Of a stretch of DNA of 64,000 nucleotides, positions 1 to 64,000 are shown piece by piece. The notes under the pieces were generated by a model that worked only from the letters and a program-made list of their open reading frames with translations, was not told the DNA's origin and searched no databases. Both the position numbers and the translations under genes were made by a program. This DNA comes from a candidate division WOR-3 bacterium (GTDB taxonomy: Bacteria; Hydrothermota; Tepidihabitantia; Tepidihabitantales; JAOUPE01): assembly GCA_039801565.1 (NCBI GenBank), contig JBDRUX010000001.1, positions 62,577 to 126,576 of the forward strand, read 5' to 3'. Position 1 is the first letter of the stretch; the number at the start of each line of letters is the position of its first letter.

Positions 1-2124
1 TACTGCATTATTGATAATAACCTCAAGGGCATATTCAATTTCTTTTCGGTCAATCCGCACTAAGGGGAGTTTTTCACCTAATTCTAATTTTAATTTAATC
101 CCAGAACCGATGGTTAACGAATATTTATCAATAAGTTCTTTTAATATGCGATTAATATCTTCGGCTTGCAAATCGAGTGGAGCGAACCGAGTGAACCGGA
201 GAAAACTATCGGTTAATTTACGCAGCCTGGCTATCTCTTCCCTGATATTATGGACCAGCTCTTTTGCCCGTTGTTTATCTTCTACTTGGCAGACTTCTGC
301 CAATTGTTCGGTTGCCAGTTGGATATTCATTAACGGCGTCCTCATACCGTGCGCCAACTTTTGAGCGACCGGTGCCCAAGTTTCGATTTGACCAAGATGG
401 CGCAATTTCGTAATGTCTTCAATTCTTAAAGTATAGGTGTTGCGTCGTGGCAACTGATAAAAATTTAGCGATAAAATCTTCTCATCGGCTGCGTCTTTAA
501 TTGTAAATGTCTCGTTTTCGAATTGCTGAAAATCTTTTAGCTTATTGGAAAGTTCTGTAAGCCCAGCCTTTTGCAACTCTGCGAAAAGGTTGGCATTGTT
601 TAAATTCTTGATGCCGAGCAGATTACAAGCCGACACATTCGCGACTTTTATCTTTCCTTGGCGATTGAAGAGAATGTAGCCGATTTGGGTAATTTTGCTA
701 TAAAATTTCTTGGCAACCCTTTCCGAGTAAGTTAATAGCCACCACAAGATGTAAGAAATAATCAGCCCTAAAATGATGAGATTGAGTAAAATCGCGTTAA
801 ATAAATGTCCGGTCCTTTTAGCAATTGGGGTTGGTTCAAATCGGTAGAGAATAAACTCGGTTTCATCTTTAGCCGGTTGACTAATCAGGACCTTTTTGGT
901 CTTCTGCTCCCGTACCAATTTAATAGCTCCTGAATTTAAGCCAACGCCTTGGTCTACAAGACTTTTGGCTAATGGCAATTGGGCGATAACTTTTAACTGA
1001 TGATTGAAGATCACTAACTTATTATCTTCGGTAGTGGTGATGATTTCTTTTCGGCCATCGCCAATTAAATCGTAGACTCCCATCACATCGATACCACGAT
1101 GGTTGTCATAGGTCAAGATTTCATCTAAATCCGAATTGAAGACTCGAATTTTACCATCTAAGTTACCGGTGATGATTTCATCGCAACCATCAAGGTTGAT
1201 ATCTGAACATGCCATTCCCCAAAAGTTTTCTCCGGTCTGGATAGATTTTTTTAACTTGCCATCGGGTGTCAAGATTAAAATTTTATCCGATTCATAGGAT
1301 TCCCGTTTTGAAGATGTAGCTACAATCACCTCCTTTCTACCATCTTTATCAATGTCTGAGGCGGCGATTTCGGTTTCACAGAAGTACTCACCGGTTTGTT
1401 GTTGCCATAATAATTTACCTTTGCAGTCCAAAACAATCACATAACTCGCAAGGTCAGTAGTATTATTTGCACTACTGCCATTAGCTGGGGAATAAGTTCC
1501 AACAATAATTTCGGGTTTTAGGTCATCATTAATATCTTCAACGATTATTTTTACAACGATTGGACCAATCCAATAGTGCCACAGTTCTTTTCCGGTCTTT
1601 AGGTCATAAACGGCTAAACCGCGGGGTTGCAAATCAAAACCGCAGCCAACATTCAATAATAAATCCAAGTTTCCATCGTCATTGGCATCAATACAGTTTA
1701 TTGCCGTAACCGAGCCATCCCATTTGCCATCCTGATTCTTATCGGTCATCTTTACGGTGGGCAAGCTCTTTATTAAATTGCCCGATTTGGTTGAACCGTA
1801 ACAATTAACAATTTCGGTTGCACCTTTAGTATAACTGGCAAAGATTTCTTTTATACCATCTTGATTGATATCCAAGACGGAAAAAGTTTTAAAACGATTT
1901 GATAGAAAATAATAATCCCAACAGACCCTTCCCTTTTGGTCTAAAAGTTGCATATTGTAATCGCTGATTTTTAATAATTCATCGGTTTTATCCTGATTGA
2001 TATCTAAAGGAAAAATTTCGATACCGGTGAACTTTCGCTCCTCTTTTAAGCAAAATGGCAATTTCTCGGCTGGAATCGCCAAAGAAGTTAAAAATAAAAT
2101 GGTGATAACCGCCTTCTTTCTCAT
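1..2124 (-). CDS. Sensor histidine kinase: signal peptide, extracellular FG-GAP/beta-propeller sensor, TM helix, PAS-like region, HisKA (3' end runs off the window)
   Basis: Manual translation from ATG at 2124: MRKKAVITILFLTSLA..., repeated D-I-N/D-x-D-G-x-x-E/D motifs, hydrophobic TM near 740-810, H-box WAPVAQKLAHGMRTPLMNIQL near 310-380. Missing from the ORF track because it has no stop in the window. Confidence 0.85.
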   Translation of the reverse strand, partial: MRKKAVITILFLTSLAIPAEKLPFCLKEERKFTGIEIFPLDINQDKTDELLKISDYNMQLLDQKGRVCWDYYFLSNRFKTFSVLDINQDGIKEIFASYTKGATEIVNCYGSTKSGNLIKSLPTVKMTDKNQDGKWDGSVTAINCIDANDDGNLDLLLNVGCGFDLQPRGLAVYDLKTGKELWHYWIGPIVVKIIVEDINDDLKPEIIVGTYSPANGSSANNTTDLASYVIVLDCKGKLLWQQQTGEYFCETEIAASDIDKDGRKEVIVATSSKRESYESDKILILTPDGKLKKSIQTGENFWGMACSDINLDGCDEIITGNLDGKIRVFNSDLDEILTYDNHRGIDVMGVYDLIGDGRKEIITTTEDNKLVIFNHQLKVIAQLPLAKSLVDQGVGLNSGAIKLVREQKTKKVLISQPAKDETEFILYRFEPTPIAKRTGHLFNAILLNLIILGLIISYILWWLLTYSERVAKKFYSKITQIGYILFNRQGKIKVANVSACNLLGIKNLNNANLFAELQKAGLTELSNKLKDFQQFENETFTIKDAADEKILSLNFYQLPRRNTYTLRIEDITKLRHLGQIETWAPVAQKLAHGMRTPLMNIQLATEQLAEVCQVEDKQRAKELVHNIREEIARLRKLTDSFLRFTRFAPLDLQAEDINRILKELIDKYSLTIGSGIKLKLELGEKLPLVRIDRKEIEYALEVIINNAV

Positions 2125-2182
2125 ACACTCATAGCTATTTTGTATAATACAATATCCATTAGTCTCTGTCAATAATTTTGTT

Positions 2183-2217
2183 AAAAAAGGTCCCTCAGAG
2201 TGTACATCTGAGGGACC
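2183..2217 (-). terminator. Rho-independent terminator
   Basis: Perfect 11-bp stem GGTCCCTCAGA/TCTGAGGGACC with 7-nt loop, followed by T6 on the minus strand. Confidence 0.8.
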
Positions 2218-2304
2218 CTGCCTAACCGACTTGACCCCAAAAACGGACTGGGGTGGGAAGGAAACTTCACCTTAGCACACAACGAGAGAGACCCGACCTC
2301 TCAT
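2183..2304 (-). ncRNA. Candidate sigma54-dependent small RNA (~120 nt, three hairpins)
   Basis: Lies between a -24/-12 promoter and a terminator. Hairpins AUGAGAG/CUCUCGU, ACCCCA/UGGGGU and the terminator stem; only a 10-codon ORF. Confidence 0.55.
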
Positions 2305-2312
2305 ATCTATTA

Positions 2313-2330
2313 TTGCAAAATTTGTGCCAG
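2313..2330 (-). promoter_or_regulatory. sigma54 (-24/-12) promoter
   Basis: Minus strand CTGGCACAAATTTTGCAA = TGGCAC-N5-TTGC with exact GG-N10-GC spacing. Confidence 0.75.
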
Positions 2331-2423
2331 AAGATTAAATTAAAGTTCGATTTTCTTTCTTATTGTAAAATAATAACTTAAATTAAGGGTCAATTAAACC
2401 ACTCTTTTTAAAAGTCATTGATG

Positions 2424-2459
2424 TTGCATTTATGCAAATTTTGTTGTAAATAAGCAGCA
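2424..2459. promoter_or_regulatory. Putative tandem enhancer (bEBP UAS) sites
   Basis: Palindrome TTGCA-TTTA-TGCAA plus imperfect TGTTGT-AAATAA-GCAGCA, ~120-155 bp upstream of the predicted TSS. Confidence 0.45.
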
Positions 2460-2778
2460 CAATTGATTTGGGTGTGGGTCATAATAGATTGCGGTTCTTG
2501 ACCATTTAGTATGGAAGACACTTGAGGCATCGCTTCAATCCTTTGTCCACCATAAAGCCAATCTCTTCACTCAATCCTAAATATTACCTATACCGTCACC
2601 AATATTGGATCAAATAACAATCCTTTCTCAGTCTCAAAAAAACGAAACCATTCCAATTTCATAAACAATTATACACAATCGGCTCAATATTTTAACCATT
2701 TGGTTGGTAATATTCCGATAGCCACTACAGTGGTTGCTTCTCGGAGTGCTATACGGGACTACCGAAGAAGCAAGGAGA

Positions 2779-3115
2779 TTAGTGAATAGAAATTAACGAA
2801 GATGTTGCGATGTGATTTATCGCAAAACAGCGGTTGTTCGGTAGCGTTGTTGGATTGGCCATTCGTGATGAGGTCAGTTGTGCCAGCATCTTTTGGTTTC
2901 TTTGTTTAAGATCGATTCTATCCGGCTCTTTTAAAAATTTCACTGAAGACGCACCACAAACTCTAAGGCACTTAAGAATTGTATTCAAAGATGAATTTTT
3001 TACCCTACCCTTTTCCTGAATTTAAAGACAAGCCAATACCTTTAGCCACCTCGGCTTGTGACAAATTTACCTTCTGACAGGTTTTAATTAAAAGCTTTAC
3101 TATTGCTTGGGTTAT
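2779..3115 (-). pseudogene. XRE-family HTH regulator remnant
   Basis: Frame reads ...KVNLSQAEVAKGIGLSLNSGKG*GKNSSLNTILKCLRVCGAS..., with an internal TAG and no clear start. Confidence 0.6.
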
Positions 3116-3162
3116 AATTGTTTAATTATTTTAAGGTTTTAAAAAGTATACTATTTAGTATA

Positions 3163-3380
3163 TACCAAAAATCAAGCCGAAATTTCTTTTAACTAGTAGC
3201 CTCGTAGGTTGGTTCAGGGGTTAGCTGAGGACCAAGTTCGCAAGCGAGTTGGGAGGCAACTTGGGAAACGGGTTAGGGATTTGGTTAGGAAATTAGCTGG
3301 GGAGCTGGTTCGGAGGCGGCCCCGTGAGCTACCTCAGGGATTGGCTAGTAGGCAAGCTGGAAAGTAAAATCGTAGGCTGA
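3163..3380 (+). repeat. Dispersed 12-nt-period G-rich repeat element, copy A
   Basis: Leader ccaaaaatcaagccgaaatttcttttaac shared with copy B; degenerate 12-mers related to ctaccccgtagg. Confidence 0.65.
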
Positions 3381-3488
3381 CTTTTTCCTAATAATAAAGA
3401 TTTAAAAAAATAAGATTCTTTCGCATCTCAATTTTGCCAATTTTGTTCATATTAAAATCTTAATTTTGCTCACTTTTTGCAATTTAAA

Positions 3489-4457
3489 TTAAAAAATATA
3501 CCGCATCGCTTGTTTTAAAAGCGGAACGCCGCGTATCTCTTTATCCATTTCGGGCAAGATTCCTAAGACATTGGGAAAGGTTAATTTTATCTCAGCCAAA
3601 TATTTTTCTTGCATCGCAATGCGATTCAAAACAAATTCGGGAGCATTGTCTTTGACCAAACTCTTATCAATCACTCGATTCACAATCACCCCGCCGACCG
3701 GAATGCCGAATTCTTTAAACCAACCGATGAACCTTTTAATCACCGCAATCGGTAAGGCTTCGGGTAAAGTGACAAAGAAGAATGCGGTTAATTGGTTATC
3801 GGTTAAGAGGTTGTGGACGCGTTCAATCCGTTCTTTAAAATTTAAAAGATAAGTTAGTAAAGGGTCCTTTTCATCTTTTTGCGAAAAGGATAATTTCTTT
3901 CTTAATTCCGTAGCCTCTTTGCGGCTGGCGAGCATCTTTTCAACCCATAAGGTATAGACCTTTGACATACCAAGTAATCTTCGGGCATTAGCGGTTGGCG
4001 CAGTATCAAAAACGTAGCAATCGTATTTATTCTCAAACATCAAATCTACCATCTTTTCAAACATCGCCGACTCTTCAAATGCCGGATTCATCGTAGCGGA
4101 TTCAATAAAATCTTCGGTCTTTTGACCTGAGATATCAGCATATTTTAAGAACCATTCAATCTTCTCTTTGATTTCACCTTTCTTTTTGCTAATAATCTCT
4201 TTGGTCTCAATCTCTAAGGCATAGAGATTAGTATTGCTAACCTTGGTCTCTTTACCAAAGACATTTTGTTCTAACAAACCAGAAAGGCTGTGCACTGGAT
4301 TAGTTGAAGCGAGTAAGACCTTCTTACCAGTTTCGGAAAGATAGAGTGCGGTCATTCCTGCCAAGACAGTTTTACCGACACCGCCCTTACCACCAAAGAA
4401 AATATACTTTAAAGTTGGGTGACTGTTAATAAATTCTTTCATTTTTTTTGAAACCAC
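3489..4457 (-). CDS. ArsA/GET3-family ATPase (CstA-associated), paralog 2
   Basis: GGKGGVGKT P-loop; STNPVHSL (DPAH-like); FDTAPTAN. Confidence 0.9.
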   Translation of the reverse strand: MVSKKMKEFINSHPTLKYIFFGGKGGVGKTVLAGMTALYLSETGKKVLLASTNPVHSLSGLLEQNVFGKETKVSNTNLYALEIETKEIISKKKGEIKEKIEWFLKYADISGQKTEDFIESATMNPAFEESAMFEKMVDLMFENKYDCYVFDTAPTANARRLLGMSKVYTLWVEKMLASRKEATELRKKLSFSQKDEKDPLLTYLLNFKERIERVHNLLTDNQLTAFFFVTLPEALPIAVIKRFIGWFKEFGIPVGGVIVNRVIDKSLVKDNAPEFVLNRIAMQEKYLAEIKLTFPNVLGILPEMDKEIRGVPLLKQAMRYIF

Positions 4458-4466
4458 CGAGAAATA

Positions 4467-4508
4467 AAAAATTTTAAAACCGCGGATGGGCGCGGATTCA
4501 CACGGATA
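4467..4508. repeat. Left inverted repeat flanking the GxxExxY gene
   Basis: aaaattttaaaaccgcggatgggcgcggattcacacggat; near reverse complement of 4960-4990. Confidence 0.75.
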
Positions 4509-4520
4509 TAATTATTTTTG

Positions 4521-4952
4521 TCAATCAGTATGTAATCGCTTTTCATTCTTTTTATTTTTCCTTGATAAAACCAATCTTTTATATTCTAACTTGGGTTTGG
4601 CAAAATTAAGGATTACTCCAACTTCGATACCTGTCGCTTTCAAATAATTTAGTATTTGTGCTTCGTGGATTTTTTCAATCTTATCGCAGGCTTTTACCTC
4701 GACAATTACTTTTTTATCAATAATTATATCAGAAATGTAATTACCAACTTTTTTCCTTTTGTAAAAAACTTCAATCAATTTTTGATTTTCGACCGGAAGA
4801 TTTCTACTTCGAAATTCTTCAAGCAAGGCATTCTCATATACTTTTTCCAAGAATCCACAACCTAAATAATTGTGAACCTCAAAAGCAGCATTAAGTATTT
4901 TATGAGTCAATTCGCTATGTAATAGGTCTTTTGGTAAATTAATATTTTCCAT
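4521..4952 (-). CDS. GxxExxY protein (PD-(D/E)XK nuclease-like)
   Basis: LGCGFLEKVYENAL signature, D-I-I-I...VEVK, HEAQILNYLKA, LNF. Confidence 0.92.
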   Translation of the reverse strand: MENINLPKDLLHSELTHKILNAAFEVHNYLGCGFLEKVYENALLEEFRSRNLPVENQKLIEVFYKRKKVGNYISDIIIDKKVIVEVKACDKIEKIHEAQILNYLKATGIEVGVILNFAKPKLEYKRLVLSRKNKKNEKRLHTD

Positions 4953-4959
4953 CGGCGTA

Positions 4960-4990
4960 TAATCCGCGTGAATCCGCGGTTAAAATTTTT
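4960..4990. repeat. Right inverted repeat flanking the GxxExxY gene
   Basis: aatccgcgtgaatccgcggttaaaattttt, abutting the stop codon of the upstream ATPase gene. Confidence 0.75.
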
Positions 4991-5960
4991 AATCATACAT
5001 TATCATTGCCATTTTTTCAATCATCGCTAAACCGGTGACATCGCGCTCTAATTCCGGCACCCAGCCCAATACTTTTTCACCGAATTTTTGCTTAATATCC
5101 GTCATCGGCTGGCGTTGGCTTGCGATTCGATTCTTTAGATATTGCGGAATATTCTCTTTTTCTAACTCTTGCGGAATTACCCGATTGACCACAAAGCCGG
5201 TTATCGGCACACCATAACGCGAAAATAGTCCTGCTGCCTTTTCGGTATCAATAACACTCATTGCCTCTGGTGTCAGCACAAAAAAGAAACCAGTTTTTTC
5301 TTTATCAGTAAAGATTGAAGAAGCGAGATTGATTCTTTTGCGGATATATTGCAACTCGGCAAGGATTTCGTCCTCTTCTTTTATCTCTTCACTTTTCATT
5401 TTCGCTACCACTGCTTCGTATCTTCGCATCTCTTCCCGTAATGAAGTAATCTTATTAATCCATTCATCATAGATTGAACTCATCGAGAGATAATAAAGGG
5501 CATGACCTAAAGGCACTAAGTCATAAATATAATAATCAAAATTGGTGGTATTGACGATATCCACTACCGCATCAAAAATGGCACTTTCTTCCATTGCTGG
5601 TTCAGCTGAAGTGGCAGTAATATAACTTTCAATCTCCTCAGGTACTTTTTCAAAGCCATAACGGTCAAGAATCTTTTTTCTTATCTCATCCTGATACTCT
5701 TGGATTCTTTTATCAGCATCAATCTCCTGAGCAAACAAATTGGGAATTATCTCTTGGGCACCTTTACCGAAAATATCCTTTTCAAAGATATCCGAAAGTG
5801 AAGCCTGGGGGTCAACCGAAAAGACCAAAACCTTTTTACCTTGCTTGGCTAACCAGAAGGCGGTTGCCGCAGAAAAAGTCGTTTTGCCCAAACCACCTTT
5901 GCCACCAAACATAATATATTTCATCTTCGGATTCTTTTGAAACACTTCTTTTAAGGTCAT
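4989..5960 (-). CDS. ArsA/GET3-family ATPase (CstA-associated), paralog 1
   Basis: GGKGGLGKTT; SVDPQASLSD; YDLVPLGH in place of DTAPTGH. Confidence 0.9.
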   Translation of the reverse strand: MTLKEVFQKNPKMKYIMFGGKGGLGKTTFSAATAFWLAKQGKKVLVFSVDPQASLSDIFEKDIFGKGAQEIIPNLFAQEIDADKRIQEYQDEIRKKILDRYGFEKVPEEIESYITATSAEPAMEESAIFDAVVDIVNTTNFDYYIYDLVPLGHALYYLSMSSIYDEWINKITSLREEMRRYEAVVAKMKSEEIKEEDEILAELQYIRKRINLASSIFTDKEKTGFFFVLTPEAMSVIDTEKAAGLFSRYGVPITGFVVNRVIPQELEKENIPQYLKNRIASQRQPMTDIKQKFGEKVLGWVPELERDVTGLAMIEKMAMIMYD

Positions 5961-5972
5961 AGCATTCAGTTT

Positions 5973-6533
5973 TTATCCTTCTTGAATTTTTATTGATGCC
6001 AAGGCTTTTTGGAAGGCGGTTTCGTATTTGGTAAAGTCTTCAGGCAAGGCTCTAAAGAAAACCTCAATGACTTCACCGTCTTTGCCGATATAAAGTTCAA
6101 TCACCTTATATTCTGCTTCTTTTATTACCTCAATCGCATTAAAATTACCAATCTTCCTTTGTGTCTTAGCAACAATCCGAGTTTTGGTTACTTCTTCTAA
6201 CTCCTCTTCACCGACGATATTACCTAAGGTCTTTGTCATCTTTTCAAACATTGATTCTATCTTTGCTGATTCTTTTAGCGTGTTCTCAACAAATTCTTCT
6301 ACGGTCTGTTCTTCTTCCAATTGGTATTTAACAACCATCCCCCAGTTATCATCCCTTTTGGCTGGTTCATAAAAACTGGTTGAGTCTTTGGGGTCGGTCT
6401 GCCAACCGGTAGGTAAGTTCATTGAAAATCCTAAATCTGGGATTATCACTCGGTTACTACCTTTTTGACAATCAAGTGATAACAGAAGAATAAAAGTTAA
6501 GCCACTAAATAAAATCTTAACAATTTTTACCAT
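5973..6533 (-). CDS. Hypothetical exported protein/lipoprotein (PsbP-like)
   Basis: Hydrophobic N-terminus ending in Cys; GFSMNLPTGW motif. Confidence 0.6.
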   Translation of the reverse strand: MVKIVKILFSGLTFILLLSLDCQKGSNRVIIPDLGFSMNLPTGWQTDPKDSTSFYEPAKRDDNWGMVVKYQLEEEQTVEEFVENTLKESAKIESMFEKMTKTLGNIVGEEELEEVTKTRIVAKTQRKIGNFNAIEVIKEAEYKVIELYIGKDGEVIEVFFRALPEDFTKYETAFQKALASIKIQEG

Positions 6534-6588
6534 TCAGTTTTATTTTATCTGATTAAGAATCAAAGTCAATCGTTCGATTGGTTCGGAT

Positions 6589-7485
6589 TCAACCTAAGAA
6601 GACTAACAAGGCGCCACTGAAGGCAATAATTATTGCGAAGAGACGAATTAGGGTTATTGGTTCTTTTAAAAGGATTGCCGCAAGGATGAAGACAAAGATA
6701 TAGCTCGTTTGATTCAAAGGTGCGGCAATTGAAGCCTGGGTATATTTCATTCCGCCCAGCCAGACAACCAATGTGAAATAGGTTCCAACCAAACTGCCGC
6801 CGAGTGTATAGCCCAAACTTTTGGTTGTAAATAGAGAAGCGATAATTTGGTTACGATTAGGTAAAAATAAAGTAATAATTAAAAGGCTAAGAAAACCAGC
6901 AATCAGACGGATTTCGGTTGCCCATAATAATGGTGTCTTAGTGAGTAGTGGTTTAATTAAAATAACACTGATTGCAGTTGCTACCGAGGCTAAAACACCA
7001 CATAAGATTCCGATAAGCAATCCCTTTCTGGTTAAGTTTTTCGGTAGTTTTATCTGTGTGGTTGATGTTAAAGCAAAAAGGATTAAAATCACTCCCAAAA
7101 TCTGTAATAAAGATAAGCGTTCATTGAGGAATAAGACCGAAAGGATAATAATTGAGGGACTGTACATATAACCGACAATTGCGGATAGTGAAGCACCAAT
7201 TCGGTTTAGGCTCATAAAGAAAAAAGTGTCACCAATCGCCATCCCTAAGATACCACTAAGTAAAAAGATTGCGTATTCCTTTAAAGCAACCGGTCGCAAT
7301 AATTGCTCACCGAAAATTGTCATTGTTGGCAGTAATAAGAGCATTGCCAGAAGGTTTTTGAAAAGGTTCAGTCCAATTGGGTGAACTGTCTCGCCACTCT
7401 TTTTAAATAGAATAACCGCAAACGCCCAGGCAAGCGCACTGAGCAGAGCTAAAGTCTGTCCTAAATAAGGGAAATTGACTGGCAT
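6589..7485 (-). CDS. DMT/EamA family transporter
   Basis: ~10 TM segments in two EamA-like halves. Confidence 0.85.
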   Translation of the reverse strand: MPVNFPYLGQTLALLSALAWAFAVILFKKSGETVHPIGLNLFKNLLAMLLLLPTMTIFGEQLLRPVALKEYAIFLLSGILGMAIGDTFFFMSLNRIGASLSAIVGYMYSPSIIILSVLFLNERLSLLQILGVILILFALTSTTQIKLPKNLTRKGLLIGILCGVLASVATAISVILIKPLLTKTPLLWATEIRLIAGFLSLLIITLFLPNRNQIIASLFTTKSLGYTLGGSLVGTYFTLVVWLGGMKYTQASIAAPLNQTSYIFVFILAAILLKEPITLIRLFAIIIAFSGALLVFLG

Positions 7486-7522
7486 AATTAGAAGAAATGA
7501 TTATTTAGAAGTGATTGGGTGA

Positions 7523-7786
7523 TTAAGCTAAGGTATCGGTGAAATCCTTTTCCCTTAACATCCGACGCTTCCAAGTCGCAATCTGCGGCACACAATAAGG
7601 AAGTATCCTTAATGAATAATAAGGGGGTAGGATTGGAATCCCTAACATATCACCCATTGTGATTAGGATGAATAGATGCTCCATACTACCGCGGGTCTTT
7701 AAGGCAAACCGGGCGGTGTCATGGGCTGCCATACCGTAAACAAATTCTCTTATCGTCTTAAAAATTCCTTTTTTCTTTTCGCTCAT
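7523..7786 (-). CDS. Small CstA/ArsA-associated protein (cory-CC-star-like)
   Basis: EHLFILITMGDMLGIP...YYSLRILPY motif; located between cstA and the ArsA ATPases. Confidence 0.7.
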   Translation of the reverse strand: MSEKKKGIFKTIREFVYGMAAHDTARFALKTRGSMEHLFILITMGDMLGIPILPPYYSLRILPYCVPQIATWKRRMLREKDFTDTLA

Positions 7787-7791
7787 TTTAT

Positions 7792-9456
7792 TTACTCCTT
7801 TTGCTCTTCACCGGTCAATCTTTTATATTTTAAGAATGCCTTTAATCCGTCATAAGCCAGAATAATTGCCGCAACGAATAAGACCAGTCCAATTATCCCA
7901 GCAAAATAATTACCGATAATTGAACTGGTGGACAATCCTTTTCCGGTTACATCCAATCTCGTTATCGCCTGGCGTAAAACTGAAATACTTGTATAAATTA
8001 AAGCACTCATTGTTGTCACATACATAAATATCATTGGGTAAAAGGTAAAACCGGTGGGTTTCTTTTGGCTAACCAGCCAGACCGAGGCAATCAGTAAGGC
8101 AAGGCTTGCCATCAATTGATTGGCTGAACCGAAAAGAACCCAGATATAATTAAAAGTCCCGGTATAGACCAGGACAAAAGATAAGATTAAGGCAATCAAA
8201 GTCCCCAAGATCGGATTTCTTAAAGCGGGTATCTTTTTGCCCAAAAGTTCATTGGTCGCAATCCGCATAAAACGAACTACCAGATGTAAAATCGTGATTG
8301 CCAAAACAACAATCATCACCGGTCCATAAGCGTTACCCCAAGTCTTAGGCAAACCGATATAACTAAATATTTCACCCATCCCTTGCCCGAATAGGGTATG
8401 CCAGGCACCTTTAGCGGTAGTGACACTGACGATTATCAAGGCGATTAAGGCGAGTATCATCTCAAGAAACATCGCACCGGCAGTGACAACCCGAGTATCG
8501 GTATCCTTTTCCAATTGCCGAGAAGTGCCTGTGGAAGAAACATTACTATGCCAACCTGAAATCGCGCCGCAGGCAATCGTCACAAATAGCATTGGCCAAA
8601 GCGGCAGCCCATCAGCATTAAAACTGGTGAAGGCCGGGGCTTTGAAATTAGGATGACCGATGATTATTCCTAAGATTGTGCCAATCATCCCGAATAGGAT
8701 AATATAAAAACCGAGATAATTGACCGGTTGGACAAAGACCCAGATTGGTAAGACCGAGCCCAAAAAAGAGAAAAGCAAGGCAAAAATTAACCAGAGCATC
8801 TTATTTGCTTCTGGACTGGCTAAGGCGATTTGGATATGACTGCCGAAAAATAACGCAACATAAAAGATAACAAGCCCGATAATCGTAACCAGAATTAGAT
8901 TGAATCTAACATAATAGATTAGAAAACCGACAATCACACCAGCGATGCCAAGAAAGATTAGCGAAAAGGGGATATTGGGGTTATTAGCCATAAAAGTGGC
9001 TACCACATTGGCAAAGGCAGCAGCAATTAGTAAGAGATAGAAATAGATAAAAGAGAGTAAAATGATTCGGGTGCGGGGCGAGATTAGAGAGTAAGATATT
9101 CCGCCAAAGGTCTTGCCGTCGTTACGCATTGAGACGATTGCGCTCGTATAATCCTGAATCCAACCGATGAAAAATGTCCCTAAAAGAATCCAGATTAATC
9201 CGGGTAGCCAGCCCCATTTGATAGCGATGATTGGACCAAGCACCGGTGCTGCCCCAGCGATTGATTTGAACTGATAACCGAAAAGGATATTCTTTGAGGT
9301 TGGCATAAAATCAACCCCATCAGCATAAAGTCGGGCTGGAGTCGCTCGTTTCGGGTCGGTCTGGATTACTTTTTTGTCATAATATTTGGCATAAATTTGG
9401 AACCCAAGATAATATACTATTATACCAAGGATAATCACAACTACTGAATTCATCAT
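7792..9456 (-). CDS. cstA: Carbon starvation protein A family transporter
   Basis: TPARLYADGVDFMPT, SIAGAAPVLGPI, FVTIACGAISGWH, FGSANQL motifs. Confidence 0.92.
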   Translation of the reverse strand: MMNSVVVIILGIIVYYLGFQIYAKYYDKKVIQTDPKRATPARLYADGVDFMPTSKNILFGYQFKSIAGAAPVLGPIIAIKWGWLPGLIWILLGTFFIGWIQDYTSAIVSMRNDGKTFGGISYSLISPRTRIILLSFIYFYLLLIAAAFANVVATFMANNPNIPFSLIFLGIAGVIVGFLIYYVRFNLILVTIIGLVIFYVALFFGSHIQIALASPEANKMLWLIFALLFSFLGSVLPIWVFVQPVNYLGFYIILFGMIGTILGIIIGHPNFKAPAFTSFNADGLPLWPMLFVTIACGAISGWHSNVSSTGTSRQLEKDTDTRVVTAGAMFLEMILALIALIIVSVTTAKGAWHTLFGQGMGEIFSYIGLPKTWGNAYGPVMIVVLAITILHLVVRFMRIATNELLGKKIPALRNPILGTLIALILSFVLVYTGTFNYIWVLFGSANQLMASLALLIASVWLVSQKKPTGFTFYPMIFMYVTTMSALIYTSISVLRQAITRLDVTGKGLSTSSIIGNYFAGIIGLVLFVAAIILAYDGLKAFLKYKRLTGEEQKE

Positions 9457-10338
9457 TTAGAATTCTATAAATTTTTGTCCAAAAGTCAATCCACCCGAGT
9501 AAATCAAGTTGCTATTTTTCTTATCTTCACAATGAGAAAGGTCATCTTAAAATGAAGATTTGTATTTTGTGCGTGGTCAATAATTGAGTATCCAAGGTGA
9601 TTAATCATCTTTTGAGGACCGCTCTTTGACAATTTGGTTTGTGTCTAATAAACCACTGCAACTCGTTAAAAAACTCCAACATCTTAACTTTCAATCAAAG
9701 GAGCAAAGCCCCTTTAAAACTCCAATTCTTTTCTTAAATCCGAGGAGATGAGGGGTTTCCCCTCATCCACAAACTTGAAAGTTATCATTAGAATCAAAAG
9801 CAATATCGCCTATGACTTTCTTTACCTTCACATTGGGATGGAGTTACTTAAATATTGAGTAATCACCGAAGAAAATTGCTGAGTCTTGGATTCGTTACCT
9901 GAAACTACTTCGACGGCGATAGGAAATGAGGAGGCTTTTACGCTAACCAAAATGAATCCCTTCATCACTATGAGCTCAATATGATTGGTTTTGGTTAGGG
10001 CAAAGATTTAAGTGACGAAGCTGTGGAAGAGTCGAAAGATTTTATCGTCTTTGCGGAGGTTCTTTTCGATAAAGAAAGTATTAGGTATGGGCAGGGGTTT
10101 TGAAATGTCTCACAGAAAATGAGAAAAAAGTGACAGACAAATCGGCGAAGCCGATTTAGAAAGAGAAAAAGAAAATTCCTTAAGAATTCGTTTCTTCTTT
10201 TAAACTTATTATACTCATTTAAATTTCCACGACTAATAGGGGACTACCAGAGCTAGTGGCTTATTTTATAATCTTTCATAAAGTTTTTGACAGTACCTTT
10301 AATTTGATAAAATCCGGCAAGCTTAATACAAACGAAAT

Positions 10339-10372
10339 CCCCTGCTTCCCGCCCGGAGCGGAAAGCAGGGGT
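10339..10372 (-). terminator. Hairpin downstream of the repeat-peptide gene
   Basis: cccctgcttcccgc-ccgga-gcggaaagcagggg stem. Confidence 0.55.
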
Positions 10373-10442
10373 AAAGGATGGCTCCTGCTTATGCCTTCGA
10401 TTTATTCATTAGCGAAAAGCAGATAGTGCGCCAACTTTAGCT

Positions 10443-10724
10443 TCAAGTGCTAATAGTCGGTGGAACCGGTTTCGGTGGCTGAGGAATACCATCCGGTGGC
10501 ACCGGCTTCGGTGGTTGCGGAATACCATCAGCAAAAATCAGAGGAGGTACGGGTTTAGGAGGTTGGGGAATACCATCGGTGTAAAGCCCCGGTGGAACCG
10601 GTTTCGGTGGCTGAGGAATACCATCCGGTGGCACCGGCTTCGGTGGTTGCGGAATACCATCAGCAATCACTGCGAAGACAGTGATCAGGAGCACAATCCA
10701 TAAAAGCGCGGTAGTATGTCGCAC
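10443..10724 (-). CDS. Secreted multicore peptide precursor, 93 aa: signal peptide + 5 x DGIPQPPKPVPP
   Basis: SD AAAGGAGG before GTG at 10724; Sec-type signal ending FAVIA; the cores are identical in protein but differ at synonymous codon positions. Confidence 0.85.
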   Translation of the reverse strand: MRHTTALLWIVLLITVFAVIADGIPQPPKPVPPDGIPQPPKPVPPGLYTDGIPQPPKPVPPLIFADGIPQPPKPVPPDGIPQPPKPVPPTIST

Positions 10725-10911
10725 AGAGCCTCCTTTCTTGGGCATACGCCCATTATTATTAATATCATTTCTAATTCCACCCGGTACTAATTTATAAGAT
10801 GTTAATATTACAATTCTTAAAAAAATAATGCAAATTTTTTAATTCTAACAATGAAAATAAAATTGTCGCACCGCTCAAAAAGTTTTATAAGTTTTGTATT
10901 ATCAGTTAATT

Positions 10912-13900
10912 TTAAGAACTCTGGAAGTCTTCTTTATTGATATTATAACGTCGGAGCAATCGTTGAATTTGTCGCCGATGGGTGGAGAGCATTTGAGCAG
11001 CACGACTCACATTGCCTTGGGTGGCTTTGAGTGCTTCAATTACTTGTTCCCTCTCCAAACTTTTCTTTTGACCTTTCTCAATTTTCATCGTCTTTGCAAA
11101 ATTAACAATTTTCGGACCGAGATTTTCTAAACTGATTTTTCGCTTTTGCGCCATTATCACTGCTCGTTCGATTACATTTTGCAGTTCTCGGACATTACCT
11201 GGCCAGGGATATTCGGTAAGAATTTGGGGAATGTTATCTTCAAAACCCAGAATCGGCTTATTGAGTTGTTTCGCATACCGTTTTAAAAAATATCCGGCTA
11301 ATAGCATAATATCGCTTTTCCGCTCTCTTAACGGTGGCACCTGAATTGTTACAACATTCAAGCGATAATAAAGGTCTTCGCGAAACCGATTAGCTTTAAC
11401 TTCTTCTTCAAGATTTTTGTTAGTGGCACAAATCAGTCGCACATCTACTCTTCTCGGTTCAGTTTCTCCCACCCGTCGAATAATCTTGTCCTCCAAGACC
11501 TCTAAAAGTTTTGCTTGGATACTTAATGAGGTATTGGCAATCTCATCCATAAAAATTGTACCATGTTCAGCAATTTCGAATAAGCCTTCTTTGTCCCGAA
11601 TCGCTCCGGTAAAAGCACCTTTGCAATGCCCAAATAGTTCGGATTCAAATAGTGTTTCAGGCAATGTGCCGCAGTTGATTGAAACAAATTTGTTGGCACG
11701 TCGGTTACTATTGGCATGAATTAATCGAGCTAATACCCCTTTACCTGAACCAGTCTCACCTAATAATAGCACAGTACAATCAGTTGGAGCTATCTGTTCG
11801 ATTATCGAATAGACATCCTTTATCGCTTTAGAACGTCCTAAAAAATAGCCAGTTACCGCATCGGTCAAAATATCCTCCCGCAGCGCGGAAAAATCCTCTT
11901 GCATCTTCTTGAAAGCAAAAGAGCGGTCAATAGTGGCAGCAAGAAGATTGGCTACCGAGATGAGTAAATTTTTGTCTTCTTCGACAAACACATTGGGATT
12001 GATTCGGGAATCAAGATAAATTGTCCCGATAACTTTATCATCAATCCGCAATGGTACACAGACTAAAGAACGAATTTTATTTAATACCACACTATTAGAA
12101 TTAACAAACCTTGGGTCCGATAAAGCATCAGCGCAAATTATCGGTTCCGCACGTTTTTTAACCTGACGAATCACAGTTCGCGAAATTGTATGTGCATCTT
12201 CTAAAGTGGTGTGGTCAACATTACGCGCCGCCACCGGGAATAACTTATCCCCTTGAATTAAGAAAAGAAGACCGCGCTCGGCCTGGGTTACATCAATGAT
12301 TAAATCTAATAACCGGTCAGCAAAATCCTCTTTCTCTAAGTCAAGATTAATTAATTCACTTAATTCATAGAAGACTTTTAAATATTCGCCACGCTCCCGC
12401 CCTTTTAATTTATGGGTTGCTTCAAGTTGACTAATATGATTTAACATATATCTCACCCTTTCTTGTTCAACTTTCGCTCCTAAACTTGTAAAAATTGTCT
12501 CAGCCTCTTTTAAATCATCCAATACCCGGGTAAGTTCCTGTTCCGATAATGGCTTGTAAGTAATTGGTAGGGGCTCGCCTTGGTTATAAGTTTTAGGTGC
12601 AGTAAGAAGTAACAGGCTTGCCTGGGCTTGGTAATAAAGCGATTTTGCCATTTCATATTTTGCACCTAAGCTCCGAAGAATCTCAATACTTCGATTCAAT
12701 TCTTCTTTCCCATCATCCGTAAAACCAAGGGCATGTTTAGCTAATCCTCGCCACCGTAATAAAAGGGAGTATAGTCTCGGATTAGCATTATATGCTTGAC
12801 CTTCTGCTGCTGGTAAAGTTAATAAATTCTGAGCTCGTTCACAGGTGGTTAAACACTTAGACCAATCGGCTTCAGCCGCCCGTATCCCAGCTGCAGTTAA
12901 AAGCATTTCAATCAATTTCTGTTTATTTCCTTTCGCATAAATTCTTTGCACATTAAGGGCAAGGGCAAGAGATTTAATTGCTGAATCTACTTGATCGCGC
13001 ATCAAGTGTAATTTCGCCCAAGCTAAGTAAATTTGACCCAAAATTTGTTGATTTTTGTTCTGTTTGGTCAAATTTTCTGCTTCTTTAAGCAAAGGTTCAG
13101 CATCAATGAAGTCGCCTTTTTTCGTAAATAGATTAGCCAGATTAATTAGTCCGATGACCAACCCATTATCGTCCCTAATATTTTGCCGAATTTCGATATC
13201 CTTTTGGTAATAAGCGGTTGCTTTTTGCCAGTCCCCCATCTCTTCTAAGATAATACCTAGGTTACACAATGTATCACCCAATCCGGCTGAATCACCAATT
13301 TTTTCGCAGAGTTCTTTTGCTTCTTTAAAATATTCTAAGGCTTGATGCCAATCGCCAGTTTCAAAATCAACCAAACCAAGACCCTGAATGGTACGAATCC
13401 GAAAGTAAACATCGCTCAATTCCCAAAGTGGTGAGGATAGGATGGAAGAATAAGTTTCTTTTGCCTTATTTAATTCCCCTTTCTGCCAGTAGATTGTCGC
13501 TAAGAACTGACCAATTTTTCCCCGGAGATTGGACTTGGAAGAAATCCAGTTTGATTCTACTTCTTCTCGCGCAGGGGCTGGTTTCTCATATAATGCAAGA
13601 CCACGATTCGCATATTCTAAGGCCAAATCAATCTCCCCTTTATACCAGGCAAGGGCACTCATTCCATAAAGAGTTCGTGCCTTTAGGTCAACCAACGATT
13701 CGGAATTTTTTAAATCAATCGTTTTTAAGGCTAAAGAATAAAACTCCTCGGCTTTCTTAAAATCACCTTTAGCGGTTAACGACCAGCCGATGTCATTCCA
13801 AAGGGTTATTGTTCCAACTGCGTCTTTTTCTTTAAGGGTGGTGAGTGCTTGTTTGAAATAACTGATTGATTCATCTACTTTACCTTGTTTCTGATAGATT

Positions 13901-16254
13901 AGTCCTAATCGGCGCAAAACACTGGCTAATAGCGAAACATAGTTGGGTTCTCTTCTTAAGGTATTGTCGGAAAAGAGAATACCCAGTCCTTGAGTATAAA
14001 TGTCAATGGCATCGGCAAAGCGTCCCGTGATTTCCCGCAAGCGCCCAACAGCTTCAATTAACTCAATCCGTTCTCGGGCTGATACAAAGTTGGATGATAA
14101 GGCAAGCGCAGTTTCATAAAAACCAAGTGCCAATTCTGTCAGATTTAATCTTTTTGCTTTGGCTCCTGCCTCACGACAATAGTTAAAAGCTCGATCTTTT
14201 ATCCCAGCCTGGGTGTAGTGGTGAGCTAAATCAAAAAGGTAACGATCTTGTTCCCGCGGGTAAAGCAATTCGATTGCCAGGGCAACTGAGCGATGATAAT
14301 CCCGTCTTTCTTGCACACTAATTCCTTCGGTAATAATCGCTTCTAAGGTCTTGGAGGATAAGACAAAACCATCCGAATCGGGTAGGGGGCGCAGTAAATT
14401 AATCGCCCGTAACCTTGAAAAAATTGAATAGAGGAGATGTTCCTCATAACCTAAAACCGCACGAACAAAATCAACTGTGAAAGGAGTTCCAGTAATCGCT
14501 CCCACCTTTAAAACTTCTAATTCTTCTCGAGTGAGAGTACTCAGTCGTTCTTTAATCAGCGAGTAGACAGTGTCTGGTAATTTGAAATCGCCTGATGTCA
14601 ATCGGTTACGGTCTAATCTCCAACGACCGTATTCCAATTGAATGACCTTGCTGGCCAAAAGGGAATAAAGCGATTCAATCACAAATAGTGGATTACCGCC
14701 GGTACTGGCAAAAAGCCAGGTGCTCAACTCGGCGCTTGATGGATGAGGACCAAGAATTGCTTCCACTAAAAGTTGAGTCTCCTCTTGAGTTAGTGGACCA
14801 AGCGTAATGTGTTGAAAAAATTCTTTTCCCAAAAATTCTTTACTGAGTTCTAAAATTCTCCGCTCATTCAAACTGCTCACCACCACAAAAATTTTCTCCT
14901 TCTCAATGCTAAATCCTAAGAATCGGAGAAATTCGAGACTCATTGAATCAAATAATTCAAAATTATCAATCAGCAATAAAAGGCTGTGTTCAACCTTTGA
15001 TGAATTAGCTAACGCTTTGAGCTTTTTTATTATTTCTTCAAATAATTCATATTTTGTTGCCTCGTCTTCCTGCTTTGCTACAATGTTTTTGATATCTTTA
15101 CCATCATAAATTGATAAATTAGCTAAAATGTCTTCAATTAAAGATGGGGGGCGAGCACCTAATGCAGTATGAGCCGATTGTAAAATTGAAACACCTTCTA
15201 ATTTAGCGAGAAATTTAAATTCTTGTAAAAGCCTACTTTTACCCACGCCGCGTTCCCCGGTGATAAAAACTAATTGTCCATTTGAACCTTTGGCTGATTC
15301 TAACCGGTTTCTAAGAACGTTTAACTCATTTTCTCGGCCAATAAAACTCGAAGCTTGAAGAGAAAAAACACCTTCTCCGCTTCGCCGAATGCCAATAGTC
15401 GGTATTTTTTCCTTTAAAGATTCTGGTATTATATCACTTATCGTCTCGATAACTTCTAAGGCAGAAATTGGACGCCGAAAAGCATCCCGTGCGAGTAAAC
15501 GCATACAAAGGTTAGAAAACTTCTCGGGGATTTTGCTATCAATCTCACTTGGTGGCGCGAAGTTGGAATAATATTGAGTCCGTAGCCAATTCCGTAAATC
15601 TGTTTCGGTTGACGGTCCCCGACCGGTTAGGATTTCATAAATTACCATACCTAATGAGTATAGGTCAGCCCGACCATCCGCTTCGGTTCCCTTAAAAATT
15701 TCTGGTGCAATGTAACCAAGTGTTCCGCGTGGTATCTGATTGGAAGAAGAGAAATAATTAGCAAACCCAAAATCTAATAATTTGGCTCTTGCCTTGTTAC
15801 CGGTGTCAGAGTCGATCGCCGTATTGACCAGGATATTCTGAGGTTTCAAATCACAATGAATTAATCCCTGGCTGTGAATAGTATCTAAGGCATACAATAT
15901 CTCAATCAACACTAATAATAAATCTTCGGAATATCCTTTAAAAAATTTGTTAATCGGCGCACCTGGAAAATATTCCATTGTAAAGAATGGCTTTCTTTCA
16001 GTTATCCCAAAATCGAAAGGTGCGACAATATTCGGATGATTAAAGCGACTGAGCATGAAAAATTCTTGATTTAATTGATTCTCAATTTCTTTTGTCGCAG
16101 GTTCTCGGGAGATTTTTAGGGCTACGATGCGGGCACCAACCAAATCCTTTGTTTTGTAAACCTCAGTTATTTCACCACCACCCAGATAATCTAAAACCTG
16201 ATAACGGCCGGCAATTAAACTGCCGGTTTTAAAAGCACCCTCTTTTTGATTCAT
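10912..16254 (-). CDS. Ser/Thr kinase - STAND/AAA ATPase - TPR - GAF - sigma54 activator - Fis HTH fusion (1780 aa)
   Basis: Kinase motifs VALK, IHCDLKPQN, DFG, GTLGYIAPE; GERGVGKS; TPR array; GAF (RSLVCVPL...GTIYLD); GETGSGKG, ESELFGHCKGAFTGA, RFREDLYYRLN; GNVSRAAQML. Confidence 0.93.
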   Translation of the reverse strand: MNQKEGAFKTGSLIAGRYQVLDYLGGGEITEVYKTKDLVGARIVALKISREPATKEIENQLNQEFFMLSRFNHPNIVAPFDFGITERKPFFTMEYFPGAPINKFFKGYSEDLLLVLIEILYALDTIHSQGLIHCDLKPQNILVNTAIDSDTGNKARAKLLDFGFANYFSSSNQIPRGTLGYIAPEIFKGTEADGRADLYSLGMVIYEILTGRGPSTETDLRNWLRTQYYSNFAPPSEIDSKIPEKFSNLCMRLLARDAFRRPISALEVIETISDIIPESLKEKIPTIGIRRSGEGVFSLQASSFIGRENELNVLRNRLESAKGSNGQLVFITGERGVGKSRLLQEFKFLAKLEGVSILQSAHTALGARPPSLIEDILANLSIYDGKDIKNIVAKQEDEATKYELFEEIIKKLKALANSSKVEHSLLLLIDNFELFDSMSLEFLRFLGFSIEKEKIFVVVSSLNERRILELSKEFLGKEFFQHITLGPLTQEETQLLVEAILGPHPSSAELSTWLFASTGGNPLFVIESLYSLLASKVIQLEYGRWRLDRNRLTSGDFKLPDTVYSLIKERLSTLTREELEVLKVGAITGTPFTVDFVRAVLGYEEHLLYSIFSRLRAINLLRPLPDSDGFVLSSKTLEAIITEGISVQERRDYHRSVALAIELLYPREQDRYLFDLAHHYTQAGIKDRAFNYCREAGAKAKRLNLTELALGFYETALALSSNFVSARERIELIEAVGRLREITGRFADAIDIYTQGLGILFSDNTLRREPNYVSLLASVLRRLGLIYQKQGKVDESISYFKQALTTLKEKDAVGTITLWNDIGWSLTAKGDFKKAEEFYSLALKTIDLKNSESLVDLKARTLYGMSALAWYKGEIDLALEYANRGLALYEKPAPAREEVESNWISSKSNLRGKIGQFLATIYWQKGELNKAKETYSSILSSPLWELSDVYFRIRTIQGLGLVDFETGDWHQALEYFKEAKELCEKIGDSAGLGDTLCNLGIILEEMGDWQKATAYYQKDIEIRQNIRDDNGLVIGLINLANLFTKKGDFIDAEPLLKEAENLTKQNKNQQILGQIYLAWAKLHLMRDQVDSAIKSLALALNVQRIYAKGNKQKLIEMLLTAAGIRAAEADWSKCLTTCERAQNLLTLPAAEGQAYNANPRLYSLLLRWRGLAKHALGFTDDGKEELNRSIEILRSLGAKYEMAKSLYYQAQASLLLLTAPKTYNQGEPLPITYKPLSEQELTRVLDDLKEAETIFTSLGAKVEQERVRYMLNHISQLEATHKLKGRERGEYLKVFYELSELINLDLEKEDFADRLLDLIIDVTQAERGLLFLIQGDKLFPVAARNVDHTTLEDAHTISRTVIRQVKKRAEPIICADALSDPRFVNSNSVVLNKIRSLVCVPLRIDDKVIGTIYLDSRINPNVFVEEDKNLLISVANLLAATIDRSFAFKKMQEDFSALREDILTDAVTGYFLGRSKAIKDVYSIIEQIAPTDCTVLLLGETGSGKGVLARLIHANSNRRANKFVSINCGTLPETLFESELFGHCKGAFTGAIRDKEGLFEIAEHGTIFMDEIANTSLSIQAKLLEVLEDKIIRRVGETEPRRVDVRLICATNKNLEEEVKANRFREDLYYRLNVVTIQVPPLRERKSDIMLLAGYFLKRYAKQLNKPILGFEDNIPQILTEYPWPGNVRELQNVIERAVIMAQKRKISLENLGPKIVNFAKTMKIEKGQKKSLEREQVIEALKATQGNVSRAAQMLSTHRRQIQRLLRRYNINKEDFQSS

Positions 16255-16298
16255 TCAATAAAATTATACTAAAAATTTTATATTTGTCAACAATAAAG

Positions 16299-16318
16299 TG
16301 CGACAGATGTTTGTCGCA
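16299..16318. promoter_or_regulatory. Palindromic operator/UAS upstream of the kinase-bEBP gene
   Basis: TGCGACA-N6-TGTCGCA just upstream of a TTGACA-N16-TATAAT promoter; half-site TGTCGCA also at 10864-10870. Confidence 0.55.
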
Positions 16319-16383
16319 TTTAGAAATGCTATGTTTTATCAATTTAAATAGTTAAAATAATCTATGTAGGGGAGAATATAGAA

Positions 16384-16457
16384 TGGGCCGTGCAGGACTC
16401 GAACCTGCGGCCACCGGATTAAAAATCAGGTGCTCTACCAGCCTGAGCTAACGGCCC
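16384..16457 (-). tRNA. tRNA-Lys(UUU)
   Basis: GGGCCGTTAGCTCAGGCTGGTAGAGCACCTGA-TTTTTAA-TCCGGTGGCCGCAGGTTCGAGTCCTGCACGGCCCA cloverleaf; one U-C mismatch in the anticodon stem; CCA not encoded. Confidence 0.9.
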
Positions 16458-16547
16458 ATTGAGATTTTTTATATAGATTTTACTCAGGTTAAAACTTGCA
16501 CTCATTTTACTGAAAAGTTATTTTATTGTCAATAATAAACATCCCCC

Positions 16548-17795
16548 TTAACTTTTTGTTAATGCCTGGTCTAAATCTTTAATAATATCATTAACATTTT
16601 CAATACCTACCGAGAGTCGTACCAAATCGTCGGTAATCCCCGCAGCGATGCGATCTTTAGGGCTAAGGTGAAAGTGGGTCATTGAGGCTGGGTGTTCGAT
16701 AAGGGTCTCGACACCCCCTAAGCTTACTGCAAGAGTGCAGAGTTGAACGTTATTCATTAGGGATTTGGCAGCTTTAAAACCACCTTTTAGACCAAAGCTT
16801 ATCATCCCGCCGCCTGCCTTCATTTGTTTTTTTGCAACCGAATGATGGGGATGGCTTTTAAGCCAGGGGTAGCGAACCCATTTCACCTTGGGATGGTCTT
16901 GAAGATAATTAGCGACTTTTAAAGCGTTAAAAGAATGACGCTCCATCCTTAATGCCAAGGTTTTGATTCCACGATGCACTAAGAAGGCTTGCAGAGGGTC
17001 AATAATGCCACCGGTGTCATTTAAGACGGTTCGTAACTTATCGAATAGGCCTTGGTCTTTTACGACAATCATTCCAGCCACAACATCAGCGTGGCCGTTA
17101 AGATATTTGGTCATACTGTGAATTACAATGTCAGCACCTAATTCTAAGGGTTTTTGGATGATTGGAGAACAGAATGTATTATCCACTACCAAAATAATTT
17201 TATTGGAGGAGTTTGAGGCTAATCGAGCGATTGCTGAAATATCGGAAATCGCTAAGGTCGGGTTAGCAGGTGTCTCGAGGAAGATGAGTCTGGTGTTTGA
17301 CTTTATAGCATTTTGACACTCTTTTAAAGAAGAGGTGTCTACGGGTGATATCTCAACACCGAATTTGGTTAGGATATTTTTTAAAAGACTTGTAGTGGCA
17401 CCATAGAGGACGTTACCGCAAATTACGTGGTCGCCTTGGCTTAGCAGTGTCTGAAAAACTGTGTTGATTGCAGCCATACCGCTGGCACAAGCTAATGCGC
17501 CGACCCCATTTTCTAAACTGGCAACACAGTCTTCAAGGGTCTTGATCGTTGGGTTGCCGAGTCGGGTATAGATATAACCTTTTTGGGTACCTTGAAAGAT
17601 TTTTACCCCTTGGTTAACATTTTTGAATCGAAAGGTTGATACTTGATAGATAGGTGGCACTACCGCACCATATGCGTCCTGCATCCCACCGGCGTGAACA
17701 GTTAAAGTATCAATAGCGAGCTTGGAAATTTTGTTGCAATTTGGTTTATGGTGTTTGATTGTACGGATTTTGTTGGTTTTAGGCTTTTTTTTCAT
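16548..17795 (-). CDS. Cys/Met metabolism PLP enzyme (methionine/cystathionine gamma-lyase family)
   Basis: YTRLGNPT, SGMAAI, ETPANP, DNTF, HSMTKYLNGH, SLGGVETL, RLSVGIE. Confidence 0.93.
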   Translation of the reverse strand: MKKKPKTNKIRTIKHHKPNCNKISKLAIDTLTVHAGGMQDAYGAVVPPIYQVSTFRFKNVNQGVKIFQGTQKGYIYTRLGNPTIKTLEDCVASLENGVGALACASGMAAINTVFQTLLSQGDHVICGNVLYGATTSLLKNILTKFGVEISPVDTSSLKECQNAIKSNTRLIFLETPANPTLAISDISAIARLASNSSNKIILVVDNTFCSPIIQKPLELGADIVIHSMTKYLNGHADVVAGMIVVKDQGLFDKLRTVLNDTGGIIDPLQAFLVHRGIKTLALRMERHSFNALKVANYLQDHPKVKWVRYPWLKSHPHHSVAKKQMKAGGGMISFGLKGGFKAAKSLMNNVQLCTLAVSLGGVETLIEHPASMTHFHLSPKDRIAAGITDDLVRLSVGIENVNDIIKDLDQALTKS

Positions 17796-17872
17796 CTGAG
17801 AATTATAAAGGTTAAATTTTATTGAGTCAAGGTCTGGATTTAGCTGTTAAATATTGGTCATTTGTTGTTGGA

Positions 17873-19750
17873 CTAAAAACTAATTCGGATGGTTTGGTTC
17901 GGTTTAATTTTTTTTATTAATATAGTATAACTTTGATTACCTTCATCATAATACCAATTTAATGATTGCTCATCGGGAGATTTGAAAAAGTTCAAGTGGT
18001 TCGAGGTAAAAACTTGAAGGGCGATATCGGTGGATATACTACCGCTGTGATTGGTTAGGATTAAATTGAACCGTGGAGTATCCGATGATAGGTTCAAGGG
18101 TTCAAGAGATTTAAGAGATTCAAGGGTAAGTTCTAAGTTTAAGAGGTTATGCCACCATTGGACAAATTCCTGTCCAGTAGTAAGCCAAGTCTTCTTATTT
18201 TTAATGTAATCAATCAGTTCGGCGATAATCGGATAATAGGTTGGGTTGGCCAGAATCTGAGTATGATAGACGAGAAGGTAGTAACTGCCCAAGTCATAGA
18301 GGCGTTCGAACTCTTCTTTCAACTCCTGTAGAACTGCCTGAGGATTTTGCATCGAATCTCGAAAAAAGATATCGTAATCGTCGCGGTTTGGCTTAGCAAT
18401 AATCATAAAATCATTATAATTGCTTCTTGAAATCTTGGGGGCCAAGTAATTTCCTTCGGCTATCGCTTCTAATAAATATTTCAGACCAATTTTATTAAGG
18501 GCTCGAATCGTATTAAAATCGTAACTGCCATAGGGTGGTCGAAACCCAACAATTTTTTGACGGCTGATTTTTTCTAAACACCGCTTGGCTTGGGCTAATT
18601 TTTTTAATTGCAACTCGTAAGATAGACCTGCTGGCTCGGTGTGGTGGTCGCCGTGCAATCCAATTTCGCCATTTTGCACCATCATTTTCACAAAAGAGGC
18701 TCTGGATTTAGCTAAACTGGCAAGAAGAAAAAAAGAACCCTTAACATTTTTAGCTTCGAGGATTTTTATTACATTTTGGACATTGTCAAAATCTTGTTCG
18801 ATGTCGCCACAGATGATTGCGCAAGCTCGATAATCAAAGGGCCAGGGTTTTATTTGGACTAATGGGTTTTTCGTTACCCATAGTAATGCATTGGTGAACA
18901 GTTTTTGTGCAAAAATTTGACTTTGGTTATCGCCAGTAATCAAATTTTTGTTGAAGCCAAACCAGACGAACCTTCCATTGGCATAGTAACCGTGACATAG
19001 GGCGACACTATTTTTAAAATCCTTGGCTGTACCACCAAAATCAATCGGCGGATTACACCAGTATCCATCGGGAATAGTCCGGGTTTCGATTATTCGGGCT
19101 CGAATCCGTCCAAAACCGGTTGTACCAATTTTAGCACCTAAAGGAAGTCCGATGCTTAAAGGTGAATTGGATTTGATAGTTAAGGGAAAATATTCCGGAT
19201 GAATTTCAGTGATTTTAGTAATACCGATGATACGATTGAGAAGGGAAATTTTTCGAACCCTACCTTTTTCATCCATTGCTCCACAATCACCAAACGCTAT
19301 CAATCCGCCGCCACGCTCTAAGAATTCGGTTATAGACTCAATTGCCGCCTCGGAAAGTTGAGAAATTCCCGGTAAGATTAAAACAGTGAAATCATTAAGT
19401 CTTTGGTTAAGGGCAAAAACATTTAATGTGCTAACTTGAACATTCTGGTTAGAGGAAAAATCGAGCCAGTCGGATAGATTAGCCATTGCGTTCGTATCTT
19501 CAACATTCGGAAGTAAAATACCAATCCGGGCTGTAATTGATGGTAAATTAACTTTTGGCATAGCCGGTAGAATGGTTTGGTTTTGCTCGGAGAGAGTATC
19601 GGTTTTCGTTTCTGGGATTTTTCTGCCACCGGCAAAAATGGCATTGAGCTCGCCGCGAACAAGTAAAAGCGTAAAGTAATATGCCAAAAAACTGCAGGAT
19701 AGAATAAAAGCACCTAAGATAAAAATGGTTAATAAGTTAATTTTTCGCAT
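17873..19750 (-). CDS. Polysaccharide deacetylase (NodB-type) with N-terminal GATase-like domain
   Basis: N-terminal TM; EIGLHGDHH, GFRPPYG, LVYHT motifs. Confidence 0.8.
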   Translation of the reverse strand: MRKINLLTIFILGAFILSCSFLAYYFTLLLVRGELNAIFAGGRKIPETKTDTLSEQNQTILPAMPKVNLPSITARIGILLPNVEDTNAMANLSDWLDFSSNQNVQVSTLNVFALNQRLNDFTVLILPGISQLSEAAIESITEFLERGGGLIAFGDCGAMDEKGRVRKISLLNRIIGITKITEIHPEYFPLTIKSNSPLSIGLPLGAKIGTTGFGRIRARIIETRTIPDGYWCNPPIDFGGTAKDFKNSVALCHGYYANGRFVWFGFNKNLITGDNQSQIFAQKLFTNALLWVTKNPLVQIKPWPFDYRACAIICGDIEQDFDNVQNVIKILEAKNVKGSFFLLASLAKSRASFVKMMVQNGEIGLHGDHHTEPAGLSYELQLKKLAQAKRCLEKISRQKIVGFRPPYGSYDFNTIRALNKIGLKYLLEAIAEGNYLAPKISRSNYNDFMIIAKPNRDDYDIFFRDSMQNPQAVLQELKEEFERLYDLGSYYLLVYHTQILANPTYYPIIAELIDYIKNKKTWLTTGQEFVQWWHNLLNLELTLESLKSLEPLNLSSDTPRFNLILTNHSGSISTDIALQVFTSNHLNFFKSPDEQSLNWYYDEGNQSYTILIKKIKPNQTIRISF

Positions 19751-19770
19751 CGGTTATCTTATTAATATTT

Positions 19771-20064
19771 TCATTTCCACTCGGGACGAGATTCTTTTGG
19801 CTCTTTTGGCTGGTAACGGCGAAGGAGCGAGGGTGATTTGGGTTCTGTCGGTGGAGGCTGAGCAATTTCGGTCGTTGGTGCTTCATTAACTCTTGGTTTC
19901 GTTTCTTCAACCGGAGTTGGCTCAATTCTTACTTCGGCAATTGGTTGTTTTGGACTTGCCCGTTTTCTCATCTTATAGACAATGTAGGCTAAAATCCCTA
20001 AAAATAAGGTGAGAACCGTAACTGCCAAAATGATTGTTGATAAAATTGTAATGACGACATTCAT
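19771..20064 (-). CDS. Small membrane protein (positional PgaD/IcaD analogue)
   Basis: Single TM plus Pro/Glu-rich tail; has an SD; directly follows the GT2 gene. Confidence 0.65.
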   Translation of the reverse strand: MNVVITILSTIILAVTVLTLFLGILAYIVYKMRKRASPKQPIAEVRIEPTPVEETKPRVNEAPTTEIAQPPPTEPKSPSLLRRYQPKEPKESRPEWK

Positions 20065-20086
20065 ACCAGCTCCTTCTTAACAGTTT

Positions 20087-21466
20087 TCATAACACCTTCA
20101 CGCCATTAATTCGACCATTCCGCTCTAACTTATCCCAACTCATACCAAGACTTAAGAATTCTTCAACCGTAGCCAAGACTTTGATAATATCAATAATTAA
20201 GATAAAGAATAAGCGATAGGGCACAGCACAAAGGACAAGATTCGTTGCTTCTTTTTCACAGGCAACACAAAACAGAGCTGCCATCATATCTAAGGCTAAG
20301 AGTTGTAACCACCAAAAGACAATTAAAGGTGAAAAACCAAAGCTTAAGGCGATGACAATGAAGAATAGGTGGGCAAAAATATTCATCGCGGGCCAAAGGA
20401 TTGCTTCATAAATCATTTGCCAAAATACTAAGGTCGCGGCAAAATTAATTTTAGGGTTGAAAAGAATATTTTTATGTTTTCGAATTGATTGGATGATGCC
20501 ACGGGTCCAGCGATAACGTTGTTTGACCAAATCAAGCCAATTTTCAGGCACTTCGGTAAAGGCACAAGCCTCGGGTTCGTATTGGACCTGAAAGCCCGCC
20601 CTTAAGATTTTTAAAGTGACATCACAGTCCTCGGCAGAGGTATCCGAGGAGTAATGTCCAACCACATCTAAGACAGAACGGCGGAAAAAACCAATCGGTC
20701 CTGGAACAATATTCACTAAGCCAAATAATCCCTGGGCGCGTCGCGGCATATTTAGTCCTTCAACATATTCTAAACCTTGTAGCACCGAGACCAATTTTTG
20801 CCGGTTTACCGCTTTAACATTTCCAGCTACTGCTCCGACTTTTGGGTTTTGAAAGTGACGAATCCCTTGCCGCAGCGCTTCGGGATTAACCAAACTGTCA
20901 CCATCCACGCAGACAATGAATTCACCCTGAGCGGAGTCTAAACCATAGTTAAGTGCCTTTGCCTTGCCACCATTGGGTTTTGAAAGCACCAAAACTTTGG
21001 GTTTAGTGGGAAGGGTGGAAGTAATCCGCTCCAGTCGCTCTTTAGTATCATCAGTTGAACCATCATCAATTATGATTATCTCATAATTTGGATAATCAAG
21101 ATTTAAAAGAGAATGAACGACAGATTCAATCACTTTGCCTTCATTGTAGACCGGTACTAAAATCGAAACCAACGGTAAATCATCAATTTTCTCTTTCGGC
21201 AAAATTTCCGGTGGTAGGCTACTGGTGTGGTGAAGATAAGCGAAAATCAAAATGAAAAAATAGCGAAGAAGCAACATAATCAAAAAGGCAAGTAGCACAA
21301 CTGTCAAAGCAAGAATAAAGGTTGTGCCAAAAGCCAGAGCTGACCGTTGGTGAAAATGATAAGTGAGAAAGCCAAAAAGCAGACATAAGACTAAAAGCAA
21401 AATAAACCACAAACCATATCTGGTTTTGTTCATTTCGCTTCGTCTAAGCAAAGTTTTTGATTGCAT
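20087..21466 (-). CDS. Processive GT2 synthase, PgaC/IcaA-like
   Basis: PVYNE, DDGS, GKAKALN, DGD, AEDCD, QRYRW; N- and C-terminal TMs. Confidence 0.9.
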   Translation of the reverse strand: MQSKTLLRRSEMNKTRYGLWFILLLVLCLLFGFLTYHFHQRSALAFGTTFILALTVVLLAFLIMLLLRYFFILIFAYLHHTSSLPPEILPKEKIDDLPLVSILVPVYNEGKVIESVVHSLLNLDYPNYEIIIIDDGSTDDTKERLERITSTLPTKPKVLVLSKPNGGKAKALNYGLDSAQGEFIVCVDGDSLVNPEALRQGIRHFQNPKVGAVAGNVKAVNRQKLVSVLQGLEYVEGLNMPRRAQGLFGLVNIVPGPIGFFRRSVLDVVGHYSSDTSAEDCDVTLKILRAGFQVQYEPEACAFTEVPENWLDLVKQRYRWTRGIIQSIRKHKNILFNPKINFAATLVFWQMIYEAILWPAMNIFAHLFFIVIALSFGFSPLIVFWWLQLLALDMMAALFCVACEKEATNLVLCAVPYRLFFILIIDIIKVLATVEEFLSLGMSWDKLERNGRINGVKVL

Positions 21467-21467
21467 A

Positions 21468-23324
21468 TTAAAGACCCAATTTTAAATAGGCGGTTAATGA
21501 TTGATACCAATAAGCCGGTGCTGCGGTCACCGATGCTGCTGGTAGGGTCCGGCGGGTATCCGAATAGGAGAATTGAATGCCAAGTACCAATTTGGTTTTG
21601 GGCGGATTAAGTGCGAAATTAGCAACGATCGCCCGTGCCCAAGTTGCTAAGTTGGTCACTTTCGCAATTTCCAAACTTACATAATATGACAGTGGTGACT
21701 GTGAACCATTAGCCAATTCAATCCATAGGGAATGTGTTTGATAAAAATCTGGCGACCAGTAATAATGCGAGGTGTCGGAATAGGTAATTAAATTGTAACG
21801 ATAACCAAGTGTCAAGATATGAAACATTTTGTAAAAGATTTTAGCTTGCGGGTTTTGCAGTTGATTTAAATCCGAATAACTGCCATAAAGATAACTGGCA
21901 AATAGACCATAATTCTTCTCAAATTGGTAATAACCTTGAATCAAAAAATTATCGGTGGTAATACCTTGAATCAAGGAACGGGTTGTTAAGACATCGTTTA
22001 TGATGTCATAATGGTCATAACTGAAGTTAAAATTGCTATTTGGATAAGGTGTATAATCAAACTTTATCCCGTAAGAATGGGTATTATCCAAACAATCATA
22101 AAAGTTATAGGTATACCTAACCACTCCCCACACTGACTCGGAGAATTTTTCTATTAGCCGAATCGAATAAGAATAAGCGCTGATGTAATCCTCCTGTTGT
22201 TTGAATTCGCAATAAGCAAATCCTGGCTCAAGAGCGGTCTTGGTACTCAAATTTAATTGCAAATTGGCACTGAATCGTTTTAAACTAAAATCTTCGTTAT
22301 CCCATAGCGAATTGCCTGAAGCTTGAAATTGGGGACCGCCGATGATTTTGGCTTTTAACTCTTTTTGTCTTTTTAAAGCGGTAAGATTTTTGGGGTCTTT
22401 TTCCAAAATCTTTTCATAAATCGCTAAAGCCCCAGTATTGTTCCCCTGCCAATAATAAGTTTCGGCCAATCCGGTTAGGACCTTAAGGTCAGTAGTGTCG
22501 AGTTTTAAATATTGGTGAATTGCGGAATCGTAGGCACCACTCCAGCTTAAGACCCGAGCCAATTCCAAAGCCGATTTTTGGTCGTTAGGATTAAGGGTTA
22601 ACAGTTGGCGATAGGCGATGATTGACTTTTCATACTTGCCCGCCCAACTTAACATCGCAGCATATTCACCCCAGGCAGTCGTATCAAGCGGATTTTTACG
22701 CAAATAGACCTCGTACAGTGATTCGGCTAAAGGATAGGCCTCTTGACCAACTAAAGTTCTGGCTCGGTTTAAAAGGTCGTTCGAAGTTGGATTCTGATTT
22801 AAGTATGATTCCACTCCTCGTTTATTTTCTTTACTTTCTTTTACCCATCTCACTTTTTTCCTATTAGCGGCGAAATCGGTTGCTGATTCTGTCTGTCCAC
22901 TAGTTAAAGTCTGATACTCTTTGTACAACTGTGTCAACTTAAGTCTTGCTTCGTTATCTTTTGGATAGCGCAAAGAATAATTAGTATACTGCGCAATCAA
23001 AGATTCCAATTTTTCCTTTTTTCTTCTTGTTACTTCTTGTAATAATTGGTCAATTGTTGGGTCAGCCACGAGCGCTTTTGCCTTTTTTAATGCCATAATT
23101 GCCTTTGATTCATCCTCAATCATCGAAAAACATTGTCCAAGTAGTTTCCAAGCCGGTCCGTTTTGGGGATTCATCTGCAATTCTTTCTCTAAAAGGAAAA
23201 TTGCCTCGGAATAAAGCCTTTGGTCGAATTTGTTTTTTGCCTTATAGAAATAATCAAAATAAGCAAAAACGAAAAATGGAAAAAGGAGTAGAAAAATTGC
23301 GTTGGTTTTGAATCGTTTCAGCAT
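21468..23324 (-). CDS. TPR + outer-membrane beta-barrel export protein (PgaA-like)
   Basis: Signal peptide, TPR repeats (LARVLSWSG), C-terminal aromatic-rich alternating strands with YWSP motif. Confidence 0.75.
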   Translation of the reverse strand: MLKRFKTNAIFLLLFPFFVFAYFDYFYKAKNKFDQRLYSEAIFLLEKELQMNPQNGPAWKLLGQCFSMIEDESKAIMALKKAKALVADPTIDQLLQEVTRRKKEKLESLIAQYTNYSLRYPKDNEARLKLTQLYKEYQTLTSGQTESATDFAANRKKVRWVKESKENKRGVESYLNQNPTSNDLLNRARTLVGQEAYPLAESLYEVYLRKNPLDTTAWGEYAAMLSWAGKYEKSIIAYRQLLTLNPNDQKSALELARVLSWSGAYDSAIHQYLKLDTTDLKVLTGLAETYYWQGNNTGALAIYEKILEKDPKNLTALKRQKELKAKIIGGPQFQASGNSLWDNEDFSLKRFSANLQLNLSTKTALEPGFAYCEFKQQEDYISAYSYSIRLIEKFSESVWGVVRYTYNFYDCLDNTHSYGIKFDYTPYPNSNFNFSYDHYDIINDVLTTRSLIQGITTDNFLIQGYYQFEKNYGLFASYLYGSYSDLNQLQNPQAKIFYKMFHILTLGYRYNLITYSDTSHYYWSPDFYQTHSLWIELANGSQSPLSYYVSLEIAKVTNLATWARAIVANFALNPPKTKLVLGIQFSYSDTRRTLPAASVTAAPAYWYQSLTAYLKLGL

Positions 23325-23329
23325 AAAAT

Positions 23330-24688
23330 TTATCCGGTTCTAATAATGGTTTCAATATCGTTACTGTTTCGAATATCGTCGGGATAGGCATAGGCGATTA
23401 CTTGGATGTCAATCCCCGGCAAGTTAGGTGATTCAGCGAGCATCGTCTTTACGATTTTTTCTCTAATCTCGGGAACCATTGTTTGCATTTCCGATTTTGT
23501 CACCTTATGGAGTAAGACAATAATCTTATCGGAGTATCTACCAACCGGCACTGGCTTATTTATTACTTGTTTGACCGCTTTGGCGAGGTTTTGGGAAAGA
23601 AGTAACCTTTTGGCGCGACTCTCAACCCCACCAGTTATTGTCACCAACATTATGGAGAAAGGGTGCTTCTTCTCAAGCACACCATTGACAATTTGCAACA
23701 ATCCATCAAAATTGAAGAATCCAGTAAAATCATCACGGTCTAAGTCTCGAATTGGATATTCCGGAATTGCTTCTTCTATTACGATCGGTGGGATTCTATC
23801 GGTTTCGATAGTTGGACTAATACTTTTTTCTGGCTGGGGTGGTGGTTCTTTTGGTATAATCTCCGTTATTGCTTCTTTTTCGGTTGGTATGACCGCAGTT
23901 TCAATTGTCTTGCTCGGTTCGGCGACTTCGGGCTTGATAGCGATTTCGGCTGATTCTCCCTTTTCAACCAAGGTTGGTTGTGGTGTAATTTCCGGTTGAG
24001 GTGTTGGTTCGAACCGACTCAAACCAATTCCAATTCGGATTTGATAGGAATCGGTATGAGTCAATGGATAATGCCCTAATCTTGCCTGTAAGGATAAAAC
24101 CCGCGAGTTATCCGCTAACGGTTGGGTCAACTTTAAAGTAGCGGTAACTATCGAAGTTAAAAAATCAAAGATTTGTTGAGCCAAAGCATTGACTGGTTCA
24201 CCTAAGGTGATTATAGTTGTTACCTTAAATTCTTCCCAGGCATAAATTAATTCGGTAATTTTTTCTTTTAGGATAGCAATGTCTTCAAATTGTAATAAGG
24301 GAGCAAATGAATCAAAAATTAATCTTTCCGGTCTCTCTTGCTCAATAATTTGATTGATTTCATTTATTGTTTTACTTAACAATTCATTAGTTAATGAAGA
24401 ACTTTTTTGATTTAAGTTAAAGATTAAAAGTTCGTTATGTTCTAAGGGTTTTGCCAGTTCAAATTGTAAGGCTTCAGCGCGCAAAAGAAGGTCTTCAGCC
24501 CTTTCGTCAGTAAAAAAGACCACCTTTCCTCTTGTCCGTAATCCAGTAAGAGCAAATTGAAGGCAAAAGGTGGTCTTACCAGAATTTACCGGGCCGGTTA
24601 ATAGATAAGTTCTGCCTTTATAGAATCCTTGCCACAGATTGTCAATTATGTCAAAGCCCGTGGCAATCTTCGGGAACAACATCAACAC
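23330..24688 (-). CDS. KaiC/RAD55-like ATPase + Pro/Glu linker + degenerate GGDEF domain
   Basis: IATGFDIID, GPVNSGKTTFCLQF, RLIFDS; C-terminal DDFTGFFN...FSIMLV...VGRYSDKIIVLL. Confidence 0.8.
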   Translation of the reverse strand: MLMLFPKIATGFDIIDNLWQGFYKGRTYLLTGPVNSGKTTFCLQFALTGLRTRGKVVFFTDERAEDLLLRAEALQFELAKPLEHNELLIFNLNQKSSSLTNELLSKTINEINQIIEQERPERLIFDSFAPLLQFEDIAILKEKITELIYAWEEFKVTTIITLGEPVNALAQQIFDFLTSIVTATLKLTQPLADNSRVLSLQARLGHYPLTHTDSYQIRIGIGLSRFEPTPQPEITPQPTLVEKGESAEIAIKPEVAEPSKTIETAVIPTEKEAITEIIPKEPPPQPEKSISPTIETDRIPPIVIEEAIPEYPIRDLDRDDFTGFFNFDGLLQIVNGVLEKKHPFSIMLVTITGGVESRAKRLLLSQNLAKAVKQVINKPVPVGRYSDKIIVLLHKVTKSEMQTMVPEIREKIVKTMLAESPNLPGIDIQVIAYAYPDDIRNSNDIETIIRTG

Positions 24689-24930
24689 CTCCTTACCGCT
24701 TCGCTTTTATTCGTTTAAGGCGGATAAGATTATTTAGCGTTTGGTCATATACCTTTCTGGCTGCCAAATAGCATCCGCCTCCTTGCTAACGACCTTAAAG
24801 TTTAGGCCTTAGCTAAAATATAATAACATAAATTTAACTTTTTGTCAAGCCTGCAATTTGCGAAGCGGTTAAGTCGGTAGGTTTAATTGCGAATTAACCC
24901 CTCAATTTATAACGGCTATTAGCTAACTTT

Positions 24931-25410
24931 TTAATAATTAAGTCGCCAGAGCACGAAATTAAGAATCGCAGCGAAACTTACCCATAAGAGATAGGGAAAC
25001 AGTAACAATCCAGCGGTCTTAGATATTGGATAAAAGAACAAGACTGTAACTAATATTAAAACCCAAAGGATTATGATTTCGATGAAGGCAATAAAAGGAG
25101 AACGAAGTCCAAAGAATAAGATAGACCATAAGATATTAAAAACCAATTGAATACCAAAAACGATTAAAGCTGGTTTAAGTTGTGGGAAACTCATTCCCTT
25201 TTGCCAAACCAAAAATACCGCTATGCCCATTAGCAGAAATAGACCTGTCCAGACCGGACCAAAAAGCCAGTTTGGCGGATTAAAAATAGGTTTCTTAAGC
25301 GATGCGTACCAGGTTGGAATCGAACGGGTAGTGAAAATTGAACCAATAACCCCTGCTAACTGGCAAATGATTATACTTCCGACCAACTTCAATATGGTAA
25401 TTGATTTCAT
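24931..25410 (-). CDS. tspO: TspO/MBR tryptophan-rich sensory protein
   Basis: WYASLKKPIFNPPNWLFGPVWT, QLVFNILWS, PYLLWVSFA; likely start MKSIT at 25410. Confidence 0.92.
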   Translation of the reverse strand: MKSITILKLVGSIIICQLAGVIGSIFTTRSIPTWYASLKKPIFNPPNWLFGPVWTGLFLLMGIAVFLVWQKGMSFPQLKPALIVFGIQLVFNILWSILFFGLRSPFIAFIEIIILWVLILVTVLFFYPISKTAGLLLFPYLLWVSFAAILNFVLWRLNY

Positions 25411-25459
25411 TAGCCTAATGATAATTAAAATGTTGCTTTCGTCAATAACAATCAATTAC

Positions 25460-25570
25460 AAACTTAGGTGACCAAACTCCGAAGTCGGCTTTAAGGCTAT
25501 CTGATTGGCTATTAAAGTCAATTTGGCTTGCGTTAAGTTTCTTCGCCATTGCTTCAGTAACAATCAACAT
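25460..25570 (-). pseudogene. Second XRE-HTH N-terminal remnant
   Basis: MLIVTEAMAKKL then, frameshifted, AKLTLIANQIALKPTSEFGHLS; same position relative to the repeat as copy A. Confidence 0.35.
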
Positions 25571-25593
25571 CACAAAAGGTTAGTTAAAACTAA

Positions 25594-25880
25594 CACCAAA
25601 ATCGAGCCGAATTTCTTTTAACCTTTTGATATTTAAATATCTTATATTTAAGATTGCTTTGGGAGGGGGTATGGCCTCGGGGCAACCCCGTAGGCTACCC
25701 CCTAAGTCTTCCTATAGGTTGCTTGGGGAGTTACTTCGGCAGCTGATTGGCAGGTAGGTTCGGGAGCGACTTCGCAGGCAACTCCCGAAGCGGGTTAGAG
25801 AACAATCTGGCAAGCACCCTCGGGAGTTGGTTTGGGGGCTACCCCCGTAGGCTACATAGGAGTCTGCTCGTAGGCCAGCA
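25594..25880 (+). repeat. Dispersed 12-nt-period repeat element, copy B
   Basis: Leader ccaaaatcgagccgaatttcttttaac; array colinear with copy D (accccgtaggctaccccctaag...ggttcgggagcgacttcg). Confidence 0.75.
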
Positions 25881-26189
25881 ATAGAATCTTTTAGAATTCA
25901 TCAATCCTGGTTTTTAATGGCTCCTGACGGATGACTAATATTATCAGAGAAAAATGAAGTTTTAACATTTAGGTAGCGGGTATTATCGGGGAAGATATTA
26001 GAGAATGCGAAGCGACTCTTCAGGTGCAGAGTTTAAATTTTATGCGTTAGCAGATAGTATTTAGGAGTGGATTTGGTCCGCCTTTGAGAGAAAAGAAAAA
26101 AGCGAAACATCCGCTGACAATTTTCATTTATGAGAGAGATTCCTAAAATTTACCCTTGACGAGTTGTTTTTTCTAATTAATATTATAAA

Positions 26190-27404
26190 GTGAAGAATGC
26201 AATCGCTTTCATCTTAGCCGGTGGTCAGGGCGAACGGCTCTATCCTCTAACCAAAGACCGGGCAAAACCAGCGGTACCATTTGGGGGCATTTATCGAATC
26301 ATTGACTTCACCCTGTCGAATTGCGTTAATTCGAATCTGAAACGAATTTATGTTCTAACCCAATACAAATCATTCGCTCTTGACCGTCACATCAGTCTTG
26401 GCTGGAATATCTTCAATCCGGAGCTTGGTGAGTTTTTACATTGTTTGCCACCGCAGTTCCGAATGAAAGATGATTGGTATTTAGGAACCGCTGATTCAGT
26501 TTATCAAAATCTCTATTCCCTCAAATCGGCTAATCCCGAATATGTCTTTGTTCTTTCTGGTGACCACATCTATAAGATGGATTATCGCAAGATGTTAAAA
26601 TTTCATCGGACTAAAGAGGCTTCGGTAACGATTGGATTGTATGAAGTGCCGATTGAACAGGCTTCACGGTTTGGGGTCTTAGAGGTTGACTCCGAACTGC
26701 GCATCGTTGGTTTTGAGGAAAAACCCCAAAAACCAAAGCCTAATCCTAATGACCCATCCAAGGCACTGATTTCGATGGGTGTTTATCTTTTCAATACCGA
26801 GGCATTGGTCGCAGCACTGATGGTTGATGCTGAAGACCCCAACTCTTCCCATGATTTTGGTCGAGATGTCTTACCAAAGATGTTTGAAGGTTATAAGGTT
26901 TATGGTTATCCGTTTGAGGATGAAAACCGCGGACCAATAAAATACTGGCGGGATGTCGGTACGATTGATGATTATTATCTGGCAAATATGGATTTAGTGG
27001 AGGTTGCACCAATCTTTAACCTTTATGATAAGCGCTGGCCAATTCGAACTTACCAACCGCAATTGCCACCGGCCAAAACTGTATTCTTTGACTATCGGTC
27101 GGGTCGAGTCGGCGAAATTTTGCAATCAATTATTGCTCCAGGAGCGATAATCAGCGGCGGTAAGGTTTGTCGTTCAATTATATCGCATCAAGTGCATATT
27201 CATTCTTATACCGATATTGCCGATTCAATCCTTTTGGAAGGGGTTGAGGTCGGTCGTTATGCTAAGATTCGGCGCGCCATCATTGATAAATGGGTGAAGA
27301 TTCCGGAAAGAATGGAAATTGGTTATAATCTCGACGAAGACCGAAAACGATTCTTTGTCACTGATTCGGGAATTGTGGTCATTCCTAAAGATACTAAATT
27401 TTAA
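26190..27404 (+). CDS. glgC: Glucose-1-phosphate adenylyltransferase
   Basis: ILAGGQGERLYPLT, RAKPAVPFGG, GTADS, GDHIYKMDY, SMGVY, YWRDVGT. Confidence 0.97.
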   Translation: MKNAIAFILAGGQGERLYPLTKDRAKPAVPFGGIYRIIDFTLSNCVNSNLKRIYVLTQYKSFALDRHISLGWNIFNPELGEFLHCLPPQFRMKDDWYLGTADSVYQNLYSLKSANPEYVFVLSGDHIYKMDYRKMLKFHRTKEASVTIGLYEVPIEQASRFGVLEVDSELRIVGFEEKPQKPKPNPNDPSKALISMGVYLFNTEALVAALMVDAEDPNSSHDFGRDVLPKMFEGYKVYGYPFEDENRGPIKYWRDVGTIDDYYLANMDLVEVAPIFNLYDKRWPIRTYQPQLPPAKTVFFDYRSGRVGEILQSIIAPGAIISGGKVCRSIISHQVHIHSYTDIADSILLEGVEVGRYAKIRRAIIDKWVKIPERMEIGYNLDEDRKRFFVTDSGIVVIPKDTKF

Positions 27405-27460
27405 CCTAATGCCTTCACAAGAATCCAAGATTAAAAATCAAAACGCTAAGGAGAAATAAA

Positions 27461-29044
27461 TTGCCCGGAGCGGGAATCGAACCTTACCTTTCAGCATTAT
27501 TAAAACCTGATACCTACGGCGAAAATGTTAAAGCGGTTCGATTAATTCAAACTCATACTTCCTGGGTCTTTCTTACTGGTGATTTTGCCTATAAGATTAA
27601 AAAACCGGTCTTTTTTGGTTTTCTTGATTACACAACCTTAGAAGCAAGAAAATTTTTCTGTGAAGAGGAGTATCGGTTGAACCGACGGCTTTCGCCCGAG
27701 ATCTATTTAGCGGTGCTGCCCGTAGCTAAAAAAAGTGACGGGAAAATAGTTTTAAGTGAAGATGGTGAGATTATTGACTATGCGGTTAAAATGAGAGAGT
27801 TACCCCAAGACCGATTGATGACCGAACTTCTAAAGCAAGACAATATCCCCTACTCAACAATTGATGAAATTGCCAAGATTGTTGCTAACTTTCATCAGAC
27901 CGCTGAGACCGGTCATCGGATTAATCAATTCGGCAGTATCGAGACGATTAAGTTTAACTGGGATGAGAACTTTGCCCAAACTGAAGAATTTATCAATCGA
28001 ACCATTAGTCGCCGGACATTTCACTTGATTAAACGGGCAGTATACAAATTTATGTGGGATAACCAAGACCGATTCGCGCAGCGAATTGAGACGGGTAAAA
28101 TTCGTCAGTGTCATGGCGACCTCCATTCCAAAAACATATTTTTGACCGACAAGGTTTATATCTTTGACGCCATTGAGTTCAATCAAAGATTCGCCTGTTG
28201 CGACACTGCTTCCGAGGTAGCTTTTTTTGTGATGGATTTAGATTATTACGATAAACATCATCTGGCTAATTTTTTTATTGACCGCTATCTACAATATACC
28301 AAAGATTATGATTTATTGGCGTTATTAGATTTTTATAAATGTTATCGGGCTTATGTGCGGGGCAAGGTGACAAGTTTTAACCTTAAGGATAAAGGGATTA
28401 GCGCTGATGATAAATTAGTTGCTCAGAAGACGGCTCAAAAATATTTTCGGTTGGCAGCAAATTATGCCCAAAATCTATTCAGTTCACCAAAGTTAATTGT
28501 GATGATTGGACTGCCCGGGGTTGGCAAGACCCATTTTGCTCAAACCTTGGCTCCGAAAATAAATGCTTACCATTTGCGAACCGATATTATCCGTAAGGAG
28601 TTAAGCAATTTACCGCTTGACCAACATCACTATACTGGTTATGGCAAAGGAATTTACACCGGTGACATCTCAGCCCGAACTTATGATGAGATGTTTAGTC
28701 GGGCACGCCGCTATCTTTCTTACGGCAAGTCCTGTATATTGGACGCCACATTTTCGATGGAGGCATCTCGCCAAGCTGCGCAAAAAATTGGACAAGAATT
28801 TAATGCTAACTTTCTAATGATTGAATGTTATTGCCCCAAAAAAATGGTCTTAAAACGGATGCGTAAGCGGGAGCGTAGTTTCGATTTCTCGGATGCCAAT
28901 CCCGAAGTATATGAAGCAATGCGCAAACATTTTGATCCAGTGGCAAGGACTAAAAATGTTATTAAGGTTAATACGGCAAAACCATTAAAACCATATATCA
29001 AAAAGATTGTTGCGAAGTTGCGGGAGGACAAAAGAAATCGGTAA
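27461..29044 (+). CDS. Bifunctional aminoglycoside-phosphotransferase-like / AAA_33 kinase protein
   Basis: QTHTSWVFL, YKIKKPV, CHGDLH, FDAIEFN; GLPGVGKT, SDA. Confidence 0.9.
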   Translation: MPGAGIEPYLSALLKPDTYGENVKAVRLIQTHTSWVFLTGDFAYKIKKPVFFGFLDYTTLEARKFFCEEEYRLNRRLSPEIYLAVLPVAKKSDGKIVLSEDGEIIDYAVKMRELPQDRLMTELLKQDNIPYSTIDEIAKIVANFHQTAETGHRINQFGSIETIKFNWDENFAQTEEFINRTISRRTFHLIKRAVYKFMWDNQDRFAQRIETGKIRQCHGDLHSKNIFLTDKVYIFDAIEFNQRFACCDTASEVAFFVMDLDYYDKHHLANFFIDRYLQYTKDYDLLALLDFYKCYRAYVRGKVTSFNLKDKGISADDKLVAQKTAQKYFRLAANYAQNLFSSPKLIVMIGLPGVGKTHFAQTLAPKINAYHLRTDIIRKELSNLPLDQHHYTGYGKGIYTGDISARTYDEMFSRARRYLSYGKSCILDATFSMEASRQAAQKIGQEFNANFLMIECYCPKKMVLKRMRKRERSFDFSDANPEVYEAMRKHFDPVARTKNVIKVNTAKPLKPYIKKIVAKLREDKRNR

Positions 29045-29792
29045 GGGTCATTATTTCATCTCCGATGCCCATATCAGTAATAATGATTGGCACAATACCA
29101 ATTTATTGCTCTCATTTTTTGAATCGATAAGCAACAAGGCAAAAAGTCTCTTCATTCTCGGCGACCTGTTTGAACTGTGTTTTCGTTATCGGCAGAGAAT
29201 CCCCGAAACCAACCGCCAAATCTTAAAACGCTTAAAAGAATTACGAGCGACAGGTATCCCAGTATATTATCTTTTGGGTAATCACGATTATTGGGTACGC
29301 GATTTTGTGAGAAACGATGACGAGTTGAGCGAATTTTTACCAACCGAGCAGACCAACGAAAGCGATGACGGAATTTTAGCCAAAACTTTTCAAATTGCGA
29401 ATTTAGATGGCAAGAAAGCTTATGTTGGACATGGCGACGAAATTGACCATTCGATTCTCACGGTATTAAGTCGCACCATCTTAAGAAGTCAATCCAATCC
29501 CTTTGTCTATTGTCTACTCCATCCCAAACTTGGTTTAGCTTATGCCCGTTGGATTGAGAGCGTGGCGCGGAATTTAGCGGATTCAATGGGTGTGGTCGGT
29601 AAATTTGAGTCCTTTGCTCAAAAGAAGATTGTACGCGAAGGCTATGATATAGTTATTTTAGGTCATACCCACAAACCAAGATTTCAAAAAATCGGGGCTG
29701 GTTATTATTTAAATACCGGCAATTGGATTGATGATTACAACTATGTTGTTATTGAAGATTCCCAACCCCGATTAGAAAAATTCAAACCTTAA
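29007..29792 (+). CDS. UDP-2,3-diacylglucosamine hydrolase-like metallophosphoesterase (LpxH family)
   Basis: FISDAH, LGDLF, GNHD, GHGD, GHTH, NTGNW. Confidence 0.8.
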   Translation: MLRSCGRTKEIGKGHYFISDAHISNNDWHNTNLLLSFFESISNKAKSLFILGDLFELCFRYRQRIPETNRQILKRLKELRATGIPVYYLLGNHDYWVRDFVRNDDELSEFLPTEQTNESDDGILAKTFQIANLDGKKAYVGHGDEIDHSILTVLSRTILRSQSNPFVYCLLHPKLGLAYARWIESVARNLADSMGVVGKFESFAQKKIVREGYDIVILGHTHKPRFQKIGAGYYLNTGNWIDDYNYVVIEDSQPRLEKFKP

Positions 29793-29842
29793 AACTCCGA
29801 TTTTCTTGACTCAAACAGTGTAATTCTATAGAGTATTAAAGA

Positions 29843-32812
29843 ATGAACCAAAAATTGCTAATTATTATTTTAATAACAAATTTGAATGCGATTCAATTGG
29901 ATGCGAGATTCCTTTCAAAAGCAAATCGAGTTATTGAAAATTTTGACGATGGGCAGATTGAACTTTTATCTTATCCGGGTGAGGATATTCAACCTGATGC
30001 CTGGATTTTGGATTCGACCAATACCTATAATAATTCACTCTATTCGCTCAAATTATACGGCAATACCTGGAAGATTGAGATGATTGATTCGATTGAACTT
30101 GATACTAATGATGTTTGGCAGGTAGCCGGATTTATTGAACAACTTGGCGAAATTCAAGGATTTGGTTTAATGGATTCGGTTAATACTTTATTTTACTCTT
30201 TTGCCGGGACCGAACAGTTAAATGTTCAAAATTGGGTTACCGTTTATCAAGGCGCTTTCCCCTTAAACACCTGGAATATTTACCAACTACCGGTGGGCGA
30301 AGATTGGCTCAACTGGTTTGGTTATCTGCCAATAATTACCGGCATCGTCTTTATCAATGACCGTGACTCTGATACCAGTGCGGTTGCCTATTTTGATGAG
30401 ATAATTGATATTACTGATGACTTACCAATCGCACCAAAAGTTGTGATATGGGATTCGATTGGTGAAATCTTGATAAATCGTCAAGGAGTCAAGAGTGTCA
30501 CTGTTCATTTTTATTCCAAGGTGATTGACCCGGATAGTTATAGCCATCAATATTTCTGGTATTTTGGTGACGATTCGACCAGCAATGATTCCAATCCGAT
30601 TCATACTTACATTATCGAAGATGACCACGAATATACGGTATTATTAGAAGTCTGCGACAGCACTGGATTATGGGGTAGAGCGACTTGTCAGGTTAGGATT
30701 GACCCAGGACCGACCACCTTTCCGATCACGATGAATTTTGTTGGTGATATTATGTTGGCAAGAAGATATGAACTGCCTGGTGGCATCATTGATACGCTTG
30801 GGGTAGAGGGTATTTTTGAACCAACTTTACCATATTTGAACAGCGCCGATATCACTGTAGCCAATCTTGAGTCGCCGCTCACCAACCGAGGAACCCGCCA
30901 TCCAACCAAACCGATTGTATTCCGAGGTAGGCCAAGTAATGTGGCTGGTTTGGTCTATGCTGGGATTGATATTGTCTCATTGGCAAATAACCATATCATT
31001 GATTATGGCTTAGAAGGATTGCAACAGACCCAAAGTGTCTTGGCCGAAAATAATATTTTATATTCTGGTGCTGGAGCAAATTCTTATGAGGCATATCTAC
31101 CTTTATTTAAATTAAAATCCGGGGTCAATATTGGATTTTTAGCCTATAGTGACCGGACTGGTCAATATGATAACTATCAACCCTATTTGAATGCTGGCTT
31201 TAATAAACCAGGCTTTGCCAATCTTGATACCTTTTATCTTGTCCGCAATATCAGTAATATCCGAGAAGATGCGGATTTGATTGTAGTTGAGATGCATTCG
31301 GGCAGTGAGTACTCATTAGTGCCTCAACCATTGAACCCTTTAAGTGATGAATTCTATTCCCCAACATTTTTAATCCCTTGCACCAGTGACATCCGGGTTC
31401 GACGCTTGGCAATTGATGCTGGGGCGGATTTGGTTGTCTGTCATCACCCCCATATCATCCAAGGCTTTGAAGTCTATAACGGTAAATTGATTGCTCACTC
31501 TTTAGGCAATTTCTGCTTTGACTTAGATTATCCCGAGACCTATCCTTCAATGATTCTTTCGGCTAAAATTAATGGAACCGGATTTTATGAATACTCAGTA
31601 ATTCCGGTCTATATTGACGATTATATTCCGGTCCGTGCCCAAGGTGAATTGGGTATTCATATCCTTGACTATCTGGCAAGACGGTCAAAAGAATTAAAGA
31701 CCTATTTGATTGTTGACCGGGATAGTGTTATGGCAAAGATTGTCCTTGACACCTTAACCCTAAACCCAGTTGTCAATTCTTATGACCAAGAATTACAATT
31801 GAAAGAAGAGAATGGGTATTGGGTGTCACAACCAATTAGGCTACCGCGAAATGGCAGTATCGCGAAGATTCTTGCCATTATGCCAGAAAGAGATTGGCAA
31901 TTCCGTTTGGGTAGGGACTTGACTTGGTTTTGGTGCGGAAATTTTGAAGATGAAGGCTCGTCGCTTTGGTTAATTAATCAAACCGATGAGTTTTATGATA
32001 CGGTTGCCTATCAAGGTCAAAGGTCATTATGCCAAAGACGGCAAGCTGGTTCAAATCCAATTGTCACAAACCTTGAAGACCGGATTATCTGTTATTCGGA
32101 TTCTACTGCTTATACGCTTTATGGTAACATCAAGACCCAAAATAGCGACAGTGCTTTGATTCAAGTTCGATTTTATCGGTCAAGGACTTCGGGTTATAAT
32201 GGAGCGGTTAACCTTGATACAACAATAAATGGGACGAACAATTGGGAATTTTATTACAATGAATTTGTTCCAAATACTGAAACCCAATTCTTTGATATTA
32301 TATTACAAAGCAGTGCACCGGATTCGGGTATTGGCTACACTTGGTTTGACAATGTTGGGATAATTGAATGGGAAGCTTGGCAGGAATTTGATAGCACACA
32401 GATATCAACCCCGAACGATTTTTATTGGCTTCAAATTAGAACCGACGAAGCGATTGACAGCGCAAGAATATCCTATCAAGAAATAGATTACAACCCACAG
32501 GTTGAAATTACGGATAATAAAAAGACTAAGATTAGCTTTAAATCGTTACAATGTTTTCCCAATCCATTTAAGAACAAGATAAAGATTAGTTGGCAGATAA
32601 AAGAATTCGGAATTCAAAATTCAAAATTCGAAATTAAAATTTATGACGCAATGGGTAGGTTAGTCTTAAGTCACAAGTTACCAGCTACGGCCAATTATTT
32701 TGTCTGGGATGGCAAAGATAGTTACGGAAAAGAGTTAGGTCCAGGAATCTATTTCTGCCGATTCCAGGCTGGCAACTATCAGCAATCGAGAAAACTTATC
32801 TTACTCAAATAA
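29843..32812 (+). CDS. Secreted CapA/PGA_cap metallophosphatase with PKD domain and T9SS C-terminal domain
   Basis: PKD (YFWYFGD), VGDIML, NLESP, LANNHIIDYG, HHPH, SLGNF; C-terminal FPNPF...WDGKD...GIYF. Confidence 0.88.
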   Translation: MNQKLLIIILITNLNAIQLDARFLSKANRVIENFDDGQIELLSYPGEDIQPDAWILDSTNTYNNSLYSLKLYGNTWKIEMIDSIELDTNDVWQVAGFIEQLGEIQGFGLMDSVNTLFYSFAGTEQLNVQNWVTVYQGAFPLNTWNIYQLPVGEDWLNWFGYLPIITGIVFINDRDSDTSAVAYFDEIIDITDDLPIAPKVVIWDSIGEILINRQGVKSVTVHFYSKVIDPDSYSHQYFWYFGDDSTSNDSNPIHTYIIEDDHEYTVLLEVCDSTGLWGRATCQVRIDPGPTTFPITMNFVGDIMLARRYELPGGIIDTLGVEGIFEPTLPYLNSADITVANLESPLTNRGTRHPTKPIVFRGRPSNVAGLVYAGIDIVSLANNHIIDYGLEGLQQTQSVLAENNILYSGAGANSYEAYLPLFKLKSGVNIGFLAYSDRTGQYDNYQPYLNAGFNKPGFANLDTFYLVRNISNIREDADLIVVEMHSGSEYSLVPQPLNPLSDEFYSPTFLIPCTSDIRVRRLAIDAGADLVVCHHPHIIQGFEVYNGKLIAHSLGNFCFDLDYPETYPSMILSAKINGTGFYEYSVIPVYIDDYIPVRAQGELGIHILDYLARRSKELKTYLIVDRDSVMAKIVLDTLTLNPVVNSYDQELQLKEENGYWVSQPIRLPRNGSIAKILAIMPERDWQFRLGRDLTWFWCGNFEDEGSSLWLINQTDEFYDTVAYQGQRSLCQRRQAGSNPIVTNLEDRIICYSDSTAYTLYGNIKTQNSDSALIQVRFYRSRTSGYNGAVNLDTTINGTNNWEFYYNEFVPNTETQFFDIILQSSAPDSGIGYTWFDNVGIIEWEAWQEFDSTQISTPNDFYWLQIRTDEAIDSARISYQEIDYNPQVEITDNKKTKISFKSLQCFPNPFKNKIKISWQIKEFGIQNSKFEIKIYDAMGRLVLSHKLPATANYFVWDGKDSYGKELGPGIYFCRFQAGNYQQSRKLILLK

Positions 32813-33016
32813 CCAAATTTTCTTCTTTCAGATTTTTCGATTCGAGTTGAACCCCTCTCCACTAATTACCCAATAGCAATGGGCTTTTTCCCAAAAGAAG
32901 TTTGGGTCGTTTTGTTTCTGAAATTTTGCTAATTCTTTTATTTAAGAAATAGGGTTCATTCGTTAATAATCATTTAACCTATTGATTTTTCATATCTAAT
33001 GTTCTCTTGACATATC

Positions 33017-33330
33017 ATAGGGGGCTAGCCCTGGGCTACCTTATGGCTATCTCGTAGGTAGTATAGGGAGCGGTATTCGGGGTAGGTCTCGGGCTTGTCT
33101 CATGGGTAGTCTAGATATTTGGCACAGGGAAAGTGTCGAAGGCGAGTTTGGCGGTTGATTCGGAAGGTGGTTGAGAAGTGGGTTTGTCTCTAGGCAGGTA
33201 TATTGGCGGGAGGACCGGCTTGGAAGGTAGCGGATAGGTTGACTCGTAATCGGAAAGGGAATCTCTAAAAGGTAAACTGATAGGGTTGGAACGAAGCAGG
33301 TCGAAAAAAGAAGCTGGCTAGGGAGCCGCT
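33017..33330 (+). repeat. Dispersed 12-nt-period repeat element, copy C (diverged)
   Basis: ggctagccctgg/gctaccttatgg/ctatctcgtagg/tagtatagggag... 12-nt register. Confidence 0.6.
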
Positions 33331-33479
33331 TGTTACAAAAAGACCGATTAGTTCGAAAAGTACAGATGTCCTGAAAAGTAAGATACCAACAGAACTTTAT
33401 TAGTTTATTACTTCTGTCGAAGAGAATATAATTGGATAATCCTTTGGTAAGAAAGAAAAAATTTTTCCAAAGCACTGAT

Positions 33480-33780
33480 ATGGTTCTTTTACGGTTGGTT
33501 CAATGGCGAGTTGAGTATTTGTAAAAGTTAATCATAATCTTGTAGCAAAAATTCTATTATTTTAAATACTAATAAATAATAGGTTGTTGTTATTGTAATG
33601 TGAATTGTGAATATAATTTAATTATTATAACATCGAATTGTTTAACTGATTGATTTTTAGTGACATACATCTCGACATATTTATTATTAGTACCGGTGGG
33701 GTGGTTTAAGGTAGTGGAAATCTTGTGAATGAACCCAAAAGGAAAGATTTAAACCAGATATCCATAATTTATCCACTGAG
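33480..33780. other. Candidate oriC segment downstream of dnaA
   Basis: AT-rich stretch with DnaA-box-like tgtgaattg, tgtgaatat, tgtgaatga and ttatccact. Confidence 0.45.
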
Positions 33781-35209
33781 TTATCTTTTTGATTTTATCA
33801 TCAAAATCTGGTCTACGGCGCCTTTCTTGTTCGATTTTTTGACAGGCGTGAAGAACTGTAGTATGGTCACGGCCGCCAAAGTAGTCGCCGATGTCTTTAA
33901 GAGTGTAATTGAGAATTTGGCGCATCAAATACATTGCGACCTGCCTTGCTTCGACCTCAACTTTAGTTTTTTGGCGCGTCCTGATTTTACTCGGACTTAT
34001 ATTATATTCATTAGCGGTAGCTTGGACTATTTGGTCGGCGGTAATTTTAACGGTTGGGGGTATAATTGCTTTCAACACTGCCTCTACTTGTCCCTTAGTA
34101 ATTGGTTCGGACCGAATGGAACTCATTGCTATCAGTCGGATTAATACACCTTCTAATAGCCTAATATTGGTAGTTACTCGCGAGGCAATTAGATAAGCTA
34201 TGTCTTGACTTATCGGAAAACCTTCCTCTTCAGCTTTTCTTTTAATTATTGCTATTCTCGTTTCTAACTCCGGCGGTTGAATATCCACAACTAACCCGGC
34301 TTGTAATCTTGAGGCTAACCTTTCTTCGATAGTTGGAATCTCGTAGGGTGGACGGTCTGAAGTGAATGCCACTTGCTTACCAGCTTGATGTAAATAATTA
34401 AACAAATGGAAAATTTCTTCTTGTAACCGTTCCTTACCTTTTAGATAATGAATATCATCAATTAACAATATATCACAGGACCGGTACCGTTGTTTAAAAG
34501 ACAGGGTATTACCTCGGCCAATTGCTTGGATTAATTCGATGAAAAGATTTTCTGCGGGGGTATAGAGTATTTTCAAAAGAGGGTTAATTTTTTTAGCATG
34601 GTTACCTATTGCCTGAAGCAAATGGGTCTTACCTAACCCTACGCCTCCATATATAAACAGGGGATTATAACTTCGTGCCGGAGATTCAGCCACTGCTTTT
34701 GCCGAGGCATACGCTAAGCGGTTGCTTTCACCCACGATAAAATTACTAAATGTATATCGTTCATTAATATTATCCAACCCCTGAACCTTATACTTAAACG
34801 CTTCAATCTCATCTTTAAACTCTTGGGTCACTTCATTAGCTGCCACAAAACAAACCTTTATTGGTTGGTCCGAAACTTTTTTAACAGCAAGCTCAATCAT
34901 TTTTAGATAGTACTGGCTGATCCAATCAATAAAAAAATGGTTTGGGGTTTGCACGGTTAAGATATTATTTTTCATAGAGATGCCTTTAGTGGGTAGTAGC
35001 CAAGTTGTAAAACCTTCCTTGTTGGTCAATTCAGAACTTAATACGTTAAGGACCTTATCCCAGAAAAGACGGGCTATATCGTATTCGGACACTGTCCCGG
35101 ACCCATCATTAACAGAATTAGCTTTAAGCTCCGTACTTGAAAACCCAAATTCGTAACTGGAATTTGGAGTATTTTCCATTTTTCCTGGCTGATTCAAAAT
35201 AGTATCCAT
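33749..35209 (-). CDS. dnaA: Chromosomal replication initiator DnaA
   Basis: YTFSNFIVGESN, YNPLFIYGGVGLGKTHL, LLIDDI, RLASR, GGRDHTTVLHA. Confidence 0.98.
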   Translation of the reverse strand: MDTILNQPGKMENTPNSSYEFGFSSTELKANSVNDGSGTVSEYDIARLFWDKVLNVLSSELTNKEGFTTWLLPTKGISMKNNILTVQTPNHFFIDWISQYYLKMIELAVKKVSDQPIKVCFVAANEVTQEFKDEIEAFKYKVQGLDNINERYTFSNFIVGESNRLAYASAKAVAESPARSYNPLFIYGGVGLGKTHLLQAIGNHAKKINPLLKILYTPAENLFIELIQAIGRGNTLSFKQRYRSCDILLIDDIHYLKGKERLQEEIFHLFNYLHQAGKQVAFTSDRPPYEIPTIEERLASRLQAGLVVDIQPPELETRIAIIKRKAEEEGFPISQDIAYLIASRVTTNIRLLEGVLIRLIAMSSIRSEPITKGQVEAVLKAIIPPTVKITADQIVQATANEYNISPSKIRTRQKTKVEVEARQVAMYLMRQILNYTLKDIGDYFGGRDHTTVLHACQKIEQERRRRPDFDDKIKKITQWINYGYLV

Positions 35210-35281
35210 TTTCTTATCCTTACCACGGGTTGATATTACAAAAATTAATTTTAGAAAAAATCATTGCTCGGCGCACGGACG

Positions 35282-35365
35282 ATATCCACACAGATATCCA
35301 CAAAGTTCGAATATTTAAGTTTCTGATAATTCGAGACTTAATCATCAGAACCAGAAATTTCCACA
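35282..35365. promoter_or_regulatory. DnaA-box-like sites upstream of dnaA
   Basis: ATATCCACA at 35282 and 35294; ATTTCCACA at 35357. Confidence 0.6.
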
Positions 35366-36563
35366 AATCGTTTTTCATTGTCTTTCTTTGTATGATATAA
35401 TATTTAAAAAAAGCTATTAGTCAAGTTACAATATTGAAACTAATTTTTCAATGTTACGCCGGTGGGGTTAAAAATGTCATACCTCTTTGCAATGTTAAAC
35501 AATCCCTAAAGAGGTATTCAAATTTTCTCTTTCTTCTACGGCGCGCGGGGATGGTGTTTTAAGGATAACAATCCTAAATTCGGTTAGTGCCTGACCTATT
35601 TGCGCTGGCTCAGCCTCGGATACTTTTGATAATTAAATCAGTATAAAGGGTCTCGAACGTGCCGTATTTTCTACCGTTTTTAGAGCAAGCGTATTTTCCC
35701 AGTGGTTAAGAAATTCTGGCGACAAGATGTTTTTCGGAGTTGGTCATTAAAGAAGAAGTAAATTTAATTTTTTCATCAATAGCTGGTATCTAATAATGAT
35801 TTTAAGGAAAAACATCTTTCCGAACTAATTTGCCGAATTTTCCAGTTTCAAGTCTTTTTGGGATATCGTTTCTGTTTGATACTTTAGGGTATGAGGATGG
35901 TGGGTAGTGTTTTATGAGAGATGGTGACGGCCTATTTTTAAAAATTAAGCTAAATGGCAATAATTGATTATTGGGTTCGTTCCTTAATTACTTAAATTTC
36001 TTTTCTAATTTCGATGGTGGTTTTATTGCAAAGTGGTTTGTGCGTTTTTAATATCGGTCAATATTGCGCTTCTATTCCTTAGTCGATATGCTGTTTTGCT
36101 GGCTTTTGCATTTACCTTTTAAACAACTTCGTTAACTACCACGAGACAAACCTTAGCGCTCGGTCAGAAATTTTTAATAGCATTCTTAAAATAGTGGCAA
36201 ACCAAGGAACGAAAATTAGAAATTGCCGGTGGGGCGATACTTTAATCCAGCCGGTTTCTTAATCCAGTTTTTAAGAATAAAATTAAGTGGAAAGCCACTC
36301 AAGAGGACATTGCTGAGATAGATTGGCCCTTGTGAGAAATCGAATGATAACTGATTTGTGGTTACAGAAGGTATTATTGGAACTTAAGTTATTAATTTAG
36401 TTAGGGTCATCAATAATACTCCCTGTTTTACATAAGCTTAAAAAATTTAATTATTAAACCATAAGACACAGAATCGAAACGGCAGTTTACTTTTCGGCTA
36501 TTGGTTTTTATGCCCCAGGTGAGCCAAAAGCCAACAAAAATTTTTGACAACAAAGTGAACAAA

Positions 36564-36579
36564 TGTTTCACGTGAAACA
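36564..36579. promoter_or_regulatory. parS: parS site
   Basis: Exact TGTTTCACGTGAAACA inside the longer palindrome aaatgtttcacgtgaaacattt. Confidence 0.93.
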
Positions 36580-36798
36580 TTTAATGAATTAAAGTTAAGA
36601 TTCTTCTGTCTTGTAGTCTTGATATGGGCTTATCTCCAATTTAGTTGGGGATTTTTAGAATAAAGTATTCCGTATCTGAAGTCAATAAACTCGCTGTTTG
36701 ATATACTTATAATTGTTTATCTCTTCTAATCCACTGGGGTTAATTCAGATACTCGCTATCAGCCTGGGCACAATGATACTTAATATTTACGGATCCTA

Positions 36799-37260
36799 TT
36801 AATCCCTCGATTGAAATCCGCTACCACTATTTAATATCTTCTCGCTCCGACCTGCGTCCATCCAAACCACCTGTTCCGTCTTGTAATCTAATACCGCGGT
36901 CAAATACTTATGTCTATGCCAAATCGCAATCTCATCAATAGCCAAAATCCTTAAACCCCTATAGTCCACTTCGCCAAATTCCTCTTGCAATGCCTACTTG
37001 TATCAATCTCTTTCACTGTTTTCCAACTAATCCTAAATGCTCTGCAACCTCTTTAGCGCTCATATGCTTACATAAAGCGGGAATGCACCCGGAGATAAAC
37101 TTTGGAAGTAGCAAGATTCAAATTCCTAATTGCTCGGTTGGTATGAGAATGAATTTCCATCTACCTTGGGCGGATTTCGGACAAAGGGTACAAAGTGGAG
37201 TAAAGCGGCGATCCGAAGTAAAATTGATGATTGCCTTTAAACAATTTTTTCTACTGACTG
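36799..37260 (-). mobile_element. ISL3-family transposase remnant
   Basis: LRILAIDEIAIWHRHKYLTAVLD...VVWMDAGRS; fragmented. Confidence 0.7.
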
Positions 37261-37559
37261 CCCAATAATTTTACGGAGGTAATAAGGGAAGTATGTTTTG
37301 ATATTTGCAACAGGTAATTTGGTTGCCTCACTTTAATTATAGACGCATATTTGTAATCTCAGATAATTACATCACCTTTAATTTCCAACTTTTTGGATAA
37401 TAACCAAATTTATAAGCTCTTCTTAATTAAGTATGAAAACAATGTGTTAGACGAGATGGGTTTTAAAATTTGGGATATTTTCGCCGTAAGTGTTTTTAAT
37501 TTAATTACTTATATATTCTTCAAACTTAACTGCTTGTTCTAACTTCCTTGCGTGCTCCG

Positions 37560-37800
37560 TGAGACGAACTCGCGGATTTTCTCGACAGTAATCAATTGGA
37601 TATAAATAAGTGGCAGCGCGGGAGACGCTTGTAATTGTAGTAATCACTCCAACGTCCCATAGCCGCTAAAGCCTTGTAGCAACTCCCTAAATCTTCTACA
37701 GTTAAACCTTCGTCACAATGAGTCCGATGCAATCTTTCCGATCGACTATTAGACTCAGGATGCGCTACACGAGTCTTAACATCAATTGAGCCTTGAGCCC
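37560..37800 (-). mobile_element. IS3/IS481-type integrase-core remnant
   Basis: TRVAHPESNSRSERLHRTH...WSDYYNYKRL; no intact ORF. Confidence 0.7.
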
Positions 37801-38433
37801 GTTAAGTTAACGTTCCGCCCGCAGCGTCAAGGTGAAATTCCGATGCTCAGGAACCCGACTATAAAATTATTCCATAATATCTACCAAGCAATACCAACGC
37901 GGTAAAATAAAAAAGATACATCAACTTTATATCCAAAACTTAATCCAAGTGGTTTGACTAAAGCAGTCTTACTAAACTTTGCTTTGCGGTCTCTCTTCGG
38001 CATAAGAGGTTATACTCATTTAAAATCCGATAATGTCGAAGATAAACTACATCGTTTTCATCTACCGGCTACTATACCGTCTACTAAGGTCGGTCGTTTA
38101 TTATGACTTGTGGTGTTGGAAAGTATTGGTCGGCTTATTGTTTGTCTCAAAAGCAACAATAAATCCACTCTTATCCGTCGCACAAATTTGAGCATTGCAA
38201 GTCCGTTTTATCATCCTATTACCCATCAATATAAACCGATAATCCTAATCAACTAACAAAACCTGGATCTTCGCCAGCAGTAACTGTTCCTATTCATTCT
38301 TGACCAATTTTCTTTCGCCGCTCTTGAATCTTGCCTACATCCGCAATCCTCTGTTCTGACTTTACCAGCGAAACATCAATCTGAATCTTTATCCTATTTT
38401 AGGAAAGACCTCTGCGGAGATAAGACCAAGAAA

Positions 38434-38718
38434 CTAATTTACAGATTTCTTATATTCGGCAAGCCAAAGCTTTGCCTTACCTTTAAGGACTTTTAAGATT
38501 TTATCGAGGTCTTTTTGCTCAATTAAGATTACGCCGGGTAAAATTCTTTGATGCGGGATTTGGGCTAAAATTCCAGCTCTTGAATACCGGTACTTACCAA
38601 ACTGAGAGAAGTCGGTATAACCATAGAGCTTACGGCGGATTTTTATGGCTTGGGTTGGGGTTAAGTTGCTTTTCATTTTAAAGGCGACAAGCAATAAATT
38701 AGCATTTACTTTTTTCAT
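38434..38718 (-). CDS. Hypothetical small basic protein
   Basis: 94-aa ORF with its own TTGACA-N16-TATACT promoter. Confidence 0.65.
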   Translation of the reverse strand: MKKVNANLLLVAFKMKSNLTPTQAIKIRRKLYGYTDFSQFGKYRYSRAGILAQIPHQRILPGVILIEQKDLDKILKVLKGKAKLWLAEYKKSVN

Positions 38719-38968
38719 ATAAGAAGTATAGTTAACGTTTTTGGTTTGTCAAGGCGGAATTTGAAATCTTGCTTCAAAATTTGTCCTAAATTAGATGAGC
38801 CGGGTTAATGGTTACTACATTTTTGCACAGTCTCGATTAAGACGAGAACTGTCGAACCTTAGAATAGGTGGGAATGATAAAGAGCAAAAATTCAAAACCA
38901 CATTTTTTTTCAGAGTTCTCATATATAAGCATTGACAACGATTTTGCTAAGCGTATAATACCATTACG

Positions 38969-39292
38969 ATGGAAAAAATTAATTTCGATTCCTTAGCCCA
39001 GAGTATCAAAAAACCTTGGTCGCCGATTGAAATTGTCCGGATGAATGGTTATCATTTACTTCTCTCAAGGTTTGAGGGAACTTATCGTTTTCATAAGCAC
39101 GATGCCGAAGAATTATTTTTTGTTTTAAAGGGACAAATTACGATTGAATTAGAAAAAGATGAAAAAGTTAGTTTAAAAGAAGGCGAAGGTTTATTATTAC
39201 CAAAAGGTTTGGCGCATCGTTCAATTGCTTCTGAGCCGGCTTTAGTTATGATGTTTGAACGCACCAATCTCAAGACGATTTTTGTGCCTTAA
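38969..39292 (+). CDS. Cupin domain protein
   Basis: FHKHDAEELFFVLKG...GEGLLLPKGLAH. Confidence 0.88.
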   Translation: MEKINFDSLAQSIKKPWSPIEIVRMNGYHLLLSRFEGTYRFHKHDAEELFFVLKGQITIELEKDEKVSLKEGEGLLLPKGLAHRSIASEPALVMMFERTNLKTIFVP

Positions 39293-39537
39293 TAAAATGA
39301 ATGCACAATTAACGACCGCAAGCAATAAATTTTCCTTGACAAAGTCCTAAACCGAGTTATGATTTTATGTAATTCTAATGGTTGCGAAGCAATGGACTTG
39401 GGGTTTGGCAGCGATTTTACCGAAGGCGATAAAATTTTAGGAATTGCTCTTTTCCTTTATTTTTGTGAACAGACTGATTCGCCACAAACCTAATGGCGAA
39501 TCGGTTAAAACTTGAAAACAAAAAGAAGGAGGAACAA

Positions 39538-42500
39538 ATGGATTTCAGCAGTAATAAACAAAAGAGGTTAGGCAAGAAGACCTGCTTTTCGATTTTTACC
39601 TATATGCTAATCCTATTAGCACTCGTAAGCACCGGACTCCAAGCTGGTTCAATTACCGAAAAGTTCAATTTTGCAAAAAGTGAAATAGGATTCAAGAAGA
39701 TTGGCGAATTCGATTTGCCGGTAATACGGGATTGGCTTTATACCGCGGAGGTTGGTAAGCCAATGATTCCTTATCTAATTTTTCAGGTTTTAGTTCCACC
39801 AACGGCAGAAGTTACTGAGGTAAAGGTCTTGTCATTTAAGAAAGTTGAAGTTGAAGGCAAATATTATATTCATCCCAGTCAACCACCAGTGCCAATTTCT
39901 TACAAAGGCGAGATTCCTTTTGTGCCACCTGATGAAGCAACTTATAATTCAACTGAAGAGTATCCAGCCCGGTTGGTTGATTTTGTGCCGACTGGTTCAA
40001 AAAGTGGCTACCGGATTGCTGGGGTTGAGGTTTATCCTTTACATTATGTGCCTAAGGAACGGAGGCTTTTCTTATACACCGAACTGGTCTTAGAAATTAT
40101 TTATGAAGAAGGTAAGGTTGCACCGCAACTTTTAACCGAATCCCAGAAGAGACTTTTTGGTCAAGAAGTGCGAAGTTTAATAATCAACAAAAAGGATTTA
40201 AAACGTTTTGAACCACCGACGAAACTGATTGACCAAGGTAACGAGATTGATTACTTGATTATAACCAGTAGCACCTTGGAATCGAATTTCCAGCCCTTAG
40301 CCGAATGGAAGACTAAAAAAGGCTGGAACACCAAAATTCGAAATACTAACTGGATAAATACTAATTATTCCGGCCGGGACTTACAAGAAAAAATCCGAAA
40401 TTACATTCGAACCTGTTTCGCCGATTCAGGTTTGAAGTTTGTGCTTCTGGCAGGTGATAATTCGATAATCCCAAAACGAGGAACATATGCCTGGGTTTCA
40501 CCTCATATTGACAGTTTCATACCTTGCGATTTGTATTTTGCTGATTTAGATTGGAGTTGGGATGGTAACCAAAACAATGTTTTTGGCGATACTTGGACAA
40601 TAGGCGGTAGGCGAGACACGGTTGACCTTTATTATGATGTTTACATCGGAAGGGCATCAGTAGAAACAGCGAGCGAAATTTCCAATTTCTTGAATAAATT
40701 ATTTACCTATGAGAAGAATCCAAATACTGATTACATCAAAAGAATCCTTTTACCTTGGGGGGTACTATGGTCAGGTTATGATAGCAAACAATCGCAAGAT
40801 TCGATAGCGAAATATACACCGGCTGGTTGGACTGACCGCTATATCAATGATACAAGAGTGGTTAATGAAGTTAGGGATTCGTTAAATAATGGTTTTCAAT
40901 TCTGCCATTTGGTTGGGCATGGCAATGATGTTGGGGTTTATTGGACAAGCACCGGACCAGCAATGTATCATACCGGCCATCCCGGAACACAGACCAATGT
41001 TAATAAGTATCTTATTGCTAATTCGATTGCTTGCTATCCAGGTAATTTTGAATACTCGGATTGTCTTGCTGAATCTATGGTGAATGTCCAGAATTGTGCG
41101 GTGGCGGTGATTATGAATTCAAGATATGGTTGGGGAACGCCGCCTAACATTGGTCCTTCAGAACTTCTTGATTTTCAATTTTATTATTTCTTTTTTAATT
41201 ATGATACCTTCCGAATCGGTATCACCCATGCCGAATCGAAAGAATTTTATCGGAACTCAGCTCTTAACCAACAGGTTTGGCGTTGGTGTTATTACGAGTT
41301 AAATCTCTTTGGTTGTCCGGAGATGCCGATGTGGCAGGATGTTCCTTTGACAATGACTCTTGCCTTTGACGATACAATAAACACTGGTAGCCAAACTTTT
41401 ACTGTAACCGTCACTGACCCGAGTGATGCGCCGGTTGTGAATGCTTTAGTTTGTCTTTGGAAAGGAAATGAAGTTTATGTGCGGGGGTATACTAATGCCA
41501 GCGGTATCGTTAACTTTACAATAAATCCTACCACTGTTGGTCAAATGTTTGTTACCGTCTCGGCTTTTAATCATTACCCGAAAGAGGATACTTGTTACAT
41601 TATTGAGCAGAACGAGGATGTCGGCGTTACGACTATTATTACACCAACCGGCAATATTGACTCGAGTGCGGTCTCCTCAATTATACCTCAAGCAACAATT
41701 CATAACTATAGCATTTCCGATACGCTAAGTTTCCCAGTAATTTTCTATATCTATGACAGTGGCTGGAATTTAGTATGGGCGGATACTCAGCAGATATTAG
41801 ACCTTGGTCCTAACCGCGATACGACAATAAATTTTGCTGCTTTAGGCATTGAATTGTCACGTGGCATTTATAACACTAAATGCACAACCGCCCTGGTTGG
41901 TGATATTAACCCATCCAATGACTGGCAGGATAGTTCATTTACGGTTATTGTCCACGATGCTGGGATGATTGATATTGTGACGCCAACCGGACTTATTAAG
42001 AAAAATAGTGTTATCACACCTCAAGTAACAGTGCGGAATTTTGGCAGTGTTAGAGATTCTTTTGATGTGATATTAACGATTGGAGCGACTTATGTTGATA
42101 CCGTCTTCACAACCCTTGACCCTAACAACCAAACAACACTTAGTTTTAATCCTTGGACCGCAACTGCAATTGGGACATTTCAAGTTCGCTGCACCACCGC
42201 TTTAATTGGCGATTTAGTCACAGTCAATGATACTTTATCGGATTCGGTAATAGTCTACGATGATGATGTCGGTGTGGTGGCAATTTTGGAGCCAGTTGGT
42301 CCGACCGATTCGACTGCGACGATTGTGCCCCGCTGTAGTGTTTACAATTATGGTTCATCACCAGCTACTTTTTCGGTTACTTTTAGAATCTTAGAAGCGG
42401 GTTATAGCAATACGCAAACCGTTACCGCATTAGCCCCCAATACCGGCACAGCGATTCCTTTTGCGCCCTGGTTGGTCGGGCCAAGGGGCAATTATACGAC

Positions 42501-45500
42501 AAGATGTTCAACCGGAATGAGTCCCGACACCAATGCATTGAACGACACTTTATCCGGTTCGTTTACGATTCGGGTGCATGATGTTGGTGTTACGGAAATT
42601 CTTGCCCCAATTGGTGTCGTTGCCTTAAATAGTTCAATTACACCCCAAGCAGTAGTTAGAAATTTTGGTACCGAGACCGATACCTTTGATGTTTCGCTTG
42701 TTGTTCTAACATCGCCGTCGAGTTCTTGGACGGAAACTGGAATAATTTTAGATTCTGGTGCGGTTGATACGGTCAGTTTTGCCCCGAACTGGACCGCAAG
42801 TCCTTTAGGAACATTTGAAGTCCGTTGTTCGACATCTTTAACTAATGATTTAGTCGTTGCTAATAATCTGAAGATTGATACGGTCATTGTTACGGATTTT
42901 GATGTTGGCGTAGTAGCGATTCTTGCTCCGGTAGACACATTAGATTCGACTGCTACCCTTGTTCCACAATGTAGTGTTTATAATTATGGTTCATCAGCGG
43001 TAACTTTCCCGGTGACTTTCCGAATCTTAGAAGCGGGTTATACCGCTACCGAGACAGTAATTGGCCTGCCACCAAATACTGGGACAACGGTTTCCTTTGC
43101 GCCTTGGACAGTAGGACCGCGCGGTTCTTATACAACCCGATGTTCAACCGAACTTATGCCAGATTTTAATCCAGTAAACGACACTTTATCTGGTTCATTT
43201 GTGATTCGAGTGCACGATGTTGGGGTGACTGAGATACTAGCACCAGTGGATACCGTGATTCTTAATCACGCTTATAATCCGAAAGCGGTTGTCACTAACT
43301 TTGGGTCGGTGCGTGAGACTTTTAATGTCTCATTGGTTATTCTTCCGACAATACCACCACCAAATTCGTTTACGCAATCCGTCACATTACCGGCAGGTGA
43401 AACCGATACGGTAGACTTTAATTTAGCACTCTGGGTGGCAACACCACTTGGAACTCATCAGGTCCGCTGTTCTACGGATTTGGCTAACGATTTAGTCCCC
43501 AATAACAATCTAATAATTGATTCGGTGACGGTTTCCGATGCGGATGTTGGAGTGACGGCAATCGTCTTTCCTACCGGCAATGTTGATTCGACAGCAACAA
43601 TAACACCACTGGTTAGTTTTTATAACTATGGTACTAATCCAGCGTCATTCCCAGCAATTCTTACTTTCACCGGGCCAGCTAATTATGTTGATACTCAAAT
43701 TGTCAATTTGGCCGGTAATAGTGGCTTGACGATACCGTTTGACCCTTGGACTGTTGGACCGCGTGGCACTTATCAGGTGAAATGCACTACTGCCCTTGCC
43801 TTTGACACCGCAGCAGTAAATGATACGATGTCAGGTTTCTTTTCCATTATTGTTCATGATGTCGCGACAATTGAAATTATTGCGCCGAAGGGAGTGATGC
43901 CGTTGAATCGAAGTGTCACTGCCCAAGCGGTAGTACGAAATAATGGAACCCAAGCTGAGAGTGTTGATGTTTCGATGATTGTTTTGACACCAGTGCCGAC
44001 TACTTGGACGGTGACGATAGATAATTTAGGGGCTGGTGTGACCGATACGGTTGATTTTGGGTTATGGACGGCAACACCACTTGGCACCCATCAGGTTCGT
44101 TGTTCGACCGATTTGGCTAATGATTTAGTTCCAAGTAATAATCTAATAATTGATTCGGTGACGGTTTCCGATGCGGATGTTGGAGTGACCGAAATCTTGT
44201 ATCCAACTGGAACAATTGATTCAACGGTATCATTGATTCCAGAAGCGGTTGTCTTCAATTATGGTTCGCAAGCTATATCCTTCCCAGTTATTATGAGAAT
44301 TTTACCACCAGCAACTTATGTTAATATTCAGTGGGTGAATAATCTTCCACCCAACACCGCTGATACAGTTCAATTTGCGCCTTGGACAATCGGACCGCGG
44401 GGAACTTATACTGTTCGATGTTCTACCGCTTTAAATATTGATACCAGTGCGGTAAACGACACAGTCTCACGACAATTTGAAATCATTGTTCACGATGTTG
44501 GAACTACTGAAATTCTTGCCCCCAAGGGTATTGTTCCTTTAGGTAGTCCGGTTACACCTCGTGCAGTGGTGAGAAATTTTGGGACTGAGACCGATACCTT
44601 TGATGTCTCGCTTACCGTTCTGACCGTGCCACCAAGTTCTTGGACCCAAACCGGGATAGTCTTGAACCCAGGTGAAGTTGATACCGTCAGTTTCGCACCA
44701 AACTGGACAGCAGGTCCGGTTGGAATTTTCCAGGTTCGCTGCTCAACTTCGATGGTGCAGGATTCGGTATTGGCTAATAATCTTCAAATTGACACGGTTC
44801 AGGTGGTCGCATTTGATGTTGGTGTAAATGCCATTGTTGCACCAGTTGGAACCATTGATTCTTCTACTACTCCAACGGTTGTGCCTCAGGCAAGCATAAC
44901 GAATTATGCAACTATACCGGTTAGTTTCCCCGCAATTTTCCGTATCACCCGTGGTGCTTATATTTGGGCTGATACCCAGACTATTAATCTAAATGCTGGA
45001 CAAACTACTACGGTTAGTTTTGACCCTTGGACAGTTGGGCAAACCGGTATTTACACAACACGCTGCACAACTGGTTTGATTGGTGATGTCGACCCAACTA
45101 ATAATCACACTGACAGTACTTTCCGAGTTGTAACCCCGGGTGGTGATGTGGGAGTGACCGCATTGATTCTTAACCCATCTGGACCGAATGTTGATTCCGG
45201 CACAACCATTCAAATTTCTGCCCGTGTTAAAAACTTCGGTACCGAGGTCTCCACTTTCCAGGTGAAGACAAAGATTGGTACTTTTTATCTCGACAGCCTA
45301 CCGACACCACTTACCTTAAATCCTGGCGATTCCGCAACGGTAAGTTTTAGCAATTGGGTTGCAGTCCGGCGTGGCCAACACATTGTGCGATGTAGCACCG
45401 AATTAGATGGCGACATTGACCATTCTAATGACCGTCAGACAAGAAATATTACAGTCTTGGTTCGCGATGTGCGAACCTATTCAATTTTGGCACCAACCGG

Positions 45501-47994
45501 CAATATTGATTCAACCGCTAATCCAATCACACCACAGGCAATAGTTGAAAATTCAGGCAATGTTTTAGTAGATAGCTTCCCGGTAATATTCACTATAACT
45601 GGACCAGCCACCTGGACGAATACTCAGATGGTTAGGAATTTGCCGGCTGGACAACAGCGGACAGTAGACTTTGCACCTTGGACAATTGGTCCGGTTGGTG
45701 CTTATACAACGGCTTGTAGCACCGCTTATGCCCTTGATATGAACCCGTCTAATGACCGGCGTACCTCACAATTCTGGATTCAAAGGGTTGATATCAGCGT
45801 TGACTCCATTGTCTCACCATTAGGTGTGGTAGATTCCAATTCGGTTGTGCCAGTCCAAGCCTGGGTATCAAACCAAGGCACCTCAAACAAAACCTTCTTG
45901 GCTATTTTCCGAATCGGCACCTTTTATACTGATACTGTAATCATAACCCTTAATTCACTTGCCGATTCGTTAGTCACCTTTGACACTTGGCGTATCTCAC
46001 AACCAAAAGGGATTTATCCAGTCCAATGCACGACAGTGATTGCCAATGATGCCAATCCCAATAATAACCAAGATACAGGTTCGGTGCAAGTGCGCGTCAA
46101 AGATGTCGCAATAGATTCAATCATTTCGCCAAGCCCAGTTATTCCACCCGGCATAATGAATCCAATTGCCCGAGTCATCAATAATGGCAGTGATTCACTT
46201 GATTTTTATGTCTATTTCCGAATTCGTAGTGCCAGTGGTACGGTTTATTTCGATTCCGCTTATGTTCCACTCTTGGCACCGGATTCGAGTTACGACGCCA
46301 CTTTTCCGGCTTGGGATGCAGTGCCTGGTATTTATATTGCTCGTTGTTCCTTAGCAATAGCTGGTGATATGGTTCGAAGCAATGACACCTTATCAATTAC
46401 TTTTAATGTTGCGACTCGGGATGTGGGTGTCTCAAGAATTGTCTTTCCAGGAAGACGGACTTTATTAGGACCAATTCAACCGCGCGTTGTTGTGAAAAAC
46501 TATTCCAGTACTATCGAATCATTCTGGACTTGGTTCAGCATCACTGATACAGCGAGTGGTAGTAATGTCTATTTTGATTCGGCATTTTGTGCCGACTTAG
46601 GTCCTTGGATGGAACAAATTCTTGACTTCCCAATCTGGACCGCTAACCTTGGCGGTTATCGGCTTGTTTCGTATACGGCTTTAGTTGGTGATGATAGCAC
46701 AGCTAATGATACAGTTACTGCCTACTGTCAGGTTGATTCAATTATTTTGCCAAAATGGGCACAAAAAATGGATATGCCACTTGGACCAAGAGGCAGACCA
46801 GTGAAACGGGGTGGTTGTATTACCTTTGGTGGTAATAACCTCTTATTCGCCCTCAAAGGTGCCGGTACCAACGAATTCTACTCCTACAATATTACCTCGG
46901 ACACTTGGGTAACCTTGGAAACGATACCCTATGCCTTAAATAAGAAAAAGAAAGTAAAGGGTGGCTCTGCAATTTGTTATGATGGCAATAACACAATATT
47001 TGCCCTCAAGGGCAATAACACTCTTGAATTCTGGGCTTATTCAATTCCTTACTCTACCTGGATCCAATTAACTGATGTCCCAGCTGGGAGCAAACGAGCT
47101 AAAGGCGGCTCGGGTCTTGCTTTCGTCCCAGGTCCAACTGGTGGTTTAATCTATTGTCTGAAAGGTAGTAAGACCTTTGAGTTTTATGCCTATTCCATTG
47201 CCACTAATACTTGGATTTTCCTGCGCAATGCGCCAGCCGGCTATCGGGGCAAACCATTTGACAAAGGTAGTTGTCTCACCTATGACCCAAGTACCAATCA
47301 AATCTTTGCCTTAAAAGGCTATGAAAACGAATTCTTCGCCTATGATATCATTGCTGATTCTTGGACAATTAAAGCATCGCTACCAATATATGGCTTTGCT
47401 GGACAAAAACGAGCCAAAGAAGGTGCAGCACTGGTTGCCGATGGTTCTGGTCTTATCTATGCCTTCAAAGGCAATAATTCACAAGAATTCTGGGTCTATC
47501 ACATTGCCGGTGACTGGTGGGAACAGGTTGACCCGATTCCGATTGGACCAAACAATCGCAAAGTCAACCAAGGTGGCGCTCTCGCCTATGTTCCGAGCAT
47601 TGGCAAAATTTATGCTCTAAAAGGAAATCGAACTCGAGAACTTTGGGCTTATGACCCCAATGCATTATCACTTTTGAACTCGTTGAACGATTTGAACTCT
47701 TCATCGGGCACTATGGAAACAGAAACCCGTCCGCTTGAGTTAATTAACTTCAAAGTAACCCCGAACCCGAACAAAGGAAATTTCATATTAAAATACAATG
47801 TAGATAAGATTCGTCCGATTACAGTTAAACTTTACAATGCCTTGGGTGAACGAGTCTTTGAACAAACTAAGCAAGTTACGAATAAATCAGGAACGATTAC
47901 GATTGACACTGAAAAACTGGCGATCGGCATCTACATTATGCGGATAGAGTTCGATGGCGTAAGGTATAGCGAAAAGGTTCTAATTCAGAGGTAA
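39538..47994 (+). CDS. Gingipain-like C25 cysteine peptidase with propeptide, ~16 Ig-like/CARDB repeats, Kelch-like propeller and T9SS CTD
   Basis: SD AGGAGG before ATG 39538; IPCDLYFADLD, GHGN (His) and SIACYPG (Cys) catalytic motifs, LFGCP; DVGV..I..P repeats; KGxNTxEF repeats; PNP...GIYI...KVLIQR. Confidence 0.92.
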   Translation: MDFSSNKQKRLGKKTCFSIFTYMLILLALVSTGLQAGSITEKFNFAKSEIGFKKIGEFDLPVIRDWLYTAEVGKPMIPYLIFQVLVPPTAEVTEVKVLSFKKVEVEGKYYIHPSQPPVPISYKGEIPFVPPDEATYNSTEEYPARLVDFVPTGSKSGYRIAGVEVYPLHYVPKERRLFLYTELVLEIIYEEGKVAPQLLTESQKRLFGQEVRSLIINKKDLKRFEPPTKLIDQGNEIDYLIITSSTLESNFQPLAEWKTKKGWNTKIRNTNWINTNYSGRDLQEKIRNYIRTCFADSGLKFVLLAGDNSIIPKRGTYAWVSPHIDSFIPCDLYFADLDWSWDGNQNNVFGDTWTIGGRRDTVDLYYDVYIGRASVETASEISNFLNKLFTYEKNPNTDYIKRILLPWGVLWSGYDSKQSQDSIAKYTPAGWTDRYINDTRVVNEVRDSLNNGFQFCHLVGHGNDVGVYWTSTGPAMYHTGHPGTQTNVNKYLIANSIACYPGNFEYSDCLAESMVNVQNCAVAVIMNSRYGWGTPPNIGPSELLDFQFYYFFFNYDTFRIGITHAESKEFYRNSALNQQVWRWCYYELNLFGCPEMPMWQDVPLTMTLAFDDTINTGSQTFTVTVTDPSDAPVVNALVCLWKGNEVYVRGYTNASGIVNFTINPTTVGQMFVTVSAFNHYPKEDTCYIIEQNEDVGVTTIITPTGNIDSSAVSSIIPQATIHNYSISDTLSFPVIFYIYDSGWNLVWADTQQILDLGPNRDTTINFAALGIELSRGIYNTKCTTALVGDINPSNDWQDSSFTVIVHDAGMIDIVTPTGLIKKNSVITPQVTVRNFGSVRDSFDVILTIGATYVDTVFTTLDPNNQTTLSFNPWTATAIGTFQVRCTTALIGDLVTVNDTLSDSVIVYDDDVGVVAILEPVGPTDSTATIVPRCSVYNYGSSPATFSVTFRILEAGYSNTQTVTALAPNTGTAIPFAPWLVGPRGNYTTRCSTGMSPDTNALNDTLSGSFTIRVHDVGVTEILAPIGVVALNSSITPQAVVRNFGTETDTFDVSLVVLTSPSSSWTETGIILDSGAVDTVSFAPNWTASPLGTFEVRCSTSLTNDLVVANNLKIDTVIVTDFDVGVVAILAPVDTLDSTATLVPQCSVYNYGSSAVTFPVTFRILEAGYTATETVIGLPPNTGTTVSFAPWTVGPRGSYTTRCSTELMPDFNPVNDTLSGSFVIRVHDVGVTEILAPVDTVILNHAYNPKAVVTNFGSVRETFNVSLVILPTIPPPNSFTQSVTLPAGETDTVDFNLALWVATPLGTHQVRCSTDLANDLVPNNNLIIDSVTVSDADVGVTAIVFPTGNVDSTATITPLVSFYNYGTNPASFPAILTFTGPANYVDTQIVNLAGNSGLTIPFDPWTVGPRGTYQVKCTTALAFDTAAVNDTMSGFFSIIVHDVATIEIIAPKGVMPLNRSVTAQAVVRNNGTQAESVDVSMIVLTPVPTTWTVTIDNLGAGVTDTVDFGLWTATPLGTHQVRCSTDLANDLVPSNNLIIDSVTVSDADVGVTEILYPTGTIDSTVSLIPEAVVFNYGSQAISFPVIMRILPPATYVNIQWVNNLPPNTADTVQFAPWTIGPRGTYTVRCSTALNIDTSAVNDTVSRQFEIIVHDVGTTEILAPKGIVPLGSPVTPRAVVRNFGTETDTFDVSLTVLTVPPSSWTQTGIVLNPGEVDTVSFAPNWTAGPVGIFQVRCSTSMVQDSVLANNLQIDTVQVVAFDVGVNAIVAPVGTIDSSTTPTVVPQASITNYATIPVSFPAIFRITRGAYIWADTQTINLNAGQTTTVSFDPWTVGQTGIYTTRCTTGLIGDVDPTNNHTDSTFRVVTPGGDVGVTALILNPSGPNVDSGTTIQISARVKNFGTEVSTFQVKTKIGTFYLDSLPTPLTLNPGDSATVSFSNWVAVRRGQHIVRCSTELDGDIDHSNDRQTRNITVLVRDVRTYSILAPTGNIDSTANPITPQAIVENSGNVLVDSFPVIFTITGPATWTNTQMVRNLPAGQQRTVDFAPWTIGPVGAYTTACSTAYALDMNPSNDRRTSQFWIQRVDISVDSIVSPLGVVDSNSVVPVQAWVSNQGTSNKTFLAIFRIGTFYTDTVIITLNSLADSLVTFDTWRISQPKGIYPVQCTTVIANDANPNNNQDTGSVQVRVKDVAIDSIISPSPVIPPGIMNPIARVINNGSDSLDFYVYFRIRSASGTVYFDSAYVPLLAPDSSYDATFPAWDAVPGIYIARCSLAIAGDMVRSNDTLSITFNVATRDVGVSRIVFPGRRTLLGPIQPRVVVKNYSSTIESFWTWFSITDTASGSNVYFDSAFCADLGPWMEQILDFPIWTANLGGYRLVSYTALVGDDSTANDTVTAYCQVDSIILPKWAQKMDMPLGPRGRPVKRGGCITFGGNNLLFALKGAGTNEFYSYNITSDTWVTLETIPYALNKKKKVKGGSAICYDGNNTIFALKGNNTLEFWAYSIPYSTWIQLTDVPAGSKRAKGGSGLAFVPGPTGGLIYCLKGSKTFEFYAYSIATNTWIFLRNAPAGYRGKPFDKGSCLTYDPSTNQIFALKGYENEFFAYDIIADSWTIKASLPIYGFAGQKRAKEGAALVADGSGLIYAFKGNNSQEFWVYHIAGDWWEQVDPIPIGPNNRKVNQGGALAYVPSIGKIYALKGNRTRELWAYDPNALSLLNSLNDLNSSSGTMETETRPLELINFKVTPNPNKGNFILKYNVDKIRPITVKLYNALGERVFEQTKQVTNKSGTITIDTEKLAIGIYIMRIEFDGVRYSEKVLIQR

Positions 47995-48011
47995 AACTTT
48001 AGCCAACTTGT

Positions 48012-48044
48012 AGCCCGCACCTTTTGGTGCGGGCTTTCCCTTTT
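48012..48044 (+). terminator. Rho-independent terminator
   Basis: AGCCCGCAC-CTTTTG-GTGCGGGCT followed by T-rich tail. Confidence 0.75.
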
Positions 48045-51000
48045 GGTAAATAACTTGACTTTGGTTCTTTATGAGGGTAAATTGTTGGCAATGCAAGCGA
48101 AACAATCGGTCCATTATATGCCTGATAAAAAATTATGGTGTGCTGTAGCCATTTTAATTTTGGTAGCGAAAAATCCAATTTACTCCGCTAAGACGAAGCA
48201 ACTCAACAATCCAGTGAATTGGGATACAACAAGAATTTATTCAGGGTCCGGAACATTACAAAAAATTTCAGTGGGTAATAAATTAAAAGGAGTAAACGAT
48301 GATACCTTTCGGATAGCTACCGGTCAATCAACACTCAGACGAAATGCTTTAATCCTCACTGATACTTCCAGTGCACCACCAATGAAATGGCGAGCCGATT
48401 CTATTTTCTCAGGAATGGATAATAATGGCATATTGAGTGTTGCAATTGGTGATGTTGATGGTGATGGAACAAATGAGGTTATTTTTGGTCAAGCTGGGGG
48501 TAACCTGAAAAGAGTTAAATGGATTGCAAATTCCTGGAATGTAACTCAGATTGATTCTCAAGGTGGTCAGGTGTATGACATTGCGATTGGCGATGCCGAT
48601 AATAATGGAATCCAAGATATAATTTTTGCTCGTTACAATTATGTTTTTAGAAGTTATTGGGCTGGCAGTTCTTGGCAGACCAATCAAATCTGGTCTGGGG
48701 ATGGTAATCGTTGCCACGGCGTTGCAATTGGTGATTTTGATACTTCTTCCTCAGGAAATGAGGTTGTTGCGGTTACTTATAATGGCAAGGCGGTGCGAAT
48801 TAGATGGAATGGTTCAAGCTGGGAAAATTATGTAATGTATGATAATTCCAGTTGTCGGTTTTATGAACCAGCGATTGGTGATTTTGATATTTTAAATCTT
48901 GGACAAGAGGTTGCTTTCGGGAATGCTTTGCCAACCCCAAGTTATGGGTCAGTTATTGAACTTTTTGGCTCAGGTACAAACTGGTCAGTTAGAGCGATTT
49001 ATAATCCGATAGGTAGTGAAGCTTGTTACAATCTTGCGATTGGCGATATCTTTGATGAGCATGAAGGTCTGGAAGTTATTGCTATTGGTATTAGAAGCGG
49101 CGACGATTCAATTCGAGTTATTTATGGAAGCGGTTCAAGTTGGACAAATCAAGCAATTATAGGTTTTTCTCAGATATTAGGTGACAATGGCATTGCCGTT
49201 AGTGATATTAATAAATACCGAAATCATAATCAGGAAATTGTCTTTGCCCGAAATACAATCCTTTACGAAGCTGAACAGAGAATTCCTCCCGGACCAACTA
49301 TAACTAATATCTCCCATAACCCAAGAATTCCTTTGTCATCAGAAAGTGTTACAGTAAGAGCAAAAATTCTCGACACATTGACCTTAACTGCTGATAGCCT
49401 TTATTATGCAATAAATAGTCCAAACAATTGGCAATCAATTTATCATTCCAATCTTGACTCATTTTATTATTACACAATTCCCACTCAAGATACCGGTGCA
49501 ATAATTTATTATTTTATAACCGCCAAAAATAATGGCGGTGGCAGAAGCCAAAGCCTAATCTTTTCCTATCAAGTTGCTTACGAACATAGTATCTATCAGA
49601 TTCAATATACTTCTGGTTCTTCTGATACTTCACCGGATAATAACAAATATGTTTTTACTAAAGGAATTGTAACTGGGATATTTGGACGATTTTTCAATAT
49701 TGAAGAGAAGCCCGGAGGTGCCTGGCACGGTATTCATATTCGAAGACCAGCGTTTAGTGATACCACACCCAATTTAGTTATTGGCGATAGTGTTGAAGTT
49801 CTCGGTCGCGTGCAGGAATTAGCCAATCAGACTGTAATCAATGTCTTTTATGATAGTGGCGGTCGAGTGCAAAGAATTGAGCCAGCACGACCATTACCCT
49901 GCACCACCCTAACCACAATTAGCCAAATCGCTGAATCGTTAGAAGGCACATTGGTGAGGATTGATACTCTGCGTTTCAAAATTACCGGAATATTTCAACC
50001 CAACACAGTTTATTGGGTATATAATTAGCCGAAACCGAATCAATTCCAGTATTCATTCGCAGTGAAACCAATATACCCAATGAATCAATCCCAAATGGCT
50101 TTTTCCTTCTGACTGGCTGTTTAAATCAATATATTCAGGATTATCAAATTATGCCAAGAATAATAGAAGATTTTAGTCTCTTGCTAGTTGATTTTGGTCC
50201 AACTGAAATTTTATCTCCGCCGGATACCGTCAATTATGGTGATAGTATCTTCCCAAAGGTTATAATCCGTAACTACCAAATGACGCCGGTGACGAACCTA
50301 TCAGTCTGGCTTCGGATTGGTAACACTTATACCAACGAGCGATTCTTCCCAAAACTGGCATCCCAGCCTTATGACACTATTGAATTTAATCTATGGTTAG
50401 GCAGTCCAGGGTGGCAGGAGATTAAGACTTGGACGAGATTGCGCAACGACTTAAATCCCAATAACGACACGCTCTTAGATTCAGTTTATGTCCGTCCGCC
50501 GGCTTTACCACCTGATGTTGGCGTAACCGAAATCATCCTAATGAATGATACCGTTTCAATTGGTGATACTTTCATTCCAAAGGCAATAGTAAAGAATTTC
50601 AGCCCAACACCGGCTGTTAATTTCTTTGTCCATTTTAAGATTGGCAATGTTTTCTCCGATTCGGTCTTTATACTAAATTTTGGTCCTTATCAGATTGATA
50701 CAATCCAATTCCAACCTTGGGTTGCTCAACTCGGTATTTATCAACTAACCGCCTATACTAATCTTTACCTTGACCCTAATCCAAATAATGACACTGCCTA
50801 TGGTTCGTTATTGGTTAGAACTATCACTGGTGGTTGGCAGGAGCGAAGTAGTATGCCAATTGGTAGTGGGAAAAGAGTCAAGCAAGGCGGTGCTTTGGTT
50901 TATACCCGCCACGATACAATTTATGCCCTCAAAGGCAATAACACTCTTGAATTTTATGCCTATAATACAACTACCGATTCCTGGGTGAAAAAAGAATCGT

Positions 51001-52040
51001 TGCCGATGCTTGGCACAAAGCCAAAACGGGTGAAAAAAGGCGCGGCATTAACCTATGACAGATGGAATAATAAAATCTATGCCTTAAAAGGTAATAATAC
51101 CCGTGAGTTCTGGCAATACGACCTATTAAAAGATAGCTGGATTTATTTAGGCGAAGTCCCTTCGGCAAATGGCAAGGGAATAAAAGGCGGGTCAGCACTC
51201 GCTTGTGCTAAAATTGGTCAGAATATTTACATCTACTTTATGAAGGGCACAAAAACTTCCGAGTTCTACGCCTATGATGCCACTCCCGATACTTGGATTA
51301 AAAGTTTGAAACCGATTCCGATTCTGCCGAGCGGCAAACCAATGAAAGATGGCAGTTGTATGGTCAAAGGTGATAGTGTCCTATTTTGTCTAAAAGGTGG
51401 CTATAATGACTTCTATGCCTATAGTATTGGTTCGGATACCTGGTATCTAAAGAAGTCACTACCGATAATGGGTGCCAGCCAGCGAAAAAAGAAAGTAAAA
51501 GATGGTGCTGGTTTATGTTATGACGATGCTCATAATGTTGTTTATTGCCTCAAAGGCGGCAATACCCAGGAATTTTGGGCTTATTATCCAGATTTGGACA
51601 CCTGGATGGAATTAGAGACAATTCCAAAAGGATCTTCTAACAAACGAGTAAAAAGTGGTGGTGCTTTAACTTTTGCTGATGGTTTAATTTTCGCTTTAAA
51701 AGGTAATAATACTCGTGAATTATGGTGTTATACGCCGAACTCAATCAAACTTCAAAACCCAATTCGCTTATCTGCGGTGTGCGCGAATCAAACTGCAATA
51801 CCCAGGGGCATTACAATCCAAAGCAAAAGCAATACAATAAATATTAAATTCGGTCTAAATATTCCATTAATTGATTACAGTTTATACGATGTTTTAGGCA
51901 GGGTGGTTAAAAGCGAAAAAATTAAGATAAAAAATAATATCTTATCAATTAATATGAAAGGTATGCCTTCCGGCATTTATATTCTCAAATTGAATTATAA
52001 TAGGACCACAATTACCCAAAAAATCATCTTAAATCATTAA
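48043..52040 (+). pseudogene. FG-GAP + OB-fold + CARDB + Kelch-like + T9SS protein, split by a frameshift at ~50025 (or assembly indel)
   Basis: ORF1 ends WVYN*; the -1 frame continues LAETESIPVFIRSETNIP...DYQIMPR into ORF2 with no stop. Confidence 0.75.
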
Positions 52041-52094
52041 GAAGACCAGCAGAAAAGAATCTGTAAAATAGTCAAAAACTTGAAATATATTTCA

Positions 52095-52460
52095 ACCTAA
52101 AAATGACCGATTTTTTCGTCTATCGTGTTGGTCTTCCGTCGGTTACACCAATTTTCCCTTAGGGAGGGGGTACCGTATAGGGGGTGACCCCGTAGGCTAC
52201 CCCCTAAGCTATCCCGTAGGTTGCTTGGGGAGTTGCCTCGGGAGTTCCTTCTGGAGCTGGTTGGTAGGCAGGTTCGGGAGCGACTTCGTAAGCAACTTCC
52301 GAAGCAGGTTAGGAGGCTACTTGGGGAGCAACCAGGGGAGCTACCCCGTAGGCTGCCCAGTAGGCTACCTCGTAAGCAAGCCGGTAGGCTGGCATCTTTC
52401 CCAATTTCGAAATTCGAAATTCTTTAAGAAAACCCCGTAGGCTACCTCGTGGGCTGGGGT
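52095..52460 (+). repeat. Dispersed 12-nt-period repeat element, copy D
   Basis: Clearest array of ctaccccgtagg-like units; colinear with copy B. Confidence 0.8.
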
Positions 52461-52505
52461 TAGAAAAACAAATCCAACTAACAATTTCTAAATAACAGCT
52501 TTCGA

Positions 52506-55062
52506 TTACCTCGCGAGAATTATTTTTCTTGTTACTCCATAACCTTTTGTTTTAAATCTTAGAAAATAAATTCCCGAAGTCAGTGGATTATTATTGGAAT
52601 CGGTGCCATCCCAAATCAAGGAATATTCCCCTGGATTCTCAATATTCTCTTTCAGAACCTTAATCAATTTACCGCCAGTATCATAAACCTTAAGACTTAT
52701 CATCGCACGTCGAGCGATTTGGTATCTAATCACCGTCCGCTTGGAAAAAGGATTAGGTTGGCTAACTTCTAATTTCGGCTCAAGGGTAAAGTCAAATCTA
52801 CCTTCTTCTATACCCGACGGAAAATCTCGAATCACACCCATCTTACTCTTGCCACCGCTATTGACATATAATCGGTTCTCACTCGAATTCCAGGCAATTG
52901 GACGACAGGCATCTGGAATTTGAGGGAATTGAGCAATCTTTTGATTGGTCCGACAGTCAATTACTCCTATCAGGCTACCGCCATTGATTCCAACCGAACG
53001 AGAATAACACTCATAATAAAGTTTATTATTAAGCGGATTCCAAAATAAAATTGGCTTACCGGACAATGGCCAATGCAATGTATCTGGAATCGAGTCAATA
53101 AACCGATTGGTTTGACAATCTAATACCCAGATGCCACTTGGAAGGGAAGAATCTCTGGAGACGGAACAGTAGATTCGATCATCAATTGAATCATAGGCAA
53201 GGGCATAAATGCGGAAATTCGGGCGGTGGGAGATTTGGGCAATAATCGTATCAGTCCAACCATCAAGAACAGTAATACAAGGGGCGTAGGATTCTAGCCC
53301 GGCGATATAAACCCGATTGTCCTGATGCCGGAAGGCAATATCACCACCAATCGAATCTAAGACTTTAATCACCGTATCCCCAGCACCATCCACAATAAAG
53401 GTCTGTCTCGGAGCGTACGAACGAGTTAAGTAAACCTTGTTGGTCAATTGATTGATATAGGGACGAGTGGAAGATGTTGTGTTAATCTCACCAATTATCA
53501 CATCGGTTGAACAGTCAAAAATGTAGGTAGTAGCGTGAGGTGGACCTACTTTAAGCGACCCGTAGAGTTTATTGTTGTTTGGATTGTAGGCTAAATACAT
53601 ATCATCCGGTAATTGGGTAATGACGCGAATGACGCTATCAGTATTACCGTCAATTGCTACAAAATAACCACCACCGCAAGAGGCATAGATTTTATTCATC
53701 CTGGTAGCAACCTCTAAATCACCAACTCCAACGTAATAACAGGACAGATGAGGTCTGAGATCTATTATATCCCGATGGCGATTGGTAGCACCATCAATGA
53801 CAAATATCTCCGGCTCTTGCTGATTACTGCAATACAGCCGATTGGTCAGGGGGTTCCATAGAAAATCAATTACGGGAACGCTAAGTTTTATCATCTTCTT
53901 ATAGCGACCTAAATTATTTACCGAGACATCGAGAACTGCTAAATGACAAGGCTCGCAAGGGAAATATAATTTATTATAGATTGGATGGAGAAAAATTGAG
54001 TAAAGAATGACGGGATCGGGTGGATATATACCATAAGGAATCGTATCCACGACTTGATTGTTATTGCAGTCAATTATTACTAAACAATTCGAAAATCCGA
54101 TGACCTGGTTGGTTGAAGGATTACAAAGAATCTTCCCAAATCTCTTGCCGGTCTGGATTGTATCAACGGTTCGCCGATTCAAATCTACACCGTAGATAAC
54201 ATTACTGCCACCATAAAGTTTATTTGTAATTGGATTAAAATCCCAGAAGCATGGATACCCTAAACCAACCGGTGAGGGAATGGTATCAGTAATTTGATTG
54301 TTAGCACAATCAAGAATGAATATGTTCCATTCATTTTTACGTGGGTATTCGCCAAGAAAGATAATTTTATTACGAACTCGGTCAAGGAATAAGGGTAAAA
54401 TATTAGTTTTGAAAGGGTCGGTTATAATGGTGTCGATAATCTGATTGGTATTACAATCAAAGGCAAGTATCATTCTTTTCTCCATAAATAAATAAAGCAG
54501 GTCGTTGTTAGGATTCCAAATTGCTTGATTGCAAAAAGTGCCTATTCTTACCTCATCAATTAACTGATTAGACCAACCATCAATGATTAGTAAAGTACCT
54601 TCAAGCTTTAAGAAATATGCCCTGTTATTTATTGAATTAAAAAGAGGCGAAAAAAACTTATCTCTACTTTGAACTGGGATTTCACTAATCACTCGGTTAG
54701 ATGCACAATCAAAGGCAACAATCGAGTAAAAGAATGTATTGAATACCACCGAATCAAGATAAAGTCCATAGATACAATTAGTTATTGTGTTATAGCATAG
54801 AGAATAATAATCCTCAAGAACGGAGTTTTTTACAAAGGGGTTGCCAATCTTCTCATCGGTTCGGCAATCAATTATTACTCCATTTGCATCCCTGCTAAAA
54901 AGGTAAAGCCGGTCGTCCAATGAATCCCAAATCATATATGCATTACCCCAAGGATTAAAGCCGCCAAAGCTATCTGGTAGATAAATAAATTGTTCAAACC
55001 ATTGCCCGTTTAAATGGATAAACCCCAAAAGGACCGAGATTAAAAAATCTAAAGAATTTCAT
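52506..55062 (-). CDS. YncE/YVTN-like beta-propeller protein with T9SS/FlgD-Ig CTD; signal peptide out of frame by 1 nt
   Basis: WNPxxNKLY...IDCxTN repeats; PNPF...WDGTD...SGIYF. ATG at 55062 gives MKFFRFLISVLLGFIHLNG/QW if the T6 run is T5. Confidence 0.8.
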
Positions 55063-55314
55063 TGTTCACTCTTTTCTTCAATACGATTCTCTGGAGGTTC
55101 GCCATACCAAATGCCATGTACGGCAAATAAATAAACTGGTATTAGACAAGGGATAAGTAAGTAATCTCATCTCTATCTCCTTTCCGGCATCTTTTAATAC
55201 CCGGCATCGGAGATATATAATTATTAATAAAAATTTGAAATTTGTCAAGCAGTTTTCGTTTTCGTCAGTGTAGGATTTTGGCTATCTTGAACTATAATAG
55301 CCGTTCCGAGCTAA

Positions 55315-55390
55315 TCGGGGAGGAAACCTTGTTAGAAGCAAATTGGGCTGTTAGTTAGGGGTTGGTAGGCTACCTCGTAAGCTACTCCCT
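55315..55390 (+). repeat. Partial copy E of the 12-nt-period repeat
   Basis: taggctacctcgtaagc identical to a segment of copy D. Confidence 0.45.
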
Positions 55391-55477
55391 CTCCTGCCTC
55401 ATATTCTCCCTACCATCAGTGATTTTGGTGGTGGGTTAAAGAATGGTTCAAACTTGTTCAATCGTTTAAGTCGTTTA

Positions 55478-56926
55478 CTAATTTACAACCAGAAACTTTT
55501 TGGTCTCGGTGCCGAATCTTAAGAAGTAGATTCCGGGCTTTATTCCCTTCAAGGATATTTTTAGTTCATTGCCATTATGAGCCAAAGGCGTGGCAATCGC
55601 TTTTATCAGTTTTCCGGAAACATCAAAGATTTTTATCGCTTGGCAATCAGCGGACAGCGGTAGGCGGATAGCGAGAACGGACTTTGCCGGATTCGGATAA
55701 ATCTCAAACGGTAAGCGGTCACCCTGAACTTGTTTCAGGGGCGTTGTGCGGTCTTCTTCAATTCCAGTCACATCCCGAATCACCGAGATAGAAGAACTCG
55801 CATAATTGGCGACATAGACCCGATTCTGAATTGAATTCCAACAAAAAGCCCGGGGACTCTTGCCCACTCTTATGGTTGTAATGACGGAGTCATTTGCCCC
55901 ATCAATCACTGTAACACTATGACCATAAAGATTAGCGCAATAGACTTTGTTGTTGAAAGAATTCCAAACTAAAGCACAGGGATAATCACCCACTGGTATG
56001 GTTGTGATGACGGAATTATTTGCACCATCAATCACTGTAACATTATCGGAATAATTATTAGCAGAATAGACCTTGTTGTTCAAAGAATTCCAAACTAAGG
56101 TACTAAGACCATTGCCTGCCCTTATTCTTGTGATGACTGAGTTATTTACCCCATCAATCACTATAACATCCCCGCTGCCGCGATTACCACAGTAGACTTT
56201 GTTGTTCAAAGAATTCCAAACTAAAGCACAAGGATCATAGTACACTCCTATAGTGGTGATGACGGAGTCGATTGACCCATCAATTACTGTAACACTATTG
56301 GAATAATTATTAGCGCAATAGACTTTGTTGTTAGTTGAATTCCAAACCAAAGCACAAGAACCATAGCCCACTGGTATGGTGGTGATGACGGAATCATTTG
56401 CCCCATCAATCACTGTAACACTATGACCATAAAGATTAGCGCAATAGACCTTGTTGTTGAAAGAATTCCAAACCAAAGCATAAGGGCTCTCGCCCACTGG
56501 TATAGTTGTGATGACGGAGTTATCCACTCCATCAATCACTGTAACAGTATTGCTATACCGATTAGCGCAGTAGACCTTGTTATTGGTTGCATTCCAACAG
56601 AGAGCAGAAGTATAAGAGCCAACTGGAATCTTAGCAATCTTCTGATTAGTTGCACCATCAATCACAATCACACAATCACCTTCCTCACCGCCAACATAGA
56701 TTTTATTATTGGTCGCGTTATAAGTAAAGGCACGAGGGCAAATTATGCCAGAAAGCGAATCAGGGACATAAATTGTTGTCTCCAGCCATTGGCTGAATAA
56801 GGGAGAAGGAAGCAGGGAGGAGAAAGCAATAAGAAGGACAAAGAATGAGAGACGAGGGATGATAGATGAATCACCATTTTTGCCAATAACCGACTCCGGT
56901 TTATGGATAACCGTTAAAAGTTTCAT
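55478..56926 (-). CDS. YncE/YVTN beta-propeller repeat protein with T9SS CTD
   Basis: 42-aa repeats ALVWNSxNNKVYCANxxxxSVTVIDGxxxSVITTIPVG; YPNP...GIYF. Confidence 0.9.
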   Translation of the reverse strand: MKLLTVIHKPESVIGKNGDSSIIPRLSFFVLLIAFSSLLPSPLFSQWLETTIYVPDSLSGIICPRAFTYNATNNKIYVGGEEGDCVIVIDGATNQKIAKIPVGSYTSALCWNATNNKVYCANRYSNTVTVIDGVDNSVITTIPVGESPYALVWNSFNNKVYCANLYGHSVTVIDGANDSVITTIPVGYGSCALVWNSTNNKVYCANNYSNSVTVIDGSIDSVITTIGVYYDPCALVWNSLNNKVYCGNRGSGDVIVIDGVNNSVITRIRAGNGLSTLVWNSLNNKVYSANNYSDNVTVIDGANNSVITTIPVGDYPCALVWNSFNNKVYCANLYGHSVTVIDGANDSVITTIRVGKSPRAFCWNSIQNRVYVANYASSSISVIRDVTGIEEDRTTPLKQVQGDRLPFEIYPNPAKSVLAIRLPLSADCQAIKIFDVSGKLIKAIATPLAHNGNELKISLKGIKPGIYFLRFGTETKKFLVVN

Positions 56927-56975
56927 CTAATCCCCCTTTCCGCTAAAGCGGAATTTGCCTGGATTGTTTTTTTCG

Positions 56976-57250
56976 GGTCTTGTCCTGATATTCGTGGAAA
57001 TTCTTAATTTTACCATTTTTAATACTATAATCATTTAAGCCACCTCGTCAATAGTTTTATTGACTACCTGAGGCATATCACGCCACCCCAAGAGCCGCCG
57101 CAGCCAGATTTGACCCGAAGCAAAAAGACCAAAGAGAATTATTAATACCGCAGGCTCGGAAGGTAAAGAAGCTTGGGTCTTTATTCGACGCCGAAACTCC
57201 CCGTAAAGCCGCTCAATGATATTGGTACTGCGAAGACTTTTCCATAAATG
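56976..57250 (-). mobile_element. IS256-family 3' remnant with terminal IR
   Basis: WKSLRSTNIIERLYGEFRRRIKTQASLPS...EVA*; end sequence ttccacgaatatcaggacaagacc. Confidence 0.8.
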
Positions 57251-57323
57251 AATAAATATTAGTAATTTCTGCTTAGAGGTTCTTTAAGGACGGGTCTTTA
57301 TGATTTAATTGGTAATATTTTAA

Positions 57324-57986
57324 TTAAGCAATTAGAACCGCAATGATTCCAACCAGATAGATTCCATCAAATACCCCAGCCCCACCGATTGACATTACAC
57401 CGTGACCAACTTTGGTAAGTTTGGATAGATTGAGTAAATCCGCACCAATCAAAACACCCAAGACGCCAGAAATATAGGCTACTGCCGGTGCGTTTTCCCG
57501 GGCTAAAATTAAAGCCAAGATCGCTGAAAGGATTGGCGGTATGAATGCCGGCATTGCAATACCAATCCCAGGAACCGGTCGGCTTAAGATTTTAGATACA
57601 ACAGTCATTATTATCGTGCCAATCAGAACCGCAAAGAACGGCGCTCGAAATAAAAGATAGAGCGATAATAAGACTGGTAGAATACAGCCACCCAAATTCA
57701 CTGCGATTACCTGTTTTTCTAATATCTTGGGTTTTATCCCAAACCAAAATTGATAAAATTCCGGAATCGGTATCTCAGTTGGCACACTGTAACTCTTCTC
57801 GTGGATTGGTATATTAATGGCACTGCCAATAAGTGAAAATAAAAAGAACATAAATCCAGTGGTTGGTGTCATTCCCAATTTCTGAAAGGCAATGCTAATA
57901 ACACCAATCTGGAATAACACAAAAAGGGCAGGGAGTAAGAGAATGAGAAGGATAAAAATTAAGAAAGAGAAAGGTAAGAAAAACAT
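57324..57986 (-). CDS. DUF1614-type membrane protein
   Basis: GSAINIP, IAVNLGGCILP, GVLIGADLLNL, SIGGAGVFDGI; TGATG coupling to the upstream gene. Confidence 0.85.
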   Translation of the reverse strand: MFFLPFSFLIFILLILLLPALFVLFQIGVISIAFQKLGMTPTTGFMFFLFSLIGSAINIPIHEKSYSVPTEIPIPEFYQFWFGIKPKILEKQVIAVNLGGCILPVLLSLYLLFRAPFFAVLIGTIIMTVVSKILSRPVPGIGIAMPAFIPPILSAILALILARENAPAVAYISGVLGVLIGADLLNLSKLTKVGHGVMSIGGAGVFDGIYLVGIIAVLIA

Positions 57987-58609
57987 CAGTGAATTATTCC
58001 TAACCAATCGCGCAACAAAAATTGGATTCGGCCAATGAAGAGGGAAATCCGTGCCATCACCGAATAACCGAATGAAGCCCCAAACCCAAGCATAATAAAG
58101 ACAATACCAATATAAGAAAGTGGTTTTAGTATTCCTTTCCGTTCCCGTGAAAAGAAGAAATAAGAGACAGTTGCCACAACCCCAAGTAGGATTAATATTG
58201 CCCAGATTCCTTGTTGCCAGTTAATGAATGAAGCACGGGTGACAACCGTTGCTCTGGTCTGTTCAATGATTCCGGCATCAATGCCCCGAGGAATATAGGC
58301 GCCTGACGAGTAACCCATAACGAGCGCTATCGGAATTCGGACCAGCCAAGAAATTCTTGGGATAAACCGGGTGAAATAGAGGGCACCGATGAAAGCAACT
58401 CCTATTAGCCACAGTTTTTGACCGTGTGACACCGGATTGATTAAAGCCGGCACTAAGATTCGATGCCACATAAAGGTGATACTGTAGCCATTAGCAACGC
58501 CGACGAAAAGATGTTCGCCAAAACGATAAAATGGATTCTCTTTATATAAAAAGGAGAATATTGCTAAGGTTAAAATCGCACTAATCCAAATCCAAGGTTC
58601 ACCACTCAT
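57986..58609 (-). CDS. Conserved hypothetical membrane protein
   Basis: SFLYKENPFYRFGEHLFVG; multiple TMs; coupled to neighbours. Confidence 0.8.
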   Translation of the reverse strand: MSGEPWIWISAILTLAIFSFLYKENPFYRFGEHLFVGVANGYSITFMWHRILVPALINPVSHGQKLWLIGVAFIGALYFTRFIPRISWLVRIPIALVMGYSSGAYIPRGIDAGIIEQTRATVVTRASFINWQQGIWAILILLGVVATVSYFFFSRERKGILKPLSYIGIVFIMLGFGASFGYSVMARISLFIGRIQFLLRDWLGIIH

Positions 58610-59472
58610 TTTTTTCTCCTTCTTAAGACAAAGAAACCAATATTACCAATGATAATGAAAGCTATTATAGTAAAATGGGCTGAAGTTTGGGCTGCCATTG
58701 CTTCAGTCGCCCGACGCCGGCCGGTTATCCCAAGTCTGGTTTGCACTAATTCTTCATATTCCGCACCACCTTTCATACCGGAAAGTAATCCAGTGGCTTG
58801 ACCGGAATTGAGATAAGGATACATATCCGCGGCCTGCACTGCAGTTGAGGCGATACCAACTTTAACGCCAAATGAGGTTTGGGCGTAAGTGATATACCAG
58901 AGCGGTGTTGCCGAAGCCGAGACCGAGACTATAATCCCAACATTATTGTAGTTCTTGATTTTTTGCATCATTGGTAAGGTTTCAGTTTTATTACCATAAT
59001 AATCAACCGAAAAGACCTTACTGATTCTTTCGCCCATTCCTAAGATTACTGTGAGCGCTGGTGTCTGCCAACCCCAGAATACATAATCTCGACCATAAAT
59101 TATACTGTCGGCTTGGGTAGTTGCCCGGCGGTTAAATTCATTGGCGACCTGAGTCAAGGCATTTTCGGCTAAACCTAAACCCAATACTCCTAAGCACAAA
59201 ACCCCGACTTTAACTCTTCGGGCAAAGGCATGGCGGAGTAAGGCAATTGTCATTGGTTGGAGTTCTGGTTCTGTATCCGGGGTATAGTCAACCGAAATGA
59301 CTAATGCCTTATCTTGTGGGATTGAGTCAATATGATTATAAAGGTTTTCCACTGGTGGCATCGCCCTCGGATGAATCAGAAATGGCCGCAGAAAGGGGAT
59401 AATGACAACTAAGGCTAAAATAAGATAGATTATTCTGCGGTCAATCTTCATCAGTTTTTCAAAGAATTTCAT
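58606..59472 (-). CDS. Conserved hypothetical membrane-anchored protein
   Basis: DRRIIYL, YGRDYV, GLLSGMKGGAEYE; ATGA overlap. Confidence 0.8.
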   Translation of the reverse strand: MKFFEKLMKIDRRIIYLILALVVIIPFLRPFLIHPRAMPPVENLYNHIDSIPQDKALVISVDYTPDTEPELQPMTIALLRHAFARRVKVGVLCLGVLGLGLAENALTQVANEFNRRATTQADSIIYGRDYVFWGWQTPALTVILGMGERISKVFSVDYYGNKTETLPMMQKIKNYNNVGIIVSVSASATPLWYITYAQTSFGVKVGIASTAVQAADMYPYLNSGQATGLLSGMKGGAEYEELVQTRLGITGRRRATEAMAAQTSAHFTIIAFIIIGNIGFFVLRRRKK

Positions 59473-60146
59473 TGGGTTCCTCCTAACCAACCGCGTTCAA
59501 TGCCTAAGATTATCTTGAGCGAAGTCGCCATTGAACCCAAGGCGATACCAAATCCCAAACCACGTTTGGCTGCAGTATTGGGCACGGTCAAAATCCATTC
59601 GGAAAAAAACGAAAGTTTTGGAAATACCCTTGAGACCAATGGAACAGCCGCCAGCATCACAACAAAAGCCGAGAAGAGAAGGATGGTTGCCTCGATATTC
59701 CGAGCGCGGAATGCCCGATAAGCCGCCGAAGTCATAAAGAAGGCAAGCAATGAAAACATCGTTGCACCAAGTGGAACCATTATGTTAGTGTAAAGAGTTT
59801 GAATATCGAAATGGAAGGTATACTTGGTAAAAGGCACCAGAAATCGGGTTGGCAGTATGCCATTCGCCTCAATACCGCCAAAAAGTCCAATGATAGCAGT
59901 TATCACCAACGATATTAATGTCACATAACTATATTGCCAGTTCTCTCTTTTTCTTCGAATTTTTTCATAATGGTGCCGGATGATACTGCCAACACCTAAG
60001 ACTAATGAGAAGGCAACAATGATTCGCAAAACCGAATTACGAAACTCATTGTCAGCATCTTGGATTATTCGGTGCGGTACCAAAAAGGGAATAGCACCAA
60101 GCACACCGAAGATGAAGACGATTGCTAAGGGTATTCTTCTTTTCAT
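59469..60146 (-). CDS. Conserved hypothetical membrane protein
   Basis: ATMFSLLAFFMTSAAYRAFRARN, RGLGFG, ILGIER; SD AAGGAGG. Confidence 0.8.
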   Translation of the reverse strand: MKRRIPLAIVFIFGVLGAIPFLVPHRIIQDADNEFRNSVLRIIVAFSLVLGVGSIIRHHYEKIRRKRENWQYSYVTLISLVITAIIGLFGGIEANGILPTRFLVPFTKYTFHFDIQTLYTNIMVPLGATMFSLLAFFMTSAAYRAFRARNIEATILLFSAFVVMLAAVPLVSRVFPKLSFFSEWILTVPNTAAKRGLGFGIALGSMATSLKIILGIERGWLGGTQ

Positions 60147-60220
60147 TGACACTCCTCCTTTTTATTTAGAGATAAGCTTAGACTTGATGTTAATCAATAA
60201 TTTTTCTTTCACCTTTGATT

Positions 60221-61312
60221 TCAGAATAAATTTAAGACCGGTAGATTTAATAGTAAGGCGACCAATGTGGCGAAAAGTAGGACTCCAACAATTATCGCCT
60301 TGCCGAAATCCTGTCCTTTTAATGCACCTAAGAGCAATGGTTCACGCGAAAGATAAGCTGACGCTGCATACAATTCTTCACCAATCAAAGTATAATCACA
60401 GGCAGTAATGAAAAAAGGTAATTGCATCACGGCATCAGTGCCAGCAATCTGAATGGCACCAGTTGCAGCACCGGTCTCAGCCATAATCAAGGATTCTGCC
60501 CAGAAATAGCCCATAAAGAAATTGGTAGCTGGGTTTTCTCGAGTCATTATACCATCCACTGCTGCCGCAAATGCAAATTGACTGTCCGTGACAAAATAGA
60601 CACTATCCGGATTGAAGGCATCAGGTCGGCCAACTTGGGTATAGGCTTCTTTTACCACTTCGCGGGCAACTGTATAAACGATAGGGTCGCGGTTCGGAAC
60701 AATCAGTTTTGTCTCATACTGAGCAGTCTTCTTCGCGACCTCGGCTAAAATATTAAGACCGGCGATGGTTGCAACATCATCCATACTAGAAAGACCGGGT
60801 ACATAAAGAATTGGTTTACCCATTTCCGTGGCTCGACCAACCGCTTCTTCAACCGCTGACAAACCGGCAATTCTCCGGACAAAAAGGTTTGCTCCCTTTT
60901 TGGCTTTTGTAATGAACCAGAGGATTAAAAAGATAAAGATTCCAGCAAAGACCAAAACATTGATTCGTTCGGTATTAAACCATTGGGCAGAACTTTGAGC
61001 AAAATTCGATGGTTCGGAGTAAGACCTAATCGTATCTTTGACAGCAGCGACTTGATATTGATAGCGCAACTTGTCTTCTGCCTCATCGTCAATATAACAA
61101 TTCCTGCTTCTACCGATGAAGCCAATTGATTTAGATTCTTTTTCTCCTTCGGTTAATCGCAAAATTTCGTAACCGTCAATGATTGAATCATCTGGTGATA
61201 GTTGCCAAGCTATTCGTATTACTCCACCAGCATCATTGGGATTATCCCAAGTCCGCACCGCACTCGGCGGTGCAATCGCTATCAAAAAAGTAACTATCAC
61301 TGATGTTATCAT
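60221..61312 (-). CDS. FN3-like + DUF6754-like membrane protein
   Basis: Signal peptide, DNPNDAGG..W, TM, VRRIAGLSAVEEAVGRATEMG, LIGEELYAASAYL. Confidence 0.8.
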   Translation of the reverse strand: MITSVIVTFLIAIAPPSAVRTWDNPNDAGGVIRIAWQLSPDDSIIDGYEILRLTEGEKESKSIGFIGRSRNCYIDDEAEDKLRYQYQVAAVKDTIRSYSEPSNFAQSSAQWFNTERINVLVFAGIFIFLILWFITKAKKGANLFVRRIAGLSAVEEAVGRATEMGKPILYVPGLSSMDDVATIAGLNILAEVAKKTAQYETKLIVPNRDPIVYTVAREVVKEAYTQVGRPDAFNPDSVYFVTDSQFAFAAAVDGIMTRENPATNFFMGYFWAESLIMAETGAATGAIQIAGTDAVMQLPFFITACDYTLIGEELYAASAYLSREPLLLGALKGQDFGKAIIVGVLLFATLVALLLNLPVLNLF

Positions 61313-61438
61313 AATTTTACCTTTGCGTTATAGTTTAAATATTTAAAGATACCGATTATCCCCCAAAAGTCAATAGTCAGGTCATTTGACTTTGCTTTTC
61401 CTATTGATAGAATTAGTTACAAACGAAAGGAGAAACTG

Positions 61439-61720
61439 ATGGATTGGAGAATATTCATTACGGTATTTGGCACCATTTTTTTAGCCGAACTTGGCGATAA
61501 AACCCAACTTGCGATATTCTCTTTCGCTTGTACCAGTAAATATCCGCTAACGGTATTTTTGGGGGCGTCATTTGCCTTGCTTTTGACCAGTATGTTAGCC
61601 GTGTTGGTCGGCACCGGCTTACAGAGAGTCATTCCGGTCAAAATTCTTCACATTATTGCTGCTATTGCCTTCATCATAATCGGCATTATATTGTTGATTA
61701 AAACCTTAAGGACTAACTAA
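61439..61720 (+). CDS. TMEM165/GDT1 (UPF0016) family half-size transporter
   Basis: FLAELGDKTQL motif, 3 TMs. Confidence 0.9.
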   Translation: MDWRIFITVFGTIFLAELGDKTQLAIFSFACTSKYPLTVFLGASFALLLTSMLAVLVGTGLQRVIPVKILHIIAAIAFIIIGIILLIKTLRTN

Positions 61721-61883
61721 AAAGAAAAACAAGCAATTCGTTTTATTTTTATAATTAAAAAGTTCGCCGGTTCGAGACATTTTCCATTGACAAGTATCAA
61801 CTTTTAAATTACACTTTATATGCGTCCTTTCCAAAATAGAGAGTGTGACGCGATTTAGGCACAAGTAAACCAAGGAGGCTTAA

Positions 61884-63089
61884 ATGAAAACATTCTTCCT
61901 TCTCGCCCTGGTCGGGCTTTTAGCTTATGCCCAAGCACCACGGTTTATCGGACCAACCTATATCCTGGATAGCGGCGTTCCGATTGATGTTGGTTATTAT
62001 GGTTCCCCTTTCATCTATGACTGGGATGGCGATGGTAAAAAGGATTTGATTGTCGGACAATTTACTGGTGGTTATATCCGCTTCTATCGAAACATTGGTA
62101 CTGACCCTGAACCCCTGTTCAGTGGCTATGAGTTCCTTTATGCCTCCGGTTCCCAAATTACCCTGCCATCGGGCTGATGCGTTGGTTCAAGTCCACAGGT
62201 CGTGGACTGGAATTCCGACGGACTGAGAGATTTAGTCTCTGGCGACCGTAACGGTTATTTCAATGTCTTTATTGAAAGTGGTAGCGGTCTTATCGCTTAT
62301 TATCGAATGCTTTTGATGAATGGTGAAACGTTGGATGTTGGTAACAATTCTCAGCCAACCGTAGCGGATTGGAACCGGGATGGCAAAAAAGACCTTATCT
62401 TAGGTGAAGAAAATGGTTATGTTCGGCTTTATCTAAATCAGGCAACCGATACCTGGCCAATGTTTCAAGACTATACTTACATCCAATCCGCCGGCAGTCC
62501 TATCTACTTATACCGAGTAAATCCTTATGTGGTTGATTTAGACCAGGATGGTAAGCGGGATTTGGTTTGTGGTGCTAATGATGGCTATGTCCATTTCTTC
62601 CGCAATGTTGGTTCGGATACCAATCCTACTTTTGCCGGAGAAGAATACTTGCAGACGACCACTGGTACACTAATTCAACCATCGGGTAATTATCCTTATG
62701 GTTCGCGGTGTGGTTTTGGGGATTGGAATAATGATGGCGCACTCGATTTTCTAATCAGCGGTTACGATGGCTATGTTGAACTATATCTTGGCGAAGGCGT
62801 AGCAGTAGAAGAGAAATCAACGGTATCAGTAAAACCCAATGATTTTACAATCTTTCCTAATCCAGCTAATAGTTCGGTTAACTTTGGTTTTAATTTAAAC
62901 TATAATACCAATGGCAGTCTTCGCATCTATGATGTATCGGGTAAGGAAATTGTCTGCCTGAAATCAGGAAGATTGACTAAAGGTAGTCACACTTTACTAT
63001 GGCAACCCAAGGTCTCGGCTGGAGTTTATCTCTGTCAACTTAAGCTCGAAAATCAGACCTTAATGAGGAAGTTAGTGATAACTGAGTAA
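61884..63089 (+). CDS. Secreted FG-GAP repeat protein with T9SS CTD, probable selenoprotein (Sec at UGA 62175-62177), 401 aa
   Basis: The two ORFs are in frame and joined as ...LPSG-U-CVGSSPQVVDWNSDG; SECIS-like hairpin follows the UGA. Confidence 0.75.
62181..62219 (+). promoter_or_regulatory. Bacterial SECIS-like stem-loop
   Basis: AGUCCAC-AGGUC-GUGGACU, extended by UUC/GAA and GUUGG/CCGAC; loop 19 nt after the UGA. Confidence 0.65.
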
Positions 63090-63151
63090 AATTGCCGATT
63101 TTTTCCAATGGATTGACTTTCAATTATTAATAAATTATAATGGATTAGATT

Positions 63152-63233
63152 GCCGGGGTGGTGGAATTGGCAGACACATACGTTTGAGGGGCGTAGACCG
63201 AAAGGTGTGCGGGTTCAACTCCCGCCCCCGGCA
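63152..63233 (+). tRNA. tRNA-Leu(GAG)
   Basis: GCCGGGG...GGCAGAC, anticodon arm TACGT-TTGAGGG-GCGTA, long variable arm, GGTTCAACTCC. Confidence 0.92.
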
Positions 63234-63292
63234 TTTTTTAGTTATTAGCGATTAGTAAATAGTTGTTAGTCTAACAACCAAAAGCTAATTTA

Positions 63293-64000
63293 ATGCCCCG
63301 AGCAATTATTATTGTTCTCGACGGCGTTGGGGTTGGTGAATTGCCCGATGCCAGCCAATACAATGATAAAGGTTCTAATAGCTTAGCCAACCTTGCCCAA
63401 AAAATTGGCGGTCTTTTGCTCCCCAATCTTGAATCATTGGGCTTAGGAAATATTATTGAGATAAAAGGGATAAAAAGACAAGAAAAACCTAAGGGTTCAT
63501 TTGGCAAAATGGCAGAAAAATCACCAGGCAAAGATTCTACTTCCGGACATTGGGAAATCGCCGGCGTAATTTTGAATCAATGTTTCCCAATCTATCCCAA
63601 AGGGTTTCCAAAAGAATTAATTGAAAAGTTTGAAAAGGCAATTGGTCGAAAAGTCTTGGGCAATATCCCAGCCTCAGGAACCGAAATAATTGAAAGATTA
63701 GGCGAAGAGCATATGAAAACCGGTTATCCAATTGTTTATACCTCGGCTGACAGTGTCTTTCAAATTGCTGCTCACGAGGCTGTGATTCCTGTGCCAAAAT
63801 TGTATGAGATGTGTCAAATTGCCCGAACCTTATTACAAGGTGAACATTGTGTTGGTCGGGTGATTGCCCGACCGTTCATTGGTTCGCCGGGTAAATTTTG
63901 CCGTACCAAAAACCGCAAAGACTTTTCCGTAGAACCACCAATACCAACCCTATTAGATATTGCCAAGGAGAATGGCTATCCAGTAATTGTTATCGGTAAG
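63293..64000 (+). CDS. deoB: Phosphopentomutase (5' part, runs off the window)
   Basis: [60 protein letters not shown]. Confidence 0.95.

Follow-up and report, generated by a model that had tools for sequence, protein, structure and literature searches.

A conserved gene pair of a kinase-STAND-TPR-sigma54 regulator and a proline-rich peptide in a phylum of uncultured bacteria

What does a small gene that encodes one proline-rich sequence five times over do just downstream of the gene for a 1780-aa regulator? The question is raised by a stretch of 64,000 nucleotides from a candidate division WOR-3 bacterium (the whole stretch is called the window below), in which the 1780-aa regulator and the 93-aa peptide ORF are both encoded on the minus strand. 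The sequencing runs that contain the stretch are DNA runs labelled hot springs metagenome only. Passages in two papers describe RRNPPA systems, in which a tetratricopeptide repeat (TPR) receptor is paired with an adjacent propeptide gene and some propeptides hold tandem duplicated pheromones (PMC11343458, PMC9765709); the survey described in one of them was confined to Firmicutes, mostly class Bacilli (PMC9765709). The original prediction, made from the letters of the window, was that a pheromone-type system of comparable layout exists here. We therefore ask of each part of this reading how far the locus and its relatives bear it out. All features of the pair given below are on the minus strand.

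The regulator and the peptide precursor

The regulator gene (10912..16254) encodes 1780 aa, and Pfam domains and motifs confirm the proposed kinase-STAND-TPR-GAF-sigma54 activator-HTH order with an intact GAFTGA. The protein is predicted to be cytoplasmic, with no transmembrane segment and a highest 19-aa hydropathy of 1.44. It begins with a Pkinase domain (residues 18-262, 15469..16203; PF00069, E 4e-41) in which the catalytic K, HCD, DFG and APE are all intact, as expected of a Hanks-type kinase, and the Asn of the catalytic loop is present as well; five of ten aligned orthologues have His in its place. The STAND NTPase core follows (AAA_16 by Pfam, residues 304-447, 14914..15345; Walker A GERGVGKS), and then a helical repeat or TPR sensor array at residues ~640-1290 (12385..14337), assigned by Pfam TPR families, many of them at residues ~778-1104, and by TPR_MalT. 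An AlphaFold2 model of the array consists of helical hairpins throughout (mean pLDDT 82.7), and the PDB profile matches of the array include kinesin light chain, LGN and OGT. A GAF domain (Pfam, residues 1309-1442, 11929..12330) leads to the Sigma54_activat AAA+ domain (residues 1472-1638, 11341..11841; PF00158, E 6e-70), whose GAFTGA reads G(A/S)FT(G/S)A over 10 aligned orthologues with Walker A and B conserved; both Walker A motifs of the whole protein are intact. The chain ends in a predicted Fis-type DNA-binding domain (HTH_8 by Pfam, residues 1733-1770, 10945..11058).

Matches to AAA_16, nSTAND1 and TPR_MalT, conserved motifs and the model fold place the regulator among STAND-TPR proteins, and the sigma54-interaction AAA+ domain with GAFTGA together with HTH_8 identifies it as a bacterial enhancer-binding protein (bEBP). 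The top fold match of the model in Foldseek is the STAND-TPR protein PH0952 (6mfv_A, E 1e-13), which likewise has an NTPase core followed by a superhelical TPR sensor. MalT and the PknK-type kinase-STAND proteins are STAND regulators with TPR sensors, and the N-terminal Hanks kinase found here is as in PknK-type proteins. In contrast to these regulators, the output of the protein studied here is a full GAF-AAA+-HTH sigma54 activator in the same chain, and a dedicated peptide gene is attached. The complete Pkinase-AAA_16-TPR-Sigma54-HTH_8 architecture is present in five of five distant orthologues tested, with GAF passing an E 1e-8 cut in four of the five. Among 60 relatives, 33 have an uninterrupted full-length frame (at least 1743 aa). 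Of 272 species in the phylum, 73 have a match to the STAND-TPR part with E no higher than 1e-40.

The peptide precursor ORF occupies 10443..10724 (93 aa from a GTG at 10724, stop included). A longer frame exists (10443..10745, 100 aa from an ATG), and the small ORFs of relatives begin at the GTG equivalent to 10724. As originally described, it has a strong Shine-Dalgarno sequence (AAGGAGG, 10729..10735) and five identical cores. The first 21 residues (10662..10724) form a predicted Sec signal peptide ending V-I-A, as judged from hydropathy (mean Kyte-Doolittle value 3.07 over the 15-residue leader), with a cleavage site V-I-A|D placed by eye. The rest of the ORF is largely an array of five exact copies of DGIPQPPKPVPP (10458..10661) at 10661-10626, 10625-10590, 10577-10542, 10529-10494 and 10493-10458, with the spacers GLYT and LIFA. 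Core 1 directly follows ...FAVIA and core 4 directly follows LIFA, which agrees, by eye, with the earlier remark that core 1 starts at the predicted cleavage site and that LIFA mimics this site. At the DNA level the cores come in three distinct versions with nine variable sites, every one of them synonymous and in a third codon position, which argues that the array is more than chance; Tandem Repeats Finder reports it as well. One contig among those from four DNA runs (X2) skips 132 nt, from 10457 to 10590, and would leave two cores, although the join could be placed anywhere within 77 letters and may reflect a collapsed repeat.

The genome contains one signal peptidase I gene. Export of the precursor in this genome is probable on the strength of the leader, and we consider the chances evenly balanced that it is processed into 12-mers. 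No homologue of the peptide was found elsewhere in the genome and NCBIfam holds no family for it. The database relatives of the peptide number only two, both of the same precursor type. The only Rfam match in the window is a tRNA at 16384-16457.

Conservation of the pair and the forms of the peptide

An absence of adjacent peptide genes beside orthologous regulators had been set beforehand as a test of the original prediction. A Pro-rich small ORF lies ~190-260 nt past the stop codon of the orthologue in 37/37 same-order loci whose sequence continues downstream for 150 nt or more, a set that omits one locus as too short (L029) and one paralogue without the N-terminal half (L040). Of 18 distant loci in the phylum, 14 have such an ORF too, and there is a fused variant in addition (L123); among metagenome loci with enough sequence, 33 of 36 have one. 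The pairing of regulator and peptide gene is conserved beyond chance. Outside the phylum, the regulator has matches of 20-26% identity in Gemmatimonadota, Planctomycetota and others; these differ in architecture and lack a small ORF of this kind. The uncultured bacteria that carry the pair also encode T9SS-sorted proteins.

The expectation that small ORFs follow the homologues thus held in nearly every locus, but their form is mostly not the one seen in this genome. The same-order partners are mostly leaderless, single-core ORFs of 16-25 aa, those of the distant loci have a signal peptide and a Pro-rich tail, and exported multi-core precursors are a minority of partners. An export signal is absent from 32 of 38 same-order partners, so export is not general to the family. 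All multi-core forms have a hydrophobic leader with A or G at -1 before the first core, and their spacers repeat the hydrophobic-A|D pattern of the leader; in the leaderless forms the initiator Met occupies the position of the would-be cleavage site. Differences between leaderless pairs concentrate at third codon positions, as in two loci (L011 and L014) that differ by five synonymous and no non-synonymous changes. A GIPQPPKPVPP core is identical among receptors that are merely 55-60% identical, which differs from the fast pherotype divergence of many pheromone systems.

These forms bear on two other explanations of the peptide. It could be a small membrane-anchored or periplasmic structural protein, in which the leader stays uncleaved and the Pro-rich repeats act as an extended spacer. 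Its composition does resemble that of structural proline-rich proteins, with an Atlas feature search returning weak proline-rich look-alikes only (0.75-0.77, below 0.8), and we identified no processing protease for the precursor. However, anchorless orthologues of 16-25 aa keep the same core, purifying selection keeps the cores as exact copies, and the spacers resemble the leader cleavage site; we regard a structural role as improbable. Less credible still is a multi-core RiPP precursor that depends on enzymes encoded elsewhere for the modification of its cores. Precursors of the cyanobactin type are multi-core with recognition spacers, which the architecture found here resembles, and the regulator partly matches the TOMM system kinase/cyclase family TIGR03903 with E 5.6e-49, well short of the cut-off. 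Against this stand a core without Cys, Ser or Thr, leaderless 16-aa forms that have no recognition leader, and the lack of any modifying enzyme around the pair in the window or conserved among 84 neighbour ORFs in the 30 loci scanned, which upholds the earlier statement that no RiPP-modifying enzyme is visible nearby.

Control sequences of the two genes

The regulator gene has a sigma70-type promoter, TTGACA-16-TATAAT (16263..16290; 12 of 12 matches), which ends 8 nt before the ATG. Next to it is the palindrome TGCGACA-N6-TGTCGCA (16299..16318), likely an operator at the regulator's own promoter and the sole full copy in the 2.31-Mb genome. Apart from this site, a genome-wide search for operator palindromes that might delimit a regulon gave only a repeated palindrome of another kind, close to a different bEBP gene. 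In 19 of 20 orthologous loci, TGCGAC/GTCGCA hexamers lie at most 220 nt upstream of, or just inside, the first in-frame start of the big gene, in many of them at about -66/-46.

The same hexamer returns at the peptide gene as a UAS-like TGCGAC half-site (10865..10870), 146 nt upstream of the peptide start, and 35 of 37 loci have a TGCGAC/GTCGCA hexamer 95-270 nt upstream of the small ORF. In a family with a different HTH sequence (f43), GTGTAAC-N6-GTTACAC palindromes take the same places as the TGCGAC sites. Between the half-site and the start lies a sigma54-like -24/-12 element, TGGAAT-N5-ATGAT (10764..10779), with a degenerate -12 part: it reads GG-N10-GA where relatives (G001/L140 and L138) have the canonical GG-N10-GC, and the -12 element also deviates in L139 and in family f4. 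The pattern GG[CTA]A[CT]-N6-TGC occurs 20-105 nt before the small-ORF start in 26/37 loci, against an expectation of ~1.2% per locus, and in 7/14 and 23/31 real rows of the other locus sets. A sigma70-like promoter (9/12 matches) is also found upstream of the peptide gene, and the genome encodes rpoN. Immediately before the ribosome-binding site is a small hairpin, GGGC-GTAT-GCCC (10740..10751), similar to hairpins in G001, L138-L140, L035 and L037. The unit closes with an intrinsic terminator (10339..10371) that has a 15-bp stem with 10 G-C pairs and a T-rich tail; 24 of 35 loci have a terminator after the small ORF.

Judged from these elements, the small gene is a stand-alone unit with operator-like hexamers, a predicted sigma54 promoter, a Shine-Dalgarno sequence and a terminator. 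The sigma54-like promoter and the operator-like sites suggest that it is first of all a target of the regulator, and since TGCGAC hexamers occur at both the peptide gene and the regulator's own promoter, it is most likely a dedicated one. We consider it likely that the regulator activates the peptide gene, more so than any later step of the reading.

This layout also bears on a further reading of the small ORF, as a leader that arrests translation or stalls on polyproline, reports secretion or EF-P status and controls a downstream gene. The Sec/YidC-monitoring arrest peptides SecM, MifM, VemP and ApdA/ApdP are, like the ORF studied here, small and often combine an N-terminal signal or anchor with a C-terminal Pro-containing motif. 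Many forms of the family end in x-P-P followed by 0-2 residues and the stop codon, the ancestral-looking forms consist of a signal peptide and a C-terminal Pro-rich motif, smpB is the next gene in several loci, and arrest peptides with RAPP-like ends are described in passages of two papers (PMC7897499, PMC10951233). In contrast to arrest peptides, no regulated gene lies downstream here: the small ORF has its own sigma54-like promoter and is directly followed by a terminator, the gene beyond it is not conserved and has a convergent orientation in several loci, and none is found within ~880 nt in this genome. Multi-core exported precursors would be senseless for an arrest sensor, and in the short forms the leader would, by our reasoning, be too near the Pro motif. 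We regard an arrest function as very unlikely.

The peptide as a possible signal to its regulator

We propose a self-contained two-gene module in which the peptide feeds back on the regulator, and put its probability at roughly 40%. The regulator would be a cytoplasmic STAND-type switch that combines a TPR sensor array, a GAF domain, a Ser/Thr kinase and a sigma54 enhancer-binding ATPase with an HTH, the latter binding TGCGAC-type operators at its own promoter and upstream of the neighbour's -24/-12 promoter. Once activated, it would drive a short monocistronic gene whose sole product is the proline-rich peptide. In this genome the precursor of the peptide would be exported by Sec, and cleavage behind the leader (VIA|D) and behind the spacers that resemble its end would probably yield about five copies of a 12-mer beginning Asp-Gly. 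As the module's signal it may return to the regulator, at the TPR array or another sensor part, and so close a feedback or autoinduction loop analogous to the Gram-positive receptor-propeptide cassettes.

The proposed co-variation of the core with the TPR region was not borne out: with the other domains controlled, peptide distance did not follow the TPR region in a partial Mantel test, which is a crude one (r -0.03, p 0.63). Its closest fit is with the slowly evolving AAA+ and GAF parts, perhaps for reasons of phylogeny alone. The importers SBP_bac_5 (OppA-type), OPT and SbmA_BacA have no match in this 94%-complete genome. CstA, a putative peptide or pyruvate carrier encoded by the next gene downstream, was rejected as a dedicated importer because it is unlinked or absent in the five other genomes with exported forms. 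When the TPR part (residues 640-1290, with an alignment of 10 rows) was modelled in complex with the mature region of 72 aa, the score was 0.00, which weighs neither way. Given no co-variation with the TPR region and no importer, we infer sensing by the TPR array by analogy, and rate the chance that the regulator senses the peptide at all as somewhat short of even.

The same observations suit a module in which the peptide is output only, and the regulator senses something else via its TPR and GAF parts with no feedback. The target of the peptide would then be the envelope, a different cell or a polyproline-helix binder inside the cell. The cis-regulatory layout supports activation of the peptide gene and is silent on feedback, and the missing co-variation, the missing importer and a core that stays unchanged while receptors diverge all fit this account. 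However, the strict one-to-one pairing across the phylum, despite switches between leaderless and exported forms, is easier to understand if the two products interact, and no second conserved partner gene was seen near the pair. An output-only role is a serious possibility, though on balance doubtful. PspF/PspA and ZraSR/ZraP combine a sigma54 activator with a small neighbouring target that feeds back on it. As proposed here, the bEBP gene adjoins a sigma54-dependent target with a small product and autoregulates via the same operators, but these targets are folded proteins of more than 100 aa instead of peptides of 12-20 aa, and the activators have no kinase-STAND-TPR sensor.

The feedback module is closest in layout to RRNPP(A) systems (Rap/Phr, NprR/NprX, PlcR/PapR, AimR/AimP, Rgg/SHP, ComR/ComS), in which a cytoplasmic TPR-type protein likewise adjoins a short-peptide gene. 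Leaderless mini-ORFs are known among RRNPP systems, and both groups include these as well as Sec-leader propeptides. In RRNPP(A) systems the mature peptide re-enters the cell through an oligopeptide permease (Opp/Ami) and occupies the TPR groove of its receptor. The adjacent exported-propeptide gene is present here, with its hydrophobic leader and five cores, and tandem pheromone copies in some RRNPP(A) propeptides, as passages of one source describe them, are like the multi-core form (PMC11343458). In other respects the two differ. The TPR profile matches NprR (E 1e-7) and RapH (E 1e-6) weakly, far below generic TPR proteins; Pfam RNPP_C scores 33.9 bits, with no stretch passing alone, among 39 mostly TPR families; and no RRNPP receptor is among the Foldseek matches listed for the model (ranks up to 50, similar chains of a listed entry not repeated). 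RRNPP receptors are HTH or phosphatase proteins of 300-400 aa, in contrast to the 1780 aa of this STAND NTPase and its kinase, GAF and sigma54-activator modules. The order here is receptor, then a peptide gene with a predicted sigma54 promoter, the peptide is a Pro-rich 12- to 20-mer, no Opp was found, and the host belongs to an uncultured lineage and not to Firmicutes. We therefore rejected membership of the regulator in RRNPP, as neither receptor homology nor Opp re-import was found. Of the pheromone-type reading, the conserved cognate pair is supported, whereas TPR co-variation and an Opp, OPT or SbmA importer have no support so far. Only tentatively do we extend the feedback module to a phylum-wide form of peptide signalling non-homologous to RRNPP, in which a STAND receptor would sense its own Pro-rich peptide and transcribe its gene, with lineages having switched repeatedly between a private loop (leaderless, intracellular) and a public one (Sec-exported, multi-copy).

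Literature searches returned no paper on this architecture or this regulator-peptide pairing, and the pair appears to represent a circuit for peptide-based control or signalling that has not been described before. Small ORFs of 16-25 aa, the size in most relatives, are expected often to be below the reach of gene callers, which may have missed such genes next to a regulator that is among the largest in these genomes. To our knowledge, signalling by a cytoplasmic receptor and an adjacent propeptide has so far been described for Firmicutes and their mobile elements. If the loop is true, such signalling would extend to another part of the bacterial tree and use a different receptor chemistry, in which STAND oligomerisation feeds a sigma54 hexamer; quorum sensing by receptor and propeptide would for the first time be linked to sigma54 and to a STAND switch. 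The leaderless and exported versions would then be a natural experiment in private versus public signalling. Even without the loop, the conserved cassette of regulator, operator, sigma54-like promoter and micropeptide would be a compact, portable and testable circuit.

The regulator and its partner gene

The minus-strand gene at 10912..16254 encodes a 1780-aa protein with Pkinase (residues 18-262), AAA_16/STAND (304-447), GAF (1309-1442), Sigma54_activat (1472-1638) and HTH_8 (1733-1770) domains in Pfam, and a long TPR array between STAND and GAF. The kinase Lys, HCD, DFG and APE motifs, two Walker A motifs and GAFTGA were all found. Because it has no hydrophobic segment (19-aa hydropathy peaks at 1.44), the protein is predicted to be cytoplasmic. 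In the model of the sensor region (mean pLDDT 82.7) the STAND core leads into a superhelix of helical repeats, and the STAND-TPR protein 6mfv_A was its first-ranked fold match, ahead of peptide-binding TPR domains (e.g. LGN) and OGT. NprR and RapH profiles also match this region, but more weakly than generic TPR proteins. In 5 of 10 aligned orthologues the kinase catalytic-loop Asn (residue 140 of the protein) is His, with Lys, Asp and DFG kept; kinase activity may vary by lineage.

The small ORF (10443..10724, minus strand) starts 187 nt downstream of this gene and encodes 93 aa from the GTG at 10724, which is preceded by AAGGAGG, or 100 aa from an upstream ATG. The original observation of a multi-core ORF behind the 1780-aa gene was borne out, with both on the minus strand: a hydrophobic leader ending V-I-A is followed by five exact DGIPQPPKPVPP cores, the spacers being, in order, none, GLYT, LIFA and none. 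Cores 1 and 4 are identical in DNA, as are cores 2 and 5, and the three distinct versions differ at nine sites, all synonymous third codon positions, so the repeat is coding and under purifying selection. No second copy of the peptide was found in this genome, and its only two relatives in a large protein collection are each a like precursor. In run X2, 132 nt (window 10457-10590) are absent from one contig, which would give a two-core precursor; either the number of cores is polymorphic within the population, or the repeat collapsed during assembly.

Of 60 related genomes from the source genome's order, 33 encode the regulator in an uninterrupted full-length frame (42-67% identity) and 8 more hold pieces of it, with none in the 10 genomes of family f5. 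We read 40 loci downstream of the orthologue and left out L029 (too short) and L040 (a paralogue without the kinase-STAND-TPR half). A small Pro-rich ORF was present in all 38 remaining loci, source genome counted, mostly starting 190-260 nt past the stop; 32 are leaderless ORFs of 16-25 aa, that is, without a signal peptide (e.g. MDGIPIPPRPGPLGPP and MFGVFVPPPPLPVPPK), and six carry a signal peptide and 2-5 cores (source genome G000, and G001, G032, G049, G046 and G045).

Across the phylum, a search with the STAND-TPR part of the protein gave matches at E 1e-40 or better in 73 of 272 genomes. Among 18 distant loci from other orders and classes (25-32% identity), 14 have a small Pro-rich ORF (38-67 aa) after the gene, of which 13 combine a signal peptide with a C-terminal Pro-rich tail and one (L113) has two cores and no leader. 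L116 showed no ORF of this kind downstream; the contig of L121 ends ~190 nt past the gene, and the gene's end in L125 is masked letters. At L123 (G254) the Pro-rich stretch lies directly behind the signal peptide of a 288-aa ORF with a T9SS C-terminal sorting domain, apparently the partner gene in fused form. All five distant orthologues tested share the domain architecture, GAF passing an E 1e-8 cut in four. In metagenome contigs the small ORF was present at 33 of the 36 loci that extend far enough downstream. Since many of these repeat loci of the species genomes and all are related, the counts are not independent. Two loci from close kin of the source genome (L138 and L139) carry 5 and 3 copies of the same GIPQPPKPVPP core, and other metagenome precursors with 4 to 5 cores are also present.

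Between close leaderless ORFs most differences fall at third codon positions (L011 and L014 are separated by 5 synonymous and 0 non-synonymous changes; pairs within family f4, by 1-3, 1-3 and 4-8 changes at positions 1, 2 and 3), which marks the small ORF as a real gene. The predicted placing of a peptide gene beside the receptor held in nearly all homologous loci examined, and the pairing is much broader than could be seen from the window alone.

Putative promoters and operators, and flanking DNA

A -24/-12 pattern, GG[CTA]A[CT]-N6-TGC, lies 20-105 nt ahead of the small-ORF start in 26 of 37 loci, against ~1.2% per locus expected by chance, as estimated from the background in those loci. Family f4 and the source genome retain the GG and have TGT or TGA at -12; the source genome's site is TGGAAT-N5-ATGAT (10779..10764, minus strand), and G001/L140 and L138 have a canonical element at the matching position. 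The hexamer TGCGAC/GTCGCA precedes the small ORF by 95-270 nt in 35 of 37 loci (chance ~0.09 per locus). In 19 of 20 loci it also lies near the first in-frame start of the regulator gene, either up to 220 nt before it or slightly within the gene, and in many at about -66/-46. The sole full TGCGACA-N6-TGTCGCA palindrome in the source genome (16299-16318) sits directly against the regulator gene's perfect TTGACA-16-TATAAT promoter. In family f43, whose HTH differs in sequence, GTGTAAC-N6-GTTACAC palindromes take these places, as expected if the sites are the regulator's own; the family's -24/-12 site is TGACAC-N5-TTGCT. The gene for sigma54, rpoN, was found in the source genome. From this conserved layout we infer that the regulator has the peptide gene as its dedicated sigma54 target and acts at the promoter of its own gene as well. 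PspF/PspA and ZraR/ZraP similarly place a sigma54 activator gene beside a small target gene, whose product acts back on the activator.

The sigma70 promoter ends only 8 nt before the regulator's ATG (window 16254-16290). The mRNA would be leaderless or almost so, with no visible Shine-Dalgarno site. A different palindrome, ATGCGAC-GCA-GTCGCAT, occurs three times in the source genome (C21:5021, C26:10383 and C26:12578), one C26 copy just past another GAF-sigma54 activator gene; it could be an operator for that paralogue, or else a repeat element.

Behind the small ORF a terminator was recognised in 24 of 35 loci, and also in the source genome (15-bp stem; 10371..10339, minus strand); most others have G+C-rich hairpins with weaker tails, judged by eye. 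The genes beyond are not conserved (smpB with an amidase gene in some loci, a radical SAM gene in convergent orientation in others, and in distant lineages genes for GAF-HD and GAF-PAS proteins). Both observations contradict the reading of the small ORF as an arrest peptide.

In the source genome the next gene, for CstA, lies ~880 nt off, and its linkage to the peptide gene was not seen in other genomes. The gap (window 9457-10338) is unusually long for this compact genome, with no ORF above 56 aa and no Rfam match. Just past the terminator, ~33-44 nt (window 10260-10303) recur in several metagenome contigs with differing flanks and are hence a dispersed repeat.

In distant lineages the peptide gene may belong to a larger operon: a same-strand 96-117-aa ORF of no assigned function follows it in L126, L118, L120 and L122, with a GAF-HD(HD_5) protein gene further on in L126 and L128-L130, and a GAF-containing protein in L118 (with PAS), L120 (unscanned) and L122 (cut by the locus end). 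A convergent ~310-aa radical SAM gene adjoins the leaderless peptide gene in L046, L048 and L049 (genera g14, g7 and g3), and in these genera only. Its product, which has a C-terminal TrmB-type HTH in L046 and the radical SAM domain alone in L049 (L048 was unscanned), is a possible modifier of the peptide; the gene is probably unrelated to it.

Peptide forms and possible sensing

Every multi-core form has a leader ending in A or G directly before the first core, and the spacers echo this hydrophobic-A|D junction (LIFA|DG, VLFA|DG, LILA|DG and SWLA|DG). Leaderless forms have their initiator Met at precisely the place of the would-be cleavage, so that what stays fixed across forms is the Asp-Gly with which the mature peptide begins. 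In the regulator tree, exported multi-core forms make up two clades: family f1, and a second of G049/G032/G046/G045 in which the leaderless G036 is nested. Given that distant lineages also carry signal peptides, the core has been retained through several losses or regains of the export signal. G223 (L131) and L042/L145 have a two-cistron alternative to the multi-core precursor: some 225-400 nt after the regulator gene, two tandem leaderless mini-ORFs for near-identical peptides, each with its own GGAGG and TTG start, lie behind one sigma54 promoter.

The proposed signalling system resembles RRNPPA cassettes in its logic of a receptor and an adjacent propeptide, some RRNPPA propeptides carrying tandem pheromones (PMC11343458; PMC9765709). 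Homology is limited to TPR repeats, the phylum is another, no Opp was found and the receptor is a STAND-sigma54 protein, which places the pair outside RRNPPA. We found no description of this architecture or pairing in the literature searched.

Co-variation of the peptide specific to the TPR region was not seen (partial Mantel r -0.03, p 0.63; 49 unique receptor-peptide pairs, with crude peptide distances). Positive partial correlations were obtained only with the slow AAA+ and GAF parts, which may reflect the peptide following phylogeny. The source genome yielded no binding protein of the OppA type and no OPT or SbmA/BacA transporter. Together with the unlinked CstA gene, these results make a cycle of export and re-import less likely. 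The peptide-signalling reading is supported in part: the cognate pair and, in the source genome, the exported multi-core precursor stand, and sensing of the peptide by the TPR array is putative. Leaderless forms might work in the cytoplasm without leaving the cell, which would suit a target there, such as the regulator itself, better than one outside the cell.

Follow-up and report, generated by a model that had tools for sequence, protein, structure and literature searches.

The locus at 61884–63089 on the forward strand of the window, the whole 64,000-nt stretch that was analysed, raises the question of whether an in-frame TGA ends a gene or encodes a residue within it. A single frame runs from ATG at 61884 to TAA at 63087–63089, and its sole internal stop is the TGA at 62175–62177. 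This triplet is codon 98, in the context ...LPSG-U-C-VGSSPQVVDWN..., and is followed directly by the Cys99 codon TGC (62178–62180), as the initial annotation had described. Table 11 yields two open reading frames, 61884–62177 (97 aa) and 62202–63089 (295 aa), in agreement with the expectation that standard annotation would split the gene. The whole gene comprises 401 codons, including one for selenocysteine (Sec), followed by TAA. Homologues match its full length across the TGA, and a Shine-Dalgarno-like AAGGAGG, recognized by reading the sequence, is located at 61872–61878, 5 nt ahead of the ATG. We assign a probability of about 0.88 to the reading that 61884–63089 is one gene for a secreted propeller selenoprotein with a UGA-encoded Sec, whose incorporation and export we infer.

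The TGA is kept in homologues. A search of 61 genomes of the same order gave 46 matches, 44 of which have exactly one TGA; the remaining two are fragments that do not reach codon 98. In the 43 homologues that were parsed, which come from 30 of the 61 genomes and share 36–68% identity, the TGA occupies the same codon without exception. The vicinal pair of Sec and Cys is also present in all 43, as G-U-C in 41 and as S-U-C in two. Of 79 homologous loci from other phyla, 41 likewise carry a TGA at this column. The protein sequence is conserved both before and after the TGA, and frameshifts are absent. Cys99 and Gly101 are nearly invariant across the homologues. The Cys99 codon in group A is TGC 22 times and TGT seven times; therefore, the codon after the UGA is translated.

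Residue swaps at this site were also observed. The search for Cys-Cys forms proposed in the initial annotation found two, L136 (TGC TGC; selA was not found in its genome) and P0030, besides the kept TGA. A clade with the motif G-C-[LM]-G-C is well supported, and two of its members have U replacing that C. The TGA-free clade has a C-x-x-C motif. Some homologues have neither Cys nor Sec at the site, such as P0089 (E-T) and 12 rows classed as "noCys"; therefore, the propeller can exist without the U-C centre. Clustering of the flanking open reading frames of 107 loci gave no widely conserved neighbour, the largest family being present in eight loci. No conserved neighbour gene hints at a substrate.

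The possibility that the TGA is a read error was checked with independent assemblies, which carry the same TGA. A contig from an RNA library of a different study is identical to 62065–62229, with zero differences and with the TGA inside. A second contig, from a different sample, spans 61983–62589 with three differences, none of which is listed at the TGA. Sequencing runs with small shares were used solely for this check. RNA contigs were found for 11 of the 30 bins, a count that carries no inference on expression level or habitat. A spanning contig from an RNA library is no proof of transcription or read-through. The gene is present in runs labelled as hot-spring metagenomes.

A putative SECIS core is located at 62190–62208 on the forward strand. 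It consists of a 7-bp stem (AGUCCAC/GUGGACU) and the loop AGGUC (62197–62201). The stem begins 12 nt and the loop 19 nt after the UGA. The stem and loop reported earlier are thus correct, and the accompanying distance of 19 nt applies to the loop rather than to the stem. In the minimum-free-energy fold, the core is part of an extended SECIS-like hairpin (62180–62220, forward strand) with lower, middle, and upper helices, of which the lower one is variable. The published bSECIS model allows an apical loop of 3–9 nt and an upper stem of 4–16 bp (Fig. 2 legend, PMC13188914), with G in the first two loop positions, a UGA-to-loop distance of 16–37 nt, and a minimum free energy of −7.5 kcal/mol or lower (PMC13188914). 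The hairpin has a 5-nt loop with G at position 2, seven base pairs, a spacing of 19 nt, and an energy of −9.6 kcal/mol, and the bacterial SECIS check thus places it within all four constraints of the model. Under a strict gapless version of this test, 63 of 82 distinct TGA forms pass; three of the 19 failures are for want of a G at the loop start. An Rfam scan of 61800–63300 at E ≤ 10 returned a tRNA-Leu and two chance matches and no SECIS family.

The hairpin appears to be under selection as RNA. The 28-nt window that contains it is the most stable among the 386 in-frame windows of the gene, and the equivalent window ranks within the top 5% in 36 of the 43 genes. Across 29 sequences, 86.6% of the cells are paired, compared with 21–49% when the partner is slid. 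The stem codons for Pro+6 (CCA) and Val+9 (GTG) do not vary in any of the 29 sequences, whereas all 31 other conserved four-fold codon columns vary; the loop codon Val+8 takes all four codons. The fold energy at the same place is −6.1 kcal/mol in TGA-free homologues versus −10.1 kcal/mol in those with TGA. No significant covariation was detected in the stem core of the closest group of 29 genes because the stem core never varies there. Joint folding of all 43 elements with RNAalifold gave only two pairs, since one subgroup has its hairpin displaced by 1 nt in the codon alignment; the subgroups were therefore analysed apart, and a covariance-model alignment was added. Matches were accepted at E ≤ 0.006, and an earlier search at E ≤ 1, which had included weak matches from other blades, was discarded. 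In the resulting 80 elements, pairing in the apical helix reaches 99.7%, with compensatory changes in three of its four pairs. Double-change cells number 34, compared with 10.2 ± 2.4 in shuffles (none of 500 reaches 34), a covariation signal that comes from an alignment fitted to the covariance model itself.

The E. coli fdhF gene has a comparable arrangement, in which the UGA is in frame and is followed at once by a hairpin within the coding sequence. Its SECIS apex (UGA ... GCAGGUCUGC) does contain AGGUC, as stated in the initial annotation, and the loop begins 18 nt after the UGA, compared with 19 nt here. The fdhF SECIS carries a bulge in its upper stem, whereas no bulge is seen in the upper stem here, which pairs perfectly over 7 bp, and the encoded protein, formate dehydrogenase, is unrelated. 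The description of the element as fdhF-like holds loosely, for the loop pentamer and the spacing.

The source genome contains the genes required for Sec insertion. A check of the four components, proposed together with the Sec reading, found them all with profile scores above the curated cut-offs: selA, 580 bits; selB, 359 bits; selD, 320 bits; and tRNA-Sec, 75 bits. The selA gene was detected in 56 of the 61 genomes of the order. Among the 30 genomes that carry the propeller gene, 27 have selA and two more have selB and tRNA-Sec; in the carrier genome G031, which is 76% complete, selA, selB, and a clear tRNA-Sec were all not found. In distant carriers of the TGA form, selA was detected in five of five. 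Taken as a reading of the sequence data, the selenoprotein interpretation of the UGA is strongly supported, and all of the refuting conditions proposed in the initial annotation were checked with outcomes that favour it.

Other interpretations of the TGA were weighed against this evidence. If it were a genuine stop, the locus would be a recent pseudogene or the product of an assembly error, consisting of two dead FG-GAP pieces. Gene callers do treat the TGA in this way: 117 of the best 120 database matches cover at most 81% of the query, and most of these are tails of approximately 295 aa. However, the same-column TGA in every parsed homologue of the order and in about half of the loci from other phyla, the intact flanks, the lack of frameshifts, and the agreement of independent assemblies make a dead gene extremely improbable. 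Alternatively, two proteins could be produced, a secreted peptide of 97 residues ending at the UGA and a protein of 295 residues restarted at GTG 62202. This GTG is located 24 nt downstream of the TGA and begins the 295-aa frame, but the restarted product would possess a sorting domain for type IX secretion (T9SS) without a signal peptide, and one blade of 97 residues is too little to close a propeller. Moreover, the codons from the TGA to the GTG are conserved as protein, as indicated by Cys99, Gly101, and the synonymous TGC/TGT use. The downstream part always continues in the frame of the TGA, and the Cys-form homologues are continuous. We consider separate products very unlikely.

Decoding of the UGA as an ordinary residue (Trp, Gly, or Cys), whether through recoding of the whole genome or through leaky near-cognate read-through, was given a similarly low weight. 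One database homologue, P0019, has W entered at the Sec column, which probably reflects the code used by its gene caller. Against this decoding, TGA ends six of the 26 open reading frames of at least 200 aa in the window, consistent with the earlier view that global recoding is unlikely, and the carriers span many phyla with the standard code. A selected structured element is located at SECIS distance, and Sec machinery is present in every well-assembled carrier tested. TGA-free homologues align Cys, not Trp, at the site. The preferred reading of the UGA (62175–62177) is hence Sec at residue 98.

The N-terminus of the predicted protein (MKTFFLLALVGLLAYAQA, residues 1–18, 61884–61937) resembles a signal peptide that ends in AQA, as judged by eye. 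The AF2 model places a helix with low pLDDT at residues 2–14, and homologues show comparable hydrophobic N-termini. The signal peptide assigned to the first part of the frame thus has a plausible counterpart there. Approximately residues 20–305 (61941–62798) are predicted to form a five-bladed β-propeller of the FG-GAP/VCBS type. PF13517 (FG-GAP_3) scores 89.9 bits against a cut-off of 26.9, in five stretches located on both sides of the UGA, which supports the earlier statement that the repeats run across it. PF01839 scores 29.2 bits against a cut-off of 22.1. The AF2 model of the propeller has a pLDDT of 92 and five A-strands, and the structures that match it best are propellers of five blades (Z 18.5, rmsd 3.0 Å over 235 residues). 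A Foldseek search against the PDB returned generic seven-bladed FG-GAP propellers (integrin, CRTAC1, and BBSome) with a TM-score of approximately 0.36. A seven-bladed propeller of the integrin-α type was rejected on the basis of the five A-strands in the model, the five-bladed best matches, and this low TM-score to integrins. Five-bladed glycoside hydrolases match in topology at 7–12% identity, and this match was not taken as homology or function.

A calcium-type motif, DxDxDGxxD, occurs five times in the translation. The motif of blade 1 (DWDGDGKKD) is located at 62019–62045, and the others are located at 62205–62231, 62367–62393, 62535–62561, and 62721–62747, all on the forward strand. The residues D46/D50/D54, D112/D116, D162/D166/D170, D222/D226, and D284/D288 do not vary among 44 sequences. 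The motif was assigned to the AB loop following the account of propellers in PMC8023676. Tachylectin-2 (five blades), the PVL lectin, and integrin α (seven blades) have DxDxDG in the AB loop and FG-GAP_3 repeats, as does the present protein; the integrins differ from it in blade number. In lectin propellers, the ligand pocket is formed by the loop that leads from strand D into the following strand A (PMC8023676). Judging from the blade topology, the Sec-Cys pair probably lies in the equivalent loop.

Residues 323–399 (62850–63080) form a T9SS type A C-terminal sorting domain. It was detected with PF18962 (41 bits, cut-off 27) and TIGR04183 (44 bits, cut-off 23), and a β-sandwich is present at residues 322–399 of the AF2 model. 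The source genome encodes PorU (452.8 bits) and SprA (SprA_N, 85.5 bits), and a similar C-terminal tail is found on 37 other open reading frames. The assignment to T9SS cargo, with the sorting domain in the second part of the split frame, is accordingly supported. An N-terminal signal peptide, here judged by eye, combined with a C-terminal sorting domain is the arrangement of T9SS type A cargo. In Planctomycetota and Verrucomicrobiota, the Sec propeller occurs without the T9SS tail. An NCBIfam scan of P0001 gave matches to the T9SS tail, and no selenoprotein model matched, including that of the hypothetical protein DG (motif GUxG, NF049953). Its one non-tail match was weak, to the fusidic-acid-esterase FusH (residues 46–305, E 0.0019, 16.9 bits against a 999-bit cut-off).

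These features suggest the following pathway. During translation, the hairpin at 62190–62208 would recruit SelB with Sec-tRNA(Sec), and the UGA would be read as Sec by the ordinary bacterial mechanism, as in E. coli fdhF. The product of 401 residues would cross the inner membrane via the Sec translocon, using its signal peptide, and would fold into the five-bladed propeller stabilised by five DxDxDG calcium sites. The sorting domain would then pass the protein to the T9SS, where PorU would remove this domain and fix or release the protein at the cell surface.

The functional centre would be the adjacent residues Sec98 and Cys99 of the motif G-U-C-x-G, which blade topology places in the loop between blade 1 and strand A of blade 2. 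From the loop topology, the two residues are predicted to face a pocket lined by R122, N155/S156, R211, and R274/C275. Mammalian thioredoxin reductase has the C-terminal sequence Gly-Cys-Sec-Gly, and such a glycine-flanked pair can form an eight-membered selenenylsulfide ring. The pair is likewise vicinal and flanked by glycines here. However, Sec precedes Cys here, the pair is located within the chain and not at its C-terminus, a flavoprotein domain is absent, and the protein is predicted to be extracellular. The most likely role, which we advance tentatively, is that the pair alternates between the selenol/thiol form and the eight-membered selenenylsulfide ring while it acts on an oxidant, disulfide, or polysulfide outside the cell. 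It is a more speculative proposal that a large family of surface or secreted five-bladed propellers across phyla has its extracellular catalytic centre in a ring of vicinal Sec and Cys. A possible role of such a centre is the reduction of disulfides, polysulfide, peroxide, or metalloids outside the cell.

The pair may instead bind a soft metal or metalloid (Cu, Hg, As, Fe-S, etc.) with high affinity and not act as a redox catalyst, an alternative that concerns function only. Families with adjacent Sec and Cys in Table 1 of PMC13188914 are mostly metal-related; they include the CopZ-family 2Fe-2S proteins (GxUC, CU), HgcA, the MerB-like SaoL, and MbdU, which resemble the present family in their neighbouring Sec and Cys and in having Cys-form homologues. 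The C-x-x-C of the TGA-free clade can likewise serve as a metal-binding motif, no reductant that would recycle a redox centre is obvious for a surface protein, and the gene occurs in metagenome runs with hot-spring labels. However, C-x-x-C and the exchange of U and C are equally typical of thiol oxidoreductases (section 7, PMC13188914), and a conserved metal-handling neighbour gene is absent. We regard a metal site as somewhat less likely than the selenenylsulfide cycle.

The family is widespread, occurs in many uncultured phyla, and is unlisted in the catalogue of 119 prokaryotic selenoprotein families and subfamilies (Table 1, PMC13188914; 2026), which contains no FG-GAP, VCBS, propeller, or T9SS cargo entry. 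Our literature search found no report of Sec in VCBS/FG-GAP propellers or of T9SS cargo that contains it. Most of the known bacterial selenoproteins are cytoplasmic enzymes with a thioredoxin fold or a metal cofactor. The protein described here would place Sec on a new scaffold, a calcium-stabilised propeller that is probably exported. If the catalytic role proposed above is correct, it would be the first selenoenzyme built on a β-propeller and the first selenoprotein to be exported through the T9SS.

The compact natural SECIS inside a conserved coding motif offers a test case, and the natural U-C, C-U, C-C, and C-x-x-C swaps may be used to study the preference for Sec over Cys. Public databases mostly hold the 295-aa tail alone, and the best 120 matches are truncated in 117 cases; therefore, selenoproteome counts and functional predictions are biased for these lineages. 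If the proposed catalytic role is correct, the propeller family would be a major uncounted reason for the upkeep of Sec machinery in WOR-3, Fermentibacterota, Planctomycetota, and other phyla.

The propeller gene extends over 61884–63089 on the forward strand and forms a single frame from an ATG, with AAGGAGG ahead of it at 61872–61878 by inspection of the sequence, to a TAA. The initial annotation had described one frame broken only by TGA and followed by Cys, and this description is accurate: the TGA at codon 98 (62175–62177) is the sole internal stop and TGC comes directly after it. Frame translation around the selenocysteine (Sec, U) reads ...ITLPSG-U-C-VGSSPQVVDWNSDG..., and translation table 11 splits the frame into ORFs of 97 and 295 amino acids. 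The upstream ORF (61439–61720, 93 amino acids, hydrophobic, MDWRIFITVFGTIFLAELGDKTQ...) looks like a small membrane protein by eye; a flanking-ORF comparison did not find it conserved beside homologues of the propeller gene. Directly downstream lies tRNA-Leu(GAG) (63151–63234), where the depth of metagenome contigs is very high because the tRNA is conserved across organisms. The window also contains two very long ORFs, at 39493–47994 (plus strand, 2833 amino acids) and 10912–16254 (minus strand, 1780 amino acids).

The read-through protein was searched against 61 genomes of the same order, giving 46 matches in 30 genomes. Exactly one TGA is present in 44 of the matches, and the remaining two are fragments that stop short of codon 98. 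In all 43 genes parsed (a contig-end fragment, L059, was left out), the TGA occupies one common column, as G-U-C in 41 and S-U-C in two. These genes are 36 to 68% identical to the window protein, with conservation on both sides of the TGA. Among the best 120 hits in the protein database, 117 cover 81% of the query or less and are mostly tails of about 295 residues; therefore, the family is routinely annotated as truncated. Scanning a single genome for each species yielded 79 further loci from many phyla, and 41 of them, two of which are the same contigs as loci L044 and L066, have an in-frame TGA at or adjoining the same column. The comparison with homologues, which also include Cys forms, thus bears out the proposed selenoprotein.

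Other readings of the TGA were weighed against these data. For a sequencing or assembly error, contigs from other public runs were inspected, and they cover the TGA. Positions 62065–62229 are matched without differences by a 165-nt contig that another study obtained from an RNA library, a contig from a second sample spans 61983–62589 with three differences, none at the TGA among those listed, and a strain of about 92% identity from a third study provides a contig over the whole gene. A stop retained at the same codon in different phyla, with undamaged coding sequence before and after it, is not explicable as a pseudogene or an assembly error. If translation restarted at GTG 62202 to give a second product, that product would be a T9SS (type IX secretion system) cargo without a signal peptide, and the conserved codons of Cys99 and Gly101 would go untranslated. 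Genome-wide recoding of UGA is excluded by the ordinary TGA stops and the range of carriers. TGA is a normal stop codon in the host organism and terminates six of the 26 window ORFs of at least 200 amino acids. On the minus strand, five ORFs are tightly packed or overlapping at 57324–61312; the stop codon of four of them (57986 to 61312) is TGA, showing it to be an ordinary stop here.

The Sec machinery, as a selenoprotein requires, is encoded in the window's own genome (2.31 Mb, 94% complete): selA (580 bits), selB (359 bits), selD (320 bits), and tRNA-Sec (75 bits) all score above their cut-offs. The selD gene lies on the window's contig, upstream of the window (C1:7661–8560), and has one in-frame TGA. 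It therefore encodes a Sec-containing form of selenophosphate synthetase and is a second selenoprotein gene of this genome. Within the order, selA was found in 56 of 61 genomes and in 27 of the 30 that carry the propeller gene. Two assemblies without selA (G041 and G060) have selB and tRNA-Sec, and none of selA, selB, and tRNA-Sec was clear in one carrier, G031 (76% complete). Among distant carriers, selA is present in five of five with TGA versus three of five TGA-free ones, and the genome of the C-C form L136 gave no selA match.

A hairpin, AGUCCAC-AGGUC-GUGGACU, is located at 62190–62208 on the plus strand, with its stem starting 12 nt and its loop 19 nt past the TGA; the minimum-free-energy fold extends it to 62180–62220. 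Its 28-nt window is the most stable among 386 in-frame windows of the gene. The element agrees with the bacterial SECIS (the hairpin directing Sec insertion) model of the 2026 review PMC13188914 (Fig. 2 legend) in all four constraints: the loop AGGUC is 5 nt long and has G as its second base, the stem has 7 bp, the spacing is 19 nt, and the energy is −9.6 kcal/mol. The initial annotation was right that the E. coli fdhF apex contains AGGUC: in K-12 it is GCAGGUCUGC, with a loop beginning 18 nt past the UGA. A strict gapless SECIS test was passed by 63 of 82 distinct TGA forms; in 16 of the 19 failures the perfect stem is too weak alone, and three have no loop G.

The strongest evidence for the hairpin as a SECIS is codon usage in the 29 closest same-order genes. 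In the stem, all 29 have CCA for Pro+6 and GTG for Val+9, while every one of the 31 other conserved four-fold codon columns of the gene varies (mean entropy 1.51 bits), and the loop codon Val+8 uses all four codons. Covariation is not significant in this group because the stem core is invariant; pairing is 86.6% versus 21–49% for slid partners. A second subgroup encodes AVCDW, not QVVDW, and has a hairpin of a different 7 bp (CAGUCGC/GCGACUG) located 1 nt further on, which is 100% paired with one G-C to A-U swap. When 80 elements were aligned with a covariance model, the apical helix was 99.7% paired with compensatory changes at three of four pairs; double-change cells numbered 34 versus 10.2 ± 2.4 after shuffling (0/500 shuffles reach 34), in an alignment whose fitting to the model favors structure. 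Folding at the same place averages −6.1 kcal/mol in TGA-free homologues versus −10.1 kcal/mol in TGA forms (Mann-Whitney p = 7e-8, overstated since relatives are not independent).

Pfam matched FG-GAP_3 in five stretches (89.9 bits), and FG-GAP was also matched. The T9SS C-terminal domain assigned to the part after the TGA was recovered as a Pfam sorting domain at residues 323–399 (41 bits, cut-off 27) and as NCBIfam TIGR04183 (44 bits, cut-off 23). The genome encodes the T9SS sortase PorU (452.8 bits against a cut-off of 420) and a SprA-like translocon (85.5 bits); tails resembling this C-terminal one occur in 37 other ORFs. An AF2 model from 44 sequences (mean pLDDT 92) has five blade-initiating strands (40–45, 103–107, 157–161, 213–217, and 275–279) and a C-terminal β-sandwich. 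In a structure search independent of Foldseek, the best matches were five-bladed propellers (Z 18.5, rmsd 3.0 Å, 235 residues aligned, 7–12% identity); these matches are taken to confirm the blade number only. Foldseek matched integrin-alpha, CRTAC1, and BBSome propellers. Every blade has a DxDxDGxxD motif, with aspartates invariant in the alignment; the motif is described as lying in the AB loop of VCBS/integrin-type propellers (PMC8023676). According to the same source, the ligand pocket of tachylectin-2 (five blades) and PVL is formed by the loop connecting strand D to the following strand A. By the topology of the model, the G-U-C motif would sit in such a D-to-A loop, ahead of blade 2.

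Record titles of the TGA carriers beyond the order include Fermentibacterota, Lentisphaerota, Planctomycetota (a Kuenenia MAG among them), Gemmatimonadota, Fibrobacterota, KSB1, Verrucomicrobiota, Nitrospirota, and Armatimonadota. Locally, 36 of the 41 TGA loci read xUC (30 of them GUC), and the others read GUG (twice), GUL, YUM, or CUG. The 38 TGA-free loci comprise the C-C form L136, many with G-C-[LM]-G-C (C-x-x-C), and some that lack Cys; another C-C form, P0030, comes from the protein database. Another database homologue, P0019 (411 amino acids), is full-length with Trp recorded at the Sec column (AGWCQG), and judging from its protein record, this Trp is likeliest the gene caller's translation of TGA. 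The UGA-plus-hairpin model matches three times in L076 (412–471, 1807–1866, and 3186–3245) and twice in L113 (60–119 and 1753–1812), an arrangement suggestive of tandem Sec propeller paralogues in other phyla.

A quick maximum-likelihood tree was built from 115 propeller domains, omitting L074, L080, and loci whose best match does not span residues 60–290. The Sec state changes five times on it versus 30 times on average when the labels are shuffled, and well-supported branches force at least three of the five changes. The C-x-x-C clade (support 100) includes two Sec members with U aligned to the first Cys. Therefore, swaps between Sec and Cys have taken place at least twice at a site of two residues. 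In these two members, L087 and L108, of an otherwise Cys-only clade, TGA replaces the first Cys and not the preceding residue; the Sec position has therefore shifted by one residue within the family.

Full-text literature searches gave nothing relevant joining selenoprotein to FG-GAP or VCBS, or selenocysteine to WOR-3, FG-GAP, VCBS, or type IX secretion. Among the 119 families and subfamilies in Table 1 of PMC13188914, no selenoprotein is of the FG-GAP, VCBS, propeller, or T9SS kind, although the BSepDB family tables may bear on this; searching PMC13326102 and PMC12013277 (main text) for such terms gave none either. Flanking genes include no conserved neighbor hinting at function. Because the site alternates between U-C, C-U, C-C, and C-x-x-C, and Sec sites are usually redox sites (section 7 of PMC13188914), the sequence comparison favors a putative selenenylsulfide/selenol-thiol redox centre. 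A putative soft-metal site is a serious alternative by analogy, because other adjacent Sec/Cys motifs in the catalogue of PMC13188914 are mostly from metal-handling proteins. Among 34 scanned Sec forms from outside the order, the FG-GAP propeller is kept in all, and a T9SS tail scores above the cut-off in seven, none of them titled Planctomycetota or Verrucomicrobiota. Therefore, what the family conserves as a unit is the secreted propeller together with its Sec site, rather than the means of export.
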